63,967 nt of DNA, filler included, from an uncultured Methanosarcinales archaeon (GCA_964385185.1; 7 parts of 7 records of this genome joined end to end with filler, not necessarily neighbours in it); one strand, 5' to 3'. Shown: positions 1-63,967, counted from the first letter of the whole stretch. Notes: generated by a model from the sequence alone, not told the origin. Translations and numbers: made by a program.

Positions 1-3000
1 GGCAAAAAGGAAATTTTTGTAGGCAATCGGTGAACTATAATGTTGTGCATTTGAAATGTCTTGGCTTGCAAGAATCTGTGATAAGTTTGAAGCATTAAAT
101 TGGTAGATAAAACCATACTCATTACCTGCATAGATATTATTATTCGAGATTGCTGGGACGGGTCCTCGGAATAAGGTAAGGTCTGCAGTTTTATCGAGTT
201 GTTGACTAATGTTTGTTGCATTTAGCCTGAAGATACCATCTCTAAGACCTACTCCATACAGAGAATTATCATAGACTAGGGGATTTCCTGTTGATACTCC
301 AATATTATTTGAGGTAAGTGTTAGGATGGAAATATCTGGGGGAATGGGTCCTGGATAATAATTTGTACCATTTAATGTCCTACCATCCATGGTCCATTCG
401 GAGAGGGAAGATGCGCTAGAGGAATTTGGAAGCGGATCTATAATATGATCAATTTCTATATGACCTGAAATTTTAAGGTCGAATGTATCTTGTTGCCCTA
501 TGAGGTTTGTTAGATACACTTTGTATTCTCTTTCTGTGCTAATATTTTGAAATTGTGCTATGAGGAAGGATTGACCTTCTTCGAATATTTGGACACTGCC
601 ATTTCCTTTTGCGAATAGAGTTATGTCTCTTGAAGAATCTAGAGGGACTTCAAATGTTGCTCGGATGTAATCTTGGTCCGGGATTGTTGTGAAGTTATTG
701 TCCTTTTTGTTTACATACTCGAAGATGTCTCTTAGGTATGTTCTGTTTTGGTCCAGATGCTCAGCTCTTGATATTTCAATTATAATTTGATACGTTTGGT
801 TGCTGAGTGAGGGGACGATCCAGTATACTGTGTCGATAAGGCTATTATTATTGCTGTCTGCTAGGGCTTCTGGTTCGATTAGGATGTAGGTGTCGTTGAC
901 TAACCACCTTATTCTTATTTCCTCAGCAGGGGTTTCCTTTATGGTGGTGTATGCAAGGATATTTTCATAATGGATATCTGAAGAGATTATTACTTCTTTT
1001 TTAGTAGGTGATATTGTGTTTTCTACTGCTGTAGGGCCTTGTGTGTAGTATTCTATTTGGAATTCTTCAATTTCATCTTCTATAGTAATTGTAGAGTTTG
1101 TTTCACTTGGTGTGGTGGGGAGGCCAACAACTGCGCCAGTTATGTCTGTGTTGAATCTAAGGAATATCCACTCAGCAAATCTGGTGATTATACCTTTCGA
1201 TCCTGTTTGTAGTGTGACGGCTCCTGTTATGGCGTCTCTTTGTTCTGCTAGGCCGATCAGCCTGATATTTTTTTGACGTAATTCATCTTTTTGTAGAATA
1301 ATGTCTTGTTTTTCATTATTAACTCTCAGAATTTCTTTTTCTATTTTTTCTACTTGTTTTACTTTTTCGTAATCCTCAAGAGATTGAAGATTACCAGCAT
1401 ACTCTATCTTGATATTATTTGTCGTTACTTGAAATTCAACTCCTTGTGATATTTTTGTTATTGAGATATTCGTAGCATCTAGTGATATTGGCATAGAGAG
1501 ATTTTCTACTGTTCTGTCAATTTTTATATCTCTCACCCATTTTACAGGTTGATTTAAGATTACAAGGTGTTGAGGGGATATTACTTCTGTGATTTTGGGC
1601 TCTTCTACAACGGTTATTGTGAATAGATTACTTACCGCGATGTTTTTCGAATCATTGGCTGTTATGAATGTAGATTGTTCTCCTGTGTAATTTTTATCTG
1701 GAATAATTTGAACTGAGTTATTGGCTAGTATGAACTTTATGTTTTCTGTCTCTAAAATTGTGTAGTTTAATTTAGGAGAATCTGCGTCCCTGAAGTAATT
1801 TGAAAGATTTAAAATGAAATTGGTATCTTTTACTAGATTGATATCTGGAATGTCTTTATACGCTATAGGTGGTGATTCTGATGCGATTAACGGTGTATCT
1901 ACTGTGTATTTTATCCTATGTATGTCCACTTCACTATTGTCCAACTCAAACTCAAGATGGAGATTTGAGTTTCCGATTCTATCCATGAGGCATGTTTCTT
2001 CACAGATATCTACAAACGATTCTGATTCTTCCCGGAAGCTCACTGTTTTTGAGTCTGCTTCAGAGCTGATGACTTCGAGTGAAGTATTGTATTCAACATA
2101 GAGCACTCTGGCAGCAACGGTGTTAGTTTCTGTGGAATCGTACAATCCTTTATACAGGTAGAGCGGTGAGTTCCAAGAATCTTCAGTGGGAGCGAGATCG
2201 GCAATAGTACAACATTGTGTATTTCCATTGCAGAGGAGAGTTGATTCTGTTTTACTTATGGGAAGAATCTCCCAAATTGTGCAGAGATTTGATTGCTCTA
2301 CTTGCCAGGAAAATTCTGAATTTTCAACAGTTACATCTACAATGCCCGTTACACTTTCTTGGCCATTGTTATCTGTATCGTAGGGAGTATTATCTTTAAA
2401 GGTAAGTTTTGTGAATATTGATTTATTGCCTTCGACTGCGACTATAATCGGATCCTTGATGGTTGAATCAATACTTGTAGACGTTGCTGTATCTGGACCA
2501 ATAATTTTCCTAGAGTCGAGTATGAGATGTTTTGTGCCATTGTCAACTAGGAAAATCTTAGCCGATCCTGAACCTATGAGTTCTCCCGATATTGCAAATG
2601 ATGTTACCCCTTCCTCAAGATCTAACTCATATGTTTGAGACCTGTTAAATGAAAGATTCAGATGGTCATATTTCTGGAATGAATCATATGCGACTAATCC
2701 TGTAATGCTTGTATCTACAGGTATCCAGAATACCCCTAGTATTGTTAATAGAAGCACTGCAGCAAGTGGTATTGCTCTTTTGTAGTCGATATCTGGAAGG
2801 GTGAATTGTAATTTAGGAATTAAGGATGTTATTTTTTCCCTTATTGCAATAAGTTCCTCTTTAGGGGGTTCTACTGAAATTTTCTCATCAACTTCAGGAT
2901 TATGATATGCATTCTTTATTTGTAGGTATTTTAACTTGAGCCCATTTTGTTTCTGGATGTAACTATTTTTCCAGTGTTTACATTTGCTGTTCCATGATAC

Positions 3001-3372
3001 CTTTGTGGATTGTATCCAAGCCTGGAATATTCGGTCAGGAGACTTTTCTTCTTCATCTAAAATTTCTTCAAATTCCCTGATAAACGACTCGTCAGTATTT
3101 TGCTCTTGTAGTTCGAGATATCCTCTGTTCAACAAGTTACTGTATTTATCTTTAGTTGTAATGTGTATCTTTTGAGATTTTGAGAAATTAAGGATTTTCT
3201 TTTTGTATGTTGACCACAGGAACTCTGCTAGTATGTACAGTGCAATAGCTAATGTAGTTTTCTGGAGAGATTTTGAGAGTAGGAGAACTGCTATGCCTAT
3301 GGCTAATATAACTAATAGGTACTTGCCCCTCTTGAAATGAAGTTTTTGCTCGTCTCTAGGTGTCTCTATCAT
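1..3372 (-). CDS. Giant secreted/surface protein, 3'-truncated by window edge (>1100 aa); paralog of 21192-23559
   Basis: Absent from the ORF track. ATG at 3372 overlaps the upstream stop (ATGA) and reads MIETPRDEQKLHFKRGKYLLVILAIGIAVLLL. Spot translations stay in this frame and match the 807-aa ORF (EQRDAITGAVTLQTGSKGIITRFAEWIFLRFNTDITGAVVGLP vs EQRDSITGAVILDTGSKGYITRFFEWLFIRFNAQITGAVIGLP). Confidence 0.85.
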   Translation of the reverse strand, partial: MIETPRDEQKLHFKRGKYLLVILAIGIAVLLLSKSLQKTTLAIALYILAEFLWSTYKKKILNFSKSQKIHITTKDKYSNLLNRGYLELQEQNTDESFIREFEEILDEEEKSPDRIFQAWIQSTKVSWNSKCKHWKNSYIQKQNGLKLKYLQIKNAYHNPEVDEKISVEPPKEELIAIREKITSLIPKLQFTLPDIDYKRAIPLAAVLLLTILGVFWIPVDTSITGLVAYDSFQKYDHLNLSFNRSQTYELDLEEGVTSFAISGELIGSGSAKIFLVDNGTKHLILDSRKIIGPDTATSTSIDSTIKDPIIVAVEGNKSIFTKLTFKDNTPYDTDNNGQESVTGIVDVTVENSEFSWQVEQSNLCTIWEILPISKTESTLLCNGNTQCCTIADLAPTEDSWNSPLYLYKGLYDSTETNTVAARVLYVEYNTSLEVISSEADSKTVSFREESESFVDICEETCLMDRIGNSNLHLEFELDNSEVDIHRIKYTVDTPLIASESPPIAYKDIPDINLVKDTNFILNLSNYFRDADSPKLNYTILETENIKFILANNSVQIIPDKNYTGEQSTFITANDSKNIAVSNLFTITVVEEPKITEVISPQHLVILNQPVKWVRDIKIDRTVENLSMPISLDATNISITKISQGVEFQVTTNNIKIEYAGNLQSLEDYEKVKQVEKIEKEILRVNNEKQDIILQKDELRQKNIRLIGLAEQRDAITGAVTLQTGSKGIITRFAEWIFLRFNTDITGAVVGLPTTPSETNSTITIEDEIEEFQIEYYTQGPTAVENTISPTKKEVIISSDIHYENILAYTTIKETPAEEIRIRWLVNDTYILIEPEALADSNNNSLIDTVYWIVPSLSNQTYQIIIEISRAEHLDQNRTYLRDIFEYVNKKDNNFTTIPDQDYIRATFEVPLDSSRDITLFAKGNGSVQIFEEGQSFLIAQFQNISTEREYKVYLTNLIGQQDTFDLKISGHIEIDHIIDPLPNSSSASSLSEWTMDGRTLNGTNYYPGPIPPDISILTLTSNNIGVSTGNPLVYDNSLYGVGLRDGIFRLNATNISQQLDKTADLTLFRGPVPAISNNNIYAGNEYGFIYQFNASNLSQILASQDISNAQHYSSPIAYKNFLFA

Positions 3373-3845
3373 TTTTTAGTAGCTCTCTTATAGACTGTCC
3401 AAATTGTTCTGTAATTTCTGTTTAGGAGGGAAGCGATTTCTGTATAGGTAAGTGATTCATTGTCTTTGAGATGGTGTACAATTGTTTCTAAGATTGAATT
3501 TTTGCTCTTTTTGAATATTGAAACTGGAATTGTTGAGAATGTGGATACAATTTTTAATCTAGACGGATGTTTGCTCTTTGCATTACGATAGGTCGTACCG
3601 ATGGGTCCAACCTTTCTGTTTAGGATAGCCGCAATTTTGGAATAGGTGTAGTTTAATTCCTCTCTGAGGTACTTAACCAGGGTTTCTAGAGGACCTAATG
3701 ATGTGGCTTTGAAAATAGAGAGAGGGATATTGATTTCTGTCTTTTGCTCGACGTACTGTAAGAATTCTTCAAATAACTCTTCTTTGGATTGGTCTTTAAG
3801 GGAATCTAGGTCTAACTCGCTCTTAGTATTCCTAATTTTACTCAT
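3369..3845 (-). CDS. Tandem helix-turn-helix putative transcriptional regulator
   Basis: Two internal repeats of IPxSIF...LETxVxxL...TYxxIAxxLNR...TxYxxA (sigma70-r4-like HTH); paralog at 23556-24044. Confidence 0.7.
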   Translation of the reverse strand: MSKIRNTKSELDLDSLKDQSKEELFEEFLQYVEQKTEINIPLSIFKATSLGPLETLVKYLREELNYTYSKIAAILNRKVGPIGTTYRNAKSKHPSRLKIVSTFSTIPVSIFKKSKNSILETIVHHLKDNESLTYTEIASLLNRNYRTIWTVYKRATKK

Positions 3846-3978
3846 TATGTAGTATTATTGTATTATATTAAGAATTGTTTATAAAATTAACTATAAAATA
3901 AGCATATTATGTAATAATATTATATTTAAAAAAATAAGAACTATGATGAATAGATTATATCATATTCTCTTAGAAAAA

Positions 3979-4793
3979 TTAGTTTGCAGGAGGGAATCCA
4001 ATTTCTCCACCTGGGAATCCGCCTATACATGTAGCAGTTCCTGATGATTCATCACAAGTGATTCCACAAGATACTTCATCATATTTTCCATTTTCGTTGC
4101 ACCTGAGAAGTATGTTACTATCAATATTTCCTAGATCGTATATTGCATCCCCTGGTGCACATTCGTTACAATAAGCGTTTCCATCACCTTCATCAGTGCA
4201 CCCATATTCAATACAGGGTGTGAATGGTGACCACTCGCCACCATTACATTCCAAAAGTTCATTTATATCACATCTTGTTGCAAAAGGTGTGTCACATCCT
4301 GTGGATGGTTCGAGTGTAATATCTTTAATTATCCAATTTAAATCCCATTCTGATCCTACCCATTCCCATTCAGCAAAGTAAATTTTGTATGATTCTTCAA
4401 CTAATGCGTCTGGTAGATCTAGAGTTCCAGCTAGAGAGTTTGATCCTTTGTTAGGGAACAGAAATGTGTATGTGGTAATTTCTTCTAAATTTGAAGGTGT
4501 GTTGTGAAATGAGGAAATTTCGATAGGTACCCATTGACCTTCGGATGGATTCGATTCGCTTGCAACATATGCTTGTTCGTAAAAAGCCTGAATATTTTGA
4601 GATGATGCTCCAAACATAAAATCCACAGGAGCTCCTGCACTGACCTCTGGAGTGGTAATTTGAAGTTCTTCCGCATCTATAAATTTAATTGCTTCTCCAA
4701 CCAATGAACCAGGAGATTGAGGTAGGGCTGAAAAATCAATTTCTGAACATGCAGATAGCATGAGTAATGCTACAATGAATAGTATTTTTTCAT
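3979..4793 (-). pseudogene. Cys-rich acidic putative lipoprotein, frameshifted in an A6 tract just after the start codon
   Basis: ATG at 4793 is followed by six A. A seventh A gives MKKILFIVALLMLSAC (lipobox-like) in frame with the 260-aa ORF. Confidence 0.6.
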
Positions 4794-4842
4794 TAACCGT
4801 TCTTAGAAGCTTTAATTTAAAAGGTTTGTTGTTTTTGATGAG

Positions 4843-4947
4843 TTACTTCTCTAGAAATTCCTTAATCTCATCGCCTATCGACTGAACGGTCAGCTCGACA
4901 CCCGAGTAGTAAGGGGATTCACTGTGTGAACCCCTCAGCTAAAAAAA
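4843..4947. repeat. Duplicate of the dcd 3' end (36 nt) plus a GC-rich two-hairpin insert
   Basis: 4843-4878 matches 4948-4983 at 33/36 nt. Hairpins TCGACTGA-ACGG-TCAGCTCGA (4878-4898) and AGGGGATTCAC-TGT-GTGAACCCCT (4912-4935). Confidence 0.85.
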
Positions 4948-5526
4948 TTATTTTTCTAGAAATTCCTGAATCTCATCGCCTATTTTACTGACGGAAGGAT
5001 CAGATTCGTGCATATACTTAGCGTCTTTCTTTTTATGGTAAGGATTTTCTGCTTCACTGCTGAGCATTTCAAACATCATCTGAGCAATCTTTGCTCCTGG
5101 ATGAAGACAGACAGGTAAATTAGATAAATTTGCAATTTCTAGAGTAAGATGGCCGGAAAATCCTGGATCTACTTTTCCTGCTGTTGAATGAACAACAATT
5201 CCTAATCTTCCCCAGCTTGATCTTCCTTCTAGTCTTCCAATCATATTGTCAGGAATTCTGACTTTTTCAGAGATGGATGCTAGGACAAATTCTCCTGGAT
5301 GGATGATAAACGGTTCGTCTGACTTTTCTGTCAATTCCATAATGTTATCAGGAATTCCTTTTTTTGGATCTATATGTGTGTGTTCTGATTTTCTAAATAC
5401 ACGAAATGCTGTACCTAAAGAGAGGTCGATTGAACAAGGGCCTACTGCAGACTTGTCAAAAGGATCTACAATGAGTTTCTTTTGTTCGATAGATTTAATG
5501 ATATCTACATCTGATAGTACAGTCAT
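4948..5526 (-). CDS. dcd: dCTP deaminase
   Basis: LSDVDI, PCSIDLSL, GRSSWGRLG, TAGKVDPGFSGHLTLE motifs. Confidence 0.95.
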   Translation of the reverse strand: MTVLSDVDIIKSIEQKKLIVDPFDKSAVGPCSIDLSLGTAFRVFRKSEHTHIDPKKGIPDNIMELTEKSDEPFIIHPGEFVLASISEKVRIPDNMIGRLEGRSSWGRLGIVVHSTAGKVDPGFSGHLTLEIANLSNLPVCLHPGAKIAQMMFEMLSSEAENPYHKKKDAKYMHESDPSVSKIGDEIQEFLEK

Positions 5527-5660
5527 AATATGTGGTAGAATGGGGTGTTTTTATGTATTTAGGTTGTGGAAACGGTATCTTTATAAATGGTTCTGGGTTC
5601 CTTATATCATTCGAGGGGTAACCTGGTTAAGGCTTGGTTATACTGGAGGGTAAAAAATAA

Positions 5661-5750
5661 TGAGGACTTTGATTAATCAGGTAAAATCCCAAAGTCCTCA
5701 AAGAGAACATTGAATAATTATTCATAAATGAGTTATTCAATGTTATCTAT
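5661..5750. repeat. Double-hairpin dispersed repeat, copy A (copy B at 60806-60896)
   Basis: TGAGGACTTTG...CAAAGTCCTCA followed by AACATTGAATAA...TTATTCAATGTT. Confidence 0.8.
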
Positions 5751-5792
5751 TTACTATTTTTTCTCTCAGAAATTCGAATGGAGATATAAAAC

Positions 5793-6248
5793 ATGGCAAA
5801 AATGCATTCAAGAGATAAAGGAAGAAGTGGTAGTACAAAACCGAGTAAAAAAACTAAGCCGTTATGGACTAGTTTAAAGACTGCGGAAATAGAGATGATT
5901 GTTTTTAAACTTGCAAAAGATGGTAACAGTACCAGTCAAATTGGAATGGTATTAAGAGATAGTTATGGTATTCCAGACGTGAAGGTTGTTACTAAGAAAA
6001 GTGTAAGTGATATTCTAAAAGAGAAGAAATCATTGCCTGAAATCCCAGATGATTTGATGGCTTTGATGAAAAAACTCGTTAACTTGGAAAAACATTTTGA
6101 AGCAAATCGACAAGATAAAACTTCACTACGAGGAATTCAATTAACTGAATCAAAGATTAAACGGCTTGTTAAGTATTACAAACAAACCAAAAAATTAGCA
6201 GTTGATTGGAAGTACGACAGCAGGAGTATCAGGCTGTACACCGAGTAG
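5793..6248 (+). CDS. rps15: 30S ribosomal protein uS15 (S15P/S13e)
   Basis: MAKMHSR..G.SGS, SQIGMVLRDSYGIPDVK, ESKIKRLVKYYK. Confidence 0.97.
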   Translation: MAKMHSRDKGRSGSTKPSKKTKPLWTSLKTAEIEMIVFKLAKDGNSTSQIGMVLRDSYGIPDVKVVTKKSVSDILKEKKSLPEIPDDLMALMKKLVNLEKHFEANRQDKTSLRGIQLTESKIKRLVKYYKQTKKLAVDWKYDSRSIRLYTE

Positions 6249-7631
6249 ATGACTTTGCATGCCTTCATGGCTAAGGTAGAAGAAGCTGCCAAGGTTGTGA
6301 AAGAGATATTCAAGGAAGAACCCATTAAGATAGTGGGGCACATAGATGCTGATGGTATTAGTGCCACAGCTATCGTGATGAAAGTTCTCCAAAGACTTGG
6401 ATATCAATTCTCTGTCTCAAATATTCAACAACTGAGTGTTCGGACTTTGGTTGACTTGAAAGAGGAACCCTATCAACATTATATTTTTGTTGATCTTGGA
6501 AGCAGTCTTTTAGATGAGATCGAGAAAATAATTCCTGAACGGCAGGTGATCATTTTAGATCATCATATACCTAAAGGGAATGGAAAGGCATTACATGTTA
6601 ATCCTCATCTTTTTGGGATAGATGGTGGTAGTGCTATCAGTGGAGCAGGAGTGTGTTACTTATTTGCTAAGGCAGTTTCTATACAAAATAAAGATTTGGC
6701 ACATCTTGGAATTATAGGAGCATTGGGTGATTCACAGTATACTGACTCATTTGGTGAACTTAATACCTTAATTCTTAAAGACGCCGTTGAGTCTAGTAAA
6801 ATGGCGGTTGAAAAAGGACTACGTATTTTTGGATTTCATACACGACCTTTGTACAAAGCTCTTTGTCATAGTGGGGAATTGGTTATTCCTGATGTGACAG
6901 GAAGTGAATCAGGAGCTATTCAATTCCTTACTGATATTGGGATTCATCCTAAAGCAGGAGCTGGATGGAGAACATTGAGTACCTTGACTAAAGAGGAGGA
7001 GAAGACATTGATTGAGGGAGTTATTCTTCGACGACAGGGAGAGAAAGTTCCTGAGGATGTATTTGGAGAACGGTTTGTACTGGCTGAAGAGGATAGAGAA
7101 AGCTATTTTTATGAAGCTAAGGAGTTTTCAACTTTGTTGAATGCTTGTGGACGATTGCATAGAATTGGGGTAGGATTGAGTATCTGTCTTGGTGGCAAAG
7201 AGGCTAAACAGAAAGCTCAGAAGGTTTTGCAAGATTACAAATATGAATTAACTGCTGCGTTAGACTGGCTTCGTGCGAGTAAGGATGTTGTTAAAGGAAG
7301 AAGCTGGATGTTAGCAAATGCTAAAGATCGAGTAAAGGCAACTATTGTGGGTACCGTTGCAAGTATGGTAACTAAAGGCAAAATTTTTGATGTGGATTAT
7401 GTCATTATAATGGCACGAGATGGTGAAGGGCATAGTAAGATTAGTATGCGTTCATCTCACGATGGATTAGATGATGTTCGATCATTATTGGAAAAGGCTG
7501 CAGTTACCGTCGATGGAGAGAGTGGTGGACATGCACAAGCTGCTGGAGCTTTGATACCGGTGGATAAAGAAGAAGATTTTATTTCTGAGATGAAATTAGT
7601 ATTAGATAAAAAAGTGATTGAAAAGAATTGA
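6249..7631 (+). CDS. RecJ/Cdc45-like DHH phosphoesterase
   Basis: HIDADG, DLGS, LDHH, GALGD, SGGHAQAAGA; usual archaeal position after rps15. Confidence 0.9.
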   Translation: MTLHAFMAKVEEAAKVVKEIFKEEPIKIVGHIDADGISATAIVMKVLQRLGYQFSVSNIQQLSVRTLVDLKEEPYQHYIFVDLGSSLLDEIEKIIPERQVIILDHHIPKGNGKALHVNPHLFGIDGGSAISGAGVCYLFAKAVSIQNKDLAHLGIIGALGDSQYTDSFGELNTLILKDAVESSKMAVEKGLRIFGFHTRPLYKALCHSGELVIPDVTGSESGAIQFLTDIGIHPKAGAGWRTLSTLTKEEEKTLIEGVILRRQGEKVPEDVFGERFVLAEEDRESYFYEAKEFSTLLNACGRLHRIGVGLSICLGGKEAKQKAQKVLQDYKYELTAALDWLRASKDVVKGRSWMLANAKDRVKATIVGTVASMVTKGKIFDVDYVIIMARDGEGHSKISMRSSHDGLDDVRSLLEKAAVTVDGESGGHAQAAGALIPVDKEEDFISEMKLVLDKKVIEKN

Positions 7632-7659
7632 TAAAAAAAATTCATAAAAGGGGAAAAAA

Positions 7660-7926
7660 TTAAAGCATATTCTTGATTTTTTCCATTGCGGAAGCAACAT
7701 CTTGACCATTTCTTGTTAGACTCAAAAGTTTTAGTCTTCCTTGCTTGTCAAAATGCACTAAATCTGCTTTTTCCATTTCTTGAAGAATTTTTACAACATG
7801 TGAATATGTACAATCTATTTGTTTAGCTAAACTTGATGCATAAATTTGTGATTTTGCATTTTTTAAACCAATCAGCATCTTTGCTGGTTTCTCCCTAAAA
7901 AAAACATTGAATACTTTTTCATTCAT
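7660..7926 (-). CDS. Small winged-helix (MarR/ArsR-like) DNA-binding protein
   Basis: YASSLAKQIDCTYSHVVKIL...KQGRLKLLSLTRNG. Confidence 0.8.
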   Translation of the reverse strand: MNEKVFNVFFREKPAKMLIGLKNAKSQIYASSLAKQIDCTYSHVVKILQEMEKADLVHFDKQGRLKLLSLTRNGQDVASAMEKIKNML

Positions 7927-8165
7927 TGAATATCAACCCCGTTAGTCATCCTCTTTTTGTTTGAAAATCCTATATGTTGGAATGGTTATGTGGTATTTAA
8001 AGGTTGTGCTTTTCTGAAAATTGTTATTGTCACATGACGGGGAGGAATACTTTGTCGACTTAATTTTTTTGAATTCATTGTAGTATATGATTCGTGCTGG
8101 TCTTAAAAAATTTACGGTAGAATTGTCGTGTAGGAAACTATTTAAACAACCTAGCGTTGGATAAA

Positions 8166-10046
8166 ATGATGGAAGATGAAAAAATGAGTACTGTGTTTTT
8201 CCCCCATGACAAAGTTCGGGATGTTCAGAAAGATATGATGGACAAGGTTCGTCTGGCTGTTGAACAAAAAAGACATTTAATTGTGCATGCACCGACTGGA
8301 CTAGGTAAAACTGCAGCAGCCCTTGCACCCACAGTTGCATATGCTCTCCGAGAGGAGAAGACTATTTTATTTTTGACTTCTCGACACACACAGCACCAGA
8401 TTGCTATCGAAACCTTGAAAAAAATGAAGGAGAAATTTGAGATTGATCTTGTAGTGAGTGATATTATTGGGAAAAAAGGCATGTGTCTTCAACCTAATGT
8501 TGAAAAATTATTTTCAGGTGAGTTTGCAGAGTATTGTAAATCTCTTCGGACTGATGGGTTGTGTGATTATTATTCTAAGACTCGGAAGCAGATGAATGGA
8601 GCTTTAAGCGTTGAAGCTACTGTACAGATCGAGAAAAGTCGGAAGTTATTGTTACATGTTGAGGAGATGAACGAAAGTTGTAGAGGGTGTTCACTCTGTC
8701 CTTATGAAATTGCAGTTGAAGTTGCCAAGAAAGCTAGTGTTATTGTGACTGATTATTACTATGTATTTCATCCTAAGATAAGTGAGAATTTTTTTGAGAA
8801 GATCGGGAAGAAGCTTGAGGATGTAATATTAGTGATTGATGAAGGCCATAATTTGGCAGGACGGCTACGTGAATTGAATACTGATAAGTTGAGTAGTTTT
8901 GTTATTCGAAATGCTGTTAAGGAGGCTAAGGAGCAGGGGGCTGAAGAATTATTGCCTCTTCTTGTAAAGTTACAGGATGTTTTGAATGGCTTTGCGAGCA
9001 GTGCTAATGGTCAAGAGAGAGTTATTGGTCGGGACACTTTTATAGATCAAGTACGGTTAATTGTAGATTATCAAAAGTTTATCGATGATTGTGAATTTTA
9101 TGGAGATAAGATTCGTGAGAGTCAGAAAAAAAGTTATATTGGTAGTGTGGGAAATTTCTTAGAGTTATGGCAAGGAGATGATGAAGGGCATGTTAGGATA
9201 TTTGATGTGACTGATACCAAATTCGGTCCTATCTTGAATCTTCACTATAAATGCTTAGATCCTAGTTTATCTTCTGAACCTATTTTGAATGAGGTACATT
9301 CTGCGATTTTAATGTCTGGTACGTTGACTCCTACTGAAATGTATAAAGATTTACTTGGCTTTCCTGAACGGGTGGATGAGGTAGAGTATGAAACACCGTT
9401 TGCCAAGGAACATAAACTGAGTTTGGTTGTGGGAGGGGTGAGTAGTAAGTATAGTCAACGAAGTGCTGCTAACTTTAGTAAAATTGCTGGAATGTGTGCA
9501 GGTGTTGTTAATAGCGTTCCTGGAAATAGCGCACTCTTTTTTCCTTCGTATGCTTTTAGAGATCAAGTTGCTAATGTTTTCAATAACTTGTCTGAGAGGA
9601 CTGTATTTATGGAACGGCCAGGAATGAGTAAAGAAGACAAGGAAGAGATGTTGAAAGAGTATAGACAGTATAAGGATATTGGTGCCGTGTTGTTGGCAGT
9701 AGCTGGCGGAAGTTTTGGAGAGGGTATTGATTTACCAGGAGATTATTTGAAGTGTGTTGTAGTTGTAGGATTGCCACTGGGTAGACCGAATCTTGAGACT
9801 AAACATTTAATTGAATATTATAATGAGAAATATGGTAAAGGATGGGATTATGGCTATATTTTACCTGCGATTACTAAGGTGTTTCAAAATGCTGGAAGGT
9901 GTATACGTTCGGAGACGGACAAAGGAGTTGTGATTTATATGGATGAACGATATGGATGGCCATCCTATGCTAGATGTTTTCCTGAAGATGAAGTTGAAGT
10001 TTCAGAAGACTTGGTGGGTGAAGTTAAGGAGTTTTTTGCAAAGTGA
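8166..10046 (+). CDS. xpd: XPD/Rad3/DinG-family Fe-S DNA helicase
   Basis: APTGLGKT, Fe-S Cys cluster (CPYE), DEGHN, SGT, EGID, QNAGRCIR; exact start uncertain (8157-8184). Confidence 0.9.
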   Translation: MMEDEKMSTVFFPHDKVRDVQKDMMDKVRLAVEQKRHLIVHAPTGLGKTAAALAPTVAYALREEKTILFLTSRHTQHQIAIETLKKMKEKFEIDLVVSDIIGKKGMCLQPNVEKLFSGEFAEYCKSLRTDGLCDYYSKTRKQMNGALSVEATVQIEKSRKLLLHVEEMNESCRGCSLCPYEIAVEVAKKASVIVTDYYYVFHPKISENFFEKIGKKLEDVILVIDEGHNLAGRLRELNTDKLSSFVIRNAVKEAKEQGAEELLPLLVKLQDVLNGFASSANGQERVIGRDTFIDQVRLIVDYQKFIDDCEFYGDKIRESQKKSYIGSVGNFLELWQGDDEGHVRIFDVTDTKFGPILNLHYKCLDPSLSSEPILNEVHSAILMSGTLTPTEMYKDLLGFPERVDEVEYETPFAKEHKLSLVVGGVSSKYSQRSAANFSKIAGMCAGVVNSVPGNSALFFPSYAFRDQVANVFNNLSERTVFMERPGMSKEDKEEMLKEYRQYKDIGAVLLAVAGGSFGEGIDLPGDYLKCVVVVGLPLGRPNLETKHLIEYYNEKYGKGWDYGYILPAITKVFQNAGRCIRSETDKGVVIYMDERYGWPSYARCFPEDEVEVSEDLVGEVKEFFAK

Positions 10047-10721
10047 AGTCCATGATAATGGGTCTATGATCTGAGAGTTGAATTTTTGGGATGGTAATAT
10101 TATTTACTTCAATTTCTTTTGAGACGAGGATATGATCTAGGGCATTTTTGGGGTGGAATGAAGGAAATGTCTTTTTGTTATGATCAGCTTTCTTTAAGTT
10201 AAGATGCTTCATAAGTCCGTAGAGTTCACCTGGTTTGTAATAGGTGTTGAAATCTCCCGCTAGGATGATAGGACCTTTGGTTTTGTATAGCATATTTTCT
10301 AATTCTGTTATTTGCTTTTTTCTTGTGTGTTTTGTTAAAGCTAGATGGACTAGGAAAACGGTAACTGGGGAAGGTGTGTTGATTGTAGATTTTATTACCA
10401 GGCGTTTTGTGCCTTCATTAAGATAGAGAAACTCTGGCTTTTTTGAAGGGTAATGAGTTAGTAAAGCGTTGTATTGGTTTTTGAATATGGGTAATTTTGC
10501 GAAAAGTGATTTGGGAGAGTATTTTTTATTGGCTGCGATGTTTTTTAGATTAAGAGTGGATTTGAAATGTTCAATCATGCTATGATGATGGGTACGCATG
10601 GAGCCATTATCTATTTCTATTACACCTAAAATATCTGGATTTAATTTCTTTAGGTATGTTGATAGGGGATGAGTATTCTTTGTTTGTAGAAATTTCCAAA
10701 ATGAAAGATAGTTGTAGATAT
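10024..10721 (-). CDS. Endonuclease/exonuclease/phosphatase (EEP) family protein, 5'-truncated by contig end
   Basis: PDILGVIEID upstream of the ORF-track start; VHLAL, AGDFN, LDHIL, SDHRP. Confidence 0.88.
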
Positions 10722-10821
10722 NNNNNNNNNNNNNNNNNNNNNNNNNNNNNNNNNNNNNNNNNNNNTTAATTAATTAANNNNNNNNNNNNNNNNNNNNNNN
10801 NNNNNNNNNNNNNNNNNNNNN
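10722..10821. other. Artificial contig linker
   Basis: N44-TTAATTAATTAA-N44. Confidence 0.99.
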
Positions 10822-10822
10822 T

Positions 10823-11272
10823 GCACAAAAATACATTGATCACTCCATCTCATCAACAGTAAATCTTCCAGAATCAGTAGATCCAGAAACAATCTCTGAA
10901 GTATATTTACAAGCATGGAAAAATAAACTAAAAGGAATTACCATCTATAGAGATGGCTCAAGATATCCCATCTTATCAGTACAAGAAAAACAATCTGAAT
11001 TCCAAGATATAAAGAAAAAGATATTTTCAGTAAACACAAGAGAGAAAGAACCGCTCACATTGAAAGGAGATGAAGTATTCACAACACCAGGTGGGGTACT
11101 TTCCACACCATTCCATGCAAGTACACAGCAATTTCCAGGAGTAACCGTTACACCAGTAACAGATGAAGTACAAACCACAGAAAAAAAGGAAAATGATGAA
11201 GATTCTGAAGGTCCAAAAGTATGTAAAATAGAAATGGTTAATGGACAATTAGTGAAATCGTGCTCTGAATAA
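10823..11272 (+). CDS. nrdJ: C-terminal part of a class II ribonucleotide reductase (5'-truncated)
   Basis: AQKYIDHSISSTVNLP...KGITIYRDGSR, ending with two C-terminal Cys (CKIEMVNGQLVKSCSE). Confidence 0.85.
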   Translation, partial: AQKYIDHSISSTVNLPESVDPETISEVYLQAWKNKLKGITIYRDGSRYPILSVQEKQSEFQDIKKKIFSVNTREKEPLTLKGDEVFTTPGGVLSTPFHASTQQFPGVTVTPVTDEVQTTEKKENDEDSEGPKVCKIEMVNGQLVKSCSE

Positions 11273-11363
11273 ACACACAGCAGGTATACAGAAAATGATC
11301 CTTCTAATGATGCGGTATACAAAAACCTATAAATGAAATCACATTACCCTATATTGAGCACAC

Positions 11364-13391
11364 ATGATATCAACAAATAAAATTCTACAAGTGGTAAAAC
11401 GAGATGGAAATCTTGTAGATTTCGATGTAAAACCCATCATGGATGCCGTCTTCAAAGCTACCGAGTCGGTGGGAAAACCAGACGCAGATATCACCTCTAA
11501 AACCACTTCTAAAGTGTTAGAAATGTTAAATCAAACATTTCCTGAAGGAACAGCACCAACAGTAGAAGATATTCAAGATGTTGTAGAACAAGTACTCATA
11601 GATGAAAATCTTCCAAAACTGGCCAAAGCATATATTCTATTTAGAGAAGAACGACAACAGTCACGATTACAAAAAGAAGCAATTCTGGGTCAAATTGATA
11701 TGTCTAAATTATCTCCTAATGCGGTGCTCATTGCAAAAAGAAGATATCTCCAAAAAGACCGAGTAAATAAAACACTAGAGTCTCCCGATCAAATGTTTGA
11801 GCGTGTTGCAAAAGCAGTAGCAGGTCCTGAAAAAAAATACAACAAAGAGAATGCCAATGCAACAGAGAGAAAATTCTACAATATGATCGCTAATCTAGAT
11901 TTTGTACCTGCCGGTAGAGTATTAGCTGCTGCAGGAACAGATGAGTCTCAATTATTAAGCAGTTTTGTAGTAGCAATTGGAGATTCCACAAAAGAAATAT
12001 TCAAAGCACTGTATGATTCTTCTATTATTAAAAGATTTGGAGGGGGAGTTGGATTTTCATTTTCAAGTATTCGGAAAAAAGGAACCCCTCTACCAAAAAC
12101 AGATGCACTAGCATCAGGACCGGTATCGTTTATGCACTTATATGATCATGCATCTTCGTTAATCTCCTCTGCGGGAAGCAGAAAAGGAGCAAACATGGGA
12201 TCTCTATCAGTAGAACATCCAGACATCATTGACTTTATCACCTCTAAAACTTCCAACACACTTCCAAATTTTAACTTTTCAGTAGAAATTACAGACAATT
12301 TTATGAAAGCTGTGTTAAAAAATGCAGAATATGATCTTATAGATCCCGTATCAAAAAAACCAGTAGAAAAAGTAGGAGCAAAAACTGTATTTGACCTCTT
12401 AATAACTATGGCTTGGAAATATGGAGATCCAGGTATCCTGTTTATTGATCAAATAAACAAAGCAAATCCCACCCCGAAATTAGGAAGATTTGAAACTACT
12501 GATCCTTGTGGAGATCAACCTCTCTTCCCCTATGCAGGTGTATGCTATGGTGCTATCAATCTTGTAAATTTTGTCGAAAAAAAGGAATTAAATTGGGATA
12601 AATTAAAAGAAATTATCCCCTTATCTGTCAGATTTTTAGACAATGTATTAGACATCTCAAAATTTCCAATTAAAACGTTCAAAAAAACAACCCTCTCACT
12701 ACGAAACATTGGATTAGGGATCATGGGATTTGCAGATCTCTTGTATGCGCTCCACATTCCTTACGATTCTAGAGAAGCTGAAAAACTAGCAGATAAAATA
12801 ATGGAATTTATCCAGAACCATGCCCACAACGCCTCTGTAAAACTAGCTGAAGAAAGAGGAAATTTTCCAGAGTGGGAAAAAAGTGTCTATGCAAAAAAAC
12901 AAACACCGATGAGAAATGCATCGGTGACAACCATTTCACCTTGTGGTGCAAGAAGTATCATTGCAGACACATCGGGAGGAATTGAACCAAATTTTGCCCT
13001 AGGATACTACCGAAGAACAGATGCAGTAGGTGAAATTCTCCAAGTAAATCGTGTTTTCCAAGAAGTTGCCAAACAAAGAGGATTCTATTCCAAAGATCTG
13101 ATGAGATCAATCACATCCACTGGATCTATCCAAAATATGAAAGATCTTCCAGAAGACATAAGAAAAGTATATGTAACAGCATTAGATGTATCCCCTGAAT
13201 GGCATATTCGAATCCAGGCAGCATTTCAGAAGCATGTTGATGCAGGTATCTCAAAAACCATTAACTTTCCATTCAACGCATCTATTAACGATGTAGAAAA
13301 TGCCTGTCTCCTTGCGTACAAACTGGGATGTAAAGGATTAACAATGTATAGAGATGGGAGTAGATCTGATCAAATTATAACTACAAAATAA
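11364..13391 (+). CDS. ATP-cone class II ribonucleotide reductase paralog with altered active-site residues
   Basis: ATP cone (VVKRDG...VEDIQDVVE), GGGVGFSFS, HPDI, GDPG, IGLGIMG, YRDGSR; but QLLSSFV and DPCGD replace QLSACFV and NPCGE. Confidence 0.85.
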   Translation: MISTNKILQVVKRDGNLVDFDVKPIMDAVFKATESVGKPDADITSKTTSKVLEMLNQTFPEGTAPTVEDIQDVVEQVLIDENLPKLAKAYILFREERQQSRLQKEAILGQIDMSKLSPNAVLIAKRRYLQKDRVNKTLESPDQMFERVAKAVAGPEKKYNKENANATERKFYNMIANLDFVPAGRVLAAAGTDESQLLSSFVVAIGDSTKEIFKALYDSSIIKRFGGGVGFSFSSIRKKGTPLPKTDALASGPVSFMHLYDHASSLISSAGSRKGANMGSLSVEHPDIIDFITSKTSNTLPNFNFSVEITDNFMKAVLKNAEYDLIDPVSKKPVEKVGAKTVFDLLITMAWKYGDPGILFIDQINKANPTPKLGRFETTDPCGDQPLFPYAGVCYGAINLVNFVEKKELNWDKLKEIIPLSVRFLDNVLDISKFPIKTFKKTTLSLRNIGLGIMGFADLLYALHIPYDSREAEKLADKIMEFIQNHAHNASVKLAEERGNFPEWEKSVYAKKQTPMRNASVTTISPCGARSIIADTSGGIEPNFALGYYRRTDAVGEILQVNRVFQEVAKQRGFYSKDLMRSITSTGSIQNMKDLPEDIRKVYVTALDVSPEWHIRIQAAFQKHVDAGISKTINFPFNASINDVENACLLAYKLGCKGLTMYRDGSRSDQIITTK

Positions 13392-13657
13392 ACAATACAC
13401 ACAAAATCACCATCCAACAACAATTTCTAAAATAATAATAGTAAAATGTTTGTTGGCTAAGAGCGGATCATAGGTCACAAAAACAAATTGATTGGGCATA
13501 GCCCTTTGGAAAAAGTTTGGAGACCCTTGACATCCACTGTGATAGCCAACAAACAAATGGAGTAACCCCTCATACATTAAAAAGGTATCTTTTTTCAACA
13601 CGCTAAGAGAAAACCTACATTCAAAAGATATAAAAACAAGCATATCCAAGGAAGTCT

Positions 13658-14404
13658 ATGGGGAAATCAGTATTTGTAGAAACCTTGGAAAATCTATCAG
13701 GAAAAGATTTTTTGCATATATCAGGATTAGATCTAGGGTTCTATGTATTTGTATACACCTCACTTTATCTATGGACATATCTCTTACAAGTAAAAGCAGC
13801 ACCATTAGCTGCAATTGATATTAACAGTGTTGCCCTACAAAAGCAATCAGAATTAGCGCAAACACTGAGCACCATGAAAGGATTTCTCATTTTTCTAGCA
13901 GTGTTAATTATCATTTTCACCCTAGGAGGAATTATAGGTACAAGTTATTTCAAAGGAATGATATATGCCAGAATGCTCAAAAAGAAATTTAACAAAAAAG
14001 AATTGATTCGTTTTGCAAAATCCAATATATTATGGTATTTGGGATGTTCGGCAATTTTACTGCTGTTAACTTTTTGGGCAAGAACAAAAATATATGGTCC
14101 AGCAGTTTTATTCCTCATTTTCCTATATATGATATTTGTAACCACAATATATCAAATAGTAAGAATAAATCACACCCCTAATGCTCTTAAAAAAATTATT
14201 AACCTATCAACGAGAAAATTTCCTAAATTTATTATCCCTTTAATATGGATAACAGCAATCTTTCTGATCACATCCTTCATCTCAAGGATATTTCTCTATA
14301 TGCCCCAAATTCCGGCAGTAATTCTATCTGCAGCTTTATACATCAGTTTTTTGACATGGGCCAGATACTATCTATTTAACATAGTAAAAAAGCTTATCTA
14401 TTAA
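13658..14404 (+). CDS. Multi-pass membrane protein, unknown function
   Basis: About six hydrophobic segments. Confidence 0.7.
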   Translation: MGKSVFVETLENLSGKDFLHISGLDLGFYVFVYTSLYLWTYLLQVKAAPLAAIDINSVALQKQSELAQTLSTMKGFLIFLAVLIIIFTLGGIIGTSYFKGMIYARMLKKKFNKKELIRFAKSNILWYLGCSAILLLLTFWARTKIYGPAVLFLIFLYMIFVTTIYQIVRINHTPNALKKIINLSTRKFPKFIIPLIWITAIFLITSFISRIFLYMPQIPAVILSAALYISFLTWARYYLFNIVKKLIY

Positions 14405-15425
14405 GGGCTGCTAAACTATCACAACTTCTTTTTAGATAGGGATTTTGTACTTTAGGACACACGCTAAAATCTCCCTCAATTGCAAAATTCATATAGCAAG
14501 TATCTCTTTTAGAATTACTCTGAATACTAGCACAAAGACTTGTTTGTTGTGCCTGTTCAGCTATTTTTTCAAAACAACTATCCCGGGAACGAAGCTCAGA
14601 AATATCATCACATAATTTTCCTGCTTTATTCACATCGGTAGTACTTGCCAAGATGGCATCTTGAATAACAGCGTTACTAGAACTAACAGGCACACTAGGT
14701 TTAGGAATGACAGGAACAATGACTTCCTCTGATTCATCAGGAATTTCAATAACATCCTCTTGCCCATCATCAGTATCAATAGGTTCAGGACTAATATCTT
14801 CTTCTACCCCTATACTTTCCCCCGCCCCACTATTTTCTGAACCTTCTCCTTTAACATTAAATTCAAGTCGTGCGGTAGCAGTTTTGCCATCATAAGAAGC
14901 CACACTCTTGAGAATATATCTCCCACCCAATATATCACTAGGAATTTTAATATTTCCTACCCCACTCACCTTTGTCTCAACGGCAACTTCTTCTTGTATA
15001 GAGGTTATTTTTCTATTTCGAGTATCAAGAATGGTATGCTCCAGCTGAAAATCAAATCTTTTTTTACTACCAGTCTGGGTAGCTTCATATTGAAACACCA
15101 AAGTATCTCCAGGATCTAACTCCTCAATTGTCGTACTCACTTTAAGATCTAACAATGTAGGGGGCGTACTTCCTCCTGAAAAAATTTGTAATCCCACAAT
15201 TACTCCCACAACCAATAATAAACTAACAGCAACAGTAAGAATTATGGTTTTTTTAGAAATGTCAATAGTATGTTTAACATGGGGAGATCCATAAATAACA
15301 CTAACTGCCTCTTGCACCTCAATCAATGGATATCCTTGTTGAACCAAATGCTGTTGGATAGTCCCCAAGTCATATCCTTGCTGAAGATATTGGCGAATAA
15401 ATTGAATAAGTGTCGGATCAACCAT
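14394..15425 (-). CDS. Single-pass membrane protein with Ig-like domain, acidic linker and Cys-rich C-terminal repeats
   Basis: N-terminal helical domain, TM helix, repeated CxxI...RDxC units. Confidence 0.7.
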   Translation of the reverse strand: MVDPTLIQFIRQYLQQGYDLGTIQQHLVQQGYPLIEVQEAVSVIYGSPHVKHTIDISKKTIILTVAVSLLLVVGVIVGLQIFSGGSTPPTLLDLKVSTTIEELDPGDTLVFQYEATQTGSKKRFDFQLEHTILDTRNRKITSIQEEVAVETKVSGVGNIKIPSDILGGRYILKSVASYDGKTATARLEFNVKGEGSENSGAGESIGVEEDISPEPIDTDDGQEDVIEIPDESEEVIVPVIPKPSVPVSSSNAVIQDAILASTTDVNKAGKLCDDISELRSRDSCFEKIAEQAQQTSLCASIQSNSKRDTCYMNFAIEGDFSVCPKVQNPYLKRSCDSLAALNR

Positions 15426-15498
15426 AGTGAATCTCCCCTTCCAGCCTATATAATTCTTTTGCTAAAAGATTATAAAAGCCAAACCCCTACTTGAAGTC

Positions 15499-16152
15499 AT
15501 GGAACAATATAAGAGAGAAACAGCCCATAAAATAACTCTCAAAGAAATTAAAACCCTCCCTTACATTGAACAAGAAGGATGGAACTCCAACTATCTGGAT
15601 CAACAAGGGAAGAAGATTGTAAGAATTAATGTAATGGCCATAGTTATATCTACTGATACAGATTCTTCCTACATCTCTCTCACCTTAGACGATGCCTCAG
15701 ATAATATGGATGCTCGATTTTTCGAAATGCAACAAAAAGCAACCACAATCCAACCAGGTAGTTGTGTAATGATAACAGGAAAACCGAGAGCATTTGGAGA
15801 GGAAAGATATATTGTAGGAGAAACGGTCCAAATGATTGACCCTTTATGGTTAAAATGTAGAAGAGCTGAACTCGCCTTAACTATGCCGCCACCTCCTCCA
15901 GTTTCCTCTACCCCTTCACCTCCTTCCACTAATCCTTCCCCTACTCCTCCATCTAAATCTCCTACTAAAACTGAACCCAAAAAGGACATAGATACCTTTG
16001 AAGCAATTAAACAAAAAGATCAAGGGCAAGGAGTTTCAATTGATGCAATTATAGAAGAATTTGGACCAGAAAAAGAAAAAGAAATTAATGAGCTACTAAG
16101 TAAAGGAGAAATTTTTGAAATAAAACCAGGCGTAGTAAAAGTTCTAGAATAA
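15499..16152 (+). CDS. RPA2/RPA32-like OB-fold protein with C-terminal winged helix
   Basis: RINVMAIV...LDDAS...ITGKPR OB fold, Pro-rich linker, GEIFEIKPG C-terminus. Confidence 0.8.
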   Translation: MEQYKRETAHKITLKEIKTLPYIEQEGWNSNYLDQQGKKIVRINVMAIVISTDTDSSYISLTLDDASDNMDARFFEMQQKATTIQPGSCVMITGKPRAFGEERYIVGETVQMIDPLWLKCRRAELALTMPPPPPVSSTPSPPSTNPSPTPPSKSPTKTEPKKDIDTFEAIKQKDQGQGVSIDAIIEEFGPEKEKEINELLSKGEIFEIKPGVVKVLE

Positions 16153-16995
16153 AACAGGCGTGATAAACACTTCTATTAATGCTGCAAATACTAACATAGC
16201 TATACTTACTAAGATCATATCTGCTGAATCAAATAAAATCCGTGAAAAGGCAGGTGTTCCAAAATCATGCCGAATAACTGCTATTGAAATAATGCCTCCT
16301 GCCAATCCCCCCACAAAATAAGCTGCGATTTCTGGAAGTCCATGAAGTGTATATTTAAAAAAACCAAGTGATGCTACTTGAAGATACGCTCCAGCTTTAA
16401 CAAGTCCTACTGAAGCAGAATATTTGGCCATATTGACTCTAATAAAATTTCCAAGAGCGGCAGCAATGACAGATGCATTCCATGTGAGAATAAAAATTGC
16501 CCCGAGTCCATAAATAAAAGAAAATAATAATACAAACAACAACACCTTAAAATTATTCAAAAATATTCGAGTTAAAATAACAGTACTGCTCACTGCATTA
16601 CCGGCAACATGTTGATTGATATTTACAATAGTTTCTGATTGCACTTTAAACAACGTGGTAGAAATCTCTTGAGGTAGAATAAGATACCAAAAAGTAAGAG
16701 CCACCATAATACCCAAAAATAAAAAAAGCAAAAAAGATAATGCTTTAGCGTGTTCTTTCAACAATACTTTTTCCTTAACCTTCTGAAGATCCTTTTGTTC
16801 CTCAAACTTAAGTGTTGAGTACATTAACGGCACACTGGCCAAACAAATTAAAAATATCATAACTAATGAAGAATGATCCCTAAATATCCACAAACTCAAA
16901 AATACCCCAAGAGTGGCATAAATAATTCCAATAAAAAATAATGACCAAGGCTTATGTTCTGCTCGTAAAGGATTTGTAAATGCCTCGATAACCAT
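16144..16995 (-). CDS. SpoIIM/DUF95-family membrane protein
   Basis: IFLNNFKV, HGLPEIAAY, AALIEVFITP. Confidence 0.8.
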   Translation of the reverse strand: MVIEAFTNPLRAEHKPWSLFFIGIIYATLGVFLSLWIFRDHSSLVMIFLICLASVPLMYSTLKFEEQKDLQKVKEKVLLKEHAKALSFLLFLFLGIMVALTFWYLILPQEISTTLFKVQSETIVNINQHVAGNAVSSTVILTRIFLNNFKVLLFVLLFSFIYGLGAIFILTWNASVIAAALGNFIRVNMAKYSASVGLVKAGAYLQVASLGFFKYTLHGLPEIAAYFVGGLAGGIISIAVIRHDFGTPAFSRILFDSADMILVSIAMLVFAALIEVFITPVLF

Positions 16996-17120
16996 TACCT
17001 CTTTTCACCTTTGCACTATTTAAATATTACCCTGTATAGTCAAAAAGTATCAAATTCTTAACCTAAAACCATACCTAAATAACCTCATAATTTATAAACG
17101 ATGGACTATTTACTAAGGAG

Positions 17121-17528
17121 ATGGATTACGAAAAAATGCTTGAAAAGGCGAGAAAAGAACTACCTACAGTAGTATTTGAAAAAGCAAGATTTGAAATCCC
17201 TAAAGCAAGAGGACATCTACAAGGAAATAAAACAGTTTTTACCAATTTTCATCAAATTGCAGATGCTCTCCAAAGACCTATCGAACATTTTATCAAATTT
17301 TTGTACAAAGAACTGGCAACTCCAGGAGAATTGACTAATAAATCCCTCACCCTCAAAAGAAAAGTTGCTGCATCAGTAGTTAATGAGAAAATTCGAAAAT
17401 ATGCAGACGAATTTGTGCTCTGTGCTCAATGTGGAAAACCGGACACAACAATAGAAAAAGATGGTCAATTTTCCTATAAAAGATGTACAGCATGTGGAAA
17501 TAAACAAATTATCAAATCGGTTATCTAA
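17121..17528 (+). CDS. eif2b: Translation initiation factor aIF2 beta subunit
   Basis: RFEIP, GNKT, ELATPG, CAQCGKPDT...CTACG zinc ribbon. Confidence 0.95.
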   Translation: MDYEKMLEKARKELPTVVFEKARFEIPKARGHLQGNKTVFTNFHQIADALQRPIEHFIKFLYKELATPGELTNKSLTLKRKVAASVVNEKIRKYADEFVLCAQCGKPDTTIEKDGQFSYKRCTACGNKQIIKSVI

Positions 17529-17529
17529 T

Positions 17530-17823
17530 ATGCTAACAAAAATTCACAAAAAAGGGGATCAAACCATTCTAGCGTTATGTGATTCTGATTTAATTGGTAA
17601 AAAATTTGAAGAAAATCAAGTAATATTAGATCTAGAAAGTGAATTCTATCAAGGTGAAGAACAAGACAATGATATGATTGCAGATATGATGCGAAATGTA
17701 GATATAGTAAATATGGTAGGTGAAAAATCCATTGCTTTGGCACAAAAAGAGGGTCTTCTCGGTAAAGATGAAATTAAAGAAGTCCAAGGAATCCCCCACG
17801 CTCAAATTATATTAATGGATTAA
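17530..17823 (+). CDS. DUF424-family protein
   Basis: LALCDSDLIGKKF...FYQG...NMVG...GIPHAQ; true start likely ATG 17530. Confidence 0.85.
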   Translation: MLTKIHKKGDQTILALCDSDLIGKKFEENQVILDLESEFYQGEEQDNDMIADMMRNVDIVNMVGEKSIALAQKEGLLGKDEIKEVQGIPHAQIILMD

Positions 17824-20800
17824 GAAGTTTTTTCTGGAGAAGTTGTCCATTTATCCAAACCTTCTTGCTTTTCTTTCTCCTTTCCAAAGACACTTTCAAT
17901 TCTATCTTTAGTAAGTTCTAGTGTTTGTTTTAAGTAAGGACTCAATCCATATTTTTCAACAAGATCCAAACTAAAAGTGAGATACTTAACCACACTCCCC
18001 TGGGAAATAGTAAAAATAACCCTTCCGTAACAATTAGGACAGTTACCTTTCAAAGGAGGTCTCCGTAATATTTCATTGCATTTAACACATCTAAAATTTT
18101 GAGTAGAAAATTTTCGTAAATTTCCTTTAATATCCTTCATAAAGTGTTTTCCAATAACTAAATCTGCTACATCTGATGTTTGAACTGCCCGGATCTTCTC
18201 TGCTAAAACCATTTGTCCATCTAACTTATCCTTCATACTAGGAAGAGTTTTATACGCCGAACATCGAACTCCAGAATTTAAATTTCCAGATTCATGGGTA
18301 TATCCAAACCCCCAACATTCTTTTCCCTCTTTGAGGTATTGAGAAACTTGACTAATGGGTACATCCCAAGGATTTTTGTAATCCAAACTCTGCTCGTACA
18401 GTTCCAGAGGATATTTCCAGCCCACATCGAGATCAAACACCATATCATCTACTTCTGCAGGGTCTACAGTTGCAGTCAATATAAGAGGGGCATCTTGAGT
18501 ACTTCCTCTATGAGCAGGTAAATAATGCTTAGAAAAATTAACGAGTCCATCAAGCAACAAAATCACGCAAGATTCATCTCCATCACAATCCCTTCTGGTA
18601 GCTGCATGCAACATAGGATGAGCAAATAATCCTTGTGTTTTACTAAATCCAATAATCCTACAAACAATGGCTGCCGAAGTGTGTGGAGCTATAACCATTC
18701 CAAGATGTCCTACCAAATCTTCTTTTTTCTTCAGTTTGTAATAATGGGGTAAACCATACACTTTTTCCAACAAGTCATCCATAAAATTAGCAACATTAAA
18801 CAACACCTCATCAGCACCAGGATCAGGAGATTCTGGACAAGCAGGTAAAATGACATCCTGAGATCGAAGTTCTAACACTTGATTTTCATCAACCAAAGAC
18901 TTGCCATGCACATCTACAGTATATCCCAATTCATTCAACTTCTCAATTCCCACACCAATCTCTATAGGTTTAAATTGGGTAATAGGGACTTGAGTCATAT
19001 CATATCGAGTGGTCCCATCTTTATTGACATAAATTTGATGTTTAGCACGTAAAATACCTTTAGACAAATATTCAGGCATATGATCTCGGTTTGAAGTTCC
19101 CCTCACCCCTTTAATAAGATCTGAATGATTATCCATTTTCATTTTCTTCCTACATGCATAAAAATACTCATGGAGATTGACTTTTTGCAATTTAAAGGTC
19201 ATAGCCTTCCCATGTTCACACTCTTCTTTCTCCAAACTTCCACATTGTCTACAAAAATACCGTTGCGTTGCAATCTCTCCACAATATACACAAACTCTGG
19301 CAATACTATCTTTTTTGCAAGTGTCACAAAAATAATAGGGAAACTCAGCATGAATACTACCTTTATCCAAAGCACTCTGGAAAGATCGCATCCTCCCTCC
19401 TGCTTCTCCAACAGGAAATAGAACTTGGGGGCTTCCCTTTAATTTTCTAATTTTGGCTTTCTCAGGCCTTCCCATCCTTGCACCAATAAATAACCCAGAT
19501 TTATCTCGTAATTTTAGCGGTGACCCTTTGATGGCTGCAGGCAAAGGCTCCCTAAGTTCAGCTAAGGTATCTTTATGGATATTCAACCCTAATTCCCCAA
19601 CAAAACCTTGAGCTTCCAAAGAATCTACATGAGGTGGAGATATAACCACAAACTCATTTTCAACAGTATGGGGAATACCTATAAGTTCCAATGATCTTTT
19701 TTCTCTATCTATAGGCAAAACCAATCGTTTTCCCCCTTCCTGAATTATTTTCCCTTTATACAACCAATTGAGTAATTGAGAATATTGATCTAATGTAAGA
19801 GCTTTCCAATGATAACAGTAGTTTGGATGTAATGGCACCTCTAAATCTTTACTTAATTGCATAGCTTCCTCTATGGTGGGATCTTCCCTAAGACCTAAAA
19901 CAGGCTTATTTCGAGAATGCTCTGGAGTAGCAGAAATAATTCCTCCTTTCAATTTCTCAGCTGCATCTACTTCTCTTTGCCACCATTCATTACAATAACC
20001 AGGAGGTACCAACATATGGGCTCGATTAAAAAAATCTCCATAACTCACTAACATATCTCCTAAAAACAATATCTCCTCTACTTTAGGTGCCACCTCTCGA
20101 GCAAGTTCTTCAGTATCCACCTTCACTACAGTTCCGTTTTTAAGTTTTACAATCGGCCCCTCAATGGAATCACAACTCGTAATAACTGCTGCCTTTCCAG
20201 GCCGCTCCAATTTCAACTGTGTTCCTATAGCAATATAGTCATCCAAAACTACCATGGTTGCAGGGTGTAAACTTACCGCACTATATCCATTCACCCTACT
20301 TTTACCATATCGTAATCTAAATCCTCCCATCTCTAATGGATGAGTCAAAACAGGCCTCCCAGCAACTAAATCTTTAATGAAAGTAGTATCAGGTTTAACT
20401 CCCACAAAATCTTCATCTTTATCTTTCCCCGCCTTCATTTTCTTTTGGAGAACCAAAAACTCCTCTAAAAATTTCCAATGTCCTAAATCAAACTCTTCTC
20501 CCCATTGAGATAATTGTTTCCACAGTTTAGGTGCCTTTTGTGCAATACCTTCTCCCATAACCAAACAAATTCCATTTCGTATTCTATTGGTTTCAATCCG
20601 ATCTAAATCTTTGTAATTACTGACTTCAATCTTCTCACTGGGATCTCCATCAATCTGTACGGGGATATGTGCAGCCAAAAATCCAATCTCCTCAGGAGAA
20701 GGAAGATATTGTAAGTTAGTAATTCTCTCATGATAATCATACAACTCGGTAACAAATCTTTTTTGCTCATTTTCAGTAGGATCATACTCTGCATACCCCA

Positions 20801-21091
20801 TTTTCTTCCGCACATAATCAGCAATAAGCACACTCACAGAAGCTCCGGTCCCTCCTGCACTCCGAATCGGACCAGAAAAGTAAAGAGCAAAGTATTCTCC
20901 TTTACCATCCTTCCGTGGCCTAATTTGCAAATTTACAAAGCCTTCCAAAGGACTTGCAACCGTTCCCATAGTAATATAAGCAATCCCTACCCGAATACCA
21001 ATAATCATAGCTTCCAATTTGGTTTCAAAAGGACAGAACTTCATCTGGGCAATTTCAAGAGCTATAGTTAAACTAATTCTCCAGTCTAAAC
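17820..21091 (-). CDS. polC: DNA polymerase D large subunit DP2, 5'-truncated by contig end
   Basis: GPIRSAGGT, GGFRLRYG, RMGRPEKA, RRDCDGDE, C-terminal zinc finger; no intein-sized insertion seen. Confidence 0.97.
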
Positions 21092-21191
21092 NNNNNNNNN
21101 NNNNNNNNNNNNNNNNNNNNNNNNNNNNNNNNNNNTTAATTAATTAANNNNNNNNNNNNNNNNNNNNNNNNNNNNNNNNNNNNNNNNNNNN
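21092..21191. other. Artificial contig linker
   Basis: N-run with TTAATTAATTAA. Confidence 0.99.
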
Positions 21192-23559
21192 TCCAATATA
21201 TTGTGTCGACAAGAGAGTTGTTGTTTGTATCTTGGTAACTGATAATTTTTGTTGGTATTCTTGTGTTGTTGATAATATGGAAGAGTGAGACTGCTCCTGG
21301 GCTAGATTCTGGGATAGATGTGAAGGCTGTGATGTTTGTGTAGTGGATATCTGAGCTTATAGTAATGCTTTTCCCTTTCTCAGTTGGTGATTCAAATGCT
21401 GAAGGGCCTGGGGTGTAGTATTCAATTACTAATTCTTCTACAAGGTCTTCAACAATAATTGTAGTATTTGGAGCTGATTCAATTTCTTGAGGTAATCCAA
21501 TAACAGCTCCTGTAATTTGTGCGTTGAATCTTATGAATAACCACTCAAAGAATCGCGTTATGTAACCTTTACTTCCTGTATCTAGAATAACTGCTCCTGT
21601 AATTGAGTCTCGTTGTTCTACTAATCCTATAATTTCTCTGTTTGTATTTCTTAGAGCAGTTTTATCTGTAATGAGTGTTCGTTTTTTGGAGATGAGTTCT
21701 TGGATATCTTTGTCAACTTCTTCAACCTGTTTTACAATTTCATATTCTTTGAGGGTTTGTGTTGTGTCTTTGTATGCTACTTTGATATTTGAAGAAGGTA
21801 CTATGTATGGATCATTATCTTCTATTGAGATTACAGTGATGTTGCTTGATTCACTTGCTAGTACAATGCTGACATTATCTTCTAGTCTGTTTAATTTGAT
21901 GTTTTTAGCCCATCTTACTGGTTGTCCTAATGTAACTCCAGAAATTTGAGTGATTGATTCATCTGCTTCTATTTCTGGTTGGATATGTATTGTGAATAAG
22001 TTTGATGTGGAGATTGCTGACGAATCATTTGCCGTTAAGAATGTAAATTCTATTCCTGTGTAGTTATCTATGGATGCAATGTATGCTGTGTTATTTTCAA
22101 ATGTAATGATGATATGTTCCAAGGTATTATATGAATAGTTGAGTTGTGTTGTGTCTCTATCTTCTACAAATTGTGTTAAGTCTAATGAAATGTTTTGGCC
22201 TGGAGTGAGCTTAATGGTTGGGATTTCTTTTTGGAATGTTGGAGGGAAGGTGAGGACTGTCTTAGGAGTTCTTGAGGTAAATTCTAAGGAATCTATTGTA
22301 AGAGATGCGTTTTCTAGTTCTATGATAAGTTTTATCCCTTCATGAAGTGTATTCATAAGGCAAGATTCTTGACATTCATTAGTAAATTCAATTTTTGTAT
22401 CTTGGAATGTGGCTGGAAGGCTATCCCATTCGGATGCTATGACTTCAGTTGGAATATTCAATGAAGTGGAGATATCTGCATAGAGAACTCTTGCTGCTAC
22501 TGTGTTATCTGTTGTGGAATCATACAATCCTTCATAGAGTAAGAGTGGTTCATTCCATACCTCATGAGATGGTGCTAAATCTACTAAGCTGCAACATACT
22601 GATGATCCTGTACAGAATAATGTGGAACTACCTGAGAGTTCATCTATTACTTCCCATTCTGCACAGATATTTTCCTCAGTAACATTCCAATTGAATGTTG
22701 AGGTGGCAAGAGTGAAGTCTATGATGTCATCATGGCTTGTCTTACCGTCATTATCATTATCATACGGTGTGTCTTCTTGGTAGGTAAGATGTGCAGTAAT
22801 TTGTTTGGTGGAAATATCTGTAGTTTCAATTATTGGAGGGCCCGGTACTGAAGGAAGGGAAATATCTGTAGTAGACTCTGAGCCTATTTCCATTACTTTT
22901 ATTTTCGTGTTATTGTGTTCAATATAGACGGTAGCTGAGCCTTCTCCTAACAATGTTCCTGAGATGGAAAGTGAGGTGATATTGATGAGTTGATCTAGAG
23001 ATATTTCATCAGAGGTATTGAAAGTGGCATTTAGGGAGAGTAATTGAGATTTTTCTTCATAGACGGTAAATCCTGTTATGGATTCCTGGGATGTTATGAA
23101 GAATCCTCCTGTTACTAACAAGAGAAGGACAATTGCAGTAATTCCATGTTGTGTTAGGTTAGGGTGTTTGATATTTGCCAGATCAAGAGATAGTTTAGCT
23201 TTTTCGGAAGTAGATTTTATTTTTTCTTTTATCTTGTAATCTGTTTGTAACGGTGTGGCTATTTTAATCTCCAAGGCTAATGATCTTAGAGTTTTCCCTA
23301 TTGCTTCTTTCTCTAGTTTGTCTTTCCACGACTTTTGTTTCTTTTCGAGTAGTTTGTATACTCTCTTGGCTCGGTTTAGTTTTCCTTGTATGAGAAGATC
23401 TCTACACTTGAACGTCAGGTGGAGAACTCTCTCATAGTTCCATGGATTGAATATTTTCCATAGCATTCTTCCTATGATTCCAACAGCTAGTAGGATTGCA
23501 AGAGTCATCACTAGGGTAGACTCTCCCATGCTTGCCATACTAGATAGGTTCAAACTCAT
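21192..23559 (-). CDS. Giant secreted/surface protein, 3'-truncated; paralog of 1-3372
   Basis: Two N-terminal TM segments, ITGF motif, Thr/Asn/acidic beta-rich domains, shared motifs with 1-3372. Confidence 0.85.
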
Positions 23560-24044
23560 TTGTTTGGCCTCCTAGCTCTGTTGTATACCGTCCATAGTGT
23601 TTTGTTGGATCTATCCAACAGCTGTCCTATTTGTTTGAAAGAAAGGTGGTGCCGGTCTTTCAGAAAAATGGTGACAGCTGTTAAGACAGAGTCCTGTTTT
23701 GCAATTATGCTGAGTGGGATGTAGAATTGAGTTTGTTTTGGTGTAATTGGTGTGGGGTGTTTCGTTTTAGCATGTGAATAGGTAAGCCAAATATTTCGGT
23801 AGGATTTGTTTAATTTGGTGGCGATTTTTCTAAAAGAGAATTGTTTATTCTCGTGGAGAAATTTGACTAAAGCTTCAAAACAACTCAGTTTTTTAGAGAA
23901 AATAGATGTCGGTATTAAGTCTTCTGTTGCTTGAACGAATTGTTCAATTTGGGAGGTGTTTAGAGAATGTAAGAGCGATAGAGCTAGCTCTTCTTTTGAA
24001 TTCTTAGCTCTACTAGCTGAAAAAGACTTCTTTACCGACACCAA
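23556..24044 (-). CDS. Tandem HTH putative regulator; paralog of 3369-3845
   Basis: Same duplicated IPxSI...IxxxLNK/DR..IW/LWTVYxRA motif; ATGA overlap with the giant gene. Confidence 0.7.
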   Translation of the reverse strand: MVSVKKSFSASRAKNSKEELALSLLHSLNTSQIEQFVQATEDLIPTSIFSKKLSCFEALVKFLHENKQFSFRKIATKLNKSYRNIWLTYSHAKTKHPTPITPKQTQFYIPLSIIAKQDSVLTAVTIFLKDRHHLSFKQIGQLLDRSNKTLWTVYNRARRPNK

Positions 24045-24206
24045 TGTAGATTTTGGTAGTCATCATATATAAGATTAACTAATAATGTAGGAATATAATA
24101 TAATTATGTAGGAAATATAAAGGAATCGGAGGTGGAATATTTTTTGGGTTTGAGCATACATTTGGCTAGAATGAAGGGAAAATTAAGTTGAAGATATTAG
24201 AATTAA

Positions 24207-25454
24207 TTATTTTTGGATTGTTTTTTCTTTTCTTTTTTTATTTTTTCCAAGTATTTTTCTCCCTCTTTTTCTCTTTTTCCTGGCATAATGGAAATAGCTT
24301 AGTGCTCCTATGGTTATTAAAGTTAAAAGAATAGCTCTTGTAACTGCATCTTCTTTTAATTTAATACCCATTCTTTTTATTCCATTCAAACCTTTACCCA
24401 CTAATCCTGCCATATTGGTTCTTATTTTTGAAATAAGCCATTTACTAAATGTTTTTGCCGCTTTTTCTATTGATGGTTCTTTTTCTATATCTTCATCATC
24501 TATTAGTGTATCTATAAGGTCAGTATCTTCAGTAGGTGTTGGAGTATCTAGTTTTCCATCTGGAGATGGTTTGGATGGGGCTCTAGATCTTCTTCTACCT
24601 TCATCATCTTTATCTTCCTCTTCCTCTTCTTCTGCAACAGGAGGGGTACCACAGTCTTCTGGACAACTTGTTTGACTTTCATTTGCTTGACACTGATTAT
24701 CTCCACAGATTCTTACTACAGAAAGATTATAGAGGACAAAGGTGCTCAATTGTAGATCTCTACATGATGAATTGTCCAAGATGGAGAGATTGATTTGATG
24801 GAGGCCTAGGTCATTTTCAGTAGGAGTAAAGCTAATATTTCCAGAAGTATTTGATTCGAACGTTGGGAGGGTTGTAACGTTAAATATACTTGTGTTATCA
24901 GAAATTGTTACATTTTGATTATCATCTTTTGCAGAACCACTCACATAGCATTGAAAGTAATTTCCTACACTGATGGAAGTGTTACAAGAGACGTTTAACT
25001 CTGGAACAGCATTGGTACATGTGCTAATTACTTCAAGAGTGAATGCTAGGGATGAAACTCCATTACTACAAGATCCATTTTCTGTTACGGTGAGTTTAAT
25101 GTCATGTAATCCGACATTATCTTCTGTTGCTAGGAATGATATATTTCCTGTTGTATTCGTGGTGAGGCTTGGGAAGGTTTGAATATTGAAAAGTGATGTG
25201 TTGTCTGAAAATGAGACATTTTGATCTAGATTTTTGGCACTTCCATTAATGGATAGACAATTGAAAGTTTTTGAGGCATTTATGGTGGTTTCACACGATT
25301 GATTGATTTCTGGTCTTGTATTAATACACATTGTTACTGCTCCAGAAGCTAATCCTGTCAATTCATCTATTTCTTTTGGAAATACATCTAGCCAAGAGAT
25401 CAATGTGAGGCTGAGTAGTAGTATAACTACTATTCTTATGTACGAATGCTTCAC
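24207..25454 (-). CDS. Membrane-anchored surface protein with two cadherin/Ig-like repeats
   Basis: N-terminal TM, duplicated QNVxxSDNTSxFN...GNISF unit, CGDNQC..E...CPEDC motif, C-terminal TM with basic tail. Confidence 0.75.
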   Translation of the reverse strand: MKHSYIRIVVILLLSLTLISWLDVFPKEIDELTGLASGAVTMCINTRPEINQSCETTINASKTFNCLSINGSAKNLDQNVSFSDNTSLFNIQTFPSLTTNTTGNISFLATEDNVGLHDIKLTVTENGSCSNGVSSLAFTLEVISTCTNAVPELNVSCNTSISVGNYFQCYVSGSAKDDNQNVTISDNTSIFNVTTLPTFESNTSGNISFTPTENDLGLHQINLSILDNSSCRDLQLSTFVLYNLSVVRICGDNQCQANESQTSCPEDCGTPPVAEEEEEEDKDDEGRRRSRAPSKPSPDGKLDTPTPTEDTDLIDTLIDDEDIEKEPSIEKAAKTFSKWLISKIRTNMAGLVGKGLNGIKRMGIKLKEDAVTRAILLTLITIGALSYFHYARKKRKRGRKILGKNKKRKEKTIQK

Positions 25455-25600
25455 TTTTTTTCCCCTCTATACTTGAGGATCAAGTCTCTTATGGCTTCAC
25501 GTGCTATTTCAGTTTGGTTGGTAAAGAGTTCATCTTTGATGAGATTCATCATCTCTTTCTTTATTTTCTTTCCAACTCTGATATGTATTACGTTCGGCAT
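25451..25600 (-). CDS. Ribbon-helix-helix (CopG/Arc-like) regulator, 49 aa
   Basis: Below the ORF cutoff: MPNVIHIRVGKKIKKEMMNLIKDELFTNQTEIAREAIRDLILKYRGEKK; GTGA overlap with the next gene. Confidence 0.8.
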   Translation of the reverse strand: MPNVIHIRVGKKIKKEMMNLIKDELFTNQTEIAREAIRDLILKYRGEKK

Positions 25601-25607
25601 GTAATAG

Positions 25608-25686
25608 TGTATCATATTGATATCTATTTAAATGTTTCTTTCTTGATTATATTTTTATTTGTATCATAATGATATATTTGTATCAC
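25608..25686. promoter_or_regulatory. Repeated palindromic operator candidates between divergent transcription units
   Basis: TGTATCATATTGATAT (25608) and TGTATCATAATGATAT (25660) are 52 bp apart; half-site TGTATCAC at 25679. Confidence 0.6.
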
Positions 25687-25756
25687 CCAGAATGTGGGTT
25701 TATACCCTAGTCACGAAAACTTTATATACTCCAAATAGGAAAATACATGTAATACT

Positions 25757-25981
25757 ATGGAAGTGTCGAAAAAAGGGTTGACTTTACTTATTTTTGTTGT
25801 CATTTTTATAGCTCTAGGAAGCACATTGGTTCTTTTTAATAAAATTGCAGAATTAGATCCTCAAATGAGTGGTTTTCAAACAGGAACGGGCACAATACTT
25901 ACTGAATCGTCAGCTCAACCTATTTCAGCACATGCTACTGGGAGATTATTTGCAGAAGTTGCACCGAGGTCAGATACATAA
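25757..25981 (+). CDS. Small membrane-anchored protein
   Basis: TM helix followed by MSGFQTG; coupled to the next gene. Confidence 0.65.
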   Translation: MEVSKKGLTLLIFVVIFIALGSTLVLFNKIAELDPQMSGFQTGTGTILTESSAQPISAHATGRLFAEVAPRSDT

Positions 25982-26637
25982 TGGAATATTCAAATAATAA
26001 CTTGGCAATCTTGTTGGTTTTAACTGCTGTAGTTATTATTGTGGGTACCATTATCGGCCTTTATCGAATTGAGATGATAGATCAAGGGATGGGTGCAACT
26101 GGAGCTGTTACCGGTACCGTCGATATTACAGTGAGTAGTACTACTTATATTACTGTTAGTGGGAGTATTGATTTGGGTACTTTAACCCCTGGATCCTGGA
26201 ATGCTAGCGAAAATAGTAGTTTAGGGGGAAGCGCAGACCCTATGGCTGCATGGAACAATACTAATCTTACATCAAATTTTACAGTTCAAAATGATGGTTC
26301 CGTCCCTATTGATATTGAGATTTATGATGAGAATCAAACTTCAGCTACTGCTGGAAAAGGCTCATTTGCTGGTAGTTCTGGCTGTATAAGTTCTAATACT
26401 TGTTATTATGTACGATGTGCAACCGTTGAAGATAATGGAACTTCTGGAACTAAATGTGCTGATGCAAGAGGTATTTATACTGCAATGCCTGTAACTGCAG
26501 GGACTGTATTTGCTGAAAGTGTTAATTATACAGATTCAAAAGATCAAGCATTTTTCCTGATAAATTTGACTATTCCAGATGATGAGGCAGCGATCAATAT
26601 TACTCAAAGTATTACGTTTGCAGCATCTGCATCATAA
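25981..26637 (+). CDS. Secreted beta-sandwich subunit (fibre/S-layer-like), paralog 1
   Basis: NNxLAxL TM, ATGAVTG, LGTLTPGSWN, FTVQNDGS, C-terminal ITFAA strand. Confidence 0.7.
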   Translation: MEYSNNNLAILLVLTAVVIIVGTIIGLYRIEMIDQGMGATGAVTGTVDITVSSTTYITVSGSIDLGTLTPGSWNASENSSLGGSADPMAAWNNTNLTSNFTVQNDGSVPIDIEIYDENQTSATAGKGSFAGSSGCISSNTCYYVRCATVEDNGTSGTKCADARGIYTAMPVTAGTVFAESVNYTDSKDQAFFLINLTIPDDEAAINITQSITFAASAS

Positions 26638-26650
26638 GAGGACAAAAAAC

Positions 26651-27334
26651 ATGAAAGAAATCACAAACAATCACCTGGCATTTTTAGTAGTTGTAGGAAT
26701 AGCTGTAGTTTTTGTAGGAATGTTCTTTAGTTTATCAAAAATAACAGAGATTGAAGACGGGATGACTATTACTGGGATGCTTTCTACTAACAGTACAGGT
26801 CTCGGTACTTTGACAGCTGAAGTTCAAGCTTCAACTCAAATTTCTGTTCCTCTCTCTACTGTAGCTCTTGGTTCTTTAGAACCTGGGACTTGGAATTCAA
26901 GTGAAAATGCTTCTCTTACTCATGGAGGAGGTTCTACCATGGATGGTTGGAATAACACTAATGTAACTTCTAACTTTACAGTTCAAAATGATGGATCTAC
27001 TCTTGTAGATATTGAAATATATGATACGGGTCAATCAGCTGCAGGTATGGGACCCTTTACTGGGACTACAGGTTGCGCAGCAGATAATACCTGTTTTTAT
27101 GTGCGATGTAGCTGGGTTGATAGTAAAAATACCACTGGGGGAGACTGTACCGACTCTGCAAATCAGGCATACGCAGTTCTTCCTGATGCAGCAGGAACTG
27201 CATTCGCTAGTAATTTGAATTTCAGTGATACTAATGATCAAGCCTACTTTTTGATCAATGCAACAGTTCCAGAGGATGAGCGTGCAGGAGATCTGACAGA
27301 GACGATTACATTCGCTGCTGTGGTTTCTGGTTAG
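26651..27334 (+). CDS. Secreted beta-sandwich subunit, paralog 2
   Basis: Start MKEITNN at 26651; clearly paralogous to 25981-26637 (SNFTVQNDGS, DIEIYD, DQAxFLIN, ITFAA). Confidence 0.7.
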   Translation: MKEITNNHLAFLVVVGIAVVFVGMFFSLSKITEIEDGMTITGMLSTNSTGLGTLTAEVQASTQISVPLSTVALGSLEPGTWNSSENASLTHGGGSTMDGWNNTNVTSNFTVQNDGSTLVDIEIYDTGQSAAGMGPFTGTTGCAADNTCFYVRCSWVDSKNTTGGDCTDSANQAYAVLPDAAGTAFASNLNFSDTNDQAYFLINATVPEDERAGDLTETITFAAVVSG

Positions 27335-27384
27335 AGGTATTGTAGCTCGGAACATTTAAATATTAAGAATCTAGAGGTATAACT

Positions 27385-28608
27385 ATGCGAATTTCATCAT
27401 CAGTGAGGATTTGTTTACTCTTTCTGCTGTTGGTGGTTTTTGTTCCTAGTGTTTTGGGGATTGCTCGGATTGGGGTAACTCCTCCTTTGGTAAATATTAA
27501 TTATGGAGATGAAATCTCTAAAGAACGTTCGTTTACTATTTTGCCCGATGGGAAGGATTATGTTAAATTATTTGCATTAAGTGATCTTAAAGAAGTTCCT
27601 GTAGTATTTCATGGAATTGAAAACCCTGGTTTTGTTGTTTTGAGTGGACGTACAGAGATTTTTTATCATCTTGATCTTTCTGATAACGATTTAACTCCTG
27701 GAGAACATAAGATAAAGATATACATCCAGCAAATTGACCCTCCTCTTGAGTCAGGTGAGAGTCGTCCTGCAGGTATAATTGCTCGAGCAGCCGTGGTTCA
27801 TGTTGTAAAGTTATTTGTACCTCATAATGGTCCTTTTTTACAGATGGATTTCAATCAAATTGGGAGTGTAGATGCTGGAGATCCTTTAGAAATGAATTTT
27901 AGACTCAGTAATCTTGGAAAAAGTGCAGTTGAGAATCTTGGATTGGATGTCTTATTATTAGATAAATCTGGGGCACAAGTGGGCTCAGTCTCAAAAGCAG
28001 GAATTTCATTGCCTTCTTTATCTGAGGACACTGTAGTGTTAACATGGCCTACTACAGGCCAGGAAATTGGTCAATATATAGCTAAGGCAACTGCACGATA
28101 TGATGACCAAATCAGAGAGAATGAGCAACAATTCTTGATTGGGGATATCCATGTAGAGATAGATAATGTTATCATTAATACTACGAAAAATGTGGGGAAA
28201 GTTACGGTTGAAATGACCTCCCAGTGGAATGAAGTTTTGGCAGATATTACTGCACGATTTGTTATTAAGGATAATCAAGGGAATGAAATTAAGACTGTTG
28301 AGAGTAGTCAATTTACTTTAAATCCTTGGGCTTCACATACAGTCGATCTTTTTTTTGAGCGTGATGATCTTGCCTATGGAGTCTATTTAGGAGAGGTTCA
28401 TGTATCCTATCTCGATAGAGTTTCTACTCGGATCCTGGAATTTTATAATGGGAAGGATTTTATACAAGAAAAACCTATTAGTTTTTTTACAGCTACTAAT
28501 TTTTTACTAACCGTGATCATATTATTATTGATGGGATTGATTGCCGTGGGTGGTTATTTTGTTATGTATTTACATCATCATGATACAAAAGGTAAGAGGA
28601 AGAAGTGA
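27385..28608 (+). CDS. Signal peptide + three Ig-like domains + C-terminal TM anchor
   Basis: IGVTPP after the signal peptide; paralog of 29081-30292. Confidence 0.7.
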   Translation: MRISSSVRICLLFLLLVVFVPSVLGIARIGVTPPLVNINYGDEISKERSFTILPDGKDYVKLFALSDLKEVPVVFHGIENPGFVVLSGRTEIFYHLDLSDNDLTPGEHKIKIYIQQIDPPLESGESRPAGIIARAAVVHVVKLFVPHNGPFLQMDFNQIGSVDAGDPLEMNFRLSNLGKSAVENLGLDVLLLDKSGAQVGSVSKAGISLPSLSEDTVVLTWPTTGQEIGQYIAKATARYDDQIRENEQQFLIGDIHVEIDNVIINTTKNVGKVTVEMTSQWNEVLADITARFVIKDNQGNEIKTVESSQFTLNPWASHTVDLFFERDDLAYGVYLGEVHVSYLDRVSTRILEFYNGKDFIQEKPISFFTATNFLLTVIILLLMGLIAVGGYFVMYLHHHDTKGKRKK

Positions 28609-28611
28609 CCT

Positions 28612-29028
28612 ATGAAAGCGGTAAAAATTTGTTTAATAGTATTGATTTTTTCTTTAATGGCACTCGGTTATGTATGGCATAGTTCTGCAGATTTAGTTCA
28701 AATTACTACTATAGTAACTGATGTCACTGTTACAGATAATCAAAGGAAAATTGCTTTTAATGTCGACACTGATGGACTTCATTTTGGTACTCTAGCTCAT
28801 AGAGGGTCTTCTGGTAAGGTTGTGGTTATCAATAATTCTGATGAATATTCCGTTGATGTTCATCTACAAGCAAAGGGACCCATTAAGAAAATGATTACCT
28901 TTGGCATAAATGATTTTGTTCTTGAACCACATACTTCTGAAAATGTGAGTGTGCAATTGAGTGTTCCATCGAAAGTAGATTTAGGAAGTTATAATGGAAG
29001 TGTGAAGGTCTATTTTAGGAAGCGTTAA
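28612..29028 (+). CDS. Small secreted Ig-like protein
   Basis: LHFGTL...GSYNGSVKV. Confidence 0.65.
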   Translation: MKAVKICLIVLIFSLMALGYVWHSSADLVQITTIVTDVTVTDNQRKIAFNVDTDGLHFGTLAHRGSSGKVVVINNSDEYSVDVHLQAKGPIKKMITFGINDFVLEPHTSENVSVQLSVPSKVDLGSYNGSVKVYFRKR

Positions 29029-29080
29029 ATCTTTTTATTTGATTCTTGAGTTATTATATTTAATCTAACTTTTTGTGTTT

Positions 29081-30292
29081 CTATTTCTTTGTTCTTCTCC
29101 TTCTGAAATATATGAATCCACCAATGTTGAGGATGATTATTATGAGGACTAACATGGATAAGATACTTTCTCTTGAAATTAACCCTGTGTTGGTTCCTGT
29201 CACTTGTCCTGTTGATAGCATTGAGATGGAATTAATGTTTACTTGGAATTCTTCTACTTTTTCAATGATGGTCTCTCCTATGTAGACTGCTAGGTGGAGT
29301 TGGTAGTTTCCTTGGACAGCATCTCTTGTATTCCAGTATGCTTTCACCATTTCTTCAGTATTCGGGTTAATATCTATCGTTTCTGTATTGTAGGTACCAT
29401 AGATGGTTCCTTTGTCATCTTTTATGATTACTTTACTGTAAACTCCTGTTAATTGTTTATTCCAGTTGTTCTGTAGGAATATATCGAATATGGCAACATC
29501 ACCTAATTTGAATTCTTCAGGGATAATCTTAGAGATTTCTAATCCTGCTTTACCTACGCTAAAGTCTTTCTCAACTTCAATTTTTTGGTCATCATAGTAA
29601 ATGGTTGCTTTGGCATGGTAGACTCCTGGATTGACGTCAGCTTTCCATATTCCAATCATTTTTCCTTGTTCTTGAGGGTTTAATCCAATTTCAGTTGTTT
29701 CAAATTTGGCAATACTTTCATAGGTAGCTCCAAATATCTCGATATTGGCTCTTGCTTTGAAGATAGGCTGTTTACCATAATTTTGCATCATTACTGCAAG
29801 ACGTACTTCGTCTCCTACTTCTGCTGATCCGATATCAATACTGGCAATGGCATATTTTCCAGGGAATGGTACTCTTATGTTTAATTCAGCCGCTACTGAC
29901 GTTAAGGCCGATATCACATTCGTTTCACTATTAAATTCATCTGGAATTTCAATAACTACGATTTCCATTCCTCTGAGTCCGGGTTCATCAAATCCTTCTG
30001 GAAGGTTGGCAATCAAAGTGATTTCTTTTGAAGCTTCGTCTGATCTCATGACTACAATGGACTCTTTGATCTGCACATATTCAGCAATTTCTCCTCGTAG
30101 TTCTATAGCTGCACGGAAACTTTTTCCTTCATCGTTAAAGATGCTGAATTTAATTTCATGCGTACCTGGAGCGTAATCAATTACTTTTTTGGCTGGACTA
30201 ATACCTAGGGCGAAGGTGGAGGTGGCTAGTGCTAGGAAAATGCCCATGATTATCATCATTTTCATGACGTTTTTCATCTTAACTTGTCGCAT
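29081..30292 (-). CDS. Signal peptide + three Ig-like domains + C-terminal TM anchor
   Basis: LGISPA, VPFPG, GVYHAKATIYY, NNWN; paralog of 27385-28608. Confidence 0.7.
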   Translation of the reverse strand: MRQVKMKNVMKMMIIMGIFLALATSTFALGISPAKKVIDYAPGTHEIKFSIFNDEGKSFRAAIELRGEIAEYVQIKESIVVMRSDEASKEITLIANLPEGFDEPGLRGMEIVVIEIPDEFNSETNVISALTSVAAELNIRVPFPGKYAIASIDIGSAEVGDEVRLAVMMQNYGKQPIFKARANIEIFGATYESIAKFETTEIGLNPQEQGKMIGIWKADVNPGVYHAKATIYYDDQKIEVEKDFSVGKAGLEISKIIPEEFKLGDVAIFDIFLQNNWNKQLTGVYSKVIIKDDKGTIYGTYNTETIDINPNTEEMVKAYWNTRDAVQGNYQLHLAVYIGETIIEKVEEFQVNINSISMLSTGQVTGTNTGLISRESILSMLVLIIIILNIGGFIYFRRRRTKK

Positions 30293-31393
30293 TCGTCCAC
30301 CATCGTGCTGTTAATACTACGTTTGTTGATTTTTCTCCAGCCAATTCATCTTCTGGAACAGTAATGTTAAAGTGAATAAAGGCCGAATCATTATTATCTG
30401 ACCAGTTTAATTCTCTAATTACTTGTATTTCATTGTTGGAAACATTTTCAAAGGACGTTTGAGATCCAGTCCAGTTGAAACTGGCATTCTCTGCTGTGCT
30501 GTTTGCTACAGCAAATTGCCAGAAGTAGGTATCGAATGTTGCTGAGCTTGAGGTGAAAAGTGGTGAAGATGCATTTAATGTAATATTGGCAACTACGTTT
30601 CCACTATTTTCAACAACGAATGGATGTGGGTTAAAGTCTAATGTGTCATTATTTACTCCATTATCCATGGTACCAAAGTCTACTGTTGATGTTGTGAGGG
30701 TTAGGCTGAGTAAGGAGTTTAACGTAAAGTTGAATTCATCTGAAATGACTGTTTCATCGTTTGTTGTGGCGTTTACTGACCAATTATATCTGGAGTCTAC
30801 GTCTAGGACATCTGTTATGGTGTAATTGTTACCTGTGAGGTCATTTACTTCTATTAATTCTGTATCACATTGGAGGTTAATATCTCCACAATAGACTCGT
30901 TCGATGTATAAGTCGTAGGTTATGGTGTCATTATCTAGATCTCCTACAGCTGTCCAGTTGAAATGTGTTGTTCTGTTGGTAATAGTTGAATTGAAGATAG
31001 GGAAATCTGGTAGAGGTTTTTCAGGAGGAGTATTTGTGATATTCATTGTTGATGAGTTTATCCAAGCTGTTGCGTTTACTGTTCCGTCATCTATCTGGAT
31101 CATACAAGTCCAGTTTTGGTTCTTTGTGGTATTTCCGAAATTTAATGTATCAACAAGGACAATTTTATTATCTTCATTTGTGACATTTCTAATATCAGTG
31201 TGATCTGCATTTTCAACAGCTGTTGTTGATGCTGATGATAGATTAAACCATCTGACATATGCATTTATGGTATCGGAGTCAGAGTCAGTAGCGTTTAGCC
31301 AGCATGAAATTGATTCATTAGTTCTATTATTGAGTGCTGATGAGTTTATGAGGACTTGGTTGATTGTTGGGGCTGTGTTACCTGCAGGACCTG
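30279..31393 (-). CDS. Surface glycoprotein C-terminal part (5'-truncated)
   Basis: Frame open to the contig end; many N-x-S/T sequons; terminal domain (VDFGTM, FVVENSGN, ITVPEDE) resembles the 25981/26651 subunits. Confidence 0.75.
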
Positions 31394-31493
31394 NNNNNNN
31401 NNNNNNNNNNNNNNNNNNNNNNNNNNNNNNNNNNNNNTTAATTAATTAANNNNNNNNNNNNNNNNNNNNNNNNNNNNNNNNNNNNNNNNNNNN
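31394..31493. other. Artificial contig linker
   Basis: N-run with TTAATTAATTAA. Confidence 0.99.
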
Positions 31494-31733
31494 TTATTCT
31501 AAATCAGTCCGTAACCAAATCCTTCCAACAGCAGGATTAACAGGATCTGATGTTCATGATTCAACTACTAATCCACCTTGTGCATCAATAACAGTTCCAG
31601 AAAAATCAATCTCAGCTCCTGAATGTGACTGTCCAGCCTCATTGGCAACAACATATGCACCCATAACTAAAATAACTAAAACCACTCCTAAGATAATCAT
31701 TTTATTCTTGGAAATAGTAAATTCTAATTTCAT
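31494..31733 (-). pseudogene. Small membrane protein with an in-frame TGA
   Basis: MKLEFTISKNKMIILGVVLVILVMGAYVVANE...GGLVVES*TSDPVNPAVGRIWLRTDLE; TGA at 31554-31556. Confidence 0.55.
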
Positions 31734-31820
31734 TTATTAATTATTGGCTAAGAAGTTTATAAATTATTCTATTTTAGACATCCATTGAAAAGAAATCCTT
31801 ATATATTCCTTTCTTAGAAT

Positions 31821-32313
31821 ATGGTTATGCATGTTAGTAGAAAGTGGGTCGATTTAATTGTAATTCTTACCATCCTATCATTATTTTCACTTTCTGTGAA
31901 CGCCGCACCATGTACAGATTACGAAGGAGGTGTGAGCAAATTTGTCAGAGGTCATGTTCTTCTTACCTATCCTTTTTCACATTTTATAGATGATCGTTGT
32001 GATAGTGACAAACCTAATCACCTAAGTGAAAAAAGTTGCAGTGGGGGAAAATATGTGCCAACTACTATTAACTGTGGGGATGAAAATATATATAGATGGA
32101 ATATTGCTTGCAGAAAGGGTATCAGTATATAACACTAGAGGACATGGTGGAGCAAGTCCACCTTTTAATTTAGGTAATGGTTTCGGAAGTTTTGATGGGG
32201 TCATGGATGATATTATGGTATGGGGCAGACCCTTGAATGCTAATGAAGTTAAAGATTTGTATGAGTTTGATAAATATGATCAATTATCTGAATGGGCAAT
32301 AGCCCAATCTTAA
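31821..32313 (+). pseudogene. Fragmented secreted protein: Cys-rich N-terminus joined out of frame to a LamG-like C-terminus
   Basis: Signal peptide and Cys-rich part in one frame; MKIYIDG...FDGVMDDIMVWGRPL in another. Confidence 0.55.
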
Positions 32314-32379
32314 CAAATTTCGATCTAATTAAATCTATATTCCCTTACTTTTTTAAACTCCTTTGTATTCCCTTACACT

Positions 32380-33408
32380 ATGGAATCCCTAAAAACAATA
32401 AAGTCACAAATAGAACCACTCCTAGAGTCATTCTTCCAAGATAAACTAAAAAAAGCTTCTAAAATAGACCCTTCTTCAGAAGAAATGATTAACCTCCTTA
32501 AAGAATTCACCCTAAGAGGTGGAAAAAGAATAAGAGCAGCCTTAGTCTACCACGGATTTGCATTATTCCAAAAACCAAATAATGAAATCCTAAATGCAGC
32601 AATGGCTACTGAATTAGTACATGCTTTTCTGATGATCCACGATGATATCATAGACCAAGACGATACAAGACGTTCTGGCCCTACAATACACCATTCATAT
32701 GAAAAATTATTCAACAAACACTATGGAACATCATTTGCTATCTTAGCAGGAGATATCCTACATGCATTTGCCAATGAAATACTAGCTTCCTCCAACTTCC
32801 CTGACAATCATAAAGTAAAAGCAATCGAATCACTAAACAATACTGTAACTAAAGTGATCTATGGAGAATCTCTAGACGTCTTATCATCAATCAAACCTAA
32901 TTTTACAAAAAAAGACTTAGAATTAACACATTATCTAAAAACAGCTTCCTATACAGTAGAAGGACCACTCCACCTAGGAGCTATTCTAGCAGGAGCAACC
33001 AATCAACAACTCCAAACACTATCTAAATACGCTATCCCGCTAGGAAAAGCCTTCCAACTCCAAGATGATATCTTAGGATTATTCGGCGATGAAAAAAAAC
33101 TAGGAAAACCAGTAGCCTCAGACATTAAAGAAGGAAAGAAAACACTCTTAATCCTTAAGGCGTTAGAAAAAGCATCAGAACATGACAAAACAGTCTTGAA
33201 AGCCAGCCTAAACAATCAAAATGTAACAAAAGAAGACATACAAAAAGTAAGAGATATAGTAACAGCAACTAATTCCTTAGAACACTCTCAAAATACAGCA
33301 AAGAAACTAATTAAGCAAGCAAAACAAGCAATAACTAATCTTCCCCAATCAGAAAGTAAACAATTTCTTATTGAATTAGCTGACTATATGTTAGAGAGAA
33401 CTATTTAG
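32380..33408 (+). CDS. idsA: trans-polyprenyl (GGPP/FPP) synthase
   Basis: GGKRIR, HDDIIDQDDTRR, KTASY, FQLQDDILG, SDIKEGKKT. Confidence 0.92.
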   Translation: MESLKTIKSQIEPLLESFFQDKLKKASKIDPSSEEMINLLKEFTLRGGKRIRAALVYHGFALFQKPNNEILNAAMATELVHAFLMIHDDIIDQDDTRRSGPTIHHSYEKLFNKHYGTSFAILAGDILHAFANEILASSNFPDNHKVKAIESLNNTVTKVIYGESLDVLSSIKPNFTKKDLELTHYLKTASYTVEGPLHLGAILAGATNQQLQTLSKYAIPLGKAFQLQDDILGLFGDEKKLGKPVASDIKEGKKTLLILKALEKASEHDKTVLKASLNNQNVTKEDIQKVRDIVTATNSLEHSQNTAKKLIKQAKQAITNLPQSESKQFLIELADYMLERTI

Positions 33409-34093
33409 GGTTAGCATATTGTAATCCAACAAGAATACTATGTGGTTGAACTCTAATTTGATATTCTTTTCCATCTCCAAGGTGATAGGGCACTCCAACC
33501 TTCAGTTCCGTAGCATCAGTAAAGAAATATGCGGATCCCTGAACTAAAGTGATACTTGCATCGCCTGTTGTCGTGAACGTTGCATCTATAGTACTATTTT
33601 TAACCCTCGTAACAGCAATCCTGCTAATATCTCCTTCTCCTGGAAATCCTTGATGGAGTCTAGTAAATGTGGCTAGATGTGATGTATTGGTTTGAAGCAA
33701 GTACGGAGGATCTTTCCGAGTAAATATGTTCGACCCTTCAGCGCAACAGATAATGGTACTAGCTCCCCTTATTCTTTCGTAACCAGCTTCATGACCTCCC
33801 ATATAGGCACTTTCACCTTGTTCTAACACTTCAAATGTACTATCCCTTTCGTCGGAAGTTTGTATCTCAACCTCTCCAGAAACAACGTGATGTAAAGATC
33901 TGCTAGAATCTCCTTCTAAATTAATACCTCCATGAATCGGAATAGTAACTAAATGGACTATATTAGGACTGTATTCAATATTTCCATTTTCTTCATCACC
34001 TTTCTGAAATAATACATATCGAGAAAAATCTTCTGTGTCAATTCTATCAAAATCTTCAAGATGATCAACAAAACGAGTAATTTGCCTTCGCAT
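33401..34093 (-). CDS. Hypothetical protein, possibly a degenerate bicupin
   Basis: 230-aa ORF; HVVSGEVEI and TLVQGSAYF resemble cupin strands. Confidence 0.55.
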   Translation of the reverse strand: MRRQITRFVDHLEDFDRIDTEDFSRYVLFQKGDEENGNIEYSPNIVHLVTIPIHGGINLEGDSSRSLHHVVSGEVEIQTSDERDSTFEVLEQGESAYMGGHEAGYERIRGASTIICCAEGSNIFTRKDPPYLLQTNTSHLATFTRLHQGFPGEGDISRIAVTRVKNSTIDATFTTTGDASITLVQGSAYFFTDATELKVGVPYHLGDGKEYQIRVQPHSILVGLQYANPK

Positions 34094-34169
34094 AAGCTAA
34101 AGAATTCCTAAGGGGTTTTAAAGATTTGTATCATCCACAAACTATAGAAAAAGACAACCTATCACTGTC

Positions 34170-34214
34170 CTCGCAGTCGAAAGACTGCGAGAGTCGGCAC
34201 TGTGTCAGTGCCAT
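34170..34214. repeat. REP-like two-hairpin element, copy 1
   Basis: CTCGCAGTC-GAAA-GACTGCGAG AGTC GGCACTG-TGT-CAGTGCC AT. Confidence 0.9.
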
Positions 34215-34236
34215 CTCCATTTCCTATGACTTAAAA

Positions 34237-34947
34237 TTATTTACCAAAACGTCTTTCCCTTCTACTAAACTCATTAATACACTCAACAAAATCCTCTTTT
34301 TCAAATTCAGGCCAGAATTTCTCTAAGAAGATCCATTCTGAATAATGACTTTGCCATAATAAAAAATTAGAAGTTCTCTGAGCACCACCAGTCCGAATAA
34401 TCAACTCAGGCTCATCTTCCATATACAAATTCTTAGCAAAAGTCTCTTCATTAATATCTTCAACACTTAAATCCCCTTTCTTTACAGATTCAGCCACTTT
34501 CTTAACAGCATCAACAACCTCTTGCCTTCCACCATACCCCATGGCAAAGTTAACAACATAATTACTATGCTTTGAAGTCATTTCCATTAACTGCTTAATC
34601 TTCTCCTGAACACTCTTAGGGAACATATACAATCGTCCAATAAAATTCAAACGAACTCCATTCTTCTTCAATCGATCATCACTAAGCAACTTATCAAACT
34701 CTTTGTCAAATACACCCATAAGATAGTCAAACTCAACCTTTGGCCGATTAAAGTTTTCAACAGAGAAACAATACAATGTTAATTCCTTTACCCCTAATTC
34801 CATAGCCCAATCCAATAACTTCTCAACTTTCTGAGCTCCCCATTCATGGCCTTTCCAAGGTTTCATCATTAATCGTTTAGAAAACCTTCTATTACCATCA
34901 AGAATAACTCCGATATGCTTAGGAACTTTACTTTCAGTTGCTTCCAT
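34237..34947 (-). CDS. uppS: cis-prenyltransferase (undecaprenyl diphosphate synthase family)
   Basis: PKHIGVILDGNRR, FSVENFNRP, YGGRQE, IRTGGAQRTSNFLLWQ. Confidence 0.96.
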   Translation of the reverse strand: MEATESKVPKHIGVILDGNRRFSKRLMMKPWKGHEWGAQKVEKLLDWAMELGVKELTLYCFSVENFNRPKVEFDYLMGVFDKEFDKLLSDDRLKKNGVRLNFIGRLYMFPKSVQEKIKQLMEMTSKHSNYVVNFAMGYGGRQEVVDAVKKVAESVKKGDLSVEDINEETFAKNLYMEDEPELIIRTGGAQRTSNFLLWQSHYSEWIFLEKFWPEFEKEDFVECINEFSRRERRFGK

Positions 34948-34968
34948 CTATATTCCTCAATTCTCAAC

Positions 34969-35451
34969 CTATTTAAATAATTTACGACTAAACACTTCAA
35001 TAAACAAATCCTGAGGTATCATAATTCCGGCTCCAATAAAACGTTTAGCTAAATCAAAACCATCTTCTGTACCACGAGGCTGTTTATATTCAATTAATTC
35101 CTTAAGAGTATGACCATTCAAAAATCCTTCATTCATCCGTAACGTAACATCCTTTTTGCCCATCTTCACAGAGTGCTTTCCAAACGATACTTTCTCCACC
35201 CCATGTTTCTTGAACTCCCATTTGACCAAATCACCAATAAGTGAAGCCTTACTAAGATTTGTCATATAGGTCCCAACATCTTTTCCCACAAAACTCCAGT
35301 AATCAACGGAAACAGGATCCTCATAAGAAACAACTCTACCTAAATACTTACTCACAGATTGCTTGGGCTGCTTCTTAGCTTTAATCCACTTAGTCTTAAC
35401 AAGATAAGCATACTCTCTATCCTTAATCTTTTTGACACGAATATAAGCCAT
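34969..35451 (-). CDS. Hypothetical basic protein
   Basis: MAYIRVKKIKDREYAYLV...KYLGR beta-hairpin N-terminus. Confidence 0.7.
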   Translation of the reverse strand: MAYIRVKKIKDREYAYLVKTKWIKAKKQPKQSVSKYLGRVVSYEDPVSVDYWSFVGKDVGTYMTNLSKASLIGDLVKWEFKKHGVEKVSFGKHSVKMGKKDVTLRMNEGFLNGHTLKELIEYKQPRGTEDGFDLAKRFIGAGIMIPQDLFIEVFSRKLFK

Positions 35452-35625
35452 ACATTCTCACACATCTACCCCTATATAAGGATTATGGAGTTAGGCACTA
35501 TGTGAACACCCTTCTTTTCAACAACAATCAATTACCAAAAAATCTCCCTTTACCGTCGTCAAAAGAAAATATTATCTCATATCTCAACAAGACCAATATA
35601 CCCCAAAAAAGAGCTATATAGGTAA

Positions 35626-35664
35626 CACCACTACTACCGGTGCCCACAGGGCACAGTAGTGGTG
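35626..35664. repeat. Nested hairpin with ACA loop
   Basis: CACCACTACT-ACCG-GTGCCC-ACA-GGGCAC-AGTAGTGGTG. Confidence 0.8.
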
Positions 35665-35682
35665 AATGAATGTCTCAAAAGG

Positions 35683-35727
35683 CTCGCAGTCGAAAGACTG
35701 CGAGAGTCGGCATGCTGTGCATGCCAT
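35683..35727. repeat. REP-like two-hairpin element, copy 2
   Basis: CTCGCAGTC-GAAA-GACTGCGAG AGTC GGCATGC-TGT-GCATGCC AT. Confidence 0.9.
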
Positions 35728-35773
35728 TAAAGTTTCTTATTTAGAATAAATTATTACAAAAAACTAAAAATTC

Positions 35774-36052
35774 TTACTTAATATTACCACTAATAGCTTT
35801 CTTTAAAGCTTCATTTCTTTTCTTTAACTTACCAGCAGCAGCCAATAAAGCTTTCTTAGGTGTACTAGAACTATCAGTCTCAACAATAAGCCGAGGAATA
35901 CCCACTAAAGGATGTCTGATAGTATAACCAGCATTCTTAACATGACTATCATCATTCAATTCATTCCGAAGAGCATTACAGAGAGTATGATCTCCTTCTT
36001 TAACCTGAACAATAAGCTTATTCTTCTTCTCTAAAAGAACGTTTAATTCCAT
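35774..36052 (-). CDS. rpoL: DNA-directed RNA polymerase subunit L (Rpo11)
   Basis: DHTLCNALR...AGYTIRHPL. Confidence 0.93.
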   Translation of the reverse strand: MELNVLLEKKNKLIVQVKEGDHTLCNALRNELNDDSHVKNAGYTIRHPLVGIPRLIVETDSSSTPKKALLAAAGKLKKRNEALKKAISGNIK

Positions 36053-36129
36053 AGCATGTAGAACTATTATGTTATTTATAAGGTTTTCTATGTTATCAAT
36101 TTATAAATCAATATTTATTCCCAAATCAA

Positions 36130-36627
36130 ATGAAAGAAATGTATCATTACACAACAGAGAGGAAATGGAAACAAATCCAAGCCGACAAACAGCTTAACCC
36201 AAATTCAGCTCCATTTGAATTATTCCCTACAGACGGCTTTGAAGATACAGTCCCATTTCATGGCTATACAGTTGGTGTTAATGATCAAGAAGCATCAGAC
36301 TGGAAAGCATGTGGAGAGTTTGAAAAACTCATAGAATATACATCAGAAGAAGTAATCCTAAAACTTCATTCAGATCATGAATTTATTTTTGTAAGGAATA
36401 TCTATCCAGCATCACCTCAAGGTCTAATCGAAAACTACGGCATAGATCTAAGAAAAAAATTACATGAAGAAGGATTACAAGGTCATGAAAACGATCAATT
36501 GGATGAAGCATTTTTTGCATACTATCTATCCACAACATTATTATCAGATTACAAAAATAATTTCAAAGCCATAGAAATCTGGACACCACAAACATTTACA
36601 TTAGACCAAATTGAAAGAGTAAAATAG
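36130..36627 (+). CDS. Hypothetical protein
   Basis: 165-aa ORF with an upstream TTTATAAA box; N-terminal MYHYT. Confidence 0.65.
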   Translation: MKEMYHYTTERKWKQIQADKQLNPNSAPFELFPTDGFEDTVPFHGYTVGVNDQEASDWKACGEFEKLIEYTSEEVILKLHSDHEFIFVRNIYPASPQGLIENYGIDLRKKLHEEGLQGHENDQLDEAFFAYYLSTTLLSDYKNNFKAIEIWTPQTFTLDQIERVK

Positions 36628-36668
36628 AAATTAAATTAAAAATAAAACAAAGAAATTCAAATTTTTCT

Positions 36669-36732
36669 TCATTCCCATTCAATCCCAAGCCTGGGAATGA
36701 CACATTTTGTCGTCTAAAAAAGACATTCCCAA
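36669..36732. promoter_or_regulatory. Satellite cluster of CATTCCCA motifs plus CATTTTGTCGTC
   Basis: TCATTCCCA 36669, inverted CTGGGAATGAC 36691, CATTTTGTCGTC 36703, GACATTCCCAA 36722. Confidence 0.65.
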
Positions 36733-36753
36733 CAAATTATTCAGAATTTATTA

Positions 36754-37386
36754 TTATTTCTTACGTACAAACCTAAAAGCAGTAACTGCAACGTTCTCAA
36801 CCTTCTTTTTATGATGTGCCATAGACTTTTTTAGCGGAAAATTATAGTCTATCGAGCGCTCAATGACAAAACCAGAGTCTTCAGCCAGAGTTTTAACAAA
36901 TGAAAGAGTACTAGTCTTATGAAAACTCCAGACAACATCAGCAACACTAAATGCCTTCACCAAAAAATTCCGATCAGCATGTTTCTGCCGTGTCCCAAAC
37001 GGTGGATTCATGATAACACAGTCAACTTTCTGACTAAAATCAGCTATATCACCGGCTATAATCTCCATTTCACACTCACTTTCATCCCCACACTCCTTAG
37101 CCACATTACGCCCCAATACCTCAAGGGCATCTTTATCATTTTCAACCATAAATACCTTCCCAGAACCCAATAATCCTACCCCAATACCGAGAATTCCGGT
37201 GCCAGAACCCAAATCCACACTCACTTTACCAAAATCACCTAATAACCCTCCTTCCCAAACCACGTCAGACGCAATTTCAGAGTCTGTAGGGTACTGTTCA
37301 GCACTCACTTTAGCATTTGTGAACCCCTCAAGCCGTGATAACCTCACAGCCAGGTCTTTTTTGCTTCGAATTTGCTTCATAAACAC
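36754..37386 (-). CDS. METTL5-family SAM-dependent methyltransferase
   Basis: EQYPT, DLGSGTGILG, MNPPFG, HADRNFL, FHK. Confidence 0.9.
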   Translation of the reverse strand: MFMKQIRSKKDLAVRLSRLEGFTNAKVSAEQYPTDSEIASDVVWEGGLLGDFGKVSVDLGSGTGILGIGVGLLGSGKVFMVENDKDALEVLGRNVAKECGDESECEMEIIAGDIADFSQKVDCVIMNPPFGTRQKHADRNFLVKAFSVADVVWSFHKTSTLSFVKTLAEDSGFVIERSIDYNFPLKKSMAHHKKKVENVAVTAFRFVRKK

Positions 37387-37837
37387 TCACTTTCATCTAC
37401 TACCCTATAAACTTATTTATTTACACTATAGTAATTAATAAATCCTACCCTATTTACCCTCACTTTAACCTAATCCTTCCTAATATTAATTAATTACAGT
37501 ATAGAAAATAATTAATCTAACACTCACTTTTCACTATCCTAACCCAAATATCGCCAATATTCCCCAAAATACCCTAAATCATGCCTAAACGAACTCTCAC
37601 TTTTGCCCTATTTTACCTTAATTTCCATATAGAAAATAATAAAATCTCTCATTATACACCTCTCATTTCCCTCCATATACCCTCCAGAATACCTTTTTTC
37701 AAACCCTCAAATTTTCCAAAATCTACCCCTCGATTTTTGACCAAATTTACAAGCCCAAAAAGACTAAAAAATTTCGATCAAAAATCTATCAAAAAATCTA
37801 GCAAAATTATCGCAAAAATCCTACCCTCCAAAACCGA

Positions 37838-38037
37838 GACATTCCCATCATAACCCTCAAAAAAAGTCATTCCCAGCTCATTCCCAAGACATTCCCAGGA
37901 CTTTCCCAGAACGTTCCCAGGAATGACCTCATTTTCAGGTATGAAAAGAACACAAAAAAAGAATAACATTCCCAGAACGTTCCCAATACATTCCCACTAT
38001 AGTCCCAAATGCACAAATTTTATATACTTGGGAATGA
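37838..38037. repeat. Phased 11-bp tandem iteron-like array, consensus (G/A)ACATTCCCA(G/A)
   Basis: TTCCCA cores at 37870, 37881, 37892, 37903, 37914, then 37969, 37980, 37991 and GTCCCA at 38002; a single copy at 37842; inverted copies near 37917-37927 and 38028-38037. Confidence 0.92.
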
Positions 38038-38048
38038 AAAAAGTGAGC

Positions 38049-38717
38049 ATGTGGCCTTTTAGTAAAGACGAATCTCAAGAAATTATCACAATAAAAAACA
38101 ATGTAGAATCATCTTTCTCAAATGTCAAAGGAGATGTCTACAACATTTATGCATGGGTCAGACACCTCCAACAGTCCAACGAATTTCTAAAAGCTCAGGC
38201 CCAAAATACAAATCAACAATTACAAATAATTACCCAAAAATTGGACACATCCAACATTTCAAAAACTGAAATCAAACACATGATCGATGAACACTACTCC
38301 CACCACACTTCCCACCATTATGCACAATTTGACCATATTACCCAAAAATTAGACTCCATAGCAGATATAAACCGTCAAAAAACAGCAGATATCTTTGAAA
38401 GACTTGATATCATCTCAAAAAGAGTAGAACAGGTCGAAAATACCCCTATAGCCAAAAAGAGAACATTTAAGGAGAAAATAGTCCAAAAAATACAAAAATC
38501 ATCCAAAGACTACGTAAAATCAATCATTTTAAACTTCATTAGGAAGTATGAAAGAATATCAGCCCTCAAATTAAGAGAAATAGTAGTAGAAGAGCAAGGT
38601 TTGGCTTCAAAATCCTCATTCTACCGAATTTTGGAAGAAATAGAAGATCAAGAGGATATAACAATAATCAGAGAAGGAAAAGAGAAGATTTACATCCTTA
38701 AAATGGCCCAAAATTAG
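38049..38717 (+). CDS. Coiled-coil protein with C-terminal winged helix
   Basis: True start likely MWPFSK at 38049, after TTTATATA; the ORF-track extension reads through the repeat array. C-terminus ISALKLREIVVEEQGLASKSSFYRILEEI...IREGKEKIY. Confidence 0.8.
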   Translation: MWPFSKDESQEIITIKNNVESSFSNVKGDVYNIYAWVRHLQQSNEFLKAQAQNTNQQLQIITQKLDTSNISKTEIKHMIDEHYSHHTSHHYAQFDHITQKLDSIADINRQKTADIFERLDIISKRVEQVENTPIAKKRTFKEKIVQKIQKSSKDYVKSIILNFIRKYERISALKLREIVVEEQGLASKSSFYRILEEIEDQEDITIIREGKEKIYILKMAQN

Positions 38718-38727
38718 TGATTTCTTC

Positions 38728-38771
38728 CATTTTGTCGTCGGTACGACGACTCAAACAAAAAACTATTTAAA
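38728..38771. promoter_or_regulatory. GTCGTC-N5-GACGAC palindrome upstream of a TATA-like box
   Basis: CATTTTGTCGTC GGTAC GACGAC at 38728-38750; TATTTAAA at 38764. Confidence 0.6.
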
Positions 38772-38808
38772 CCCCTCATCTATAGAATATCTCAGGGGGT
38801 GAAATAAG

Positions 38809-39342
38809 GTGTTAGAACAAAAAAGAGAGAGTGCTGTAATACATACTGAATTGTTTTCTGAAGTCTTATCCACTATAAGAGAGGAGTTTGATGAACACTT
38901 AGAGTCTATAAACGACAATACTGCTGAGGTTCAACAGAGTTTCTCCTGTTTAGCAGAATTAGACGAAAAAATCAACAAATTAGCGACCAGATTAGAGAAG
39001 GTTGAGCTATATCTAGAGAATAAAGGCTTTGAAACGTCAGAAACGCCTAAATTCCATGTTAGAGACCTAACAGAGAGAGAAAAGTCCTTATTTTTGGTAA
39101 TATACAAGCTAGAGAACGAAAGGATGCCTATCACGTATAGATCAATCCAAAAACACAGCTGTCTACCAAAGACACTAATTCAAGGATATATTGCATCAAT
39201 GATTGAAAAAGGGATACCGATTACAAAATCCCATAAAAACAACATAGTGCAATTAAAGTTGGATCCACAGTTTAAGGCAATTCAAGCAAAACAAAATATT
39301 GTAAAACTTGAACAACAAACTTTGCAACATATTTTGGCCTAA
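38809..39342 (+). CDS. Coiled-coil protein with C-terminal winged helix
   Basis: N-terminal heptads; LTEREKSLFLVIY...ITYRSI...YIASMIEKGIPI; GGGGTGA RBS. Confidence 0.8.
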   Translation: MLEQKRESAVIHTELFSEVLSTIREEFDEHLESINDNTAEVQQSFSCLAELDEKINKLATRLEKVELYLENKGFETSETPKFHVRDLTEREKSLFLVIYKLENERMPITYRSIQKHSCLPKTLIQGYIASMIEKGIPITKSHKNNIVQLKLDPQFKAIQAKQNIVKLEQQTLQHILA

Positions 39343-39457
39343 AATCCAGCAATAAAACCTTTAATCAAAGATTAAAAGTTTTAATCTATTACATACCATA
39401 TGGAAAATAATTACCAATTTTCCAAAGATTGACCCATTGGCACATCAAACAACAAAA

Positions 39458-39485
39458 GGTTCTCTTAATACAAGTTAGGAGAACT
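39458..39485. other. Candidate XerA recombination site (dif)
   Basis: GGTTCTCTTAA-TACAAG-TTAGGAGAACT: 11-6-11 inverted arms with TAA-N6-TTA core, about 0.9 kb from xerA; the same arm occurs at the xerA start. Confidence 0.75.
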
Positions 39486-39588
39486 TTTCCTTCGGGGAAT
39501 TCCCGAATACGCAAAATACCCCTTATTCGCACTCAAAAGGTAGGGGTAGAAAAGCAAGTTTTTTAAGTATTTTAACAATTCTAAGAAT

Positions 39589-39897
39589 ATGAGACAAAGA
39601 TACCATCTGCATAAAGCAAATGCTTTAGAGATTGATGATAATGGGAAAGTGTATGAAATTGGTAGAGTAACAGAACCCCAACCATTGATTGGGACCTTTG
39701 AAAACTTCTATTTAACAATGGGTGATGCAAAAAATCAACCAATGGGAAACGGATATTTCTTTGCAGATCAAGACCTGATAGATAAATTAGGAAATCCTAT
39801 TGCAGATAAACCAAGACCAGGTGTTCATATTTTAATTAAAACTGGAATTACATATCTTTTCAGCAATCCTATACAAGCCATTGCAAAAAGAAGATAA
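39589..39897 (+). CDS. Hypothetical protein
   Basis: 102-aa ORF with AT-rich upstream box. Confidence 0.55.
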   Translation: MRQRYHLHKANALEIDDNGKVYEIGRVTEPQPLIGTFENFYLTMGDAKNQPMGNGYFFADQDLIDKLGNPIADKPRPGVHILIKTGITYLFSNPIQAIAKRR

Positions 39898-39976
39898 ATC
39901 CTATATCCTACACCACTAAATAAACTTTTAATCAATAATTAAAACTTTTATTCTATTTATTACCATACTGAAACTA

Positions 39977-40327
39977 TTAATCAAACTTTGCGCCAAGTCC
40001 AACAGTACTCAATCGCTTATTCACTTCATCTGCAGTAATATAGCCATCCCCGCTTTCATCTACTACTTTTACATTAGTCGGATACTGGAAAGAGATCCCC
40101 ATCGCATAATGTGCAGCAATAGTGAGAGATTCTTTGGGATTATTTCCCACTTCAATCATAGTAAAATATTTAGTTTTTCCAATCCTACAATAAGCGTGAT
40201 TACCTTGAATATAGGCACCATCAGCACCCATTCTTTTTTTAACGATATGTTGCACACCTTTATCTATAGGTTTACATCCAGAAAATAACAATAGTGCACA
40301 TAAAGTGAGTTCAGTAATCCTTCCCAT
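39977..40327 (-). CDS. Putative lipoprotein with EF-hand-like loop
   Basis: LLLFSGC lipobox-like; DESGDGYITADE. Confidence 0.6.
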   Translation of the reverse strand: MGRITELTLCALLLFSGCKPIDKGVQHIVKKRMGADGAYIQGNHAYCRIGKTKYFTMIEVGNNPKESLTIAAHYAMGISFQYPTNVKVVDESGDGYITADEVNKRLSTVGLGAKFD

Positions 40328-40377
40328 ACAGAATAAATTATTACTTCAATTAAAAACATATAGCTACTGCAAAATAA

Positions 40378-41196
40378 TCAATCCAAAGGACTTCTAACTT
40401 TCTTCAATTGTTCCCTACTCACCTTAGTATATCTTTCAGTAGTAGAAAGATTACTATGCCCTAATAATTCCTGAATAATCCTAATGTCAGTCCCATTCTC
40501 AAGTAAGTGAGTTGCAAAACTACTCCTTAATGCGTGTGGGAATACTCTTTTGGTCATTCCCAAACGGGAAGCAGCCAACTTCACAATCTTCTGTCCCATT
40601 TTAGTCGTGATACACCTATCTCCAATATTGAATAAAAAAGGGTTATTCCCAGCTTTCTTAGCACGTTTCTTCAAATATTTGGGAATGTCTTTTACAAAAC
40701 CTTCTGATAATATAATATGTCGATCCTTACGACCCTTACCACTCACCACCATCCCCATTCTCTCTTCAACATTCAAATCTTCAATTTTTATACTTGTTGC
40801 TTCACTCACACGAAGCCCAGAACCATACAAAAACTTCAAAAACAACCGATGTTTAACATTCTTAGTATTTGAAATCATTGCTTGAATCTCTTCCTTATCC
40901 AACACAACTGGAATCTTCTTTTCAGATTTAGGAGCCTCAATCTTAGCAAATAAATCCTTTTCTAATATTTTTTTATAGTAAAATCGCAAGGCACAAAGAG
41001 CCAAATTAACAGAGGCAGGTTTTAACTTCCTATCGCTAATCAAATGCCCCAGATAAGCCTTCACATCACTCTCTTCAACTTCAGAAGCCTCTTTACCACT
41101 AAAACCAAGAAAAGCTTTGTTATGATACATATACGACTCCACAGTCTTATCAGTAAAGCCACGTAGCTTTAATTCAGACTCTAATTCTTTTAACAT
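40378..41196 (-). CDS. xerA: XerA-type tyrosine recombinase
   Basis: GLRVSE, GKGRKDR, HALRSSFATHLLE, LLGH, TTERYT: all catalytic R-K-H-R-H-Y present; no IntI-specific insertion. Confidence 0.9.
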   Translation of the reverse strand: MLKELESELKLRGFTDKTVESYMYHNKAFLGFSGKEASEVEESDVKAYLGHLISDRKLKPASVNLALCALRFYYKKILEKDLFAKIEAPKSEKKIPVVLDKEEIQAMISNTKNVKHRLFLKFLYGSGLRVSEATSIKIEDLNVEERMGMVVSGKGRKDRHIILSEGFVKDIPKYLKKRAKKAGNNPFLFNIGDRCITTKMGQKIVKLAASRLGMTKRVFPHALRSSFATHLLENGTDIRIIQELLGHSNLSTTERYTKVSREQLKKVRSPLD

Positions 41197-41217
41197 TAGA
41201 CATTAAGAGAACTTTTA

Positions 41218-41317
41218 NNNNNNNNNNNNNNNNNNNNNNNNNNNNNNNNNNNNNNNNNNNNTTAATTAATTAANNNNNNNNNNNNNNNNNNNNNNNNNNN
41301 NNNNNNNNNNNNNNNNN
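41218..41317. other. Artificial contig linker
   Basis: N-run with TTAATTAATTAA. Confidence 0.99.
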
Positions 41318-42514
41318 GTATTAGCTGAGGCTTTAGAGGTTGTTAAGCCTTCAGAAGAAGAGAGAAATGATGTTTCTGATAGAGTGAAGTCTTTTATGAA
41401 GAAGTTAAAGAAACATACTGGGGTTCAGTTTCAATTAGGGGGGAGTGGAGCTAAGGGTACTTGGACAAAAGGGATAAAAGATGCTGATGTCTATGCTAAG
41501 TTTAGTTTGAGTATGTATAAAGATAAGAGTGCTGAGATTAGTGATGTATTAGAGAAGCTCATCAAAGTTAAGGGTGTTAAACGATTACATGGAAGTAGAG
41601 ATTATTATCAGGTGAGGGTGGATGGATTTTTGTTTGAGATTATTCCTATTATGAATATCACTAATGCTGATCAAGCTTTGAATATTACTGATATTAGTCC
41701 TTTACATACAAAGTATGTTATAAAAAATAAAAAATATCAGGATGATATTATTTTAGCTAAAGCTTTTTTCAAAGCTAATGGAATTTATGGTGCAGAGTCT
41801 TACATTAAAGGGATGAGTGGGTATGTTATTGAGGTTCTTGTTATTCATTATGGTGGATTTGAGAAATTTGTTCGAGCTTGTGCTAAGTGGGGAGAGAAAG
41901 TTGTTTTAGATCCTAAGAAGTATCACAAGAATGTGTTGTTGGAAGTGAATAAAAGTAAATTGGATAGTCCTTTAATTTTAATTGATCCTGTTGAGCGTGG
42001 TCGTAATGCTGCTGCAGCTGTTGGAGAAGAGAAATTTGCTGATCTTGTTTCTGTTTGTAAAAAGTTTGTTAAGAAAGCAAAATCAGATTATTTTATTCCT
42101 CAAATATTTAGTTTGGATAAGGTAAAAGGAGATATTGTTTTAGAAGTAAGTGCAAAAAGTGGGAAACAAGATGTTGTTGGAAGTAAATTATTAAAAGTGT
42201 TTGAATATGTTGATAAACGATTGGATGATTTTAGTCCTAAAGGAGAATGGCATTGGGATGGTAAAGCTTGGATGTGGTGGAAGCTTAAGCATGTTAAGTT
42301 GAGTGAATATGAAGAACGAATTGGACCACCTGTTAAGATTGAACATGCTGTTAAGAAATTTAAGAAAAAGTATAGAAAGGCATTTGTTAAGAAAGGTAGA
42401 ATGTATGCTAAAGTTAAAAGGGATGAGAGAGATGTTAAAGATATTGTTAATGCTGTTATTAGGGAGAAGTATGTGCAAGAACGAGTGAAAGGTGTGAAAT
42501 GGCTAACGAATTAA
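41318..42514 (+). CDS. cca: Archaeal class I CCA-adding tRNA nucleotidyltransferase (5'-truncated)
   Basis: GGSGAKGTW...DADVY, DISPLH, YGAESYIKGMSGY, IDPV..RNAAAA. Confidence 0.9.
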   Translation, partial: VLAEALEVVKPSEEERNDVSDRVKSFMKKLKKHTGVQFQLGGSGAKGTWTKGIKDADVYAKFSLSMYKDKSAEISDVLEKLIKVKGVKRLHGSRDYYQVRVDGFLFEIIPIMNITNADQALNITDISPLHTKYVIKNKKYQDDIILAKAFFKANGIYGAESYIKGMSGYVIEVLVIHYGGFEKFVRACAKWGEKVVLDPKKYHKNVLLEVNKSKLDSPLILIDPVERGRNAAAAVGEEKFADLVSVCKKFVKKAKSDYFIPQIFSLDKVKGDIVLEVSAKSGKQDVVGSKLLKVFEYVDKRLDDFSPKGEWHWDGKAWMWWKLKHVKLSEYEERIGPPVKIEHAVKKFKKKYRKAFVKKGRMYAKVKRDERDVKDIVNAVIREKYVQERVKGVKWLTN

Positions 42515-42978
42515 TTACTTTAGTGTTGTTGACTTTAGCTCCGTTTTTGGAGCTACGTGCTAGTATTCCCTATGGTATTTTAGTTGGTGGCATGCATTGG
42601 TTCTTTGTGATGGTTGTTGCTATTTTTGTTAATATTATTTTAGGGGCATTTTTGTATGTGTTTATTGATAAGTTTATTCATATTTTGGAAAAGGTTCCGG
42701 TTTTTCATCGGTTTTGGGAGAAAACAGTTGAGAAGACACAGAGGAAGATAGAACCTTATGTTGAGAAATATGGAGAGTGGGGATTGGCGTTATTTATTGG
42801 TATTCCTTTGCCTGGATCTGGGGTGTATTCAGGAGCTATTGCTGCTTATTTATTGGGGATGGATTATAAGAAGTTTATGATGGCAGTTGTTGCTGGAGTG
42901 ATGATTGCAGGAACGATTGTTACTTTAGTTGTTTATACTGGAAATGGAGCTTTAGGGATATTTTTGAAGGGGATTTAG
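42499..42978 (+). CDS. Small multidrug export (COG2426-like) membrane protein
   Basis: PFLELRASIP, FIGIPLPGSG. Confidence 0.85.
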   Translation: MANELITLVLLTLAPFLELRASIPYGILVGGMHWFFVMVVAIFVNIILGAFLYVFIDKFIHILEKVPVFHRFWEKTVEKTQRKIEPYVEKYGEWGLALFIGIPLPGSGVYSGAIAAYLLGMDYKKFMMAVVAGVMIAGTIVTLVVYTGNGALGIFLKGI

Positions 42979-43014
42979 AGAAATTGTTATAAATAAGGTG
43001 ATATTTCTTTATTT

Positions 43015-43827
43015 ATGTCGGATGAGAATTTGATACTCTATTCAGGAATTATAGATGCAAAAATTTTACTAAATATGGCTGTTGATTTCTGTGAAAGAGT
43101 AGATGATGAGATACAATTAGGCTATAATCTAGCAGAGCAGCAGGTGGGAGAGAATGATGAATCTCGATTAAATCATATGCTTAATTTACTAGATATTTGT
43201 ATAACTTATAATGGAACAGCTATAGAATATTTTTATAGAGGGATGGGGAGAGTTAGATTTAGCTTTCATATACCAGAGGAAGATCGAATAAGTGTACTGG
43301 AGAATGCCATAAGTGACCTTACACATAGTATTGAATTAGAAAATAAAGGAGATAATTCGTTTGATACCAATCATGATTTCAACAGAGCACTCTTGTGGAG
43401 GGGCGTTGCAAGAGTGCAATTCTCGTATATGTTGGACCCTTATGATGGTGATTCATTCAGAAATACATTGGAGTATGCAGTTCAAGACTTTGAGAAGAGT
43501 CAGCTTTTGGAAGAACTACCTGGCACAACCTATGAAATTATCCAAACTCGATTTGGGTTGTCAGACTGGGTTCCTGAAAATGAGGTAGGTGAAGTTCTTG
43601 CACCGGTTGAACCTTTGATTGAGTCTTTAATTGGCATAGATTGTGAAGATGAACATCTTGTTGTCTATGCTGAAATGATGAATGATTTAGCTGAAAGGAT
43701 TCCTGAAGCATTATCTAGATTGAAAATGAAATCTTTGGAGATTTATGAACTTATTCAAGAACCAGAAGAGGACGTTAAAGAGTGTATCCAAAACTTGAGG
43801 TCAGAAATTAATGAATTGTATCAATGA
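43015..43827 (+). CDS. Acidic helical (TPR-like) hypothetical protein
   Basis: Repeated YRGxxRVxFS...A(I/V)xD helices. Confidence 0.6.
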   Translation: MSDENLILYSGIIDAKILLNMAVDFCERVDDEIQLGYNLAEQQVGENDESRLNHMLNLLDICITYNGTAIEYFYRGMGRVRFSFHIPEEDRISVLENAISDLTHSIELENKGDNSFDTNHDFNRALLWRGVARVQFSYMLDPYDGDSFRNTLEYAVQDFEKSQLLEELPGTTYEIIQTRFGLSDWVPENEVGEVLAPVEPLIESLIGIDCEDEHLVVYAEMMNDLAERIPEALSRLKMKSLEIYELIQEPEEDVKECIQNLRSEINELYQ

Positions 43828-43869
43828 GGGACATAAATAGATATAAAGTAGTGTAGTTGTATTATTTCT

Positions 43870-44724
43870 ATGGAAGGTTGGGAGTTTTCTGATATTAAGG
43901 GTATTGATTCTGATAAGAAGGTAGCTTTTGTTGATGGGGGGCAGGGGTTGTTGGTGCATAGTCCTGAGTTGGTTGTTGGATTGGTAAGGATCGTTGGTGT
44001 TGTGTATGATGGGTTGGAGAAAGTTGATACTTTGATGTGGGAGAGCGAAGTAGAAATTAAACCTGTAGTTGAGGGAGATTATTTGACGTATGAAGCTACT
44101 GTTTCAAAGTTGGGGAAGAGTTATTCTTTTGCAGCTGAGGATAAACGGTTGAGACTTGGTGTTGAGAGTGCAGATATTGGATTTTTATTAGGTGTTGTTC
44201 GCAAATTATTGGAGTGGGAGATGCTTTCTGAGATTATGGATAAAGTTGTGGGAGGATATGTTGTTCGAGATGGAGATTTGAAGATACGATATCCTTATGA
44301 GCAGGAATTGTATGATGCTTTGAAATTAAAAGGGGAGCAGCTTAGTGTAGGGATTTCAGGTATTAGTAAAACTAGTAAGATGTTGGACAGTAAAGGTCGG
44401 AGTGTATTGGCTATTTTGGGTGAAAAAGAAGGAGTCTGGTGTGGGAAGTCTGAAGAAGGTATGGTGGTGAAGTTGCATGCTGATAGTAAGTATGTGTTTG
44501 TGTTTGATTGTGTTGGTAATGATGAGGTTTTATCTGTTTTGAAGCAATTTAGCAGAGATATTAGTGTTTTAGGTTATCCCTATGGTTTATTTGAGGCTGA
44601 CGGGTTAGCTCGAGTGAGTAATCATGAAAAAGAGTATTTTCGGGTAAAAAAGCGGTTTACTGAAGGGAATATTGAACCATTAGAACGAAGTTTAGACTTT
44701 CATAGTGTTCTTGATAGCTTATAA
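43870..44724 (+). CDS. nurA: NurA-family nuclease
   Basis: FVDGG, VRDG, ISKTS, GYPYGLFEADGLARV, H..LD. Confidence 0.8.
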   Translation: MEGWEFSDIKGIDSDKKVAFVDGGQGLLVHSPELVVGLVRIVGVVYDGLEKVDTLMWESEVEIKPVVEGDYLTYEATVSKLGKSYSFAAEDKRLRLGVESADIGFLLGVVRKLLEWEMLSEIMDKVVGGYVVRDGDLKIRYPYEQELYDALKLKGEQLSVGISGISKTSKMLDSKGRSVLAILGEKEGVWCGKSEEGMVVKLHADSKYVFVFDCVGNDEVLSVLKQFSRDISVLGYPYGLFEADGLARVSNHEKEYFRVKKRFTEGNIEPLERSLDFHSVLDSL

Positions 44725-44902
44725 ATGGGTGGATTTTACAAAAATCCATCATTTATATACTCCTCCAAAATAGTGATTTTTCTTACCTAATGGGGACAGA
44801 TGTTTACGAAAGCTTTAAATAGTCGTTTTGGCCGTTGTCACTATCTGAGGAATAAAACTATTCTTCAAATAATGATAAAAAAATAAAAAAAAGAGGTGCT
44901 AT

Positions 44903-45253
44903 ATGGATAAGAAACTGGGACACTATTCCTTTATTATAGGAGTTATCCTAGCTATCGTACTTGGATTAGTTAGTTTGGGAACAGCTACTGTTTGGCTGAG
45001 TTCATTACTAGTTATTCTGGGACTGTTAGTTGGATTTATTAACGTGTCAGGAAAAGAAACAAGAGAATTTTTGATGGTTAGCGCAGTGTTAATCATAGCA
45101 GCTGGTGTAGGCGGTGCAAGTAACACTCTAGGAAGTGTTCAAGCGGTCGGACCTTACTTAAGCGGCGTATTTACACAAGTATTGGCATTCGTTGTACCTG
45201 CAACTGTTGTAGTTTGCTTAAAGGACATTTGGATGTTAGGACAAAACGCTTAA
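44903..45253 (+). CDS. Small 4-TM membrane protein
   Basis: Hydrophobic; GLLVGFINV...E..EFL; GAGGTG RBS. Confidence 0.75.
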   Translation: MDKKLGHYSFIIGVILAIVLGLVSLGTATVWLSSLLVILGLLVGFINVSGKETREFLMVSAVLIIAAGVGGASNTLGSVQAVGPYLSGVFTQVLAFVVPATVVVCLKDIWMLGQNA

Positions 45254-45346
45254 TTGCGTTTTGATTTTTTTTCTTTTTTTTTTCTAGATTTTTTATGAAC
45301 ACTGTTTCTCGTAAGTTTTAAATATGGCTCTTCTGCAAAATAGCTT

Positions 45347-46309
45347 ATGTATGATATAATTACTGTGGGGAGTGCTACGGTTGATACGTTTATAGAGACA
45401 GAAGGGAAGTATTGTAAAAACGGATTGTATTCTTTTCCTGTGGGTGAGAAATTATTGACTAAGAGTGTTCGAAATTATACAGGGGGGAGTGCAACAAACA
45501 CTTCTGTAGGGTTTTCTAAACTTGGATTAAAGGTTGCTGCAGTGTGTAGTATTGGTGTTGGTAACAATAGTGAGCGAGTTATGGGTAATTTGAAGGAAAA
45601 TGGTGTAGATACTCGGTTTGTTGAACGGAAAAAGAATCAACGGACAGGATTTAGTATTATTCTAAATGCAAAACATAAAGATCGAACTATTTTTGCTTTC
45701 AAGGGAAGTAATGATCTCCTGTGTAAAGATTGTATGGATGACAAAGCTTTGTATTTGACCAAATGGATGTATTTTGGTAGTTTAATGGGGAAAAGTTTTG
45801 AAACTTTTAAGAAATTAGTTAAGATGTGTCATGAAAAAGGAATCAAGGTTGCGTTTAATCCATCTCATTATTTAGCGAAACAAGGAACTAAGATGTTAGG
45901 AGAGGTATTGAGTTATTGTGATGTGGTCATATTGAACAAAGAGGAAGCTCAAGTTCTATTTAAACAAAAAGATGTTATGAAATGTTTGAAAGGCTTTCAT
46001 AAGCTTGGTGTTGAAGTGAGTGTTATTACTGATGGCAGTGGAACGATACATGCTTATGATGGATTTAGATGTTATACAGTAAAGCCACACAAAATTAATG
46101 TTGTTGAAACTACTGGAGCAGGAGATGCTTTTGCAACTGGCTTTGTAGGTGCGCTTGTCAAAGGATTAAGTGTAGGAGATGCTATACCTATGGGATTAAG
46201 CAATTCACAATCAGTTATCACGCATTTTGGTGCTAAAGATAAATTGTTATCTTGGGATGAAGTTCAAGTTGCTGTTAAAAAAGCCAAGTATAAGGTGGTA
46301 GCGTGTTAA
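45347..46309 (+). CDS. PfkB-family carbohydrate kinase
   Basis: GGSATN, NKEEA, ETTGAGDAFATG. Confidence 0.92.
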   Translation: MYDIITVGSATVDTFIETEGKYCKNGLYSFPVGEKLLTKSVRNYTGGSATNTSVGFSKLGLKVAAVCSIGVGNNSERVMGNLKENGVDTRFVERKKNQRTGFSIILNAKHKDRTIFAFKGSNDLLCKDCMDDKALYLTKWMYFGSLMGKSFETFKKLVKMCHEKGIKVAFNPSHYLAKQGTKMLGEVLSYCDVVILNKEEAQVLFKQKDVMKCLKGFHKLGVEVSVITDGSGTIHAYDGFRCYTVKPHKINVVETTGAGDAFATGFVGALVKGLSVGDAIPMGLSNSQSVITHFGAKDKLLSWDEVQVAVKKAKYKVVAC

Positions 46310-47211
46310 TTTCTGGGAAAAAATTACTTGATACGGCTCAGACTGGTAGGTATTGTGTGGGGGCTTTTAACTTTGCAGATATGGAAGTGTTTCAAGCTAT
46401 TGTTGATGCTGCTAAAAAAGAAAACAGTCCTGTTATATGTCAAACTTCAGAAGGGGCTATTAAGTATGCAGGACTTGAGTATCTATATGCTATGGGTAGG
46501 GTTGGTAGTAAACAGTGTAGTATGGCTTTACATTTAGATCATGGTAGAGATTTAGATATTGTTAAGCAGTGTATAAAGATTGGATACAGTTCTGTTATGT
46601 ATGATGGGAGTCATTTAGACTTTGAAGAAAATATTAGGATTACTAAGAAAGTTGTTGGTTGGGCTCATAAGAAAGGTGTTTCTGTTGAAGCTGAATTAGG
46701 AACTATCGGTGGGGCTGAAGATAAAATTGTAAGTCGGGAGATTATTGTTACTGATCCTGTTGATGCTGTGCAGTTTGTTGAAAAAACAGGGTGTGATAGT
46801 TTGGCAATAGCAATTGGAACTTCACATGGTGCTTACAAATTTGCTGGGAAGAGTAAGTTGGATATTAAAAGATTGAAGGAGATTGATCGATTAGTTGATG
46901 TTCCACTTGTTTTGCATGGAGCTTCAAGTGTTCCTCAGAGTATCGTTAGAAAGGCTGAGAAGTATGGTGCGAAATTAGGTAATCCTCATGGTGTTCGAGA
47001 GAGTGAGCTTCGTAAGGCTGTAAAGAATGGGATTAATAAGATTAATACTGATACGGATCTTAGATTATGTTTTGATGCTACGGTTCGTGAGATTATACAG
47101 AAAAAGCCAGGAGTGTTTGATCCTCGGCATATCTTAGGTCCTGCACGTTCGGAGATTACTAAGTTGATTCGTGGGAAGATGCGATTGTTTGGGAGTAGTG
47201 GGAAGATTTAA
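46303..47211 (+). CDS. fba: Class II fructose-1,6-bisphosphate aldolase
   Basis: HLDHG, SVMYDGS, EAELG, GTSHG, LHGAS, KINTDT. Confidence 0.95.
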   Translation: MLISGKKLLDTAQTGRYCVGAFNFADMEVFQAIVDAAKKENSPVICQTSEGAIKYAGLEYLYAMGRVGSKQCSMALHLDHGRDLDIVKQCIKIGYSSVMYDGSHLDFEENIRITKKVVGWAHKKGVSVEAELGTIGGAEDKIVSREIIVTDPVDAVQFVEKTGCDSLAIAIGTSHGAYKFAGKSKLDIKRLKEIDRLVDVPLVLHGASSVPQSIVRKAEKYGAKLGNPHGVRESELRKAVKNGINKINTDTDLRLCFDATVREIIQKKPGVFDPRHILGPARSEITKLIRGKMRLFGSSGKI

Positions 47212-47227
47212 AAATAGGCTATAATTC

Positions 47228-47956
47228 TTGGAATGTATGAATGGTAATGGTGGAAATTCAGTAGTAGATTTGTATATGGTCAATTCTGCAAGGCAATTTG
47301 AGTATGTTGAACACTCTTGCTATGATCAAGAACTTAATCCTACTGAGGAAAAATTGGTAATGTCTATGGGGAGTCGTATTGAAAATCCTAATTATGATTT
47401 AGTTCGTCTGGTTGCAACTCATAGAGATTCTAGTAAAGATACTGGAAAATATTTTCTGAAAGGGGCCCATATTAAGGTAAATGATATGTTAAGGGATGGC
47501 AAAGTTAGACTAGATAATAGTTCAACTCTGGATGTGGGTTATTTAGATAGAGCATTTGTAAATTCAGATAAAACAGCACTTGAACTTCTTACTTTATTAT
47601 CCCGTAGAGATAGGGGAGAGGGATATAATCATGCAATGCCTTCTGTACATGAGCTTGCGTATCGTGGGCTTTCTAGCATTGCTAAGTATAGTTCAAGTAT
47701 GCTTGGCAAGTTAGGGGGGAATCAAAGAGGGTTGATTGTAGTGAGTGTGCATAACCCTCTTATTGATGCTGTGTGGGAACATTTGAATCCTGCAAACCAA
47801 GATGATTATTTCTCACCAGGAGATTTTATTCATGGTTTATTTAAAGAGGGGTGTTGTAGTATATCATTTTGTAAAGAAGGTAATGATATAGAGTCTCAAC
47901 CCGTTTTTTGGAATTCAAATACATTAGGACAGCTCATAGATAGATTACAAATATAA
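47228..47956 (+). CDS. Hypothetical protein, possibly a degenerate histidine-phosphatase fold
   Basis: 242-aa ORF; VVSVHNPLI resembles the second His-phosphatase motif, but there is no RHG. Confidence 0.5.
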   Translation: MECMNGNGGNSVVDLYMVNSARQFEYVEHSCYDQELNPTEEKLVMSMGSRIENPNYDLVRLVATHRDSSKDTGKYFLKGAHIKVNDMLRDGKVRLDNSSTLDVGYLDRAFVNSDKTALELLTLLSRRDRGEGYNHAMPSVHELAYRGLSSIAKYSSSMLGKLGGNQRGLIVVSVHNPLIDAVWEHLNPANQDDYFSPGDFIHGLFKEGCCSISFCKEGNDIESQPVFWNSNTLGQLIDRLQI

Positions 47957-48047
47957 TCTTAAACTAATTGATTTAGTGTATTGTAATCCTGCACGAAACA
48001 TTTATATAGCATAGTTTCCAGTATATACATTATATTAGGGGTGGAAT

Positions 48048-50465
48048 GTGTTACAACGTAAACAGAATAAGCTAATTTTATGGTTTGATGAACTTGGAAT
48101 AGATGATGTGCCGCTCGTGGGTGGAAAGAATGCTTCTTTAGGTGAGATGTATCGGAATTTGACAAAGAAAGGTGTTAGGATTCCTAATGGATTTGCTGTT
48201 ACTGCTCACGCTTATGATTATATGATTGAATCTGCAGGGATTAAGAAAGAGATTATGCAGATTATGAAGGGATTAAATACAAAAGATATACATAATTTAA
48301 GTTCTCGAGGTAAAAAAGTTCGTGAAGTTATTAAAAACGCAGAATTTCCTGAAGATCTTAAAGAAGAGATTGTAAATGCGTATCGACAGATGTGCAAACA
48401 ATATCGAAATCCTCATACAGATGTTGCTGTCCGTTCTAGTGCTACTGCAGAAGATTTACCTGATGCTAGTTTTGCAGGTCAACAAGAAACCTATTTGAAC
48501 ATTACTGGAGAGTATGCTTTACTGGATTCTTGTAAAAAATGTTTTGCTTCACTTTTTACAAATAGGGCAATTTCGTATAGGGAGGATCAAGGCTTTGATC
48601 ATTTTAAAGTCAGTCTGAGTATTGGAGTGCAGAAGATGGTTCGGAGTGACCAGAGCTCTAGTGGTATCATGTTTAGTTTAGATACTGAATCTGGTTTTAA
48701 AGATGTAGTTTTGATTAATTCATGTTATGGATTAGGTGAAAATATTGTTCAAGGAGCTGTTAATCCTGATGAGTTTTATGTCTTTAAACCGACGTTACAT
48801 AAAGGATTTAATTCGATTATTTCTCGATCTGTTGGACGGAAAGCTATTAAGATGATTTATGGCCAAGGGGAGAAGCATCCCGTTAAGAATGTGAATGTTC
48901 CTCAGTCTGAACGAGTAAAGTATGCAGTTAGTGATAAGGAAATATTGACTCTGGCAAAATGGGCTTGTATTATTGAAGATCATTATTCTAAGAAGGCTGG
49001 ACATCACAAACCTATGGACATGGAATGGGCAAAAGATGGTCCTAACGGAATTTTGTATATTGTTCAGGCTCGACCTGAGACGGTTGCAAGTCGTAAAGAT
49101 GCTACAGTACTCGAAACTCACGTGATGAAACAGCATGGAAAAATAGTCTTTACTGGACGGGCTGTGGGAGATAAAATTGGTAGTGGTAGAGTCCATGTGA
49201 TTAAAGATGTGAAGGATATTCATAAGTTCAAAGATGGTGAAGTATTAATTACTGAGATGACTGATCCTGATTGGGAGCCCATTATGAAGAAGGCTGCTGC
49301 AATTGTTACCAATAGAGGAGGTAGGACGTGTCATGCAGCTATTATCTCTCGAGAGTTGGGTATACCTTGTATTGTAGGAACTATTGATGGAACTGAGAAA
49401 GTTAAATCTGGTGATAAAGTTACTGTTTCGAGTGCTGAGGGAGATGTTGGTAAAGTGTACAAAGGGATGTTAAAACACGATATTACTAAAGTTAATCTTA
49501 AGAATTTTCCAAAAACTAAAACCAAAGTGATGCTGAATCTTGGAAATCCAGAGCAAGCATTTGAGTTGAGTTTCTTACCTAATCAAGGAGTGGGATTGGC
49601 TCGGGAAGAGTTTATTATTAATTCGTATATTAAGATTCATCCCCTTGCGTTAATTAACTATGATACACTGCGTGATCGTCATGAGAAAGCGAAGATAAAA
49701 GAAATGACTGCTGGTTATACGGATAAAAAGGAATATTTTATTGATAAATTGGCTCAAGGTGTAGCTCGAATAGCTGCTGCATTTTATCCGAATGATGTTA
49801 TTGTTAGGATGAGTGATTTTAAGAGTAATGAATATGCTAATTTGGTTGGTGGTAGAATGTTTGAGCCCACAGAAGATAATCCTATGATTGGATGGAGAGG
49901 GGCTTCTAGATATTATAATGATCGATATAAAGAAGCTTTTGGATTAGAGTGTAAAGCAATGCATAGGGTTCGTCATGATATGGGATTGAAGAATTTGAAA
50001 GTTATGGTTCCTTTTTGTAGGACGGTTGATGAAGGTAAGAAAGTTGTAACTGAGATGAAAAAACATGGATTAGTGAAGGGAAAAGATGGGTTGGAAGTGT
50101 ATGTTATGTGTGAGATTCCATCAAATGTTGTTTTGGCTGAAGAGTTTGCCAAAGTGTTTGATGGGTTTAGTATTGGTAGTAATGATTTGACTCAGTTAAC
50201 ATTAGGGTTAGATAGGGATAGTGAGATTGTCAGTAGTATTTTTGATGAAAGGAATGAAGCTGTTAAGAAATTGGTGAGTTCTGTGATTAAAGTTGCTAAA
50301 TCTAAAAAGAAGAAGATTGGAATCTGTGGAGATGCTCCTAGTACGTATCCAGATTTTGCACAGTTCTTAGTTAAAGAGGGTATTGATTCAATTAGTTTGA
50401 GTCCTGATGCAGTTGTTAGAACAACATTAAAGATTGCAGAGATGGAAAAGAAGTTACGGAGATAA
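48048..50465 (+). CDS. ppsA: Phosphoenolpyruvate synthase
   Basis: VGGKNASLGEM, AVRSSATAEDLP, GGRTCHAAIISRE, SIGSNDLTQ. Confidence 0.97.
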   Translation: MLQRKQNKLILWFDELGIDDVPLVGGKNASLGEMYRNLTKKGVRIPNGFAVTAHAYDYMIESAGIKKEIMQIMKGLNTKDIHNLSSRGKKVREVIKNAEFPEDLKEEIVNAYRQMCKQYRNPHTDVAVRSSATAEDLPDASFAGQQETYLNITGEYALLDSCKKCFASLFTNRAISYREDQGFDHFKVSLSIGVQKMVRSDQSSSGIMFSLDTESGFKDVVLINSCYGLGENIVQGAVNPDEFYVFKPTLHKGFNSIISRSVGRKAIKMIYGQGEKHPVKNVNVPQSERVKYAVSDKEILTLAKWACIIEDHYSKKAGHHKPMDMEWAKDGPNGILYIVQARPETVASRKDATVLETHVMKQHGKIVFTGRAVGDKIGSGRVHVIKDVKDIHKFKDGEVLITEMTDPDWEPIMKKAAAIVTNRGGRTCHAAIISRELGIPCIVGTIDGTEKVKSGDKVTVSSAEGDVGKVYKGMLKHDITKVNLKNFPKTKTKVMLNLGNPEQAFELSFLPNQGVGLAREEFIINSYIKIHPLALINYDTLRDRHEKAKIKEMTAGYTDKKEYFIDKLAQGVARIAAAFYPNDVIVRMSDFKSNEYANLVGGRMFEPTEDNPMIGWRGASRYYNDRYKEAFGLECKAMHRVRHDMGLKNLKVMVPFCRTVDEGKKVVTEMKKHGLVKGKDGLEVYVMCEIPSNVVLAEEFAKVFDGFSIGSNDLTQLTLGLDRDSEIVSSIFDERNEAVKKLVSSVIKVAKSKKKKIGICGDAPSTYPDFAQFLVKEGIDSISLSPDAVVRTTLKIAEMEKKLRR

Positions 50466-50877
50466 TACTACTATTTTCTTGCTTAGTGATTTATGGATGG
50501 GTAGGGTGAATTCATGTTCTATTTTTAGGTTTGTTTTATTTATGAGTTTTTTATAGTTGTAGAATGAAGGGAATCCTATGACTGCTCTTATTTTTAGTAT
50601 TTGGGTGAGTGTTGTTAGGAAATTGGAGTAGAGTTTTGTTAAATCTGTATTTTTGGATCCTAGGGCGTAGGGAAGGTCAGTTACCATGTAGTCTGTTGGT
50701 TCTTCTAGTGTTGTAGCGTCTCTCTTTGATATTTTAGGTGAAAGATTGAATGATTTCATGTTGTGTCTGCATCTTGCTAGCATGTCATTGTCGATATCAT
50801 GGCCGATAGTTTTTAATTGCATTAATCCTGCTTCTATTAATATTCCTCCTGCTCCGCAGAATGGGTCGAGAATTGTT
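50454..50877 (-). CDS. Trm11-like tRNA methyltransferase C-terminal part (5'-truncated)
   Basis: ILDPFCGAGGILIEAG upstream of the ORF-track start; TDLPY; IHKSL. Confidence 0.8.
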
Positions 50878-50977
50878 NNNNNNNNNNNNNNNNNNNNNNN
50901 NNNNNNNNNNNNNNNNNNNNNTTAATTAATTAANNNNNNNNNNNNNNNNNNNNNNNNNNNNNNNNNNNNNNNNNNNN
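50878..50977. other. Artificial contig linker
   Basis: N-run with TTAATTAATTAA. Confidence 0.99.
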
Positions 50978-51777
50978 AAGTTATTGCAACGTCTGGTAAA
51001 TCATCAAGAGAGTCATCTATATCATCAATCATTTGTTGTTCATCATCAGATAATCCATTATCTGCTAAACCTGGATCTGGGCCTCCATGCATATCTCCAT
51101 CACTACATTGACAACCACCACTAAATGGGGCACAAAAATCGTCTTCGTCTGGACAAGATCCCTCACATTGACCTACTCCTCCAGGTCCTCCTTGAATCAA
51201 TCCACATTCTTGAGACCGAGCAACCTCAAGTTCATCTTCTCCCTCATCGAGTTCACCTTGAGGTGTGCAACATGCATCAGTAGCAGCAGCCTCACAAAGT
51301 TCTCCCTTCCCTCCAGCTTTCCAATAGTCTAGAGATATTTCAGTATTTCCTTGTTGACATTGAATAAGCTCTAATTTCTTCTTTCTTTTATATTGATCAG
51401 AAGTAGTTACTTGAGCTCCATTGAGATAGACTAGGGGAATAACAGTACTTGATTTGGGATTACACCCTGATAATTTATAGATGCCATTATCCATTATTTC
51501 ACAAATTTCCTCCAAACAATTCCTTTCACCAGTAGGCCGACAAGGTCTATCTGCAAGACAACTCACCCCCACACCGAAGGCCATCTTGATACATATATTC
51601 TTCTTCATAAGGGTTAACAATATCGCCAGCATGTGTAGCTTGCCCCACTACATTATTAACTCCACCAGCAAATAATAATTTTAATCCTGCCAAACCAATA
51701 ACAACAGCTAGAACAATAATAAGTATATTAGCACTCTTAGGTAGATGATGGTGAACATGATGTTCTTTCTTACCCAT
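50978..51777 (-). pseudogene. Cys-rich membrane-anchored secreted protein, frameshifted at a G5 tract and 3'-truncated
   Basis: Removing one G from the run at 51566-51570 joins the 76-aa TM ORF to the Cys-rich ORF (YQDGLRCGVSCLADRPCR). Confidence 0.6.
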
Positions 51778-51820
51778 ATAGCTATTTTAGAAATAATCAT
51801 ATATAAACTTGATTAATTAT

Positions 51821-52360
51821 TTATGCCAATTCTCTTTTTACAATCTTATGAGCTCTATTCAAATTCTTAAATCGTTCCGTATCACCATCAGGCATATCGG
51901 GATGGGCTTCTTTAGCTAACAGTTTGTACTTCTTATTCATAAGCTCTAGATCTAAAGAATCTTCCTCAACACCTAATAGTTTTCGAGCTTCTTTTCGTTG
52001 ATGCTCTACTTCATCATCTTCAGAGAAATCTAAGATAAACTGATTCATTGTTTTTTCTTCAGCAAGAATCTGTTTCACTTCAAATTCAAGAATTTTTGAA
52101 ATAATATATAAGTTTTCAACATATTTTGTCCCAGCTTTGTAACTGTAATGTAATTGATGCCCATCTAAATACCAAGTAATACTTGCAGGAAGGTTTCTTA
52201 TCGGAGCAGGTTCAAGTTTCATATCAATATCATCTTCTGTTACTCCAACTGCACGTAACGTTTTGATAATATTGTTATAGAATTTCTGAGCTCTACGAGT
52301 AAAAGAATCTCGAACAATCATTGCATTAAATTCATATCCTTTAATTTTTACTTGTGGCAT
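51821..52360 (-). CDS. C-terminal J-domain protein
   Basis: ARKLLGV...YKLLAKEAHPD...FKNLNRA. Confidence 0.85.
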   Translation of the reverse strand: MPQVKIKGYEFNAMIVRDSFTRRAQKFYNNIIKTLRAVGVTEDDIDMKLEPAPIRNLPASITWYLDGHQLHYSYKAGTKYVENLYIISKILEFEVKQILAEEKTMNQFILDFSEDDEVEHQRKEARKLLGVEEDSLDLELMNKKYKLLAKEAHPDMPDGDTERFKNLNRAHKIVKRELA

Positions 52361-52467
52361 TATAGTCTGAAATAAGTTACATTATCTCAAAAAGAAGGGT
52401 TTAAATATGCTTTATAAGACTATTGGAAAATATAGTTTATAGAATATAGATAAAAAAAGAAAAAAAA

Positions 52468-52857
52468 TTACTGTTGCCACATAACTGAATTCACTTTCTC
52501 ACCATTCAGTTTATGGAAGACTTCCTTGACAACTTCATACTGGCCGTTCTCAACCTTTACATAGTAGTCAACGTCAATAACATCCTTTCCATCCTTAAAA
52601 TCAGCACAGGAGACGTATAATCCATCAGATTTGAGTGAGATTCCATCGTGTAGATAGTCAAACTGAGTAGCTCTTCCTTCAACACTATAGGTTCCACCTT
52701 CTCTTGCCATTTTTGTCTGAATAAAATCTTCCATTGCTGTTACAACTCCAGCAGATTCTACCTCACTGACAACATTTCCAGTGATACATCCACCTAGAAA
52801 TCCAATTCCTAATCCTACAATAAGGGCAACTAACCCTACAATTACTGTTTGTTTCAT
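52468..52857 (-). CDS. Small membrane-anchored protein
   Basis: N-terminal TM followed by ITGNVV. Confidence 0.7.
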   Translation of the reverse strand: MKQTVIVGLVALIVGLGIGFLGGCITGNVVSEVESAGVVTAMEDFIQTKMAREGGTYSVEGRATQFDYLHDGISLKSDGLYVSCADFKDGKDVIDVDYYVKVENGQYEVVKEVFHKLNGEKVNSVMWQQ

Positions 52858-52933
52858 TGTTTATACATCCAACAATACCTTAGAATTTACAACTACTGTT
52901 TATAAAGATTAGTTTTGACAAAGTAAATAAATT

Positions 52934-53797
52934 TTACAAAACTTCCTTCAAAGCTGCAATACTCACTTCAACCTGCTTATCATTAGGTTCAGAAGTAGTA
53001 ATTCTCTGAAACCAAAGACCTGGTTGGATAATAACCTTAAAGAATAACTTTGATTTCATCAAAGCACTATATCGAAGAACTTCATAGCCAATTCCCGCTA
53101 TAGGAAACACTAAAAGAAACCGAATAAAGAATAATCCTAGAAAATTCATCTCAATCGGAGCAACACTAAAGACAACAATTGCTATCAAAAATACAAATAC
53201 AATAAATGAAGTTCCACATCTTGGATGTAATCTAGAAAATCCTTGCACATTCTCAACCGTCAATTCTTTTCCAGCTTCTTGACATGCAACTGCTTTATGT
53301 TCTGCTCCATGGTATTCAAACAATACAGCTACGTCCTTCCACAAGGAAATTAATAACAAATATCCAGTAAAAAGTCCAATCCGAATTAATCCATCTACCA
53401 CATTAAACAATATTCGAGAATCACCTAACATCTCTTTGTTAAATAAATATTTAGTAATACCTAAAGGAATTAGTTTAAAGATACCTATAGCCAATACAAA
53501 TGCAAACACCAAACTCAAACCTAATTGCCATCCTGTAAATTCATCCTCTCCTTCCTCTTCATCTAAGGCTTGATCTGCACTCCAATTTAATGCCTTGATA
53601 CCAATAATCATCATTTCAACCATATTAACAATACCACGTAGAAACGGAATGCCAAGAATTTTATGTTTTTCTTTAATAGAAACAAAATGTTCTTTTTTAG
53701 TAACAATTTCTCCTTTTTTACGAACGGCATAACCTAGGTGTGTCTTGCCTTTCATCATAACACCTTCAATTATAGCTTGTCCACCTAAAAGTTCCAT
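52934..53797 (-). CDS. DUF1385 (YqhQ-like) membrane protein
   Basis: GGQAIIEGVMM, YHGAEHK, HPRCGTSF, Q.ITTSEP; start MELLGG at 53797. Confidence 0.9.
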   Translation of the reverse strand: MELLGGQAIIEGVMMKGKTHLGYAVRKKGEIVTKKEHFVSIKEKHKILGIPFLRGIVNMVEMMIIGIKALNWSADQALDEEEGEDEFTGWQLGLSLVFAFVLAIGIFKLIPLGITKYLFNKEMLGDSRILFNVVDGLIRIGLFTGYLLLISLWKDVAVLFEYHGAEHKAVACQEAGKELTVENVQGFSRLHPRCGTSFIVFVFLIAIVVFSVAPIEMNFLGLFFIRFLLVFPIAGIGYEVLRYSALMKSKLFFKVIIQPGLWFQRITTSEPNDKQVEVSIAALKEVL

Positions 53798-53937
53798 AAA
53801 AATGTATATTTGGACTTTATATTTAAGCTTTTGTACTGAATAGAAAACAAAAACATTTATAAACACCCCAATATCTCTATTCTCTATCAGCTATTAACGA
53901 ATAGCAAATCTAATGCTGCAAAGCATGACAACTTAAA

Positions 53938-54504
53938 ATGGCAAGAGTACTAGAAGCGGACACACAAGCCTTTATGGGCAAACTCAAAGAAGAGTTAAAG
54001 AAGATTGAAACTATTTCACCACCTAGTTGGGCAGCTATTGTACGAACAGGTCCTGGAAAACAAAGACCTCCTGCTGAAAAAGATTGGTGGCATGCAAGAG
54101 CAGCATCAATTCTAAGAACTGTATACCTAAGAGGTCCAGTTGGAGTAAGTAAATTACGTACCAAATATGGTGCTAAAGCTAATATGGGTATGGCACCAGA
54201 ACGATTTGTGAGAGCTTCAGGAAATATTATTCGAAAAATTCTACAACAGCTAGAAAAAGCTGAATTAATCAAACAAGCTTCTATTAAAAATCATAAAGGA
54301 AGAGTAACTACTAATAAAGGTCAGTCCATGTTAGATAAGCTGGCTATCGAATTAAAGAAAACAGCTCCAAAGCCAGATGTAACTCCTAAAGTTGCACCTA
54401 AGGCAGAGCCGGTTAAGGAAGCACCAAAAGCAAAGGAAGCTCCAAAAGCTGAACCTGCTAAAGAGAAACCTGCTCCAGCTAAGCCTGAAGCAGTTAAGAA
54501 ATGA
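53938..54504 (+). CDS. rps19e: Ribosomal protein eS19 with P/A/K/E-rich tail
   Basis: PPSWA, WWHARAASILR, GPVGV, SGNIIRKILQQLE. Confidence 0.95.
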   Translation: MARVLEADTQAFMGKLKEELKKIETISPPSWAAIVRTGPGKQRPPAEKDWWHARAASILRTVYLRGPVGVSKLRTKYGAKANMGMAPERFVRASGNIIRKILQQLEKAELIKQASIKNHKGRVTTNKGQSMLDKLAIELKKTAPKPDVTPKVAPKAEPVKEAPKAKEAPKAEPAKEKPAPAKPEAVKK

Positions 54505-54755
54505 GCGAAGAAGAGCAAGCGCAAGAGCAAATTGCACAGCTAGAGACGCTTGTTAAATCAAAATTAACCAGAGACGCATTGGTAAGATATGGCAACATCA
54601 AAACTGCCCATCCTGATAAGATGGTGCAACTATTGCTTGTTTTGGGTCAAATGATCCAAGGCGGACAAATAGAGAGTATTGATGATGACAAAATGAAGGA
54701 AATCCTTCACCAAATGTCTCCTGAGAAAAAAGGATTCACAATCAAACGAGTATAA
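54501..54755 (+). CDS. PDCD5/TFAR19-like DNA-binding protein
   Basis: LTRDALVRYGNIK..HPD; usual position between eS19 and eL39. Confidence 0.85.
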   Translation: MSEEEQAQEQIAQLETLVKSKLTRDALVRYGNIKTAHPDKMVQLLLVLGQMIQGGQIESIDDDKMKEILHQMSPEKKGFTIKRV

Positions 54756-54808
54756 AATGACAACATTCAACCAACCAGCCAAATTTTTTGAATAATACAA
54801 AAAATTTG
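54754..54808. repeat. Duplicate of the rpl39e 5' end followed by a perfect 11-bp hairpin
   Basis: 54754-54782 vs 54832-54860 match at 26/29; CAAATTTTTTG-AATAATA-CAAAAAATTTG. Confidence 0.85.
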
Positions 54809-54834
54809 AGAATAAATAGTCAAAAAAAAACAAA

Positions 54835-55008
54835 ATGACAACATTCAAACATCCAGCGAAGAAAAAGAGACTAGCCAAGAAAGGCGAGCAAACAAAGTGG
54901 GCTCCATTCTGGTCAGTTCCGAAGAAATACGGTGTTGGACGAAGAGTCCATCCAGGTAGACATACGGCTACAAAGAGAAATTGGAGACGAACTAAAACTC
55001 AAGCATAA
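54835..55008 (+). CDS. rpl39e: Ribosomal protein eL39 (57 aa)
   Basis: Below the ORF cutoff: MTTFKHPAKKKRLAKKGEQTKWAPFW...KRNWRRTK. Confidence 0.92.
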   Translation: MTTFKHPAKKKRLAKKGEQTKWAPFWSVPKKYGVGRRVHPGRHTATKRNWRRTKTQA

Positions 55009-55457
55009 TGGCAGACAAAAAAGAAGCAGCTAATGTTCTTGAACGAACCTACAATGTCCCTCTACGTAGAGAATGGCTTAAAGTTCCTAAGTATAGACGA
55101 GCAAAAAGAGCAGTTGCAGCATTACAAAAATTTCTAGTTAAACATATGAAAACAGAGAATGTCAAGATTGGTAAGTATGCTAATCTTGAAATCTGGAAAA
55201 ATGGAATAAAGAGTCCTCCTCACCATATCAATGTTAAAGTGAATAAAGACAGTGAAGGTGTTGCTGTTGCTGAATTGGTCGGTGCACCTGAAGAAAAGAA
55301 GGTAGAAAAAGAAGTAAAGAAAGACGCTAAAAAAGTTTCTAAAACAGCTGAACAAGCTATTAAGAAAGAATTATCTGATCTAGAAAAGAAAACTGAAGAA
55401 GTTAAGAAAGATAAAGAAGTTAAAAAAGAGAGTAAAAAAGAATCTGATTCTAAATGA
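55008..55457 (+). CDS. rpl31e: Ribosomal protein eL31 with charged tail
   Basis: ERTYNVPLR, RAKRAV, KHMK, IWKNGIKSPP. Confidence 0.95.
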   Translation: MADKKEAANVLERTYNVPLRREWLKVPKYRRAKRAVAALQKFLVKHMKTENVKIGKYANLEIWKNGIKSPPHHINVKVNKDSEGVAVAELVGAPEEKKVEKEVKKDAKKVSKTAEQAIKKELSDLEKKTEEVKKDKEVKKESKKESDSK

Positions 55458-56068
55458 CTGACATCTACCTAGTTGGTGGAATGGGTGTTGGAAAGGATAC
55501 ATTAATTAACGAATTAATTAAACATCCTGATGTTAATCATATCTATATGGGATCACCCCTTGCCGGGATTCCTCTTCAGCTTTCTAAAACTACACTCCCC
55601 AATCTCTTGACGCTTTCTAGGGAAGAATGTATTGCAGAAATATTGGATAATCAGGAGATTACTATAGGAACATATCCCAGGGATGAATTTGATACTATGG
55701 GTGGTAGTCTTATGCGGAAACATGGTCCAGATTTCCCCATACATCTCTATCTAGCACTGCGAGACCCTGATAAATCTAACATTTACAATCATGTCGTCAA
55801 AGTAAGCAATTTAAAATTATTAGTAGAAAAACATAACGGTCTTGCTTTAGGATTATATTGTTCAAATGAAACTCAAGCACAAAGAAGATTTGCTAGTAAA
55901 AAGCCCATGAACCCCAAGACATTTGATGAAATGTTAGTCCAAGTCAGAAAGACAAATGATTATTTCGAGGAAGATGAAATGTTAGGTCACTGTGATTTGA
56001 AAATAAACACAGATCAAGTGAGAACAGACGATCCTGCAGTAGTACAACAAGTTCTTCAATACTTATAA
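55454..56068 (+). CDS. P-loop nucleoside/nucleotide kinase-like protein
   Basis: N-terminal IYLVGGMGVGKDT, lid-like RRF, C-terminal DLKINT. Confidence 0.7.
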   Translation: MTDIYLVGGMGVGKDTLINELIKHPDVNHIYMGSPLAGIPLQLSKTTLPNLLTLSREECIAEILDNQEITIGTYPRDEFDTMGGSLMRKHGPDFPIHLYLALRDPDKSNIYNHVVKVSNLKLLVEKHNGLALGLYCSNETQAQRRFASKKPMNPKTFDEMLVQVRKTNDYFEEDEMLGHCDLKINTDQVRTDDPAVVQQVLQYL

Positions 56069-56118
56069 TAAAGTAAACATTTAAAAAAGAGACATACTTC
56101 CTGTTCTGAGGACACTAC

Positions 56119-57636
56119 ATGCCCAAAGGACAATTTAAAAGAAAATCTGGAGTTATTAATGACGGTTTAGATCGTCAATTTGAGTATCCTGCTATTGTAT
56201 TTGATCTTCTAGACACAGCTGAATTAAAGAGAATGGGAAAAATCATCCAAAATGGGTTTTCTCAAATTGCATATCCTCAAATGACCCATACTCGGAAGGT
56301 ACACTTAATTGGTACAAGCAGAAATGCATTAATTATGTTAAGAAATGGACTACGGATGGGTCCAGCAAAAATTAATGGGGAATATGAAAATCTAGTGGCT
56401 GCAACAGCCATATGTCATGATATAGGACACTCTCCTTTTTCCCATGATATTGAAAACCTTATTTCTGAATATTCTGGCATGGATCATGAAGCTGTAAGTG
56501 CAGCCTTAATTGCAGGAGATTTAAGTTTAGTTGATTTTTACAGCCAGATTCCAGAGGGGGTACTTCCTCCTGGACTTAAGCGAGCACGAATAAGAAAGTG
56601 GGAGCAAATGAATACTATCCCAGATGTACTTAGAGCATACGGAGTTTCTCCTGATACTGTTGCTGAAATAATAGATGGAAGTCGGGCAGGAGATACTCCA
56701 TTAATTAGCGACTATCATTTCTTAAGGGAGATTATCGATGGAAAAATTATAGATGCAGATAAATTTGATTACTTACAAAGAGACCCAAATATGTCGGGAA
56801 TTGATGAAACTAGATTCAAGCCCACAGGAATAATGAGTGATATTGGTATAGTTCAAGATCATGATGGTCATCACATAGCAATTGCCGACACAAGTATACC
56901 AATGGTCAACCAAATGTTAGGAACAAGAGAGTATATGTACACCAATTGTTATACACATAAAACTGCTTTACGAGCACAGGCAATGGTCTATGAGGCAACC
57001 AAACGATTTTTACATTCTATACAAGATGAACTGCAGCGTGAAGCATTTGGAAAATCAATCCAACTTTTAGATGAAGAACAATTTGAATCCCTACTCACCT
57101 CAAGAGATCTACCAATAGTGGAAGAATTATTGGAAACTGCTGTATGGGACCGACAGGAAATGCATAGGTATGCATTTGAAGTCCAGTATAGTGACGTCCC
57201 ATTACCCACAGCAAAACAAGATACTGAGGAAGGTAGGTTACTTGATAAACTTTTCGAGATTAATACAAGAGAGAAGGATGGAGAGTCATTCATTAGAGAT
57301 CTTATTTTAGCTAGGGTAAATGCAGGAGCGACTTCATTAGAAGATCATGACATCATTGTATACTTTCCTTATCCTAGGCAAAGAAGAACATTAGAAAGTT
57401 GTAAAGAGAAGTTCAGCCTCCATGTATATAATCACAGAGATCCATCTCTAGTGTATAATATCAATTCTTATATGCAAGAGAGTAATACAAATACTGACAG
57501 CAGAGTGGAAAGTCTATTTAGTACTTATTGCAGACATCAAACTTCCAGATATTTTACCGTATTGGCATCACCTGGAAATGAAAAAATTGTTCATGAAGCT
57601 ACAGTTGAAACAATGAATGATCTACTTAATCAGTAA
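56119..57636 (+). CDS. HD-domain dNTP triphosphohydrolase-like (SAMHD1/COG1078 family)
   Basis: LKRM..IIQNG...YP..THTR..H, HDIGHSPFSH, HE, IDADKFDYLQRD, R..MY...YTH. Confidence 0.85.
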   Translation: MPKGQFKRKSGVINDGLDRQFEYPAIVFDLLDTAELKRMGKIIQNGFSQIAYPQMTHTRKVHLIGTSRNALIMLRNGLRMGPAKINGEYENLVAATAICHDIGHSPFSHDIENLISEYSGMDHEAVSAALIAGDLSLVDFYSQIPEGVLPPGLKRARIRKWEQMNTIPDVLRAYGVSPDTVAEIIDGSRAGDTPLISDYHFLREIIDGKIIDADKFDYLQRDPNMSGIDETRFKPTGIMSDIGIVQDHDGHHIAIADTSIPMVNQMLGTREYMYTNCYTHKTALRAQAMVYEATKRFLHSIQDELQREAFGKSIQLLDEEQFESLLTSRDLPIVEELLETAVWDRQEMHRYAFEVQYSDVPLPTAKQDTEEGRLLDKLFEINTREKDGESFIRDLILARVNAGATSLEDHDIIVYFPYPRQRRTLESCKEKFSLHVYNHRDPSLVYNINSYMQESNTNTDSRVESLFSTYCRHQTSRYFTVLASPGNEKIVHEATVETMNDLLNQ

Positions 57637-57677
57637 CATTCTTAAACCCACCTCAATTCTAACCTATTGGTGACAAC

Positions 57678-58661
57678 ATGTCAAAATTACCATTTGAGAA
57701 GATAGAAAGAGAAATCCTAGAGAAGAGAAGGGCAAAGACAGACAAGAAGTTTGGTTGCCCACCTACTGAAAGACCTCTTAAAACTCATATCGACTTAGGG
57801 GTAATCTGCATAAACAAACCAAAAGGTCCTACATCTCACCAAGTTTCAGCATATTTACAAAAAATTCTAAAGATAAAAAAAGCAGGACATGGAGGAACGT
57901 TAGATCCTAAAGTAACGGGAGTCCTCCCAACTGCCATAGGAAGAGCAACAAAAATAGTCCAAACACTTCTACCAGCAGGAAAAGAATATGTGTGTATTAT
58001 GCATCTTCATAAAGAAGTTGATCCAGCAACCATAAAAAAAGTCATGAAATCATTCATAGGTAAAATAAGACAACTTCCCCCCATCAAATCAGCAATTAAA
58101 AGACAGTGGAGAGATAGAAGAATATATTATGTTGATATTAACGAAATAAAAGGACAAGACATTCTTTTCACAGTAGGATGTGAAGCAGGAACCTATATTA
58201 GAAAATTATGCCATGATATGGGAAGAAAGATGGACACAGGTGGTCATATGGCAGAATTAATTAGAACCAAAGCAGGACCATTTAATGATAAAGAGATGTA
58301 TACCCTCCAAGAAGTTACAGATGCTTTTCATTACGCAAATGAAGGCAATGAAACTTTTATCAGAAAGATTGTAAAGCCCATTGAATACGCTGTAACCCAT
58401 CTTCCAAAGATTTGGGTACTAGATTCAGCAATATCTTCATTAACTCACGGAGCAGACTTAAAAGTTCCTGGATTATCAAAATTACATGATCAAATCGAAA
58501 GAGATCAGTTAGTTGCTGTTTTCTCATTAAAAGATGAATTAGTAGCTATTGGAAGATCTGCTTTAGGCAGTACAGAATTCATGAAAGTAGATAAAGGAAT
58601 AGCTGTTAAGGTTAATAAAGTGTTCATGGCAACAGGAACCTATCCTAGAATGGATACTTGA
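57678..58661 (+). CDS. cbf5: Cbf5/TruB pseudouridine synthase
   Basis: KPKGPTSHQV, GHGGTLDPKVTG, CEAGTYIRKLCHD, PUA domain. Confidence 0.96.
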   Translation: MSKLPFEKIEREILEKRRAKTDKKFGCPPTERPLKTHIDLGVICINKPKGPTSHQVSAYLQKILKIKKAGHGGTLDPKVTGVLPTAIGRATKIVQTLLPAGKEYVCIMHLHKEVDPATIKKVMKSFIGKIRQLPPIKSAIKRQWRDRRIYYVDINEIKGQDILFTVGCEAGTYIRKLCHDMGRKMDTGGHMAELIRTKAGPFNDKEMYTLQEVTDAFHYANEGNETFIRKIVKPIEYAVTHLPKIWVLDSAISSLTHGADLKVPGLSKLHDQIERDQLVAVFSLKDELVAIGRSALGSTEFMKVDKGIAVKVNKVFMATGTYPRMDT

Positions 58662-59405
58662 TTATTGCCAAAATACTATCTTTTTTTCTAAAAGTTCAAT
58701 TACATAAAAAATCACAATTCCAGCTAAAGAAATCATAAAAATTCCTGCAAACATAAGACTTGTATCTAAATAATAGGAAGAATTGACTATTAAGTGACCT
58801 ATCCCTGCAGAAGCTCCTGTAAATTCTGCAATAGTCGCTCCAACTATTGAAAAGGTCATAGAAGTCTTAAAGGCAGAAAATACATAGGGTAACGAATTTG
58901 GAATTCTTAACTTGAGCAACATTTGCATTTTTGTAGCATTAAACGAACTAAAAAGATCTAATAATCCTGAATCTACTGATGATAGTCCTTTGTATGTATT
59001 TACAACTACTGGAAAAAATGTCACGAGTGCAGCCATTATTGTTTTTGAAAGTATCCCTGAACCAAACCAAATAACCAATAGCGGTGCCACGGCAAGCATA
59101 GGCATTGTTTGAAGAGCAATAACATAAGGCTCACAGGTATTCTTAAATCCACTATACAATAAAAAAAGCAAAGCTAATACAATACCAAAGAAACTGCCCA
59201 GTAAAAAACCAAGAAAAGCCTCCAGCAAGGTGATTGAGAGGTCATTAATCAAAATGAGATAATTTGATAAGATACTTGTTAGTATCTCATAAGGTGTAGG
59301 AAGTATCACTTCTTGAATTTTGAACACATAATCAATAAGTTCCCATAATCCTAAGAATAAGATTAAGGAAAAAATTATATTTATCCAGTTTTTTTTCTTA
59401 AACAT
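58662..59405 (-). CDS. NitT/TauT-type ABC permease
   Basis: LPTP, PMLAVAPL, FFPVVVNT, EAA-like loop, AEF.GA..GIG. Confidence 0.9.
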   Translation of the reverse strand: MFKKKNWINIIFSLILFLGLWELIDYVFKIQEVILPTPYEILTSILSNYLILINDLSITLLEAFLGFLLGSFFGIVLALLFLLYSGFKNTCEPYVIALQTMPMLAVAPLLVIWFGSGILSKTIMAALVTFFPVVVNTYKGLSSVDSGLLDLFSSFNATKMQMLLKLRIPNSLPYVFSAFKTSMTFSIVGATIAEFTGASAGIGHLIVNSSYYLDTSLMFAGIFMISLAGIVIFYVIELLEKKIVFWQ

Positions 59406-60076
59406 GATACAAGCTCCAAATATGATTTCTTTTGTTGTACCTCAATACTTCGAGGTCTTTTGAGATCTACACCTACAATATCTTTAATGGTAGCAGGTCC
59501 CTTGGACAATACTATCACTTCATCAGAAAGATAGACAGCTTCTTGCAATGAATGAGTTACCAATACTATGGTAATTCCTAATTTTCTATAGATTGCCAAT
59601 AATTCATTGTGCATTTTTTCCTTAGTAAATTCATCAAGAGATGCAAAGGGCTCATCTAGTAACAATACATCTGGTTTAGACACGAGTGCTCGAGCAAGAT
59701 TAACTCTCTGCTTCATACCACCAGAAAGTTGTGTAGGATAATATTCTTCAAATCCCTCTAGGCCTACTAATCTAATTATAACACCCACATCAGTAACCTC
59801 TCCTTTAATCTCTAAGGGTAATTGAATATTCTCAGCTACCGTTCTCCAAGGCAACAATTCTGGATCCTGAAAAACAAAGCTGATCTTCATATTATCAGGA
59901 GAATATCTAACACTACCTTCTGACGGATAGATGAGTTTACCAATAATCTTCAAAAGTGTTGATTTACCACAACCACTGTGACCAACAATGGAAATAATAT
60001 TTCCTTTAGGTATAGAAAGGGAGATATTTTTCAGAACAGATAAATTTCCTTCTTTGAATACTTTAAAAATATGTAC
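59381..60076 (-). pseudogene. NitT/TauT-type ABC ATPase lacking its start codon
   Basis: GHSGCGKST, LSGGMKQR, LLDEPF present; the frame is bounded upstream by TAG (60077-60079) with no ATG/GTG/TTG before Walker A. Confidence 0.7.
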
Positions 60077-60078
60077 CT

Positions 60079-60267
60079 ATGAAGCATTTTAATAATTCCA
60101 TTTCCAAAATAAAGTATTCTGATGTAACACTACCTGTAGGAATTTTTGTATACCAAGATCATGTTATAAATATAGTAGCAGATGACAAGGTAACTGCCTT
60201 CGACATCAAATCAAAGCAAAATGCAGAAAGATACAGAAAATTCTTCTATAGTATATGGAAAAAATAA
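60079..60267 (+). pseudogene. C-terminal fragment of a TrmB-like regulator
   Basis: IFVYQDHV...AFDIKS...AERYRKFFYSIWK; the N-terminal HTH is missing. Confidence 0.55.
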
Positions 60268-60280
60268 AAAAAAGAAATAA

Positions 60281-60501
60281 TTAATCGCTCTTTAATCCTA
60301 GATAGAGTGATACTCCACCTACAACTAAATGAAGGATGTTATCTGCACCATTGACATTTAGGAATCCTAATAGTCCAATGATACCAAGCACAAACACAGC
60401 TAGATAGATTCCACCCAAGTAAGTGTTTACCTTCTTTACAGGTGCTCCTGCAGAAAATCCTGCCCAAGCCCAAATTGCACCAGTTAACAGATGCACGATG
60501 T
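60281..60501 (-). CDS. DUF4383-like membrane protein (5'-truncated)
   Basis: VHLLTG...GGIYL..F.LG...NGADNILHL. Confidence 0.7.
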
Positions 60502-60601
60502 NNNNNNNNNNNNNNNNNNNNNNNNNNNNNNNNNNNNNNNNNNNNTTAATTAATTAANNNNNNNNNNNNNNNNNNNNNNNNNNNNNNNNNNNNNNNNNNN
60601 N
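60502..60601. other. Artificial contig linker
   Basis: N-run with TTAATTAATTAA. Confidence 0.99.
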
Positions 60602-60799
60602 GTAGTTTAGAAAGTGATCCCATTCAGTCTCTTTTACATAGTTTTCTGTTTGTATCCAAGAGTCTATGGCTTCTTTGTTGTTATTTGCTAATTGTTCTAA
60701 ATCTGGGGTGAAGTATCTTGGAATGTCATTCCTCTGTCTATCTCTTGGTCCTTGTTGGACGGTTACTACGATTCCATTCTTAGCTTCATGTATTGCCAT
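60602..60799 (-). CDS. Hypothetical protein (3'-truncated)
   Basis: Open frame from ATG 60799 to the contig end. Confidence 0.5.
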
Positions 60800-60805
60800 T
60801 GTATA

Positions 60806-60896
60806 GTGGACTTTGATTAACTATATAAAATGTTAAAGTCCCCAAAGAGAACTTTGAATAATTATCCATAAATAGGGGTTATTCAAAGTTATCTAT
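60806..60896. repeat. Double-hairpin dispersed repeat, copy B (copy A at 5661-5750)
   Basis: GGACTTTGA...TTAAAGTCC followed by AACTTTGAATAA...TTATTCAAAGTT. Confidence 0.8.
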
Positions 60897-60947
60897 AGTG
60901 TGTAAACTATATATTAGAAGTATAGGTTGTTATATAAAATGATAGGA

Positions 60948-61820
60948 TTAAGCTGTTTTTTTGTATTCCCTTTTTGCTGGGAATTCATGTATTTTCGTAT
61001 CATGATCTTTAAATTTGTACACTTTTTTAGCGTCTTCTCCAGAAAAGGAAAGACCGTAACTTTTTAATTCTCTTTCTCCTAACATTTGCTTATTGGAAAG
61101 TCCTACTACAAATCTTAATCCATTTTCCCCCGTCATACCTAAATGCTTAAATTTGTTATCATGGGCAATATCGTAATTTTTCTTAAAGTGTGATTGCTTC
61201 TTAACCCATGATTCCAGATGATTGTCATCAGATTCTCTATGTTCAGGATTACTTAAAATATGATAATCAAACTTTTTAATCCAATCCTGTGTATGATATC
61301 CATTTTGTTCTTCACTCTTGAAATAGTCTTCAATCCCTTTATACATTTTTGAAGGGGGATCTTTATTTTCTTTAATTTTGGCTCTTAATTGTCCAATTTG
61401 CTCTCGAGAAAGGTTCATAGTATCTTCTGCTAATTTAAAAACGTGCGCCTGAATTTCTTCGGCTGTTTCAAGAGTACCGTCTGAGATTAATTGCTTAAAA
61501 GTTTTTAGGTGTTTTGAGTTACCCTTCATGTGATCTGCTAAACTCATTAAATATGTTCCAAGAATTGTATCTACTACTTTATTGTCTTTAATTGTTTCTC
61601 CTTTTTTTGGGACTTTATATTTACTTTTGATATCGGATAATTCTCCTTTAAATTTTGATTTATGGGCATCATATTTATCGCTAATTTTTCCTACTTCTTG
61701 TATGACTCTTTCTTGTTCAAGATTTCCTGAAAATTCATTAAGAAATTTGTGTGTTCTACTTTCTAAAGATTCATTTCCAGCCATTTGTTCGTTAGATGTG
61801 AAATAATTATCTATACTCAT
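60948..61820 (-). CDS. Hypothetical helical protein
   Basis: 290-aa ORF, no recognised motif. Confidence 0.65.
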   Translation of the reverse strand: MSIDNYFTSNEQMAGNESLESRTHKFLNEFSGNLEQERVIQEVGKISDKYDAHKSKFKGELSDIKSKYKVPKKGETIKDNKVVDTILGTYLMSLADHMKGNSKHLKTFKQLISDGTLETAEEIQAHVFKLAEDTMNLSREQIGQLRAKIKENKDPPSKMYKGIEDYFKSEEQNGYHTQDWIKKFDYHILSNPEHRESDDNHLESWVKKQSHFKKNYDIAHDNKFKHLGMTGENGLRFVVGLSNKQMLGERELKSYGLSFSGEDAKKVYKFKDHDTKIHEFPAKREYKKTA

Positions 61821-61867
61821 TTTAGGTTTGCCTCAATATAAATGTTTCGGTTGTCTAGTATATACTC

Positions 61868-61952
61868 GTCCACAATTACTTTTTGGAATTGTTTGTGGAC
61901 TCGTAATACCAAACCGTAATAATTGTTATCAATTTTAGTTACGGTTTGGTAT
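61868..61952. repeat. Two tandem inverted repeats
   Basis: GTCCACAA...TTGTGGAC and perfect 14-bp ATACCAAACCGTAA...TTACGGTTTGGTAT. Confidence 0.75.
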
Positions 61953-62007
61953 AACAATCATATAGAATAGAAAGTATATAGACTATATAATGAAATCTAT
62001 ATAGAAA

Positions 62008-62409
62008 CTATAGGTTCTTTAGCATGATTGTTTCTTTAAGATCTTCAAAATGGTGATCATTTGTAAGTATTTTAGCATTTTTTTCAAGCGCTGCTGCGTA
62101 GACAAAAGCATCTCCTAGCCCAAATTGCTTTTTTATTTTTCTTTGAGTTGAGTGAAATGTTCCTGCTATATGTGCAGATCCTTCAGTAATTGGGATAATC
62201 TTAGATAAAGTGTATATTGCTTCCATGCATTCTTTGGCATTTCCTTTTTTTCTTAATACTTTGCTTAGCACTTCTGCCACTGTTCCTGAACAGGTATAAC
62301 ATTCATCCTTTTGTAGAAGTTCTTCTATTTTAATTGAGAATGGACCACTTTCAATGTAGTCAATCCATGCGAAGGCATCAATAACATATCGGTTTATTTT
62401 ATGTCCCAT
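62008..62409 (-). CDS. vapC: PIN-domain (VapC) toxin
   Basis: YVIDAFAW, AEV, GLGDA, ILTNDHHF; start MGHKINR at 62409. Confidence 0.88.
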   Translation of the reverse strand: MGHKINRYVIDAFAWIDYIESGPFSIKIEELLQKDECYTCSGTVAEVLSKVLRKKGNAKECMEAIYTLSKIIPITEGSAHIAGTFHSTQRKIKKQFGLGDAFVYAAALEKNAKILTNDHHFEDLKETIMLKNL

Positions 62410-62588
62410 TTGTCTTCTGCAGTTAAATGTCCAATACCTTTGCAACAACCACGATAACTTTTTTTTCTTTTGTTGATTTCTAATCTGATTAATTCATTCG
62501 GATGTATATTTTGTTCATCAACGATATTCTTTGGGATGGTTACAATGAGTGAACCTCCTAATGTCCTTGTTTTAGCTATTGTTTCCAT
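62394..62588 (-). CDS. AbrB/MazE-type antitoxin
   Basis: KTRTLGGSLIVTIPK; overlaps vapC. Confidence 0.85.
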   Translation of the reverse strand: METIAKTRTLGGSLIVTIPKNIVDEQNIHPNELIRLEINKRKKSYRGCCKGIGHLTAEDKWDIK

Positions 62589-62710
62589 GTTATATTACCT
62601 GTTTAATTTTATTATATATTATGTTATATTTAAATGTTTTGATTTCTATGGGTTTGGATCAATTTAATTGAATATTATTCAAGAAATTTTTAACACTTTA
62701 AAATGTAGAC

Positions 62711-62920
62711 CTATATAGCAGGAATTGTAGCTAAACCTTTTTTATTGAGTGTTTTACTCGCATTTAGGAATTCAACTCCTAATAGTTTCCCTTCTTTATC
62801 GTAATCTAGAACTACATTGGGTTTAATTTTTTTGGATTCTTTTACTTCTCCATTTCTAATAGGTGATTTTATGTAAATATAGGCCGCATCCACTCTTTTG
62901 TCATATTCTATCTTCATCAT
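62711..62920 (-). CDS. DUF2283-family putative antitoxin
   Basis: IEYD..VDAAYI...VVLDYDKEGKLLGVEFLNASK. Confidence 0.88.
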   Translation of the reverse strand: MMKIEYDKRVDAAYIYIKSPIRNGEVKESKKIKPNVVLDYDKEGKLLGVEFLNASKTLNKKGLATIPAI

Positions 62921-62921
62921 T

Positions 62922-63131
62922 TTAGATTACCGTTACTATGTTTATATAATTTTCTTTTTTGGCATATACTAATTCGATTGTTCTATTTTCAATATTGGCA
63001 AAAACTGATATCGTTTTATCATGATTGATACATGTTTTAATTGGGAATCTTAAAATATGTCTTATGTGTAGTATACTTATTCCTCTTTGTCTCATTCTCT
63101 TCTTTGCATGATGAGATACTTCAATTCTCAT
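62922..63131 (-). CDS. DUF4258 (RelE/BrnT-like) putative toxin
   Basis: SHHAKKRMRQRGIS...IVTVI; paired with DUF2283. Confidence 0.8.
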   Translation of the reverse strand: MRIEVSHHAKKRMRQRGISILHIRHILRFPIKTCINHDKTISVFANIENRTIELVYAKKENYINIVTVI

Positions 63132-63249
63132 CCTATTTTTTTTATTTTACCCCTTAAAATAGTCCTCAGTTAAAATTTCTGGTATATTTGAAATCCTTCC
63201 GAGAATATGATTTTTATGTCTCACTTTCCAAACATTTTTATATATTTGA

Positions 63250-63909
63250 ATGTTATTGTTGTTAATGAAAAAAGGTTTAGAGAAAGTTATTAGAGAAAAG
63301 GTGAAACCTTTGATTGATTTAGCAACTGTGAAAACATTAGGTATTAGCAGTCCTGAAATTCAGATGGACATTACTGATCATATTTTACGAAGTCCATTAG
63401 TTGATTTACCTGTTGATACTACAACAGATTACAGAAAGGCAAAAAAAGCCTTTAAAGAATTCTACATTCAGAAGTTATTACATTTACATTTTGGAAATGT
63501 CAGTCATGTTGCTAAAATAGCTGGAATTGATCGAAGAAGTATCCATCGATTGGTAACTAAATTTCATATCAATGTCCCAAAGATGCGAAAGGAGATGTTG
63601 AAGGCTGATTATATCAAAGAAACTAAAGTGAGTAGTATTATTGAAGATACCCTGGAGGGTTATAAATCAAGTTTCCATCCTGAGAAAATAAAAGAGTTGT
63701 ATGCATACTTGCCAAAGTTGTCAAAAGATATTGTTAAAGAGTTACCCGATGAACAAGTGAGTTTGAAAGAAGCTGAGGATGTGTTTGACAAACAATACTT
63801 TAAGGCTATATTAGATCAGAATCGAGGTAATATTGCTAAAACTGCACGTCAAGTTAAGTTACGATATGAGACTTTGCATCGGAAATTGAAGAAATTGGGC
63901 TTGATATGA
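63250..63909 (+). CDS. Protein with two Fis/NtrC-type HTH domains
   Basis: GNVSHVAKIAGIDRRSIHR and GNIAKTARQVKLRYETLHRKLKKLG. Confidence 0.8.
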   Translation: MLLLLMKKGLEKVIREKVKPLIDLATVKTLGISSPEIQMDITDHILRSPLVDLPVDTTTDYRKAKKAFKEFYIQKLLHLHFGNVSHVAKIAGIDRRSIHRLVTKFHINVPKMRKEMLKADYIKETKVSSIIEDTLEGYKSSFHPEKIKELYAYLPKLSKDIVKELPDEQVSLKEAEDVFDKQYFKAILDQNRGNIAKTARQVKLRYETLHRKLKKLGLI

Positions 63910-63967
63910 CACAAATGTCCCACATATGTATACTCTACAATATAGATACTTAAGAATATAGGTTGGT

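Follow-up and report, generated by a model that had tools for sequence, protein, structure and literature searches.

A conserved chromosomal locus of Woesearchaeota with a phased repeat array, two coiled-coil winged-helix genes and a frequently attached dif-xerA

The locus described here raises the question of why an array of phased repeats, two coiled-coil winged-helix genes, a dif-like site and xerA lie side by side in an archaeal chromosome. The data were taken from the window (the whole stretch of DNA that was analysed, 63,967 nucleotides, filler included) and from 80 related loci totalling 1.18 Mb, which represent 2-6% of each genome. All of the elements listed by the sequence-only reading of the window were found at or near the places it gave and above chance. 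Its picture is corrected in one respect: the window is a set of contigs chained by N44-TTAATTAATTAA-N44 linkers, and the contig of interest spans 31494-41217, leaving 21 bp in front of the xerA start. The features of the array and the two genes are as follows.

36670..36731, unstranded: satellite site, with CATTCCCA forward at 36670 and 36724 and reverse at 36692, and TTTTGTCGTC at 36705
36754..37386, minus strand: METTL5-like small-domain methyltransferase gene (Pfam MTS 1.1e-10), transcribed away from gene 1
37387..37840, unstranded: G-poor non-coding tract, 454 bp, 18 G (4.0%)
37842..38036, plus strand: TCCCA repeat array, comprising a distal site, 5 sites, a 55-bp gap, 4 sites and 1 inverted site
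38011..38019, plus strand: gene-1 TATA-like box TTTTATATA, read from the sequence
38049..38717, plus strand: gene 1, 222 aa, with a helical hairpin (residues 6-67 and 72-131) and a C-terminal winged helix (140-221)
38734..38750, unstranded: palindrome GTCGTCG-GTA-CGACGAC, between the gene-1 stop and the gene-2 TATA
38809..39342, plus strand: gene 2, 177 aa, with a long N-terminal helix (2-71) and a MarR-like winged helix (89-151)

The left flank had been taken for housekeeping, and this held: it carries genes for a polyprenyl synthase, uppS, rpoL and the small-domain methyltransferase, viral hallmarks are missing, and the PHROGs matches were to the integrase only. Among the related loci rpoL lies upstream in 73/80, the methyltransferase gene was detected by tblastn in 50/80 (in L020 the divergent gene ahead of gene 1 is a Methyltrans_RNA gene), and the flanking genes are again housekeeping (L1/L10, uppS, PAC2 and eIF2-gamma). 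Gene 2 follows gene 1 in 78 of the 80, both misses being contig ends. The locus is chromosomal and conserved across many Woesearchaeota. The function of the neighbourhood appears to be undescribed so far, and a literature search found nothing naming both DPANN and XerA.

The phased 11-bp array claimed at the gene-1 promoter was borne out by ten forward TCCCA sites in two clusters. Forward [TG]TCCCA words start at 37842, 37870, 37881, 37892, 37903, 37914, 37969, 37980, 37991 and 38002, and Tandem Repeats Finder reported a period of 11 for two stretches, 37868-37922 (5 copies) and 37965-38008. In 37870-37919 there are five sites 11 bp apart and in 37969-38007 four; since the clusters are 55 bp apart (5 x 11), they are in phase. 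The inverted TCCCA site at 38029-38036 falls between the TATA-like box, called from the archaeal TATA consensus, and the start codon of gene 1, which homologues place at 38049 and not at 37923. The satellite was likewise found to hold both motifs, with three copies of CATTCCCA plus TTTTGTCGTC, and lies between the 3' ends of an ORF at 36130-36627 and of the methyltransferase gene. The window has 13 copies of CATTCCCA where 2.7 would be expected, and 0/100 shuffles have as many; 12 of the 13 copies are within 36670-40687 and one is outside the locus.

These observations extend to the relatives. At least five forward TCCCA sites were counted in the 650 bp upstream of gene 1 in 61 of the 75 loci with enough upstream sequence, as opposed to 0/1180 control windows; the inspected members of the other 14, with fewer than five exact forward sites, hold degenerate or inverted versions of the motif. 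The gene-1-proximal half of the tract carries a median of 9 and a maximum of 22 (A/T)(T/G)TCCCA sites on one strand, spaced by exact multiples of 11 bp and usually in two blocks, the last of which adjoins the gene-1 BRE/TATA. Distances between site pairs peak at the successive multiples of 11, from 11, 22 and 33 to 88 bp. The 8-mers ATTCCCAA (63/80 loci, 115-fold over flanks) and TAGTCCCA (51/80, 310-fold) stand out. Sites cluster in the 500 bp ahead of the gene-1 start (578 in forward and 83 in reverse orientation), with mild enrichment of TCCCA-type sites at -2000 to -750. The TATA-like word starts at a median of -30 (68/80 loci) and the nearest forward site at a median of -51, and a reverse site is present between TATA and ATG in 18/80 loci compared with 2.1% of control 45-mers.

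For both proteins, the proposed coiled-coil/wHTH build is supported by AlphaFold models with long helices followed by a C-terminal winged helix (pLDDT 83 and 88). The Foldseek matches are winged-helix DNA binders, namely the Hop2 WH (E 3.6e-3), the MarR family (E 3.4e-4), AspA and Sso10a, and apart from this fold neither family has relatives in Pfam or the PDB. The recognition-helix region of gene 1, SKSSFYRILEE, is nearly invariant across 51 sequences, which matches the invariance of TCCCA. In gene 2 a conserved ELDDHLxAINENTNEI motif lies in the long N-terminal helix. The palindrome reported ahead of gene 2 was located at 38734-38750, about 12 bp upstream of the gene-2 TATA CTATTTAAAC (about 38763-38772). 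The related TCGTCGA-type word TTATCGTC was present in only 26/80 upstream tracts; palindromes of this type are often placed between the two array blocks or ahead of gene 2.

The tract upstream of the array is, as had been noticed, extremely poor in G: no other 450-bp stretch of the 64-kb window, for which the median min(G,C) is 14.2%, is as depleted in G/C, and its GC skew is -0.66 to -0.70. It is built of units of about 73 bp, each with CTCACTTT on the plus strand (AAAGTGAG on the minus strand at 37386, 37459, 37523 and 37596). Among the related loci the non-coding tract is strand-asymmetric and kept at a length of 0.4-1.3 kb. AAGTGAG is embedded in the methyltransferase coding sequence at 37075, 37220 and 37304, with the AAAAGTGAGnGTT arrays extending into that sequence in two reading frames; in the methyltransferase coding sequences 138 AAGTGAG words were observed against 21 expected from synonymous-codon shuffling. 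On the plus strand of the related loci, CTCACTT was counted 350 times at -2000 to 0, left of the core, and AAGTGAG 125 times at +2000 to +6000, right of it, so that the left and right arrays are oppositely oriented around the core. AAAAGTGAGnGTT, a further polar motif, recurs in several long non-coding gaps close to the locus, where another conserved word, TTAGGCACYA, is found 8-70 nt from it.

The remaining features concern site-specific recombination.

39354..39382, unstranded: box pair 1, AAAACCTTTAA-TCAAAGA-TTAAAAGTTTT, 11-7-11, 10/11 complementary, within a 72-nt direct repeat (39346-39417)
39458..39485, unstranded: dif-like site GGTTCTCTTAA-TACAAG-TTAGGAGAACT, 11-6-11, TAA-N6-TTA, 9/11 arm complementarity
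39921..39949, unstranded: box pair 2, TAAACTTTTAA-TCAATAA-TTAAAACTTTT, within the other copy of that 72-nt repeat (39913-39984)
40378..41196, minus strand: xerA tyrosine recombinase, 272 aa (NCBIfam NF040815; Pfam Phage_integrase 1.6e-38)
41204..41214, unstranded: lone word resembling a dif arm, TTAAGAGAACT, at the end of the contig and 7 nt before the xerA ATG, compared with 39458-39485

The assignment of xerA was confirmed, with 224.6 bits compared to an XerA equivalog cut-off of 220. The 11-6-11 dif-like site was also upheld and is the sole match in the window to a family pattern derived from the relatives; it conforms to TAA(N6-8)TTA, the criterion used for archaeal dif (PMC11840125, section 46). 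Palindromic TTAAAAsTTTTA boxes accompany this 28-bp site, and no second arm was matched for TTAAGAGAACT at the contig end. Across the 1.18 Mb, 13 of 17 family-pattern matches fall at +1100 to +3200, directly ahead of xerA in either orientation. In the 200 nt that precede xerA, inverted repeats scoring 10 or higher were obtained for 11/35 evaluable loci, as opposed to 6/289 controls. Of the 66 loci that could be evaluated for linkage, 39 have xerA within 4 kb. As the other 27 do not have it there, the wHTH pair and dif-xerA are separable modules, and on a quick gene-1 tree the linkage is clustered, with a large clade lacking it. Orthologues thus carry upstream arrays and are frequently linked to xerA/dif, and the sequence-only reading, which had staked itself on a synteny survey of this kind, stands in that respect.

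The best reading is a Woesearchaeota-type (Nanobdellota) chromosomal module of two parts that are able to occur apart. The first, in all 80 related loci, consists of the non-coding tract followed by two lineage-specific coiled-coil winged-helix genes, and the second, in about 60% of evaluable genomes and in the window, is dif-xerA, with the 28-bp 11-6-11 site as the presumed target of XerA. We hypothesize, at about even confidence, that the whole is a conserved nucleoprotein array in which the product of gene 1 covers the phased repeats and controls the promoter of its own gene, dif-xerA being often attached. Oligomers of the gene-1 protein would bind successive sites on one helix face through flexibly tethered winged helices, and by coating 100-200 bp cooperatively they would extend to the gene-1 promoter and thereby fix the level of the protein. 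The gene-2 protein may bind a second class of motif, either the TCGTCGA-type palindromes or the AAAAGTGAGnGTT array. These pairings of motif and protein are suggested by adjacency and parallel conservation only. Autoregulation accounts neither for the 450 bp of the tract farthest from gene 1 nor for the AAAAGTGAGnGTT arrays, and the coated array may also mark a partition landmark or domain boundary next to dif.

If the coated array were itself the functional product, as a segrosome-like complex after the pattern of ParR-parC or TubR-tubC, or as a roadblock or loading site for SMC next to dif, autoregulation would be incidental; we consider this possible but rather doubtful, and the centromere-like or dif-organising reading is only an analogy. 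R1 parC consists of two blocks of five 11-bp repeats, and TubR is a winged-helix protein whose fold gene 1 is predicted to share. The architecture is as written for type III centromeres (TubR-tubC), and type II ParR-parC is alike: direct repeats in blocks lie upstream of the binder's gene and over its promoter, and are bound cooperatively to give repression and a higher-order complex (PMC6009700). The number of sites and their strict phasing over more than 100 bp surpass the need of a simple operator, neither the remainder of the window nor the flanks of the related loci (+-10 kb) showed another TCCCA array, xerA/dif is linked in 39/66 evaluable loci, and the length of the tract is conserved, compared to a coding density of about 93% in one genome of the same phylum (preprint 10.64898/2026.05.13.725050). 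A parallel is offered by Thermococcus, where a 1.9-kb intergenic region around dif is an SMC boundary through a filament-forming DNA-binding protein, and another by the haloarchaeal dif-like site upstream of the xerA operon (PMC11840125, section 8); in T. kodakarensis the protein is the winged-helix-type TrmBL2, and dif is reported to be co-located with a structural chromosome feature in several euryarchaea (PMC11840125, abstract and section 8). Unlike the ParR and TubR centromeres of plasmids and prophages, the present locus belongs to the chromosome and is kept across an order of archaea. Unlike the TrmBL2 boundary, it has discrete phased repeats and the protein genes encoded at the site, and in 27/66 evaluable loci dif is missing from the neighbourhood. 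A long coiled coil forms the N-terminal part of the gene-1 protein, there is always a second wHTH gene, and neither protein resembles TrmB (PF01978), ParR or TubR in sequence. A profile search of the contig agreed with the claim that ParA, SegA and Cdc6 are absent from it, and no ParA, ParM, TubZ, SegA or SMC gene was found on the contig, in the rest of the window or in the flanks of six related loci with scanned ORFs. The 27 evaluable loci without xerA within 4 kb argue in the same direction.

An ordinary pair of local transcription factors, whose many sites give tight, switch-like control of the divergent methyltransferase and gene 1-gene 2 promoters and whose proximity to xerA is inherited gene order, is unlikely. 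Such a pair would suit the wHTH type of both proteins, the arrays adjoining the gene-1 promoter, the rRNA-type methyltransferase as divergent gene in 50/80 loci and the clustered xerA linkage, but would leave unexplained the 9-22 phased sites, the extreme G depletion, the satellite in a 3'-3' gap and the AAAAGTGAGnGTT arrays in two reading frames of a coding sequence. It is very improbable that the repeats are initiator or terminator sites of an origin lacking an adjacent initiator gene, or of a terminus or fork trap around dif. Archaeal origins do contain short-repeat clusters, 13-bp mini-ORBs with invariant TTCC and GAA, some in a coding gene, and inverted ORBs (PMC1904270). TTCC is common to the array, the AAGTGAG arrays are oppositely oriented, loci L018 and L029 have a RecJ/Cdc45-like DHH-CID gene at a distance of 3-5 kb, and the B. 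subtilis replication terminator protein is among the weak fold matches (E 0.08-0.13). The GAA half is, however, not conserved after TTCCCA, and the third-position GC and AT skews of the flanking genes keep their sign across the locus in 37 xerA-linked and 39 unlinked loci (GC3 skew 0.275 left and 0.284 right for minus-strand genes, -0.034 and 0.002 for plus-strand genes), as the earlier caveat on strand asymmetry had it; most genes are on the minus strand on both sides. The absence of a switch argues against an origin or terminus here, so the suggested non-Orc1 origin is disfavoured. Orc1/Cdc6, reported from 206/208 complete genomes of the phylum (10.64898/2026.05.13.725050), was found neither in the window nor in the scanned flanks of six related loci. 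The 300-560 aa ORFs with a Walker-A motif that lie within 10 kb, gathered from all 80 loci, did not include it either; that filter returned five ORFs, namely three eIF2-gamma (one identified by scan, two by position), SRP54 and an AAA+ protein with an intein. Equally remote is the proposal that the tract and other long gaps encode unstructured or novel small RNAs regulated by the wHTH proteins, with AAAAGTGAGnGTT and TTAGGCACYA marking ends or promoters. The recurrence of both words in long gaps and the folding of 39390-39585 (z -4.6 against shuffles) would agree with this, but most of the fold comes from the dif palindrome and the inverted repeats next to it, stable helices cannot form on a strand with 4% G (or, for the complement, 4% C), and AAAAGTGAGnGTT also lies within coding sequence. 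No tRNA was found, and Rfam gave no family match on the contig at E up to 1, bar one at chance level, or at gathering score in seven related loci.

For the attached part of the preferred module, the closest counterparts are archaeal Xer/dif systems, which share the XerA equivalog and the inverted repeat. Recombinase-adjacent dif sites are also familiar in bacteria (XerS/difSL and XerH/difH). The relatives have the site immediately ahead of xerA, an arrangement also reported for Haloferax and Halobacterium, where a dif-like site precedes the xerA operon (PMC11840125, section 8). Thermococcales dif lies at the terminus and apart from xerA (PMC2958812), unlike the present locus with its constant strand bias. 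The window differs from the recombinase-adjacent arrangement in having a single arm at the xerA start, the full site being about 0.9 kb beyond the xerA 3' end, between the two box repeats.

The window was found to be a chain of contigs in descending order of size, with linkers of the form N44-TTAATTAATTAA-N44 between the pieces. Features on separate pieces are without physical linkage in the data. The locus contig (31494-41217) is 9.7 kb long and breaks off 21 bp ahead of the xerA start codon. Gene 1 and gene 2 denote the two genes predicted to encode coiled-coil/winged-helix proteins.

Linkers of the window and genes of the locus contig (window coordinates)
10722-10821, 21092-21191, 31394-31493, 41218-41317, 50878-50977, 60502-60601: linkers
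32380-33408, plus strand: polyprenyl synthase
33401-34093, minus strand: unnamed ORF
34237-34947, minus strand: uppS
34969-35451, minus strand: conserved unnamed ORF, 160 aa
35774-36052, minus strand: rpoL
36130-36627, plus strand: unnamed ORF
36754-37386, minus strand: small-domain (METTL5-like) methyltransferase
38049-38717, plus strand: gene 1, 222 aa
38809-39342, plus strand: gene 2, 177 aa
39589-39897, plus strand: small orphan ORF
39977-40327, minus strand: small ORF
40378-41196, minus strand: xerA

On the other window pieces the genes are unremarkable for an archaeon (PolD large subunit, ribonucleotide reductase, ribosomal proteins, eIF2-beta, CCA-adding enzyme), and Orc1/Cdc6, ParA, and SMC were not found among them.

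The sequence-only reading had proposed a chromosome-maintenance hub at 36669-41217 that included two coiled-coil/winged-helix genes. This description of the proteins was supported by AlphaFold2 models with family alignments, in which both are predicted to consist of long helices and a C-terminal winged helix. The gene-1 model (mean pLDDT 83) has a helical hairpin (residues 6-67 and 72-131), a low-confidence linker, and a winged helix (140-221), and the gene-2 model (mean pLDDT 88) has a single long helix (2-71) and a winged helix (89-151). Neither protein matched a Pfam, NCBIfam, or PHROGs family at the curated cut-off, MarR/TrmB-type families included, and comparison with PDB sequences gave no credible match for either, only coiled-coil noise and weak HTH matches. 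In Foldseek comparisons with the PDB, matches were confined to the winged-helix parts; gene 1 matched the Hop2 winged helix (E 3.6e-3), followed by BlaI, ArsR, MarR, Fur, and RTP, and gene 2 matched the MarR family (E 3.4e-4), followed by AF1382, AspA, and Sso10a. HTH_11 or HTH_24 was present in 10-30% of the members of Atlas look-alike clusters. No common origin of genes 1 and 2 was detectable (hhalign probability 2%; nothing by BLASTP), and the complex prediction for the two full-length proteins, with a score of 0.01 and a mark of 0.32, was counted neither way on binding.

A word-indexed search gave 126 relatives of gene 1, and a whole-library profile search gave 693 cluster representatives, 227 of them at E ≤1e-30, with lengths all about 150-410 aa; in the longer representatives the profile was matched in two separated stretches. 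The named relatives and the Atlas look-alike clusters belong to the Woesearchaeota or Nanobdellota. Strong conservation in gene 1 was observed for the C-terminal ...SKDYVK...YEKISALQLREIVVEEQGLCSKSSFYRILEE...GKEK and the N-terminal SFxxVKxDTxxxxxWxxYL, and alignment of the homologues placed the gene start at 38049 (MWPF...) rather than at the upstream ATG at 37923. In gene 2, ELDDHLxAINENTNEI and the winged helix are conserved, and the gene has a TATA element (CTATTTAAAC) and a GGGGGTG ribosome-binding site (Shine-Dalgarno). The invariant INENTNEI heptad (residues about 33-40) resembles the N-at-d motif of trimeric coiled coils. The weak PDB profile matches of gene 2 included trimeric adhesin and tail-needle coiled coils, which fit this resemblance.

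One genome per species (GTDB) was scanned with the gene-1 alignment, by which 159 relatives were confirmed, and the best 80 loci (labelled L001, L002, and so on) were taken with up to 10 kb per side; positions in these loci are counted from the gene-1 start. By tblastn with the window proteins, gene 2 follows gene 1 in 78 of the 80 loci, the two misses being contig ends. The same search found rpoL upstream in 73 loci, the 160-aa ORF in 71, uppS in 54, the METTL5-like methyltransferase in 50, where it is the gene divergent from gene 1, and xerA in 40. The window ORFs at 36130-36627, 39589-39897, 39977-40327, and 33401-34093 were found in 0 of 80 loci. The second and third of these, for which no Pfam, NCBIfam, or PHROGs family was found either, could represent a local insertion. 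Pfam annotation of 69 flanking ORFs from six loci gave housekeeping genes, namely L1, L10, PAC2, eIF2-gamma, S6e, and a RecJ/Cdc45-like DHH-CID protein, and no initiator or partition ATPase among them.

The G-poor non-coding stretch upstream of gene 1 (the tract) was placed at 37387-37840. With 18 G in 454 bp (4.0%), it is more depleted than any other 450-bp stretch of the window, and its GC skew reaches -0.70. The phased 11-bp array was likewise recovered by Tandem Repeats Finder, with period 11, at 37868-37922 and 37965-38008. Forward TCCCA words start at 37842, at 37870, 37881, 37892, 37903, and 37914, and at 37969, 37980, 37991, and 38002, with a single reverse word at 38029; the two clusters are 55 bp apart and therefore share the same helical phase. 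The TATA-like TTTTATATA follows the last repeat at 38011-38019. Against an expectation of 2.7 copies of the word CATTCCCA in the window, 13 were counted, 12 of them on the locus contig. The palindrome reported before gene 2 was located as GTCGTCG-GTA-CGACGAC at 38734-38750, just before the gene-2 TATA, and the satellite site described as containing both motifs at 36670-36731, where three copies of CATTCCCA are accompanied by TTTTGTCGTC.

The orthologues were found to carry such arrays as well. Statistics were taken from the 75 loci with at least 650 bp upstream, and 1180 windows of 650 bp from the same loci served as controls. At least five forward [TG]TCCCA sites were present in 61 of the 75 loci and in 0 of the 1180 control windows; the median per locus was 9 (range 0-22), with at least 8 in 46 loci and at least 12 in 20. 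Distances between site pairs peak at 11 bp (199 pairs), 22 bp (130), and 33 bp (95), and again at 44, 55, 66, 77, and 88 bp. Nearly all sites lie within 500 bp of gene 1 (578 forward, 83 reverse), and a mild excess at -2000 to -750 corresponds to satellite sites. The repeat consensus is (C/T)A(T/G)TCCCA(A/G), and loci poor in exact matches have the same layout through the degenerate words TAGTCTCA and TAATCCCA or through inverted pairs TGGGAC...GTCCCA. A frequent layout comprises block A (4-6 repeats), a 35-45-bp spacer, block B (4 repeats), and the TATA; the spacer often contains a TTTATCGTCGATAAA-type palindrome, and TTATCGTC was present in 26 of the 80 tracts (27-fold enrichment). A TATA-like word was recognized in 68 of 80 loci, its median start being -30 relative to gene 1. 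For the nearest forward site the median start is -51, which places it directly against the BRE/TATA. In 18 of the 80 loci a reverse site is found in the interval from TATA to ATG, compared to 2.1% of control 45-mers. The 500 bp upstream of gene 1 have a median G content of 9.8%, a median C content of 22.8%, and a median GC skew of -0.35, with upstream skew below -0.3 in 45 of the 75 loci and above 0 in 6. The ATATGGAAAATAA word was dropped from consideration as its enrichment was weak and uneven.

A second motif, AAAAGTGAGnGTT, occurs in the distal half of the tract, where it reads along the minus strand. The window has 15 matches to AAAGTGAG, against 3.9 expected for the whole window. Nine of the 15 are on the locus contig: seven lie within 37075-37603 on the minus strand, at intervals of 64-145 bp, and the others are at 38040 and 40302. 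To the left of gene 1 (-2000 to 0) the loci contain 350 plus-strand copies of CTCACTT against 7 of the complement, with a background of about 0.04 per kb. To the right of the core (tract, gene 1, and gene 2), at +2000 to +6000, the bias is reversed, with 125 copies of the complement against 45, and the complement is situated in additional long gaps without coding sequence. From these counts the core is flanked by arrays of opposite polarity. The motif is also found inside the methyltransferase coding sequence, with 138 sense copies in 50 genes compared to 21 expected from synonymous-codon shuffling. As these copies occur in two reading frames at conserved offsets (about 75, 290, and 470 nt), this excess points to selection on DNA or RNA rather than on protein. 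A second conserved word, TTAGGCACYA, often comes after the complement in the gaps on the right. It follows AAAAGTGAG by 8-70 nt in several long non-coding gaps and was located at +2200 to +4300 in L005, L017, L018, L019, and others, and on the minus strand of the window at 37575-37585. Neither the AAAAGTGAGnGTT-type motif nor TTAGGCACYA matched Rfam. A role of AAAGTGAG as a general ribosome-binding or promoter word was rejected, with 9 of its 15 window matches on one contig, and a general ribosome-binding function was further discounted because gene 2 uses GGGGGTG. Our guess is that the polar motif is the target of the gene-2 protein, since gene 2 and the motif are both nearly universal in the loci and the TCGTCGA word is not.

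The xerA gene, described earlier as intact, scored 224.6 bits against NF040815 (recomb_XerA_Arch; cut-off 220) and has the Pfam Phage_integrase domain and a SAM-like N domain. In archaea, dif is described as a pair of inverted 11-nt repeats separated by a 6-nt spacer (PMC8371274), and TAA(N6-8)TTA is named as the part that is most conserved (PMC11840125, section 46). The proposed 11-6-11 site was identified as GGTTCTCTTAA-TACAAG-TTAGGAGAACT at 39458-39485, with arms complementary at 9 of 11 positions and a TAA-N6-TTA center. As the sole window match to GTTCnnnTAA-N6-TTAnnnGAAC (16/17), it is, by sequence, confirmed as dif-like. A repeat scan after gene 2 found GTTCGTATAA-N6-TTATACGAAC sites in several loci, and a search of all 1.18 Mb of the loci with the same pattern, at 14/17 or better, gave 17 matches, 13 of them at +1100 to +3200 from gene 1. 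These 13 sites lie directly upstream of xerA, beside its TATA, for either orientation of xerA. Inverted repeats with a score of at least 10 were found within 200 nt upstream of xerA in 11 of 35 evaluable loci, compared to 6 of 289 control 200-mers. To judge from these sequences, dif and xerA probably form one small module in the relatives.

The window differs from its relatives in that the full dif-like site is not upstream of xerA and instead sits between 72-nt direct repeats (39346-39417 and 39913-39984, 75% identical), which bracket a 567-bp segment comprising the site and the orphan ORF 39589-39897. Each repeat copy carries one pair of palindromic boxes, TTAAAAsTTTTA, arranged as an 11-7-11 inverted repeat. 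The only other dif-like sequence visible in the 64 kb is a single arm-like word, TTAAGAGAACT, at 41204-41214, 7 nt before the xerA ATG and without a second arm, at the contig break. Compared with the full dif found 25-140 nt upstream of xerA in the relatives, this single arm suggests rearrangement or assembly heterogeneity at dif. In the window, boxes were found in both copies of the 72-nt repeat, with two weak matches, and nowhere else. Strict boxes in the loci lie at +600 to +2700, mostly at +1200 to +1800 (53 forward, 39 reverse), and none was found elsewhere in the tabulated span of -2000 to +3000. Boxes also flank dif in two loci (L063 and L003), and a looser box pattern was found in 37 of 39 loci with xerA within 4 kb of gene 1 (linked loci) and in 18 of 27 unlinked loci. 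The 72-nt repeats or boxes could be XerA accessory sites, or the bracketed segment could be a cassette inserted at dif. Two earlier dif candidates, the 11-7-11 box pairs and TATGGAAAATA-ATTACC-AATTTTCCAAA at 39399-39426, were set aside because the 39458-39485 site is a better match to the xerA-adjacent sites of the relatives.

The proposed synteny was borne out for the gene pair and its arrays and in part for xerA. Of 66 evaluable loci, 39 have xerA no more than 4 kb away from gene 1 and 27 lack it in that interval; a further 14 loci were too short to judge. Linked xerA is on the minus strand in 24 loci and on the plus strand in 15. On a quick maximum-likelihood tree of gene 1, used for this question alone, linkage was clustered (0 of 500 label shuffles as low), with linked loci prevailing in one half of the tree and unlinked loci in the other. 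Close relatives nevertheless differ in the orientation or presence of xerA (for example, L044, L068, and L043), so that dif-xerA has apparently been inverted or relocated, as a module, with respect to gene 2. This pattern implies that the winged-helix pair and the tract are the constant core and that dif-xerA is a frequent, rearrangeable neighbor. The next gene after gene 2 in unlinked loci is a conserved, convergent one of 174 aa (for example, 11273-11797, minus strand, in L017) that by eye looks like a third winged-helix protein, with a C-terminal helix; an ORF in the same place in L072 (11465-11977, minus strand) gave no Pfam match.

An integrated mobile element (virus, plasmid, or IMEX) was considered as the source of the locus. 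PHROGs matched the integrase alone, and this reading was rejected because the same housekeeping neighbors are conserved in 54-73 of the 80 loci. The sequence-only reading had also raised a non-Orc1 origin, with its own caveat against an origin or terminus exactly here. This was assessed from third-codon-position skews, in the coding sense, of ORFs of at least 150 aa on either side of the locus. In 37 linked loci the GC3 skew of minus-strand genes was 0.275 on the left and 0.284 on the right, and that of plus-strand genes -0.034 and 0.002; in 39 unlinked loci the sign of the asymmetry was reversed compared to the linked loci, yet was equal on both sides. Flanking genes are mostly minus-strand on both sides. 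The same sign on both sides indicates no polarity switch at the locus, which in the 37 linked loci speaks against a terminus if the skew reflects replication, and the caveat agrees with this result. No Orc1/Cdc6 was found in the window, in the six annotated loci, or by a Walker-A filter on ORFs of 300-560 aa in all 80 loci. Five ORFs were left by this filter: three were taken as eIF2-gamma (L001 by scanning; L002 and L003 by position and length), and of the remaining two, both scanned, one was SRP54 and the other an intein-containing AAA+ protein that lies in L025 at a distance of 9 kb from gene 1. Preprint 10.64898/2026.05.13.725050 gives ORC1/Cdc6 in 206 of 208 complete genomes of the phylum. 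The likeness of the repeat to the mini-ORBs of archaeal oriC, for which TTCC and GAA are described as invariant (PMC1904270), is confined to TTCC, the positions after TTCCCA not being conserved as GAA. An origin or terminus exactly at the locus was therefore rated unlikely.

The most economical reading of the core, drawn by analogy, is that the gene-1 protein would oligomerize via its helical hairpin, that its flexibly linked winged helices would occupy one TCCCA site after another along the same face of the DNA, and that it would thereby cooperatively coat both repeat blocks and so control its own promoter. A cis-architecture of this presumed kind, in which phased repeat blocks are bound by the product of the adjacent gene, is already known. 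ParR acts likewise on R1 parC, which has two blocks of five 11-bp repeats. In TubR-tubC, direct repeats split in blocks lie upstream of tubR, the operon is repressed, and a segrosome is formed (PMC6009700). The present locus is like both systems in having blocks of direct repeats upstream of the gene for the presumed binding protein, overlapping the gene-1 promoter. It differs from them in that the gene-1 and gene-2 proteins have no sequence homology to ParR or TubR and share only the generic winged-helix fold, and no motor NTPase (ParM, TubZ, or ParA) was found on the contig, in the window, or in the ±10-kb flanks of six loci. For these two reasons the comparison is worded as "works like" and not as "is a". 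A further parallel is provided by Thermococcus kodakarensis, in which dif lies in a 1.9-kb intergenic region described as an SMC-dependent boundary that acts via the filament-forming TrmBL2, while Haloferax and Halobacterium have a dif-like site upstream of the xerA operon (PMC11840125). By analogy, the locus in Woesearchaeota could represent a landmark of this type beside dif, in a form particular to the lineage. We hold it possible, at rather long odds, that the tract and genes 1 and 2 constitute a chromosomal centromere-like or architectural (boundary) landmark of Woesearchaeota-type DPANN archaea. With equal reserve, the two proteins might occupy the 11-bp-phased TCCCA array and the polar AAAAGTGAGnGTT arrays and form a complex that positions or insulates dif-xerA with no linked motor. 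Such a landmark, if real, would add a previously undescribed kind of partition or boundary device in archaea. Beside dif, it would be the archaeal equivalent, without a motor, of plasmid centromeres or of the dif boundary in Thermococcus, and it would extend the link between dif and chromosome architecture to DPANN. If the array is merely an autoregulatory operator, it is still unusually elaborate for one and is conserved across an order.

To our knowledge, next to nothing has been described of the organization, segregation, and resolution of the very small DPANN chromosomes, and no genetic manipulation is available yet. No description of the locus or of the gene-1 and gene-2 families was found in the literature, nor any work joining DPANN with XerA, and searches on Woesearchaeota replication origins and on DPANN chromosome segregation or winged-helix proteins returned nothing relevant. 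New are the chromosomal, order-wide setting in DPANN, the two protein families, the second, polar array, and the frequent join to dif-xerA. The locus supplies testable parts, namely two short soluble proteins, helically phased motifs, and a candidate dif with its recombinase, and the GTTCGTATAA-N6-TTATACGAAC consensus beside xerA can be used directly to find dif in complete Nanobdellota genomes. The preprint with the ORC1/Cdc6 counts (10.64898/2026.05.13.725050) also names an uncharacterized winged-helix regulator, OG0000296, as a single-copy core gene of the phylum, which may or may not be gene 1 or gene 2.

Several minor observations were made in the surroundings of the locus. In L020, the one locus viewed among those without the METTL5-like gene, a Methyltrans_RNA (RsmE-like) gene (8364-9125, minus strand) lies about 0.9-1.6 kb upstream of gene 1. 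A RecJ/Cdc45-like DHH-CID gene is located 3-5 kb upstream of the locus in L018 (5393-6817, minus strand) and L029 (5041-6462, minus strand); that of the window (6249-7631, plus strand) is on another contig than the locus. The titles of L046 (JAHILT010000040.1) and of many "uncultured Methanosarcinales" TPA records contradict their Woesearchaeota-type gene content, which is likely due to mis-binning or mislabelling. No tRNA genes were found, and Rfam gave no credible match in the locus contig or in seven loci. An identical GC-rich hairpin of 22 nt, with GAAA as its loop (CTCGCAGTC-GAAA-GACTGCGAG), is located at 34170-34191 and again at 35683-35704, just past where uppS and rpoL end on their 3' sides; no further copy was found in the window or in the 80 loci. 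A second hairpin comes after each copy, and its stem differs between the two places by compensatory changes.
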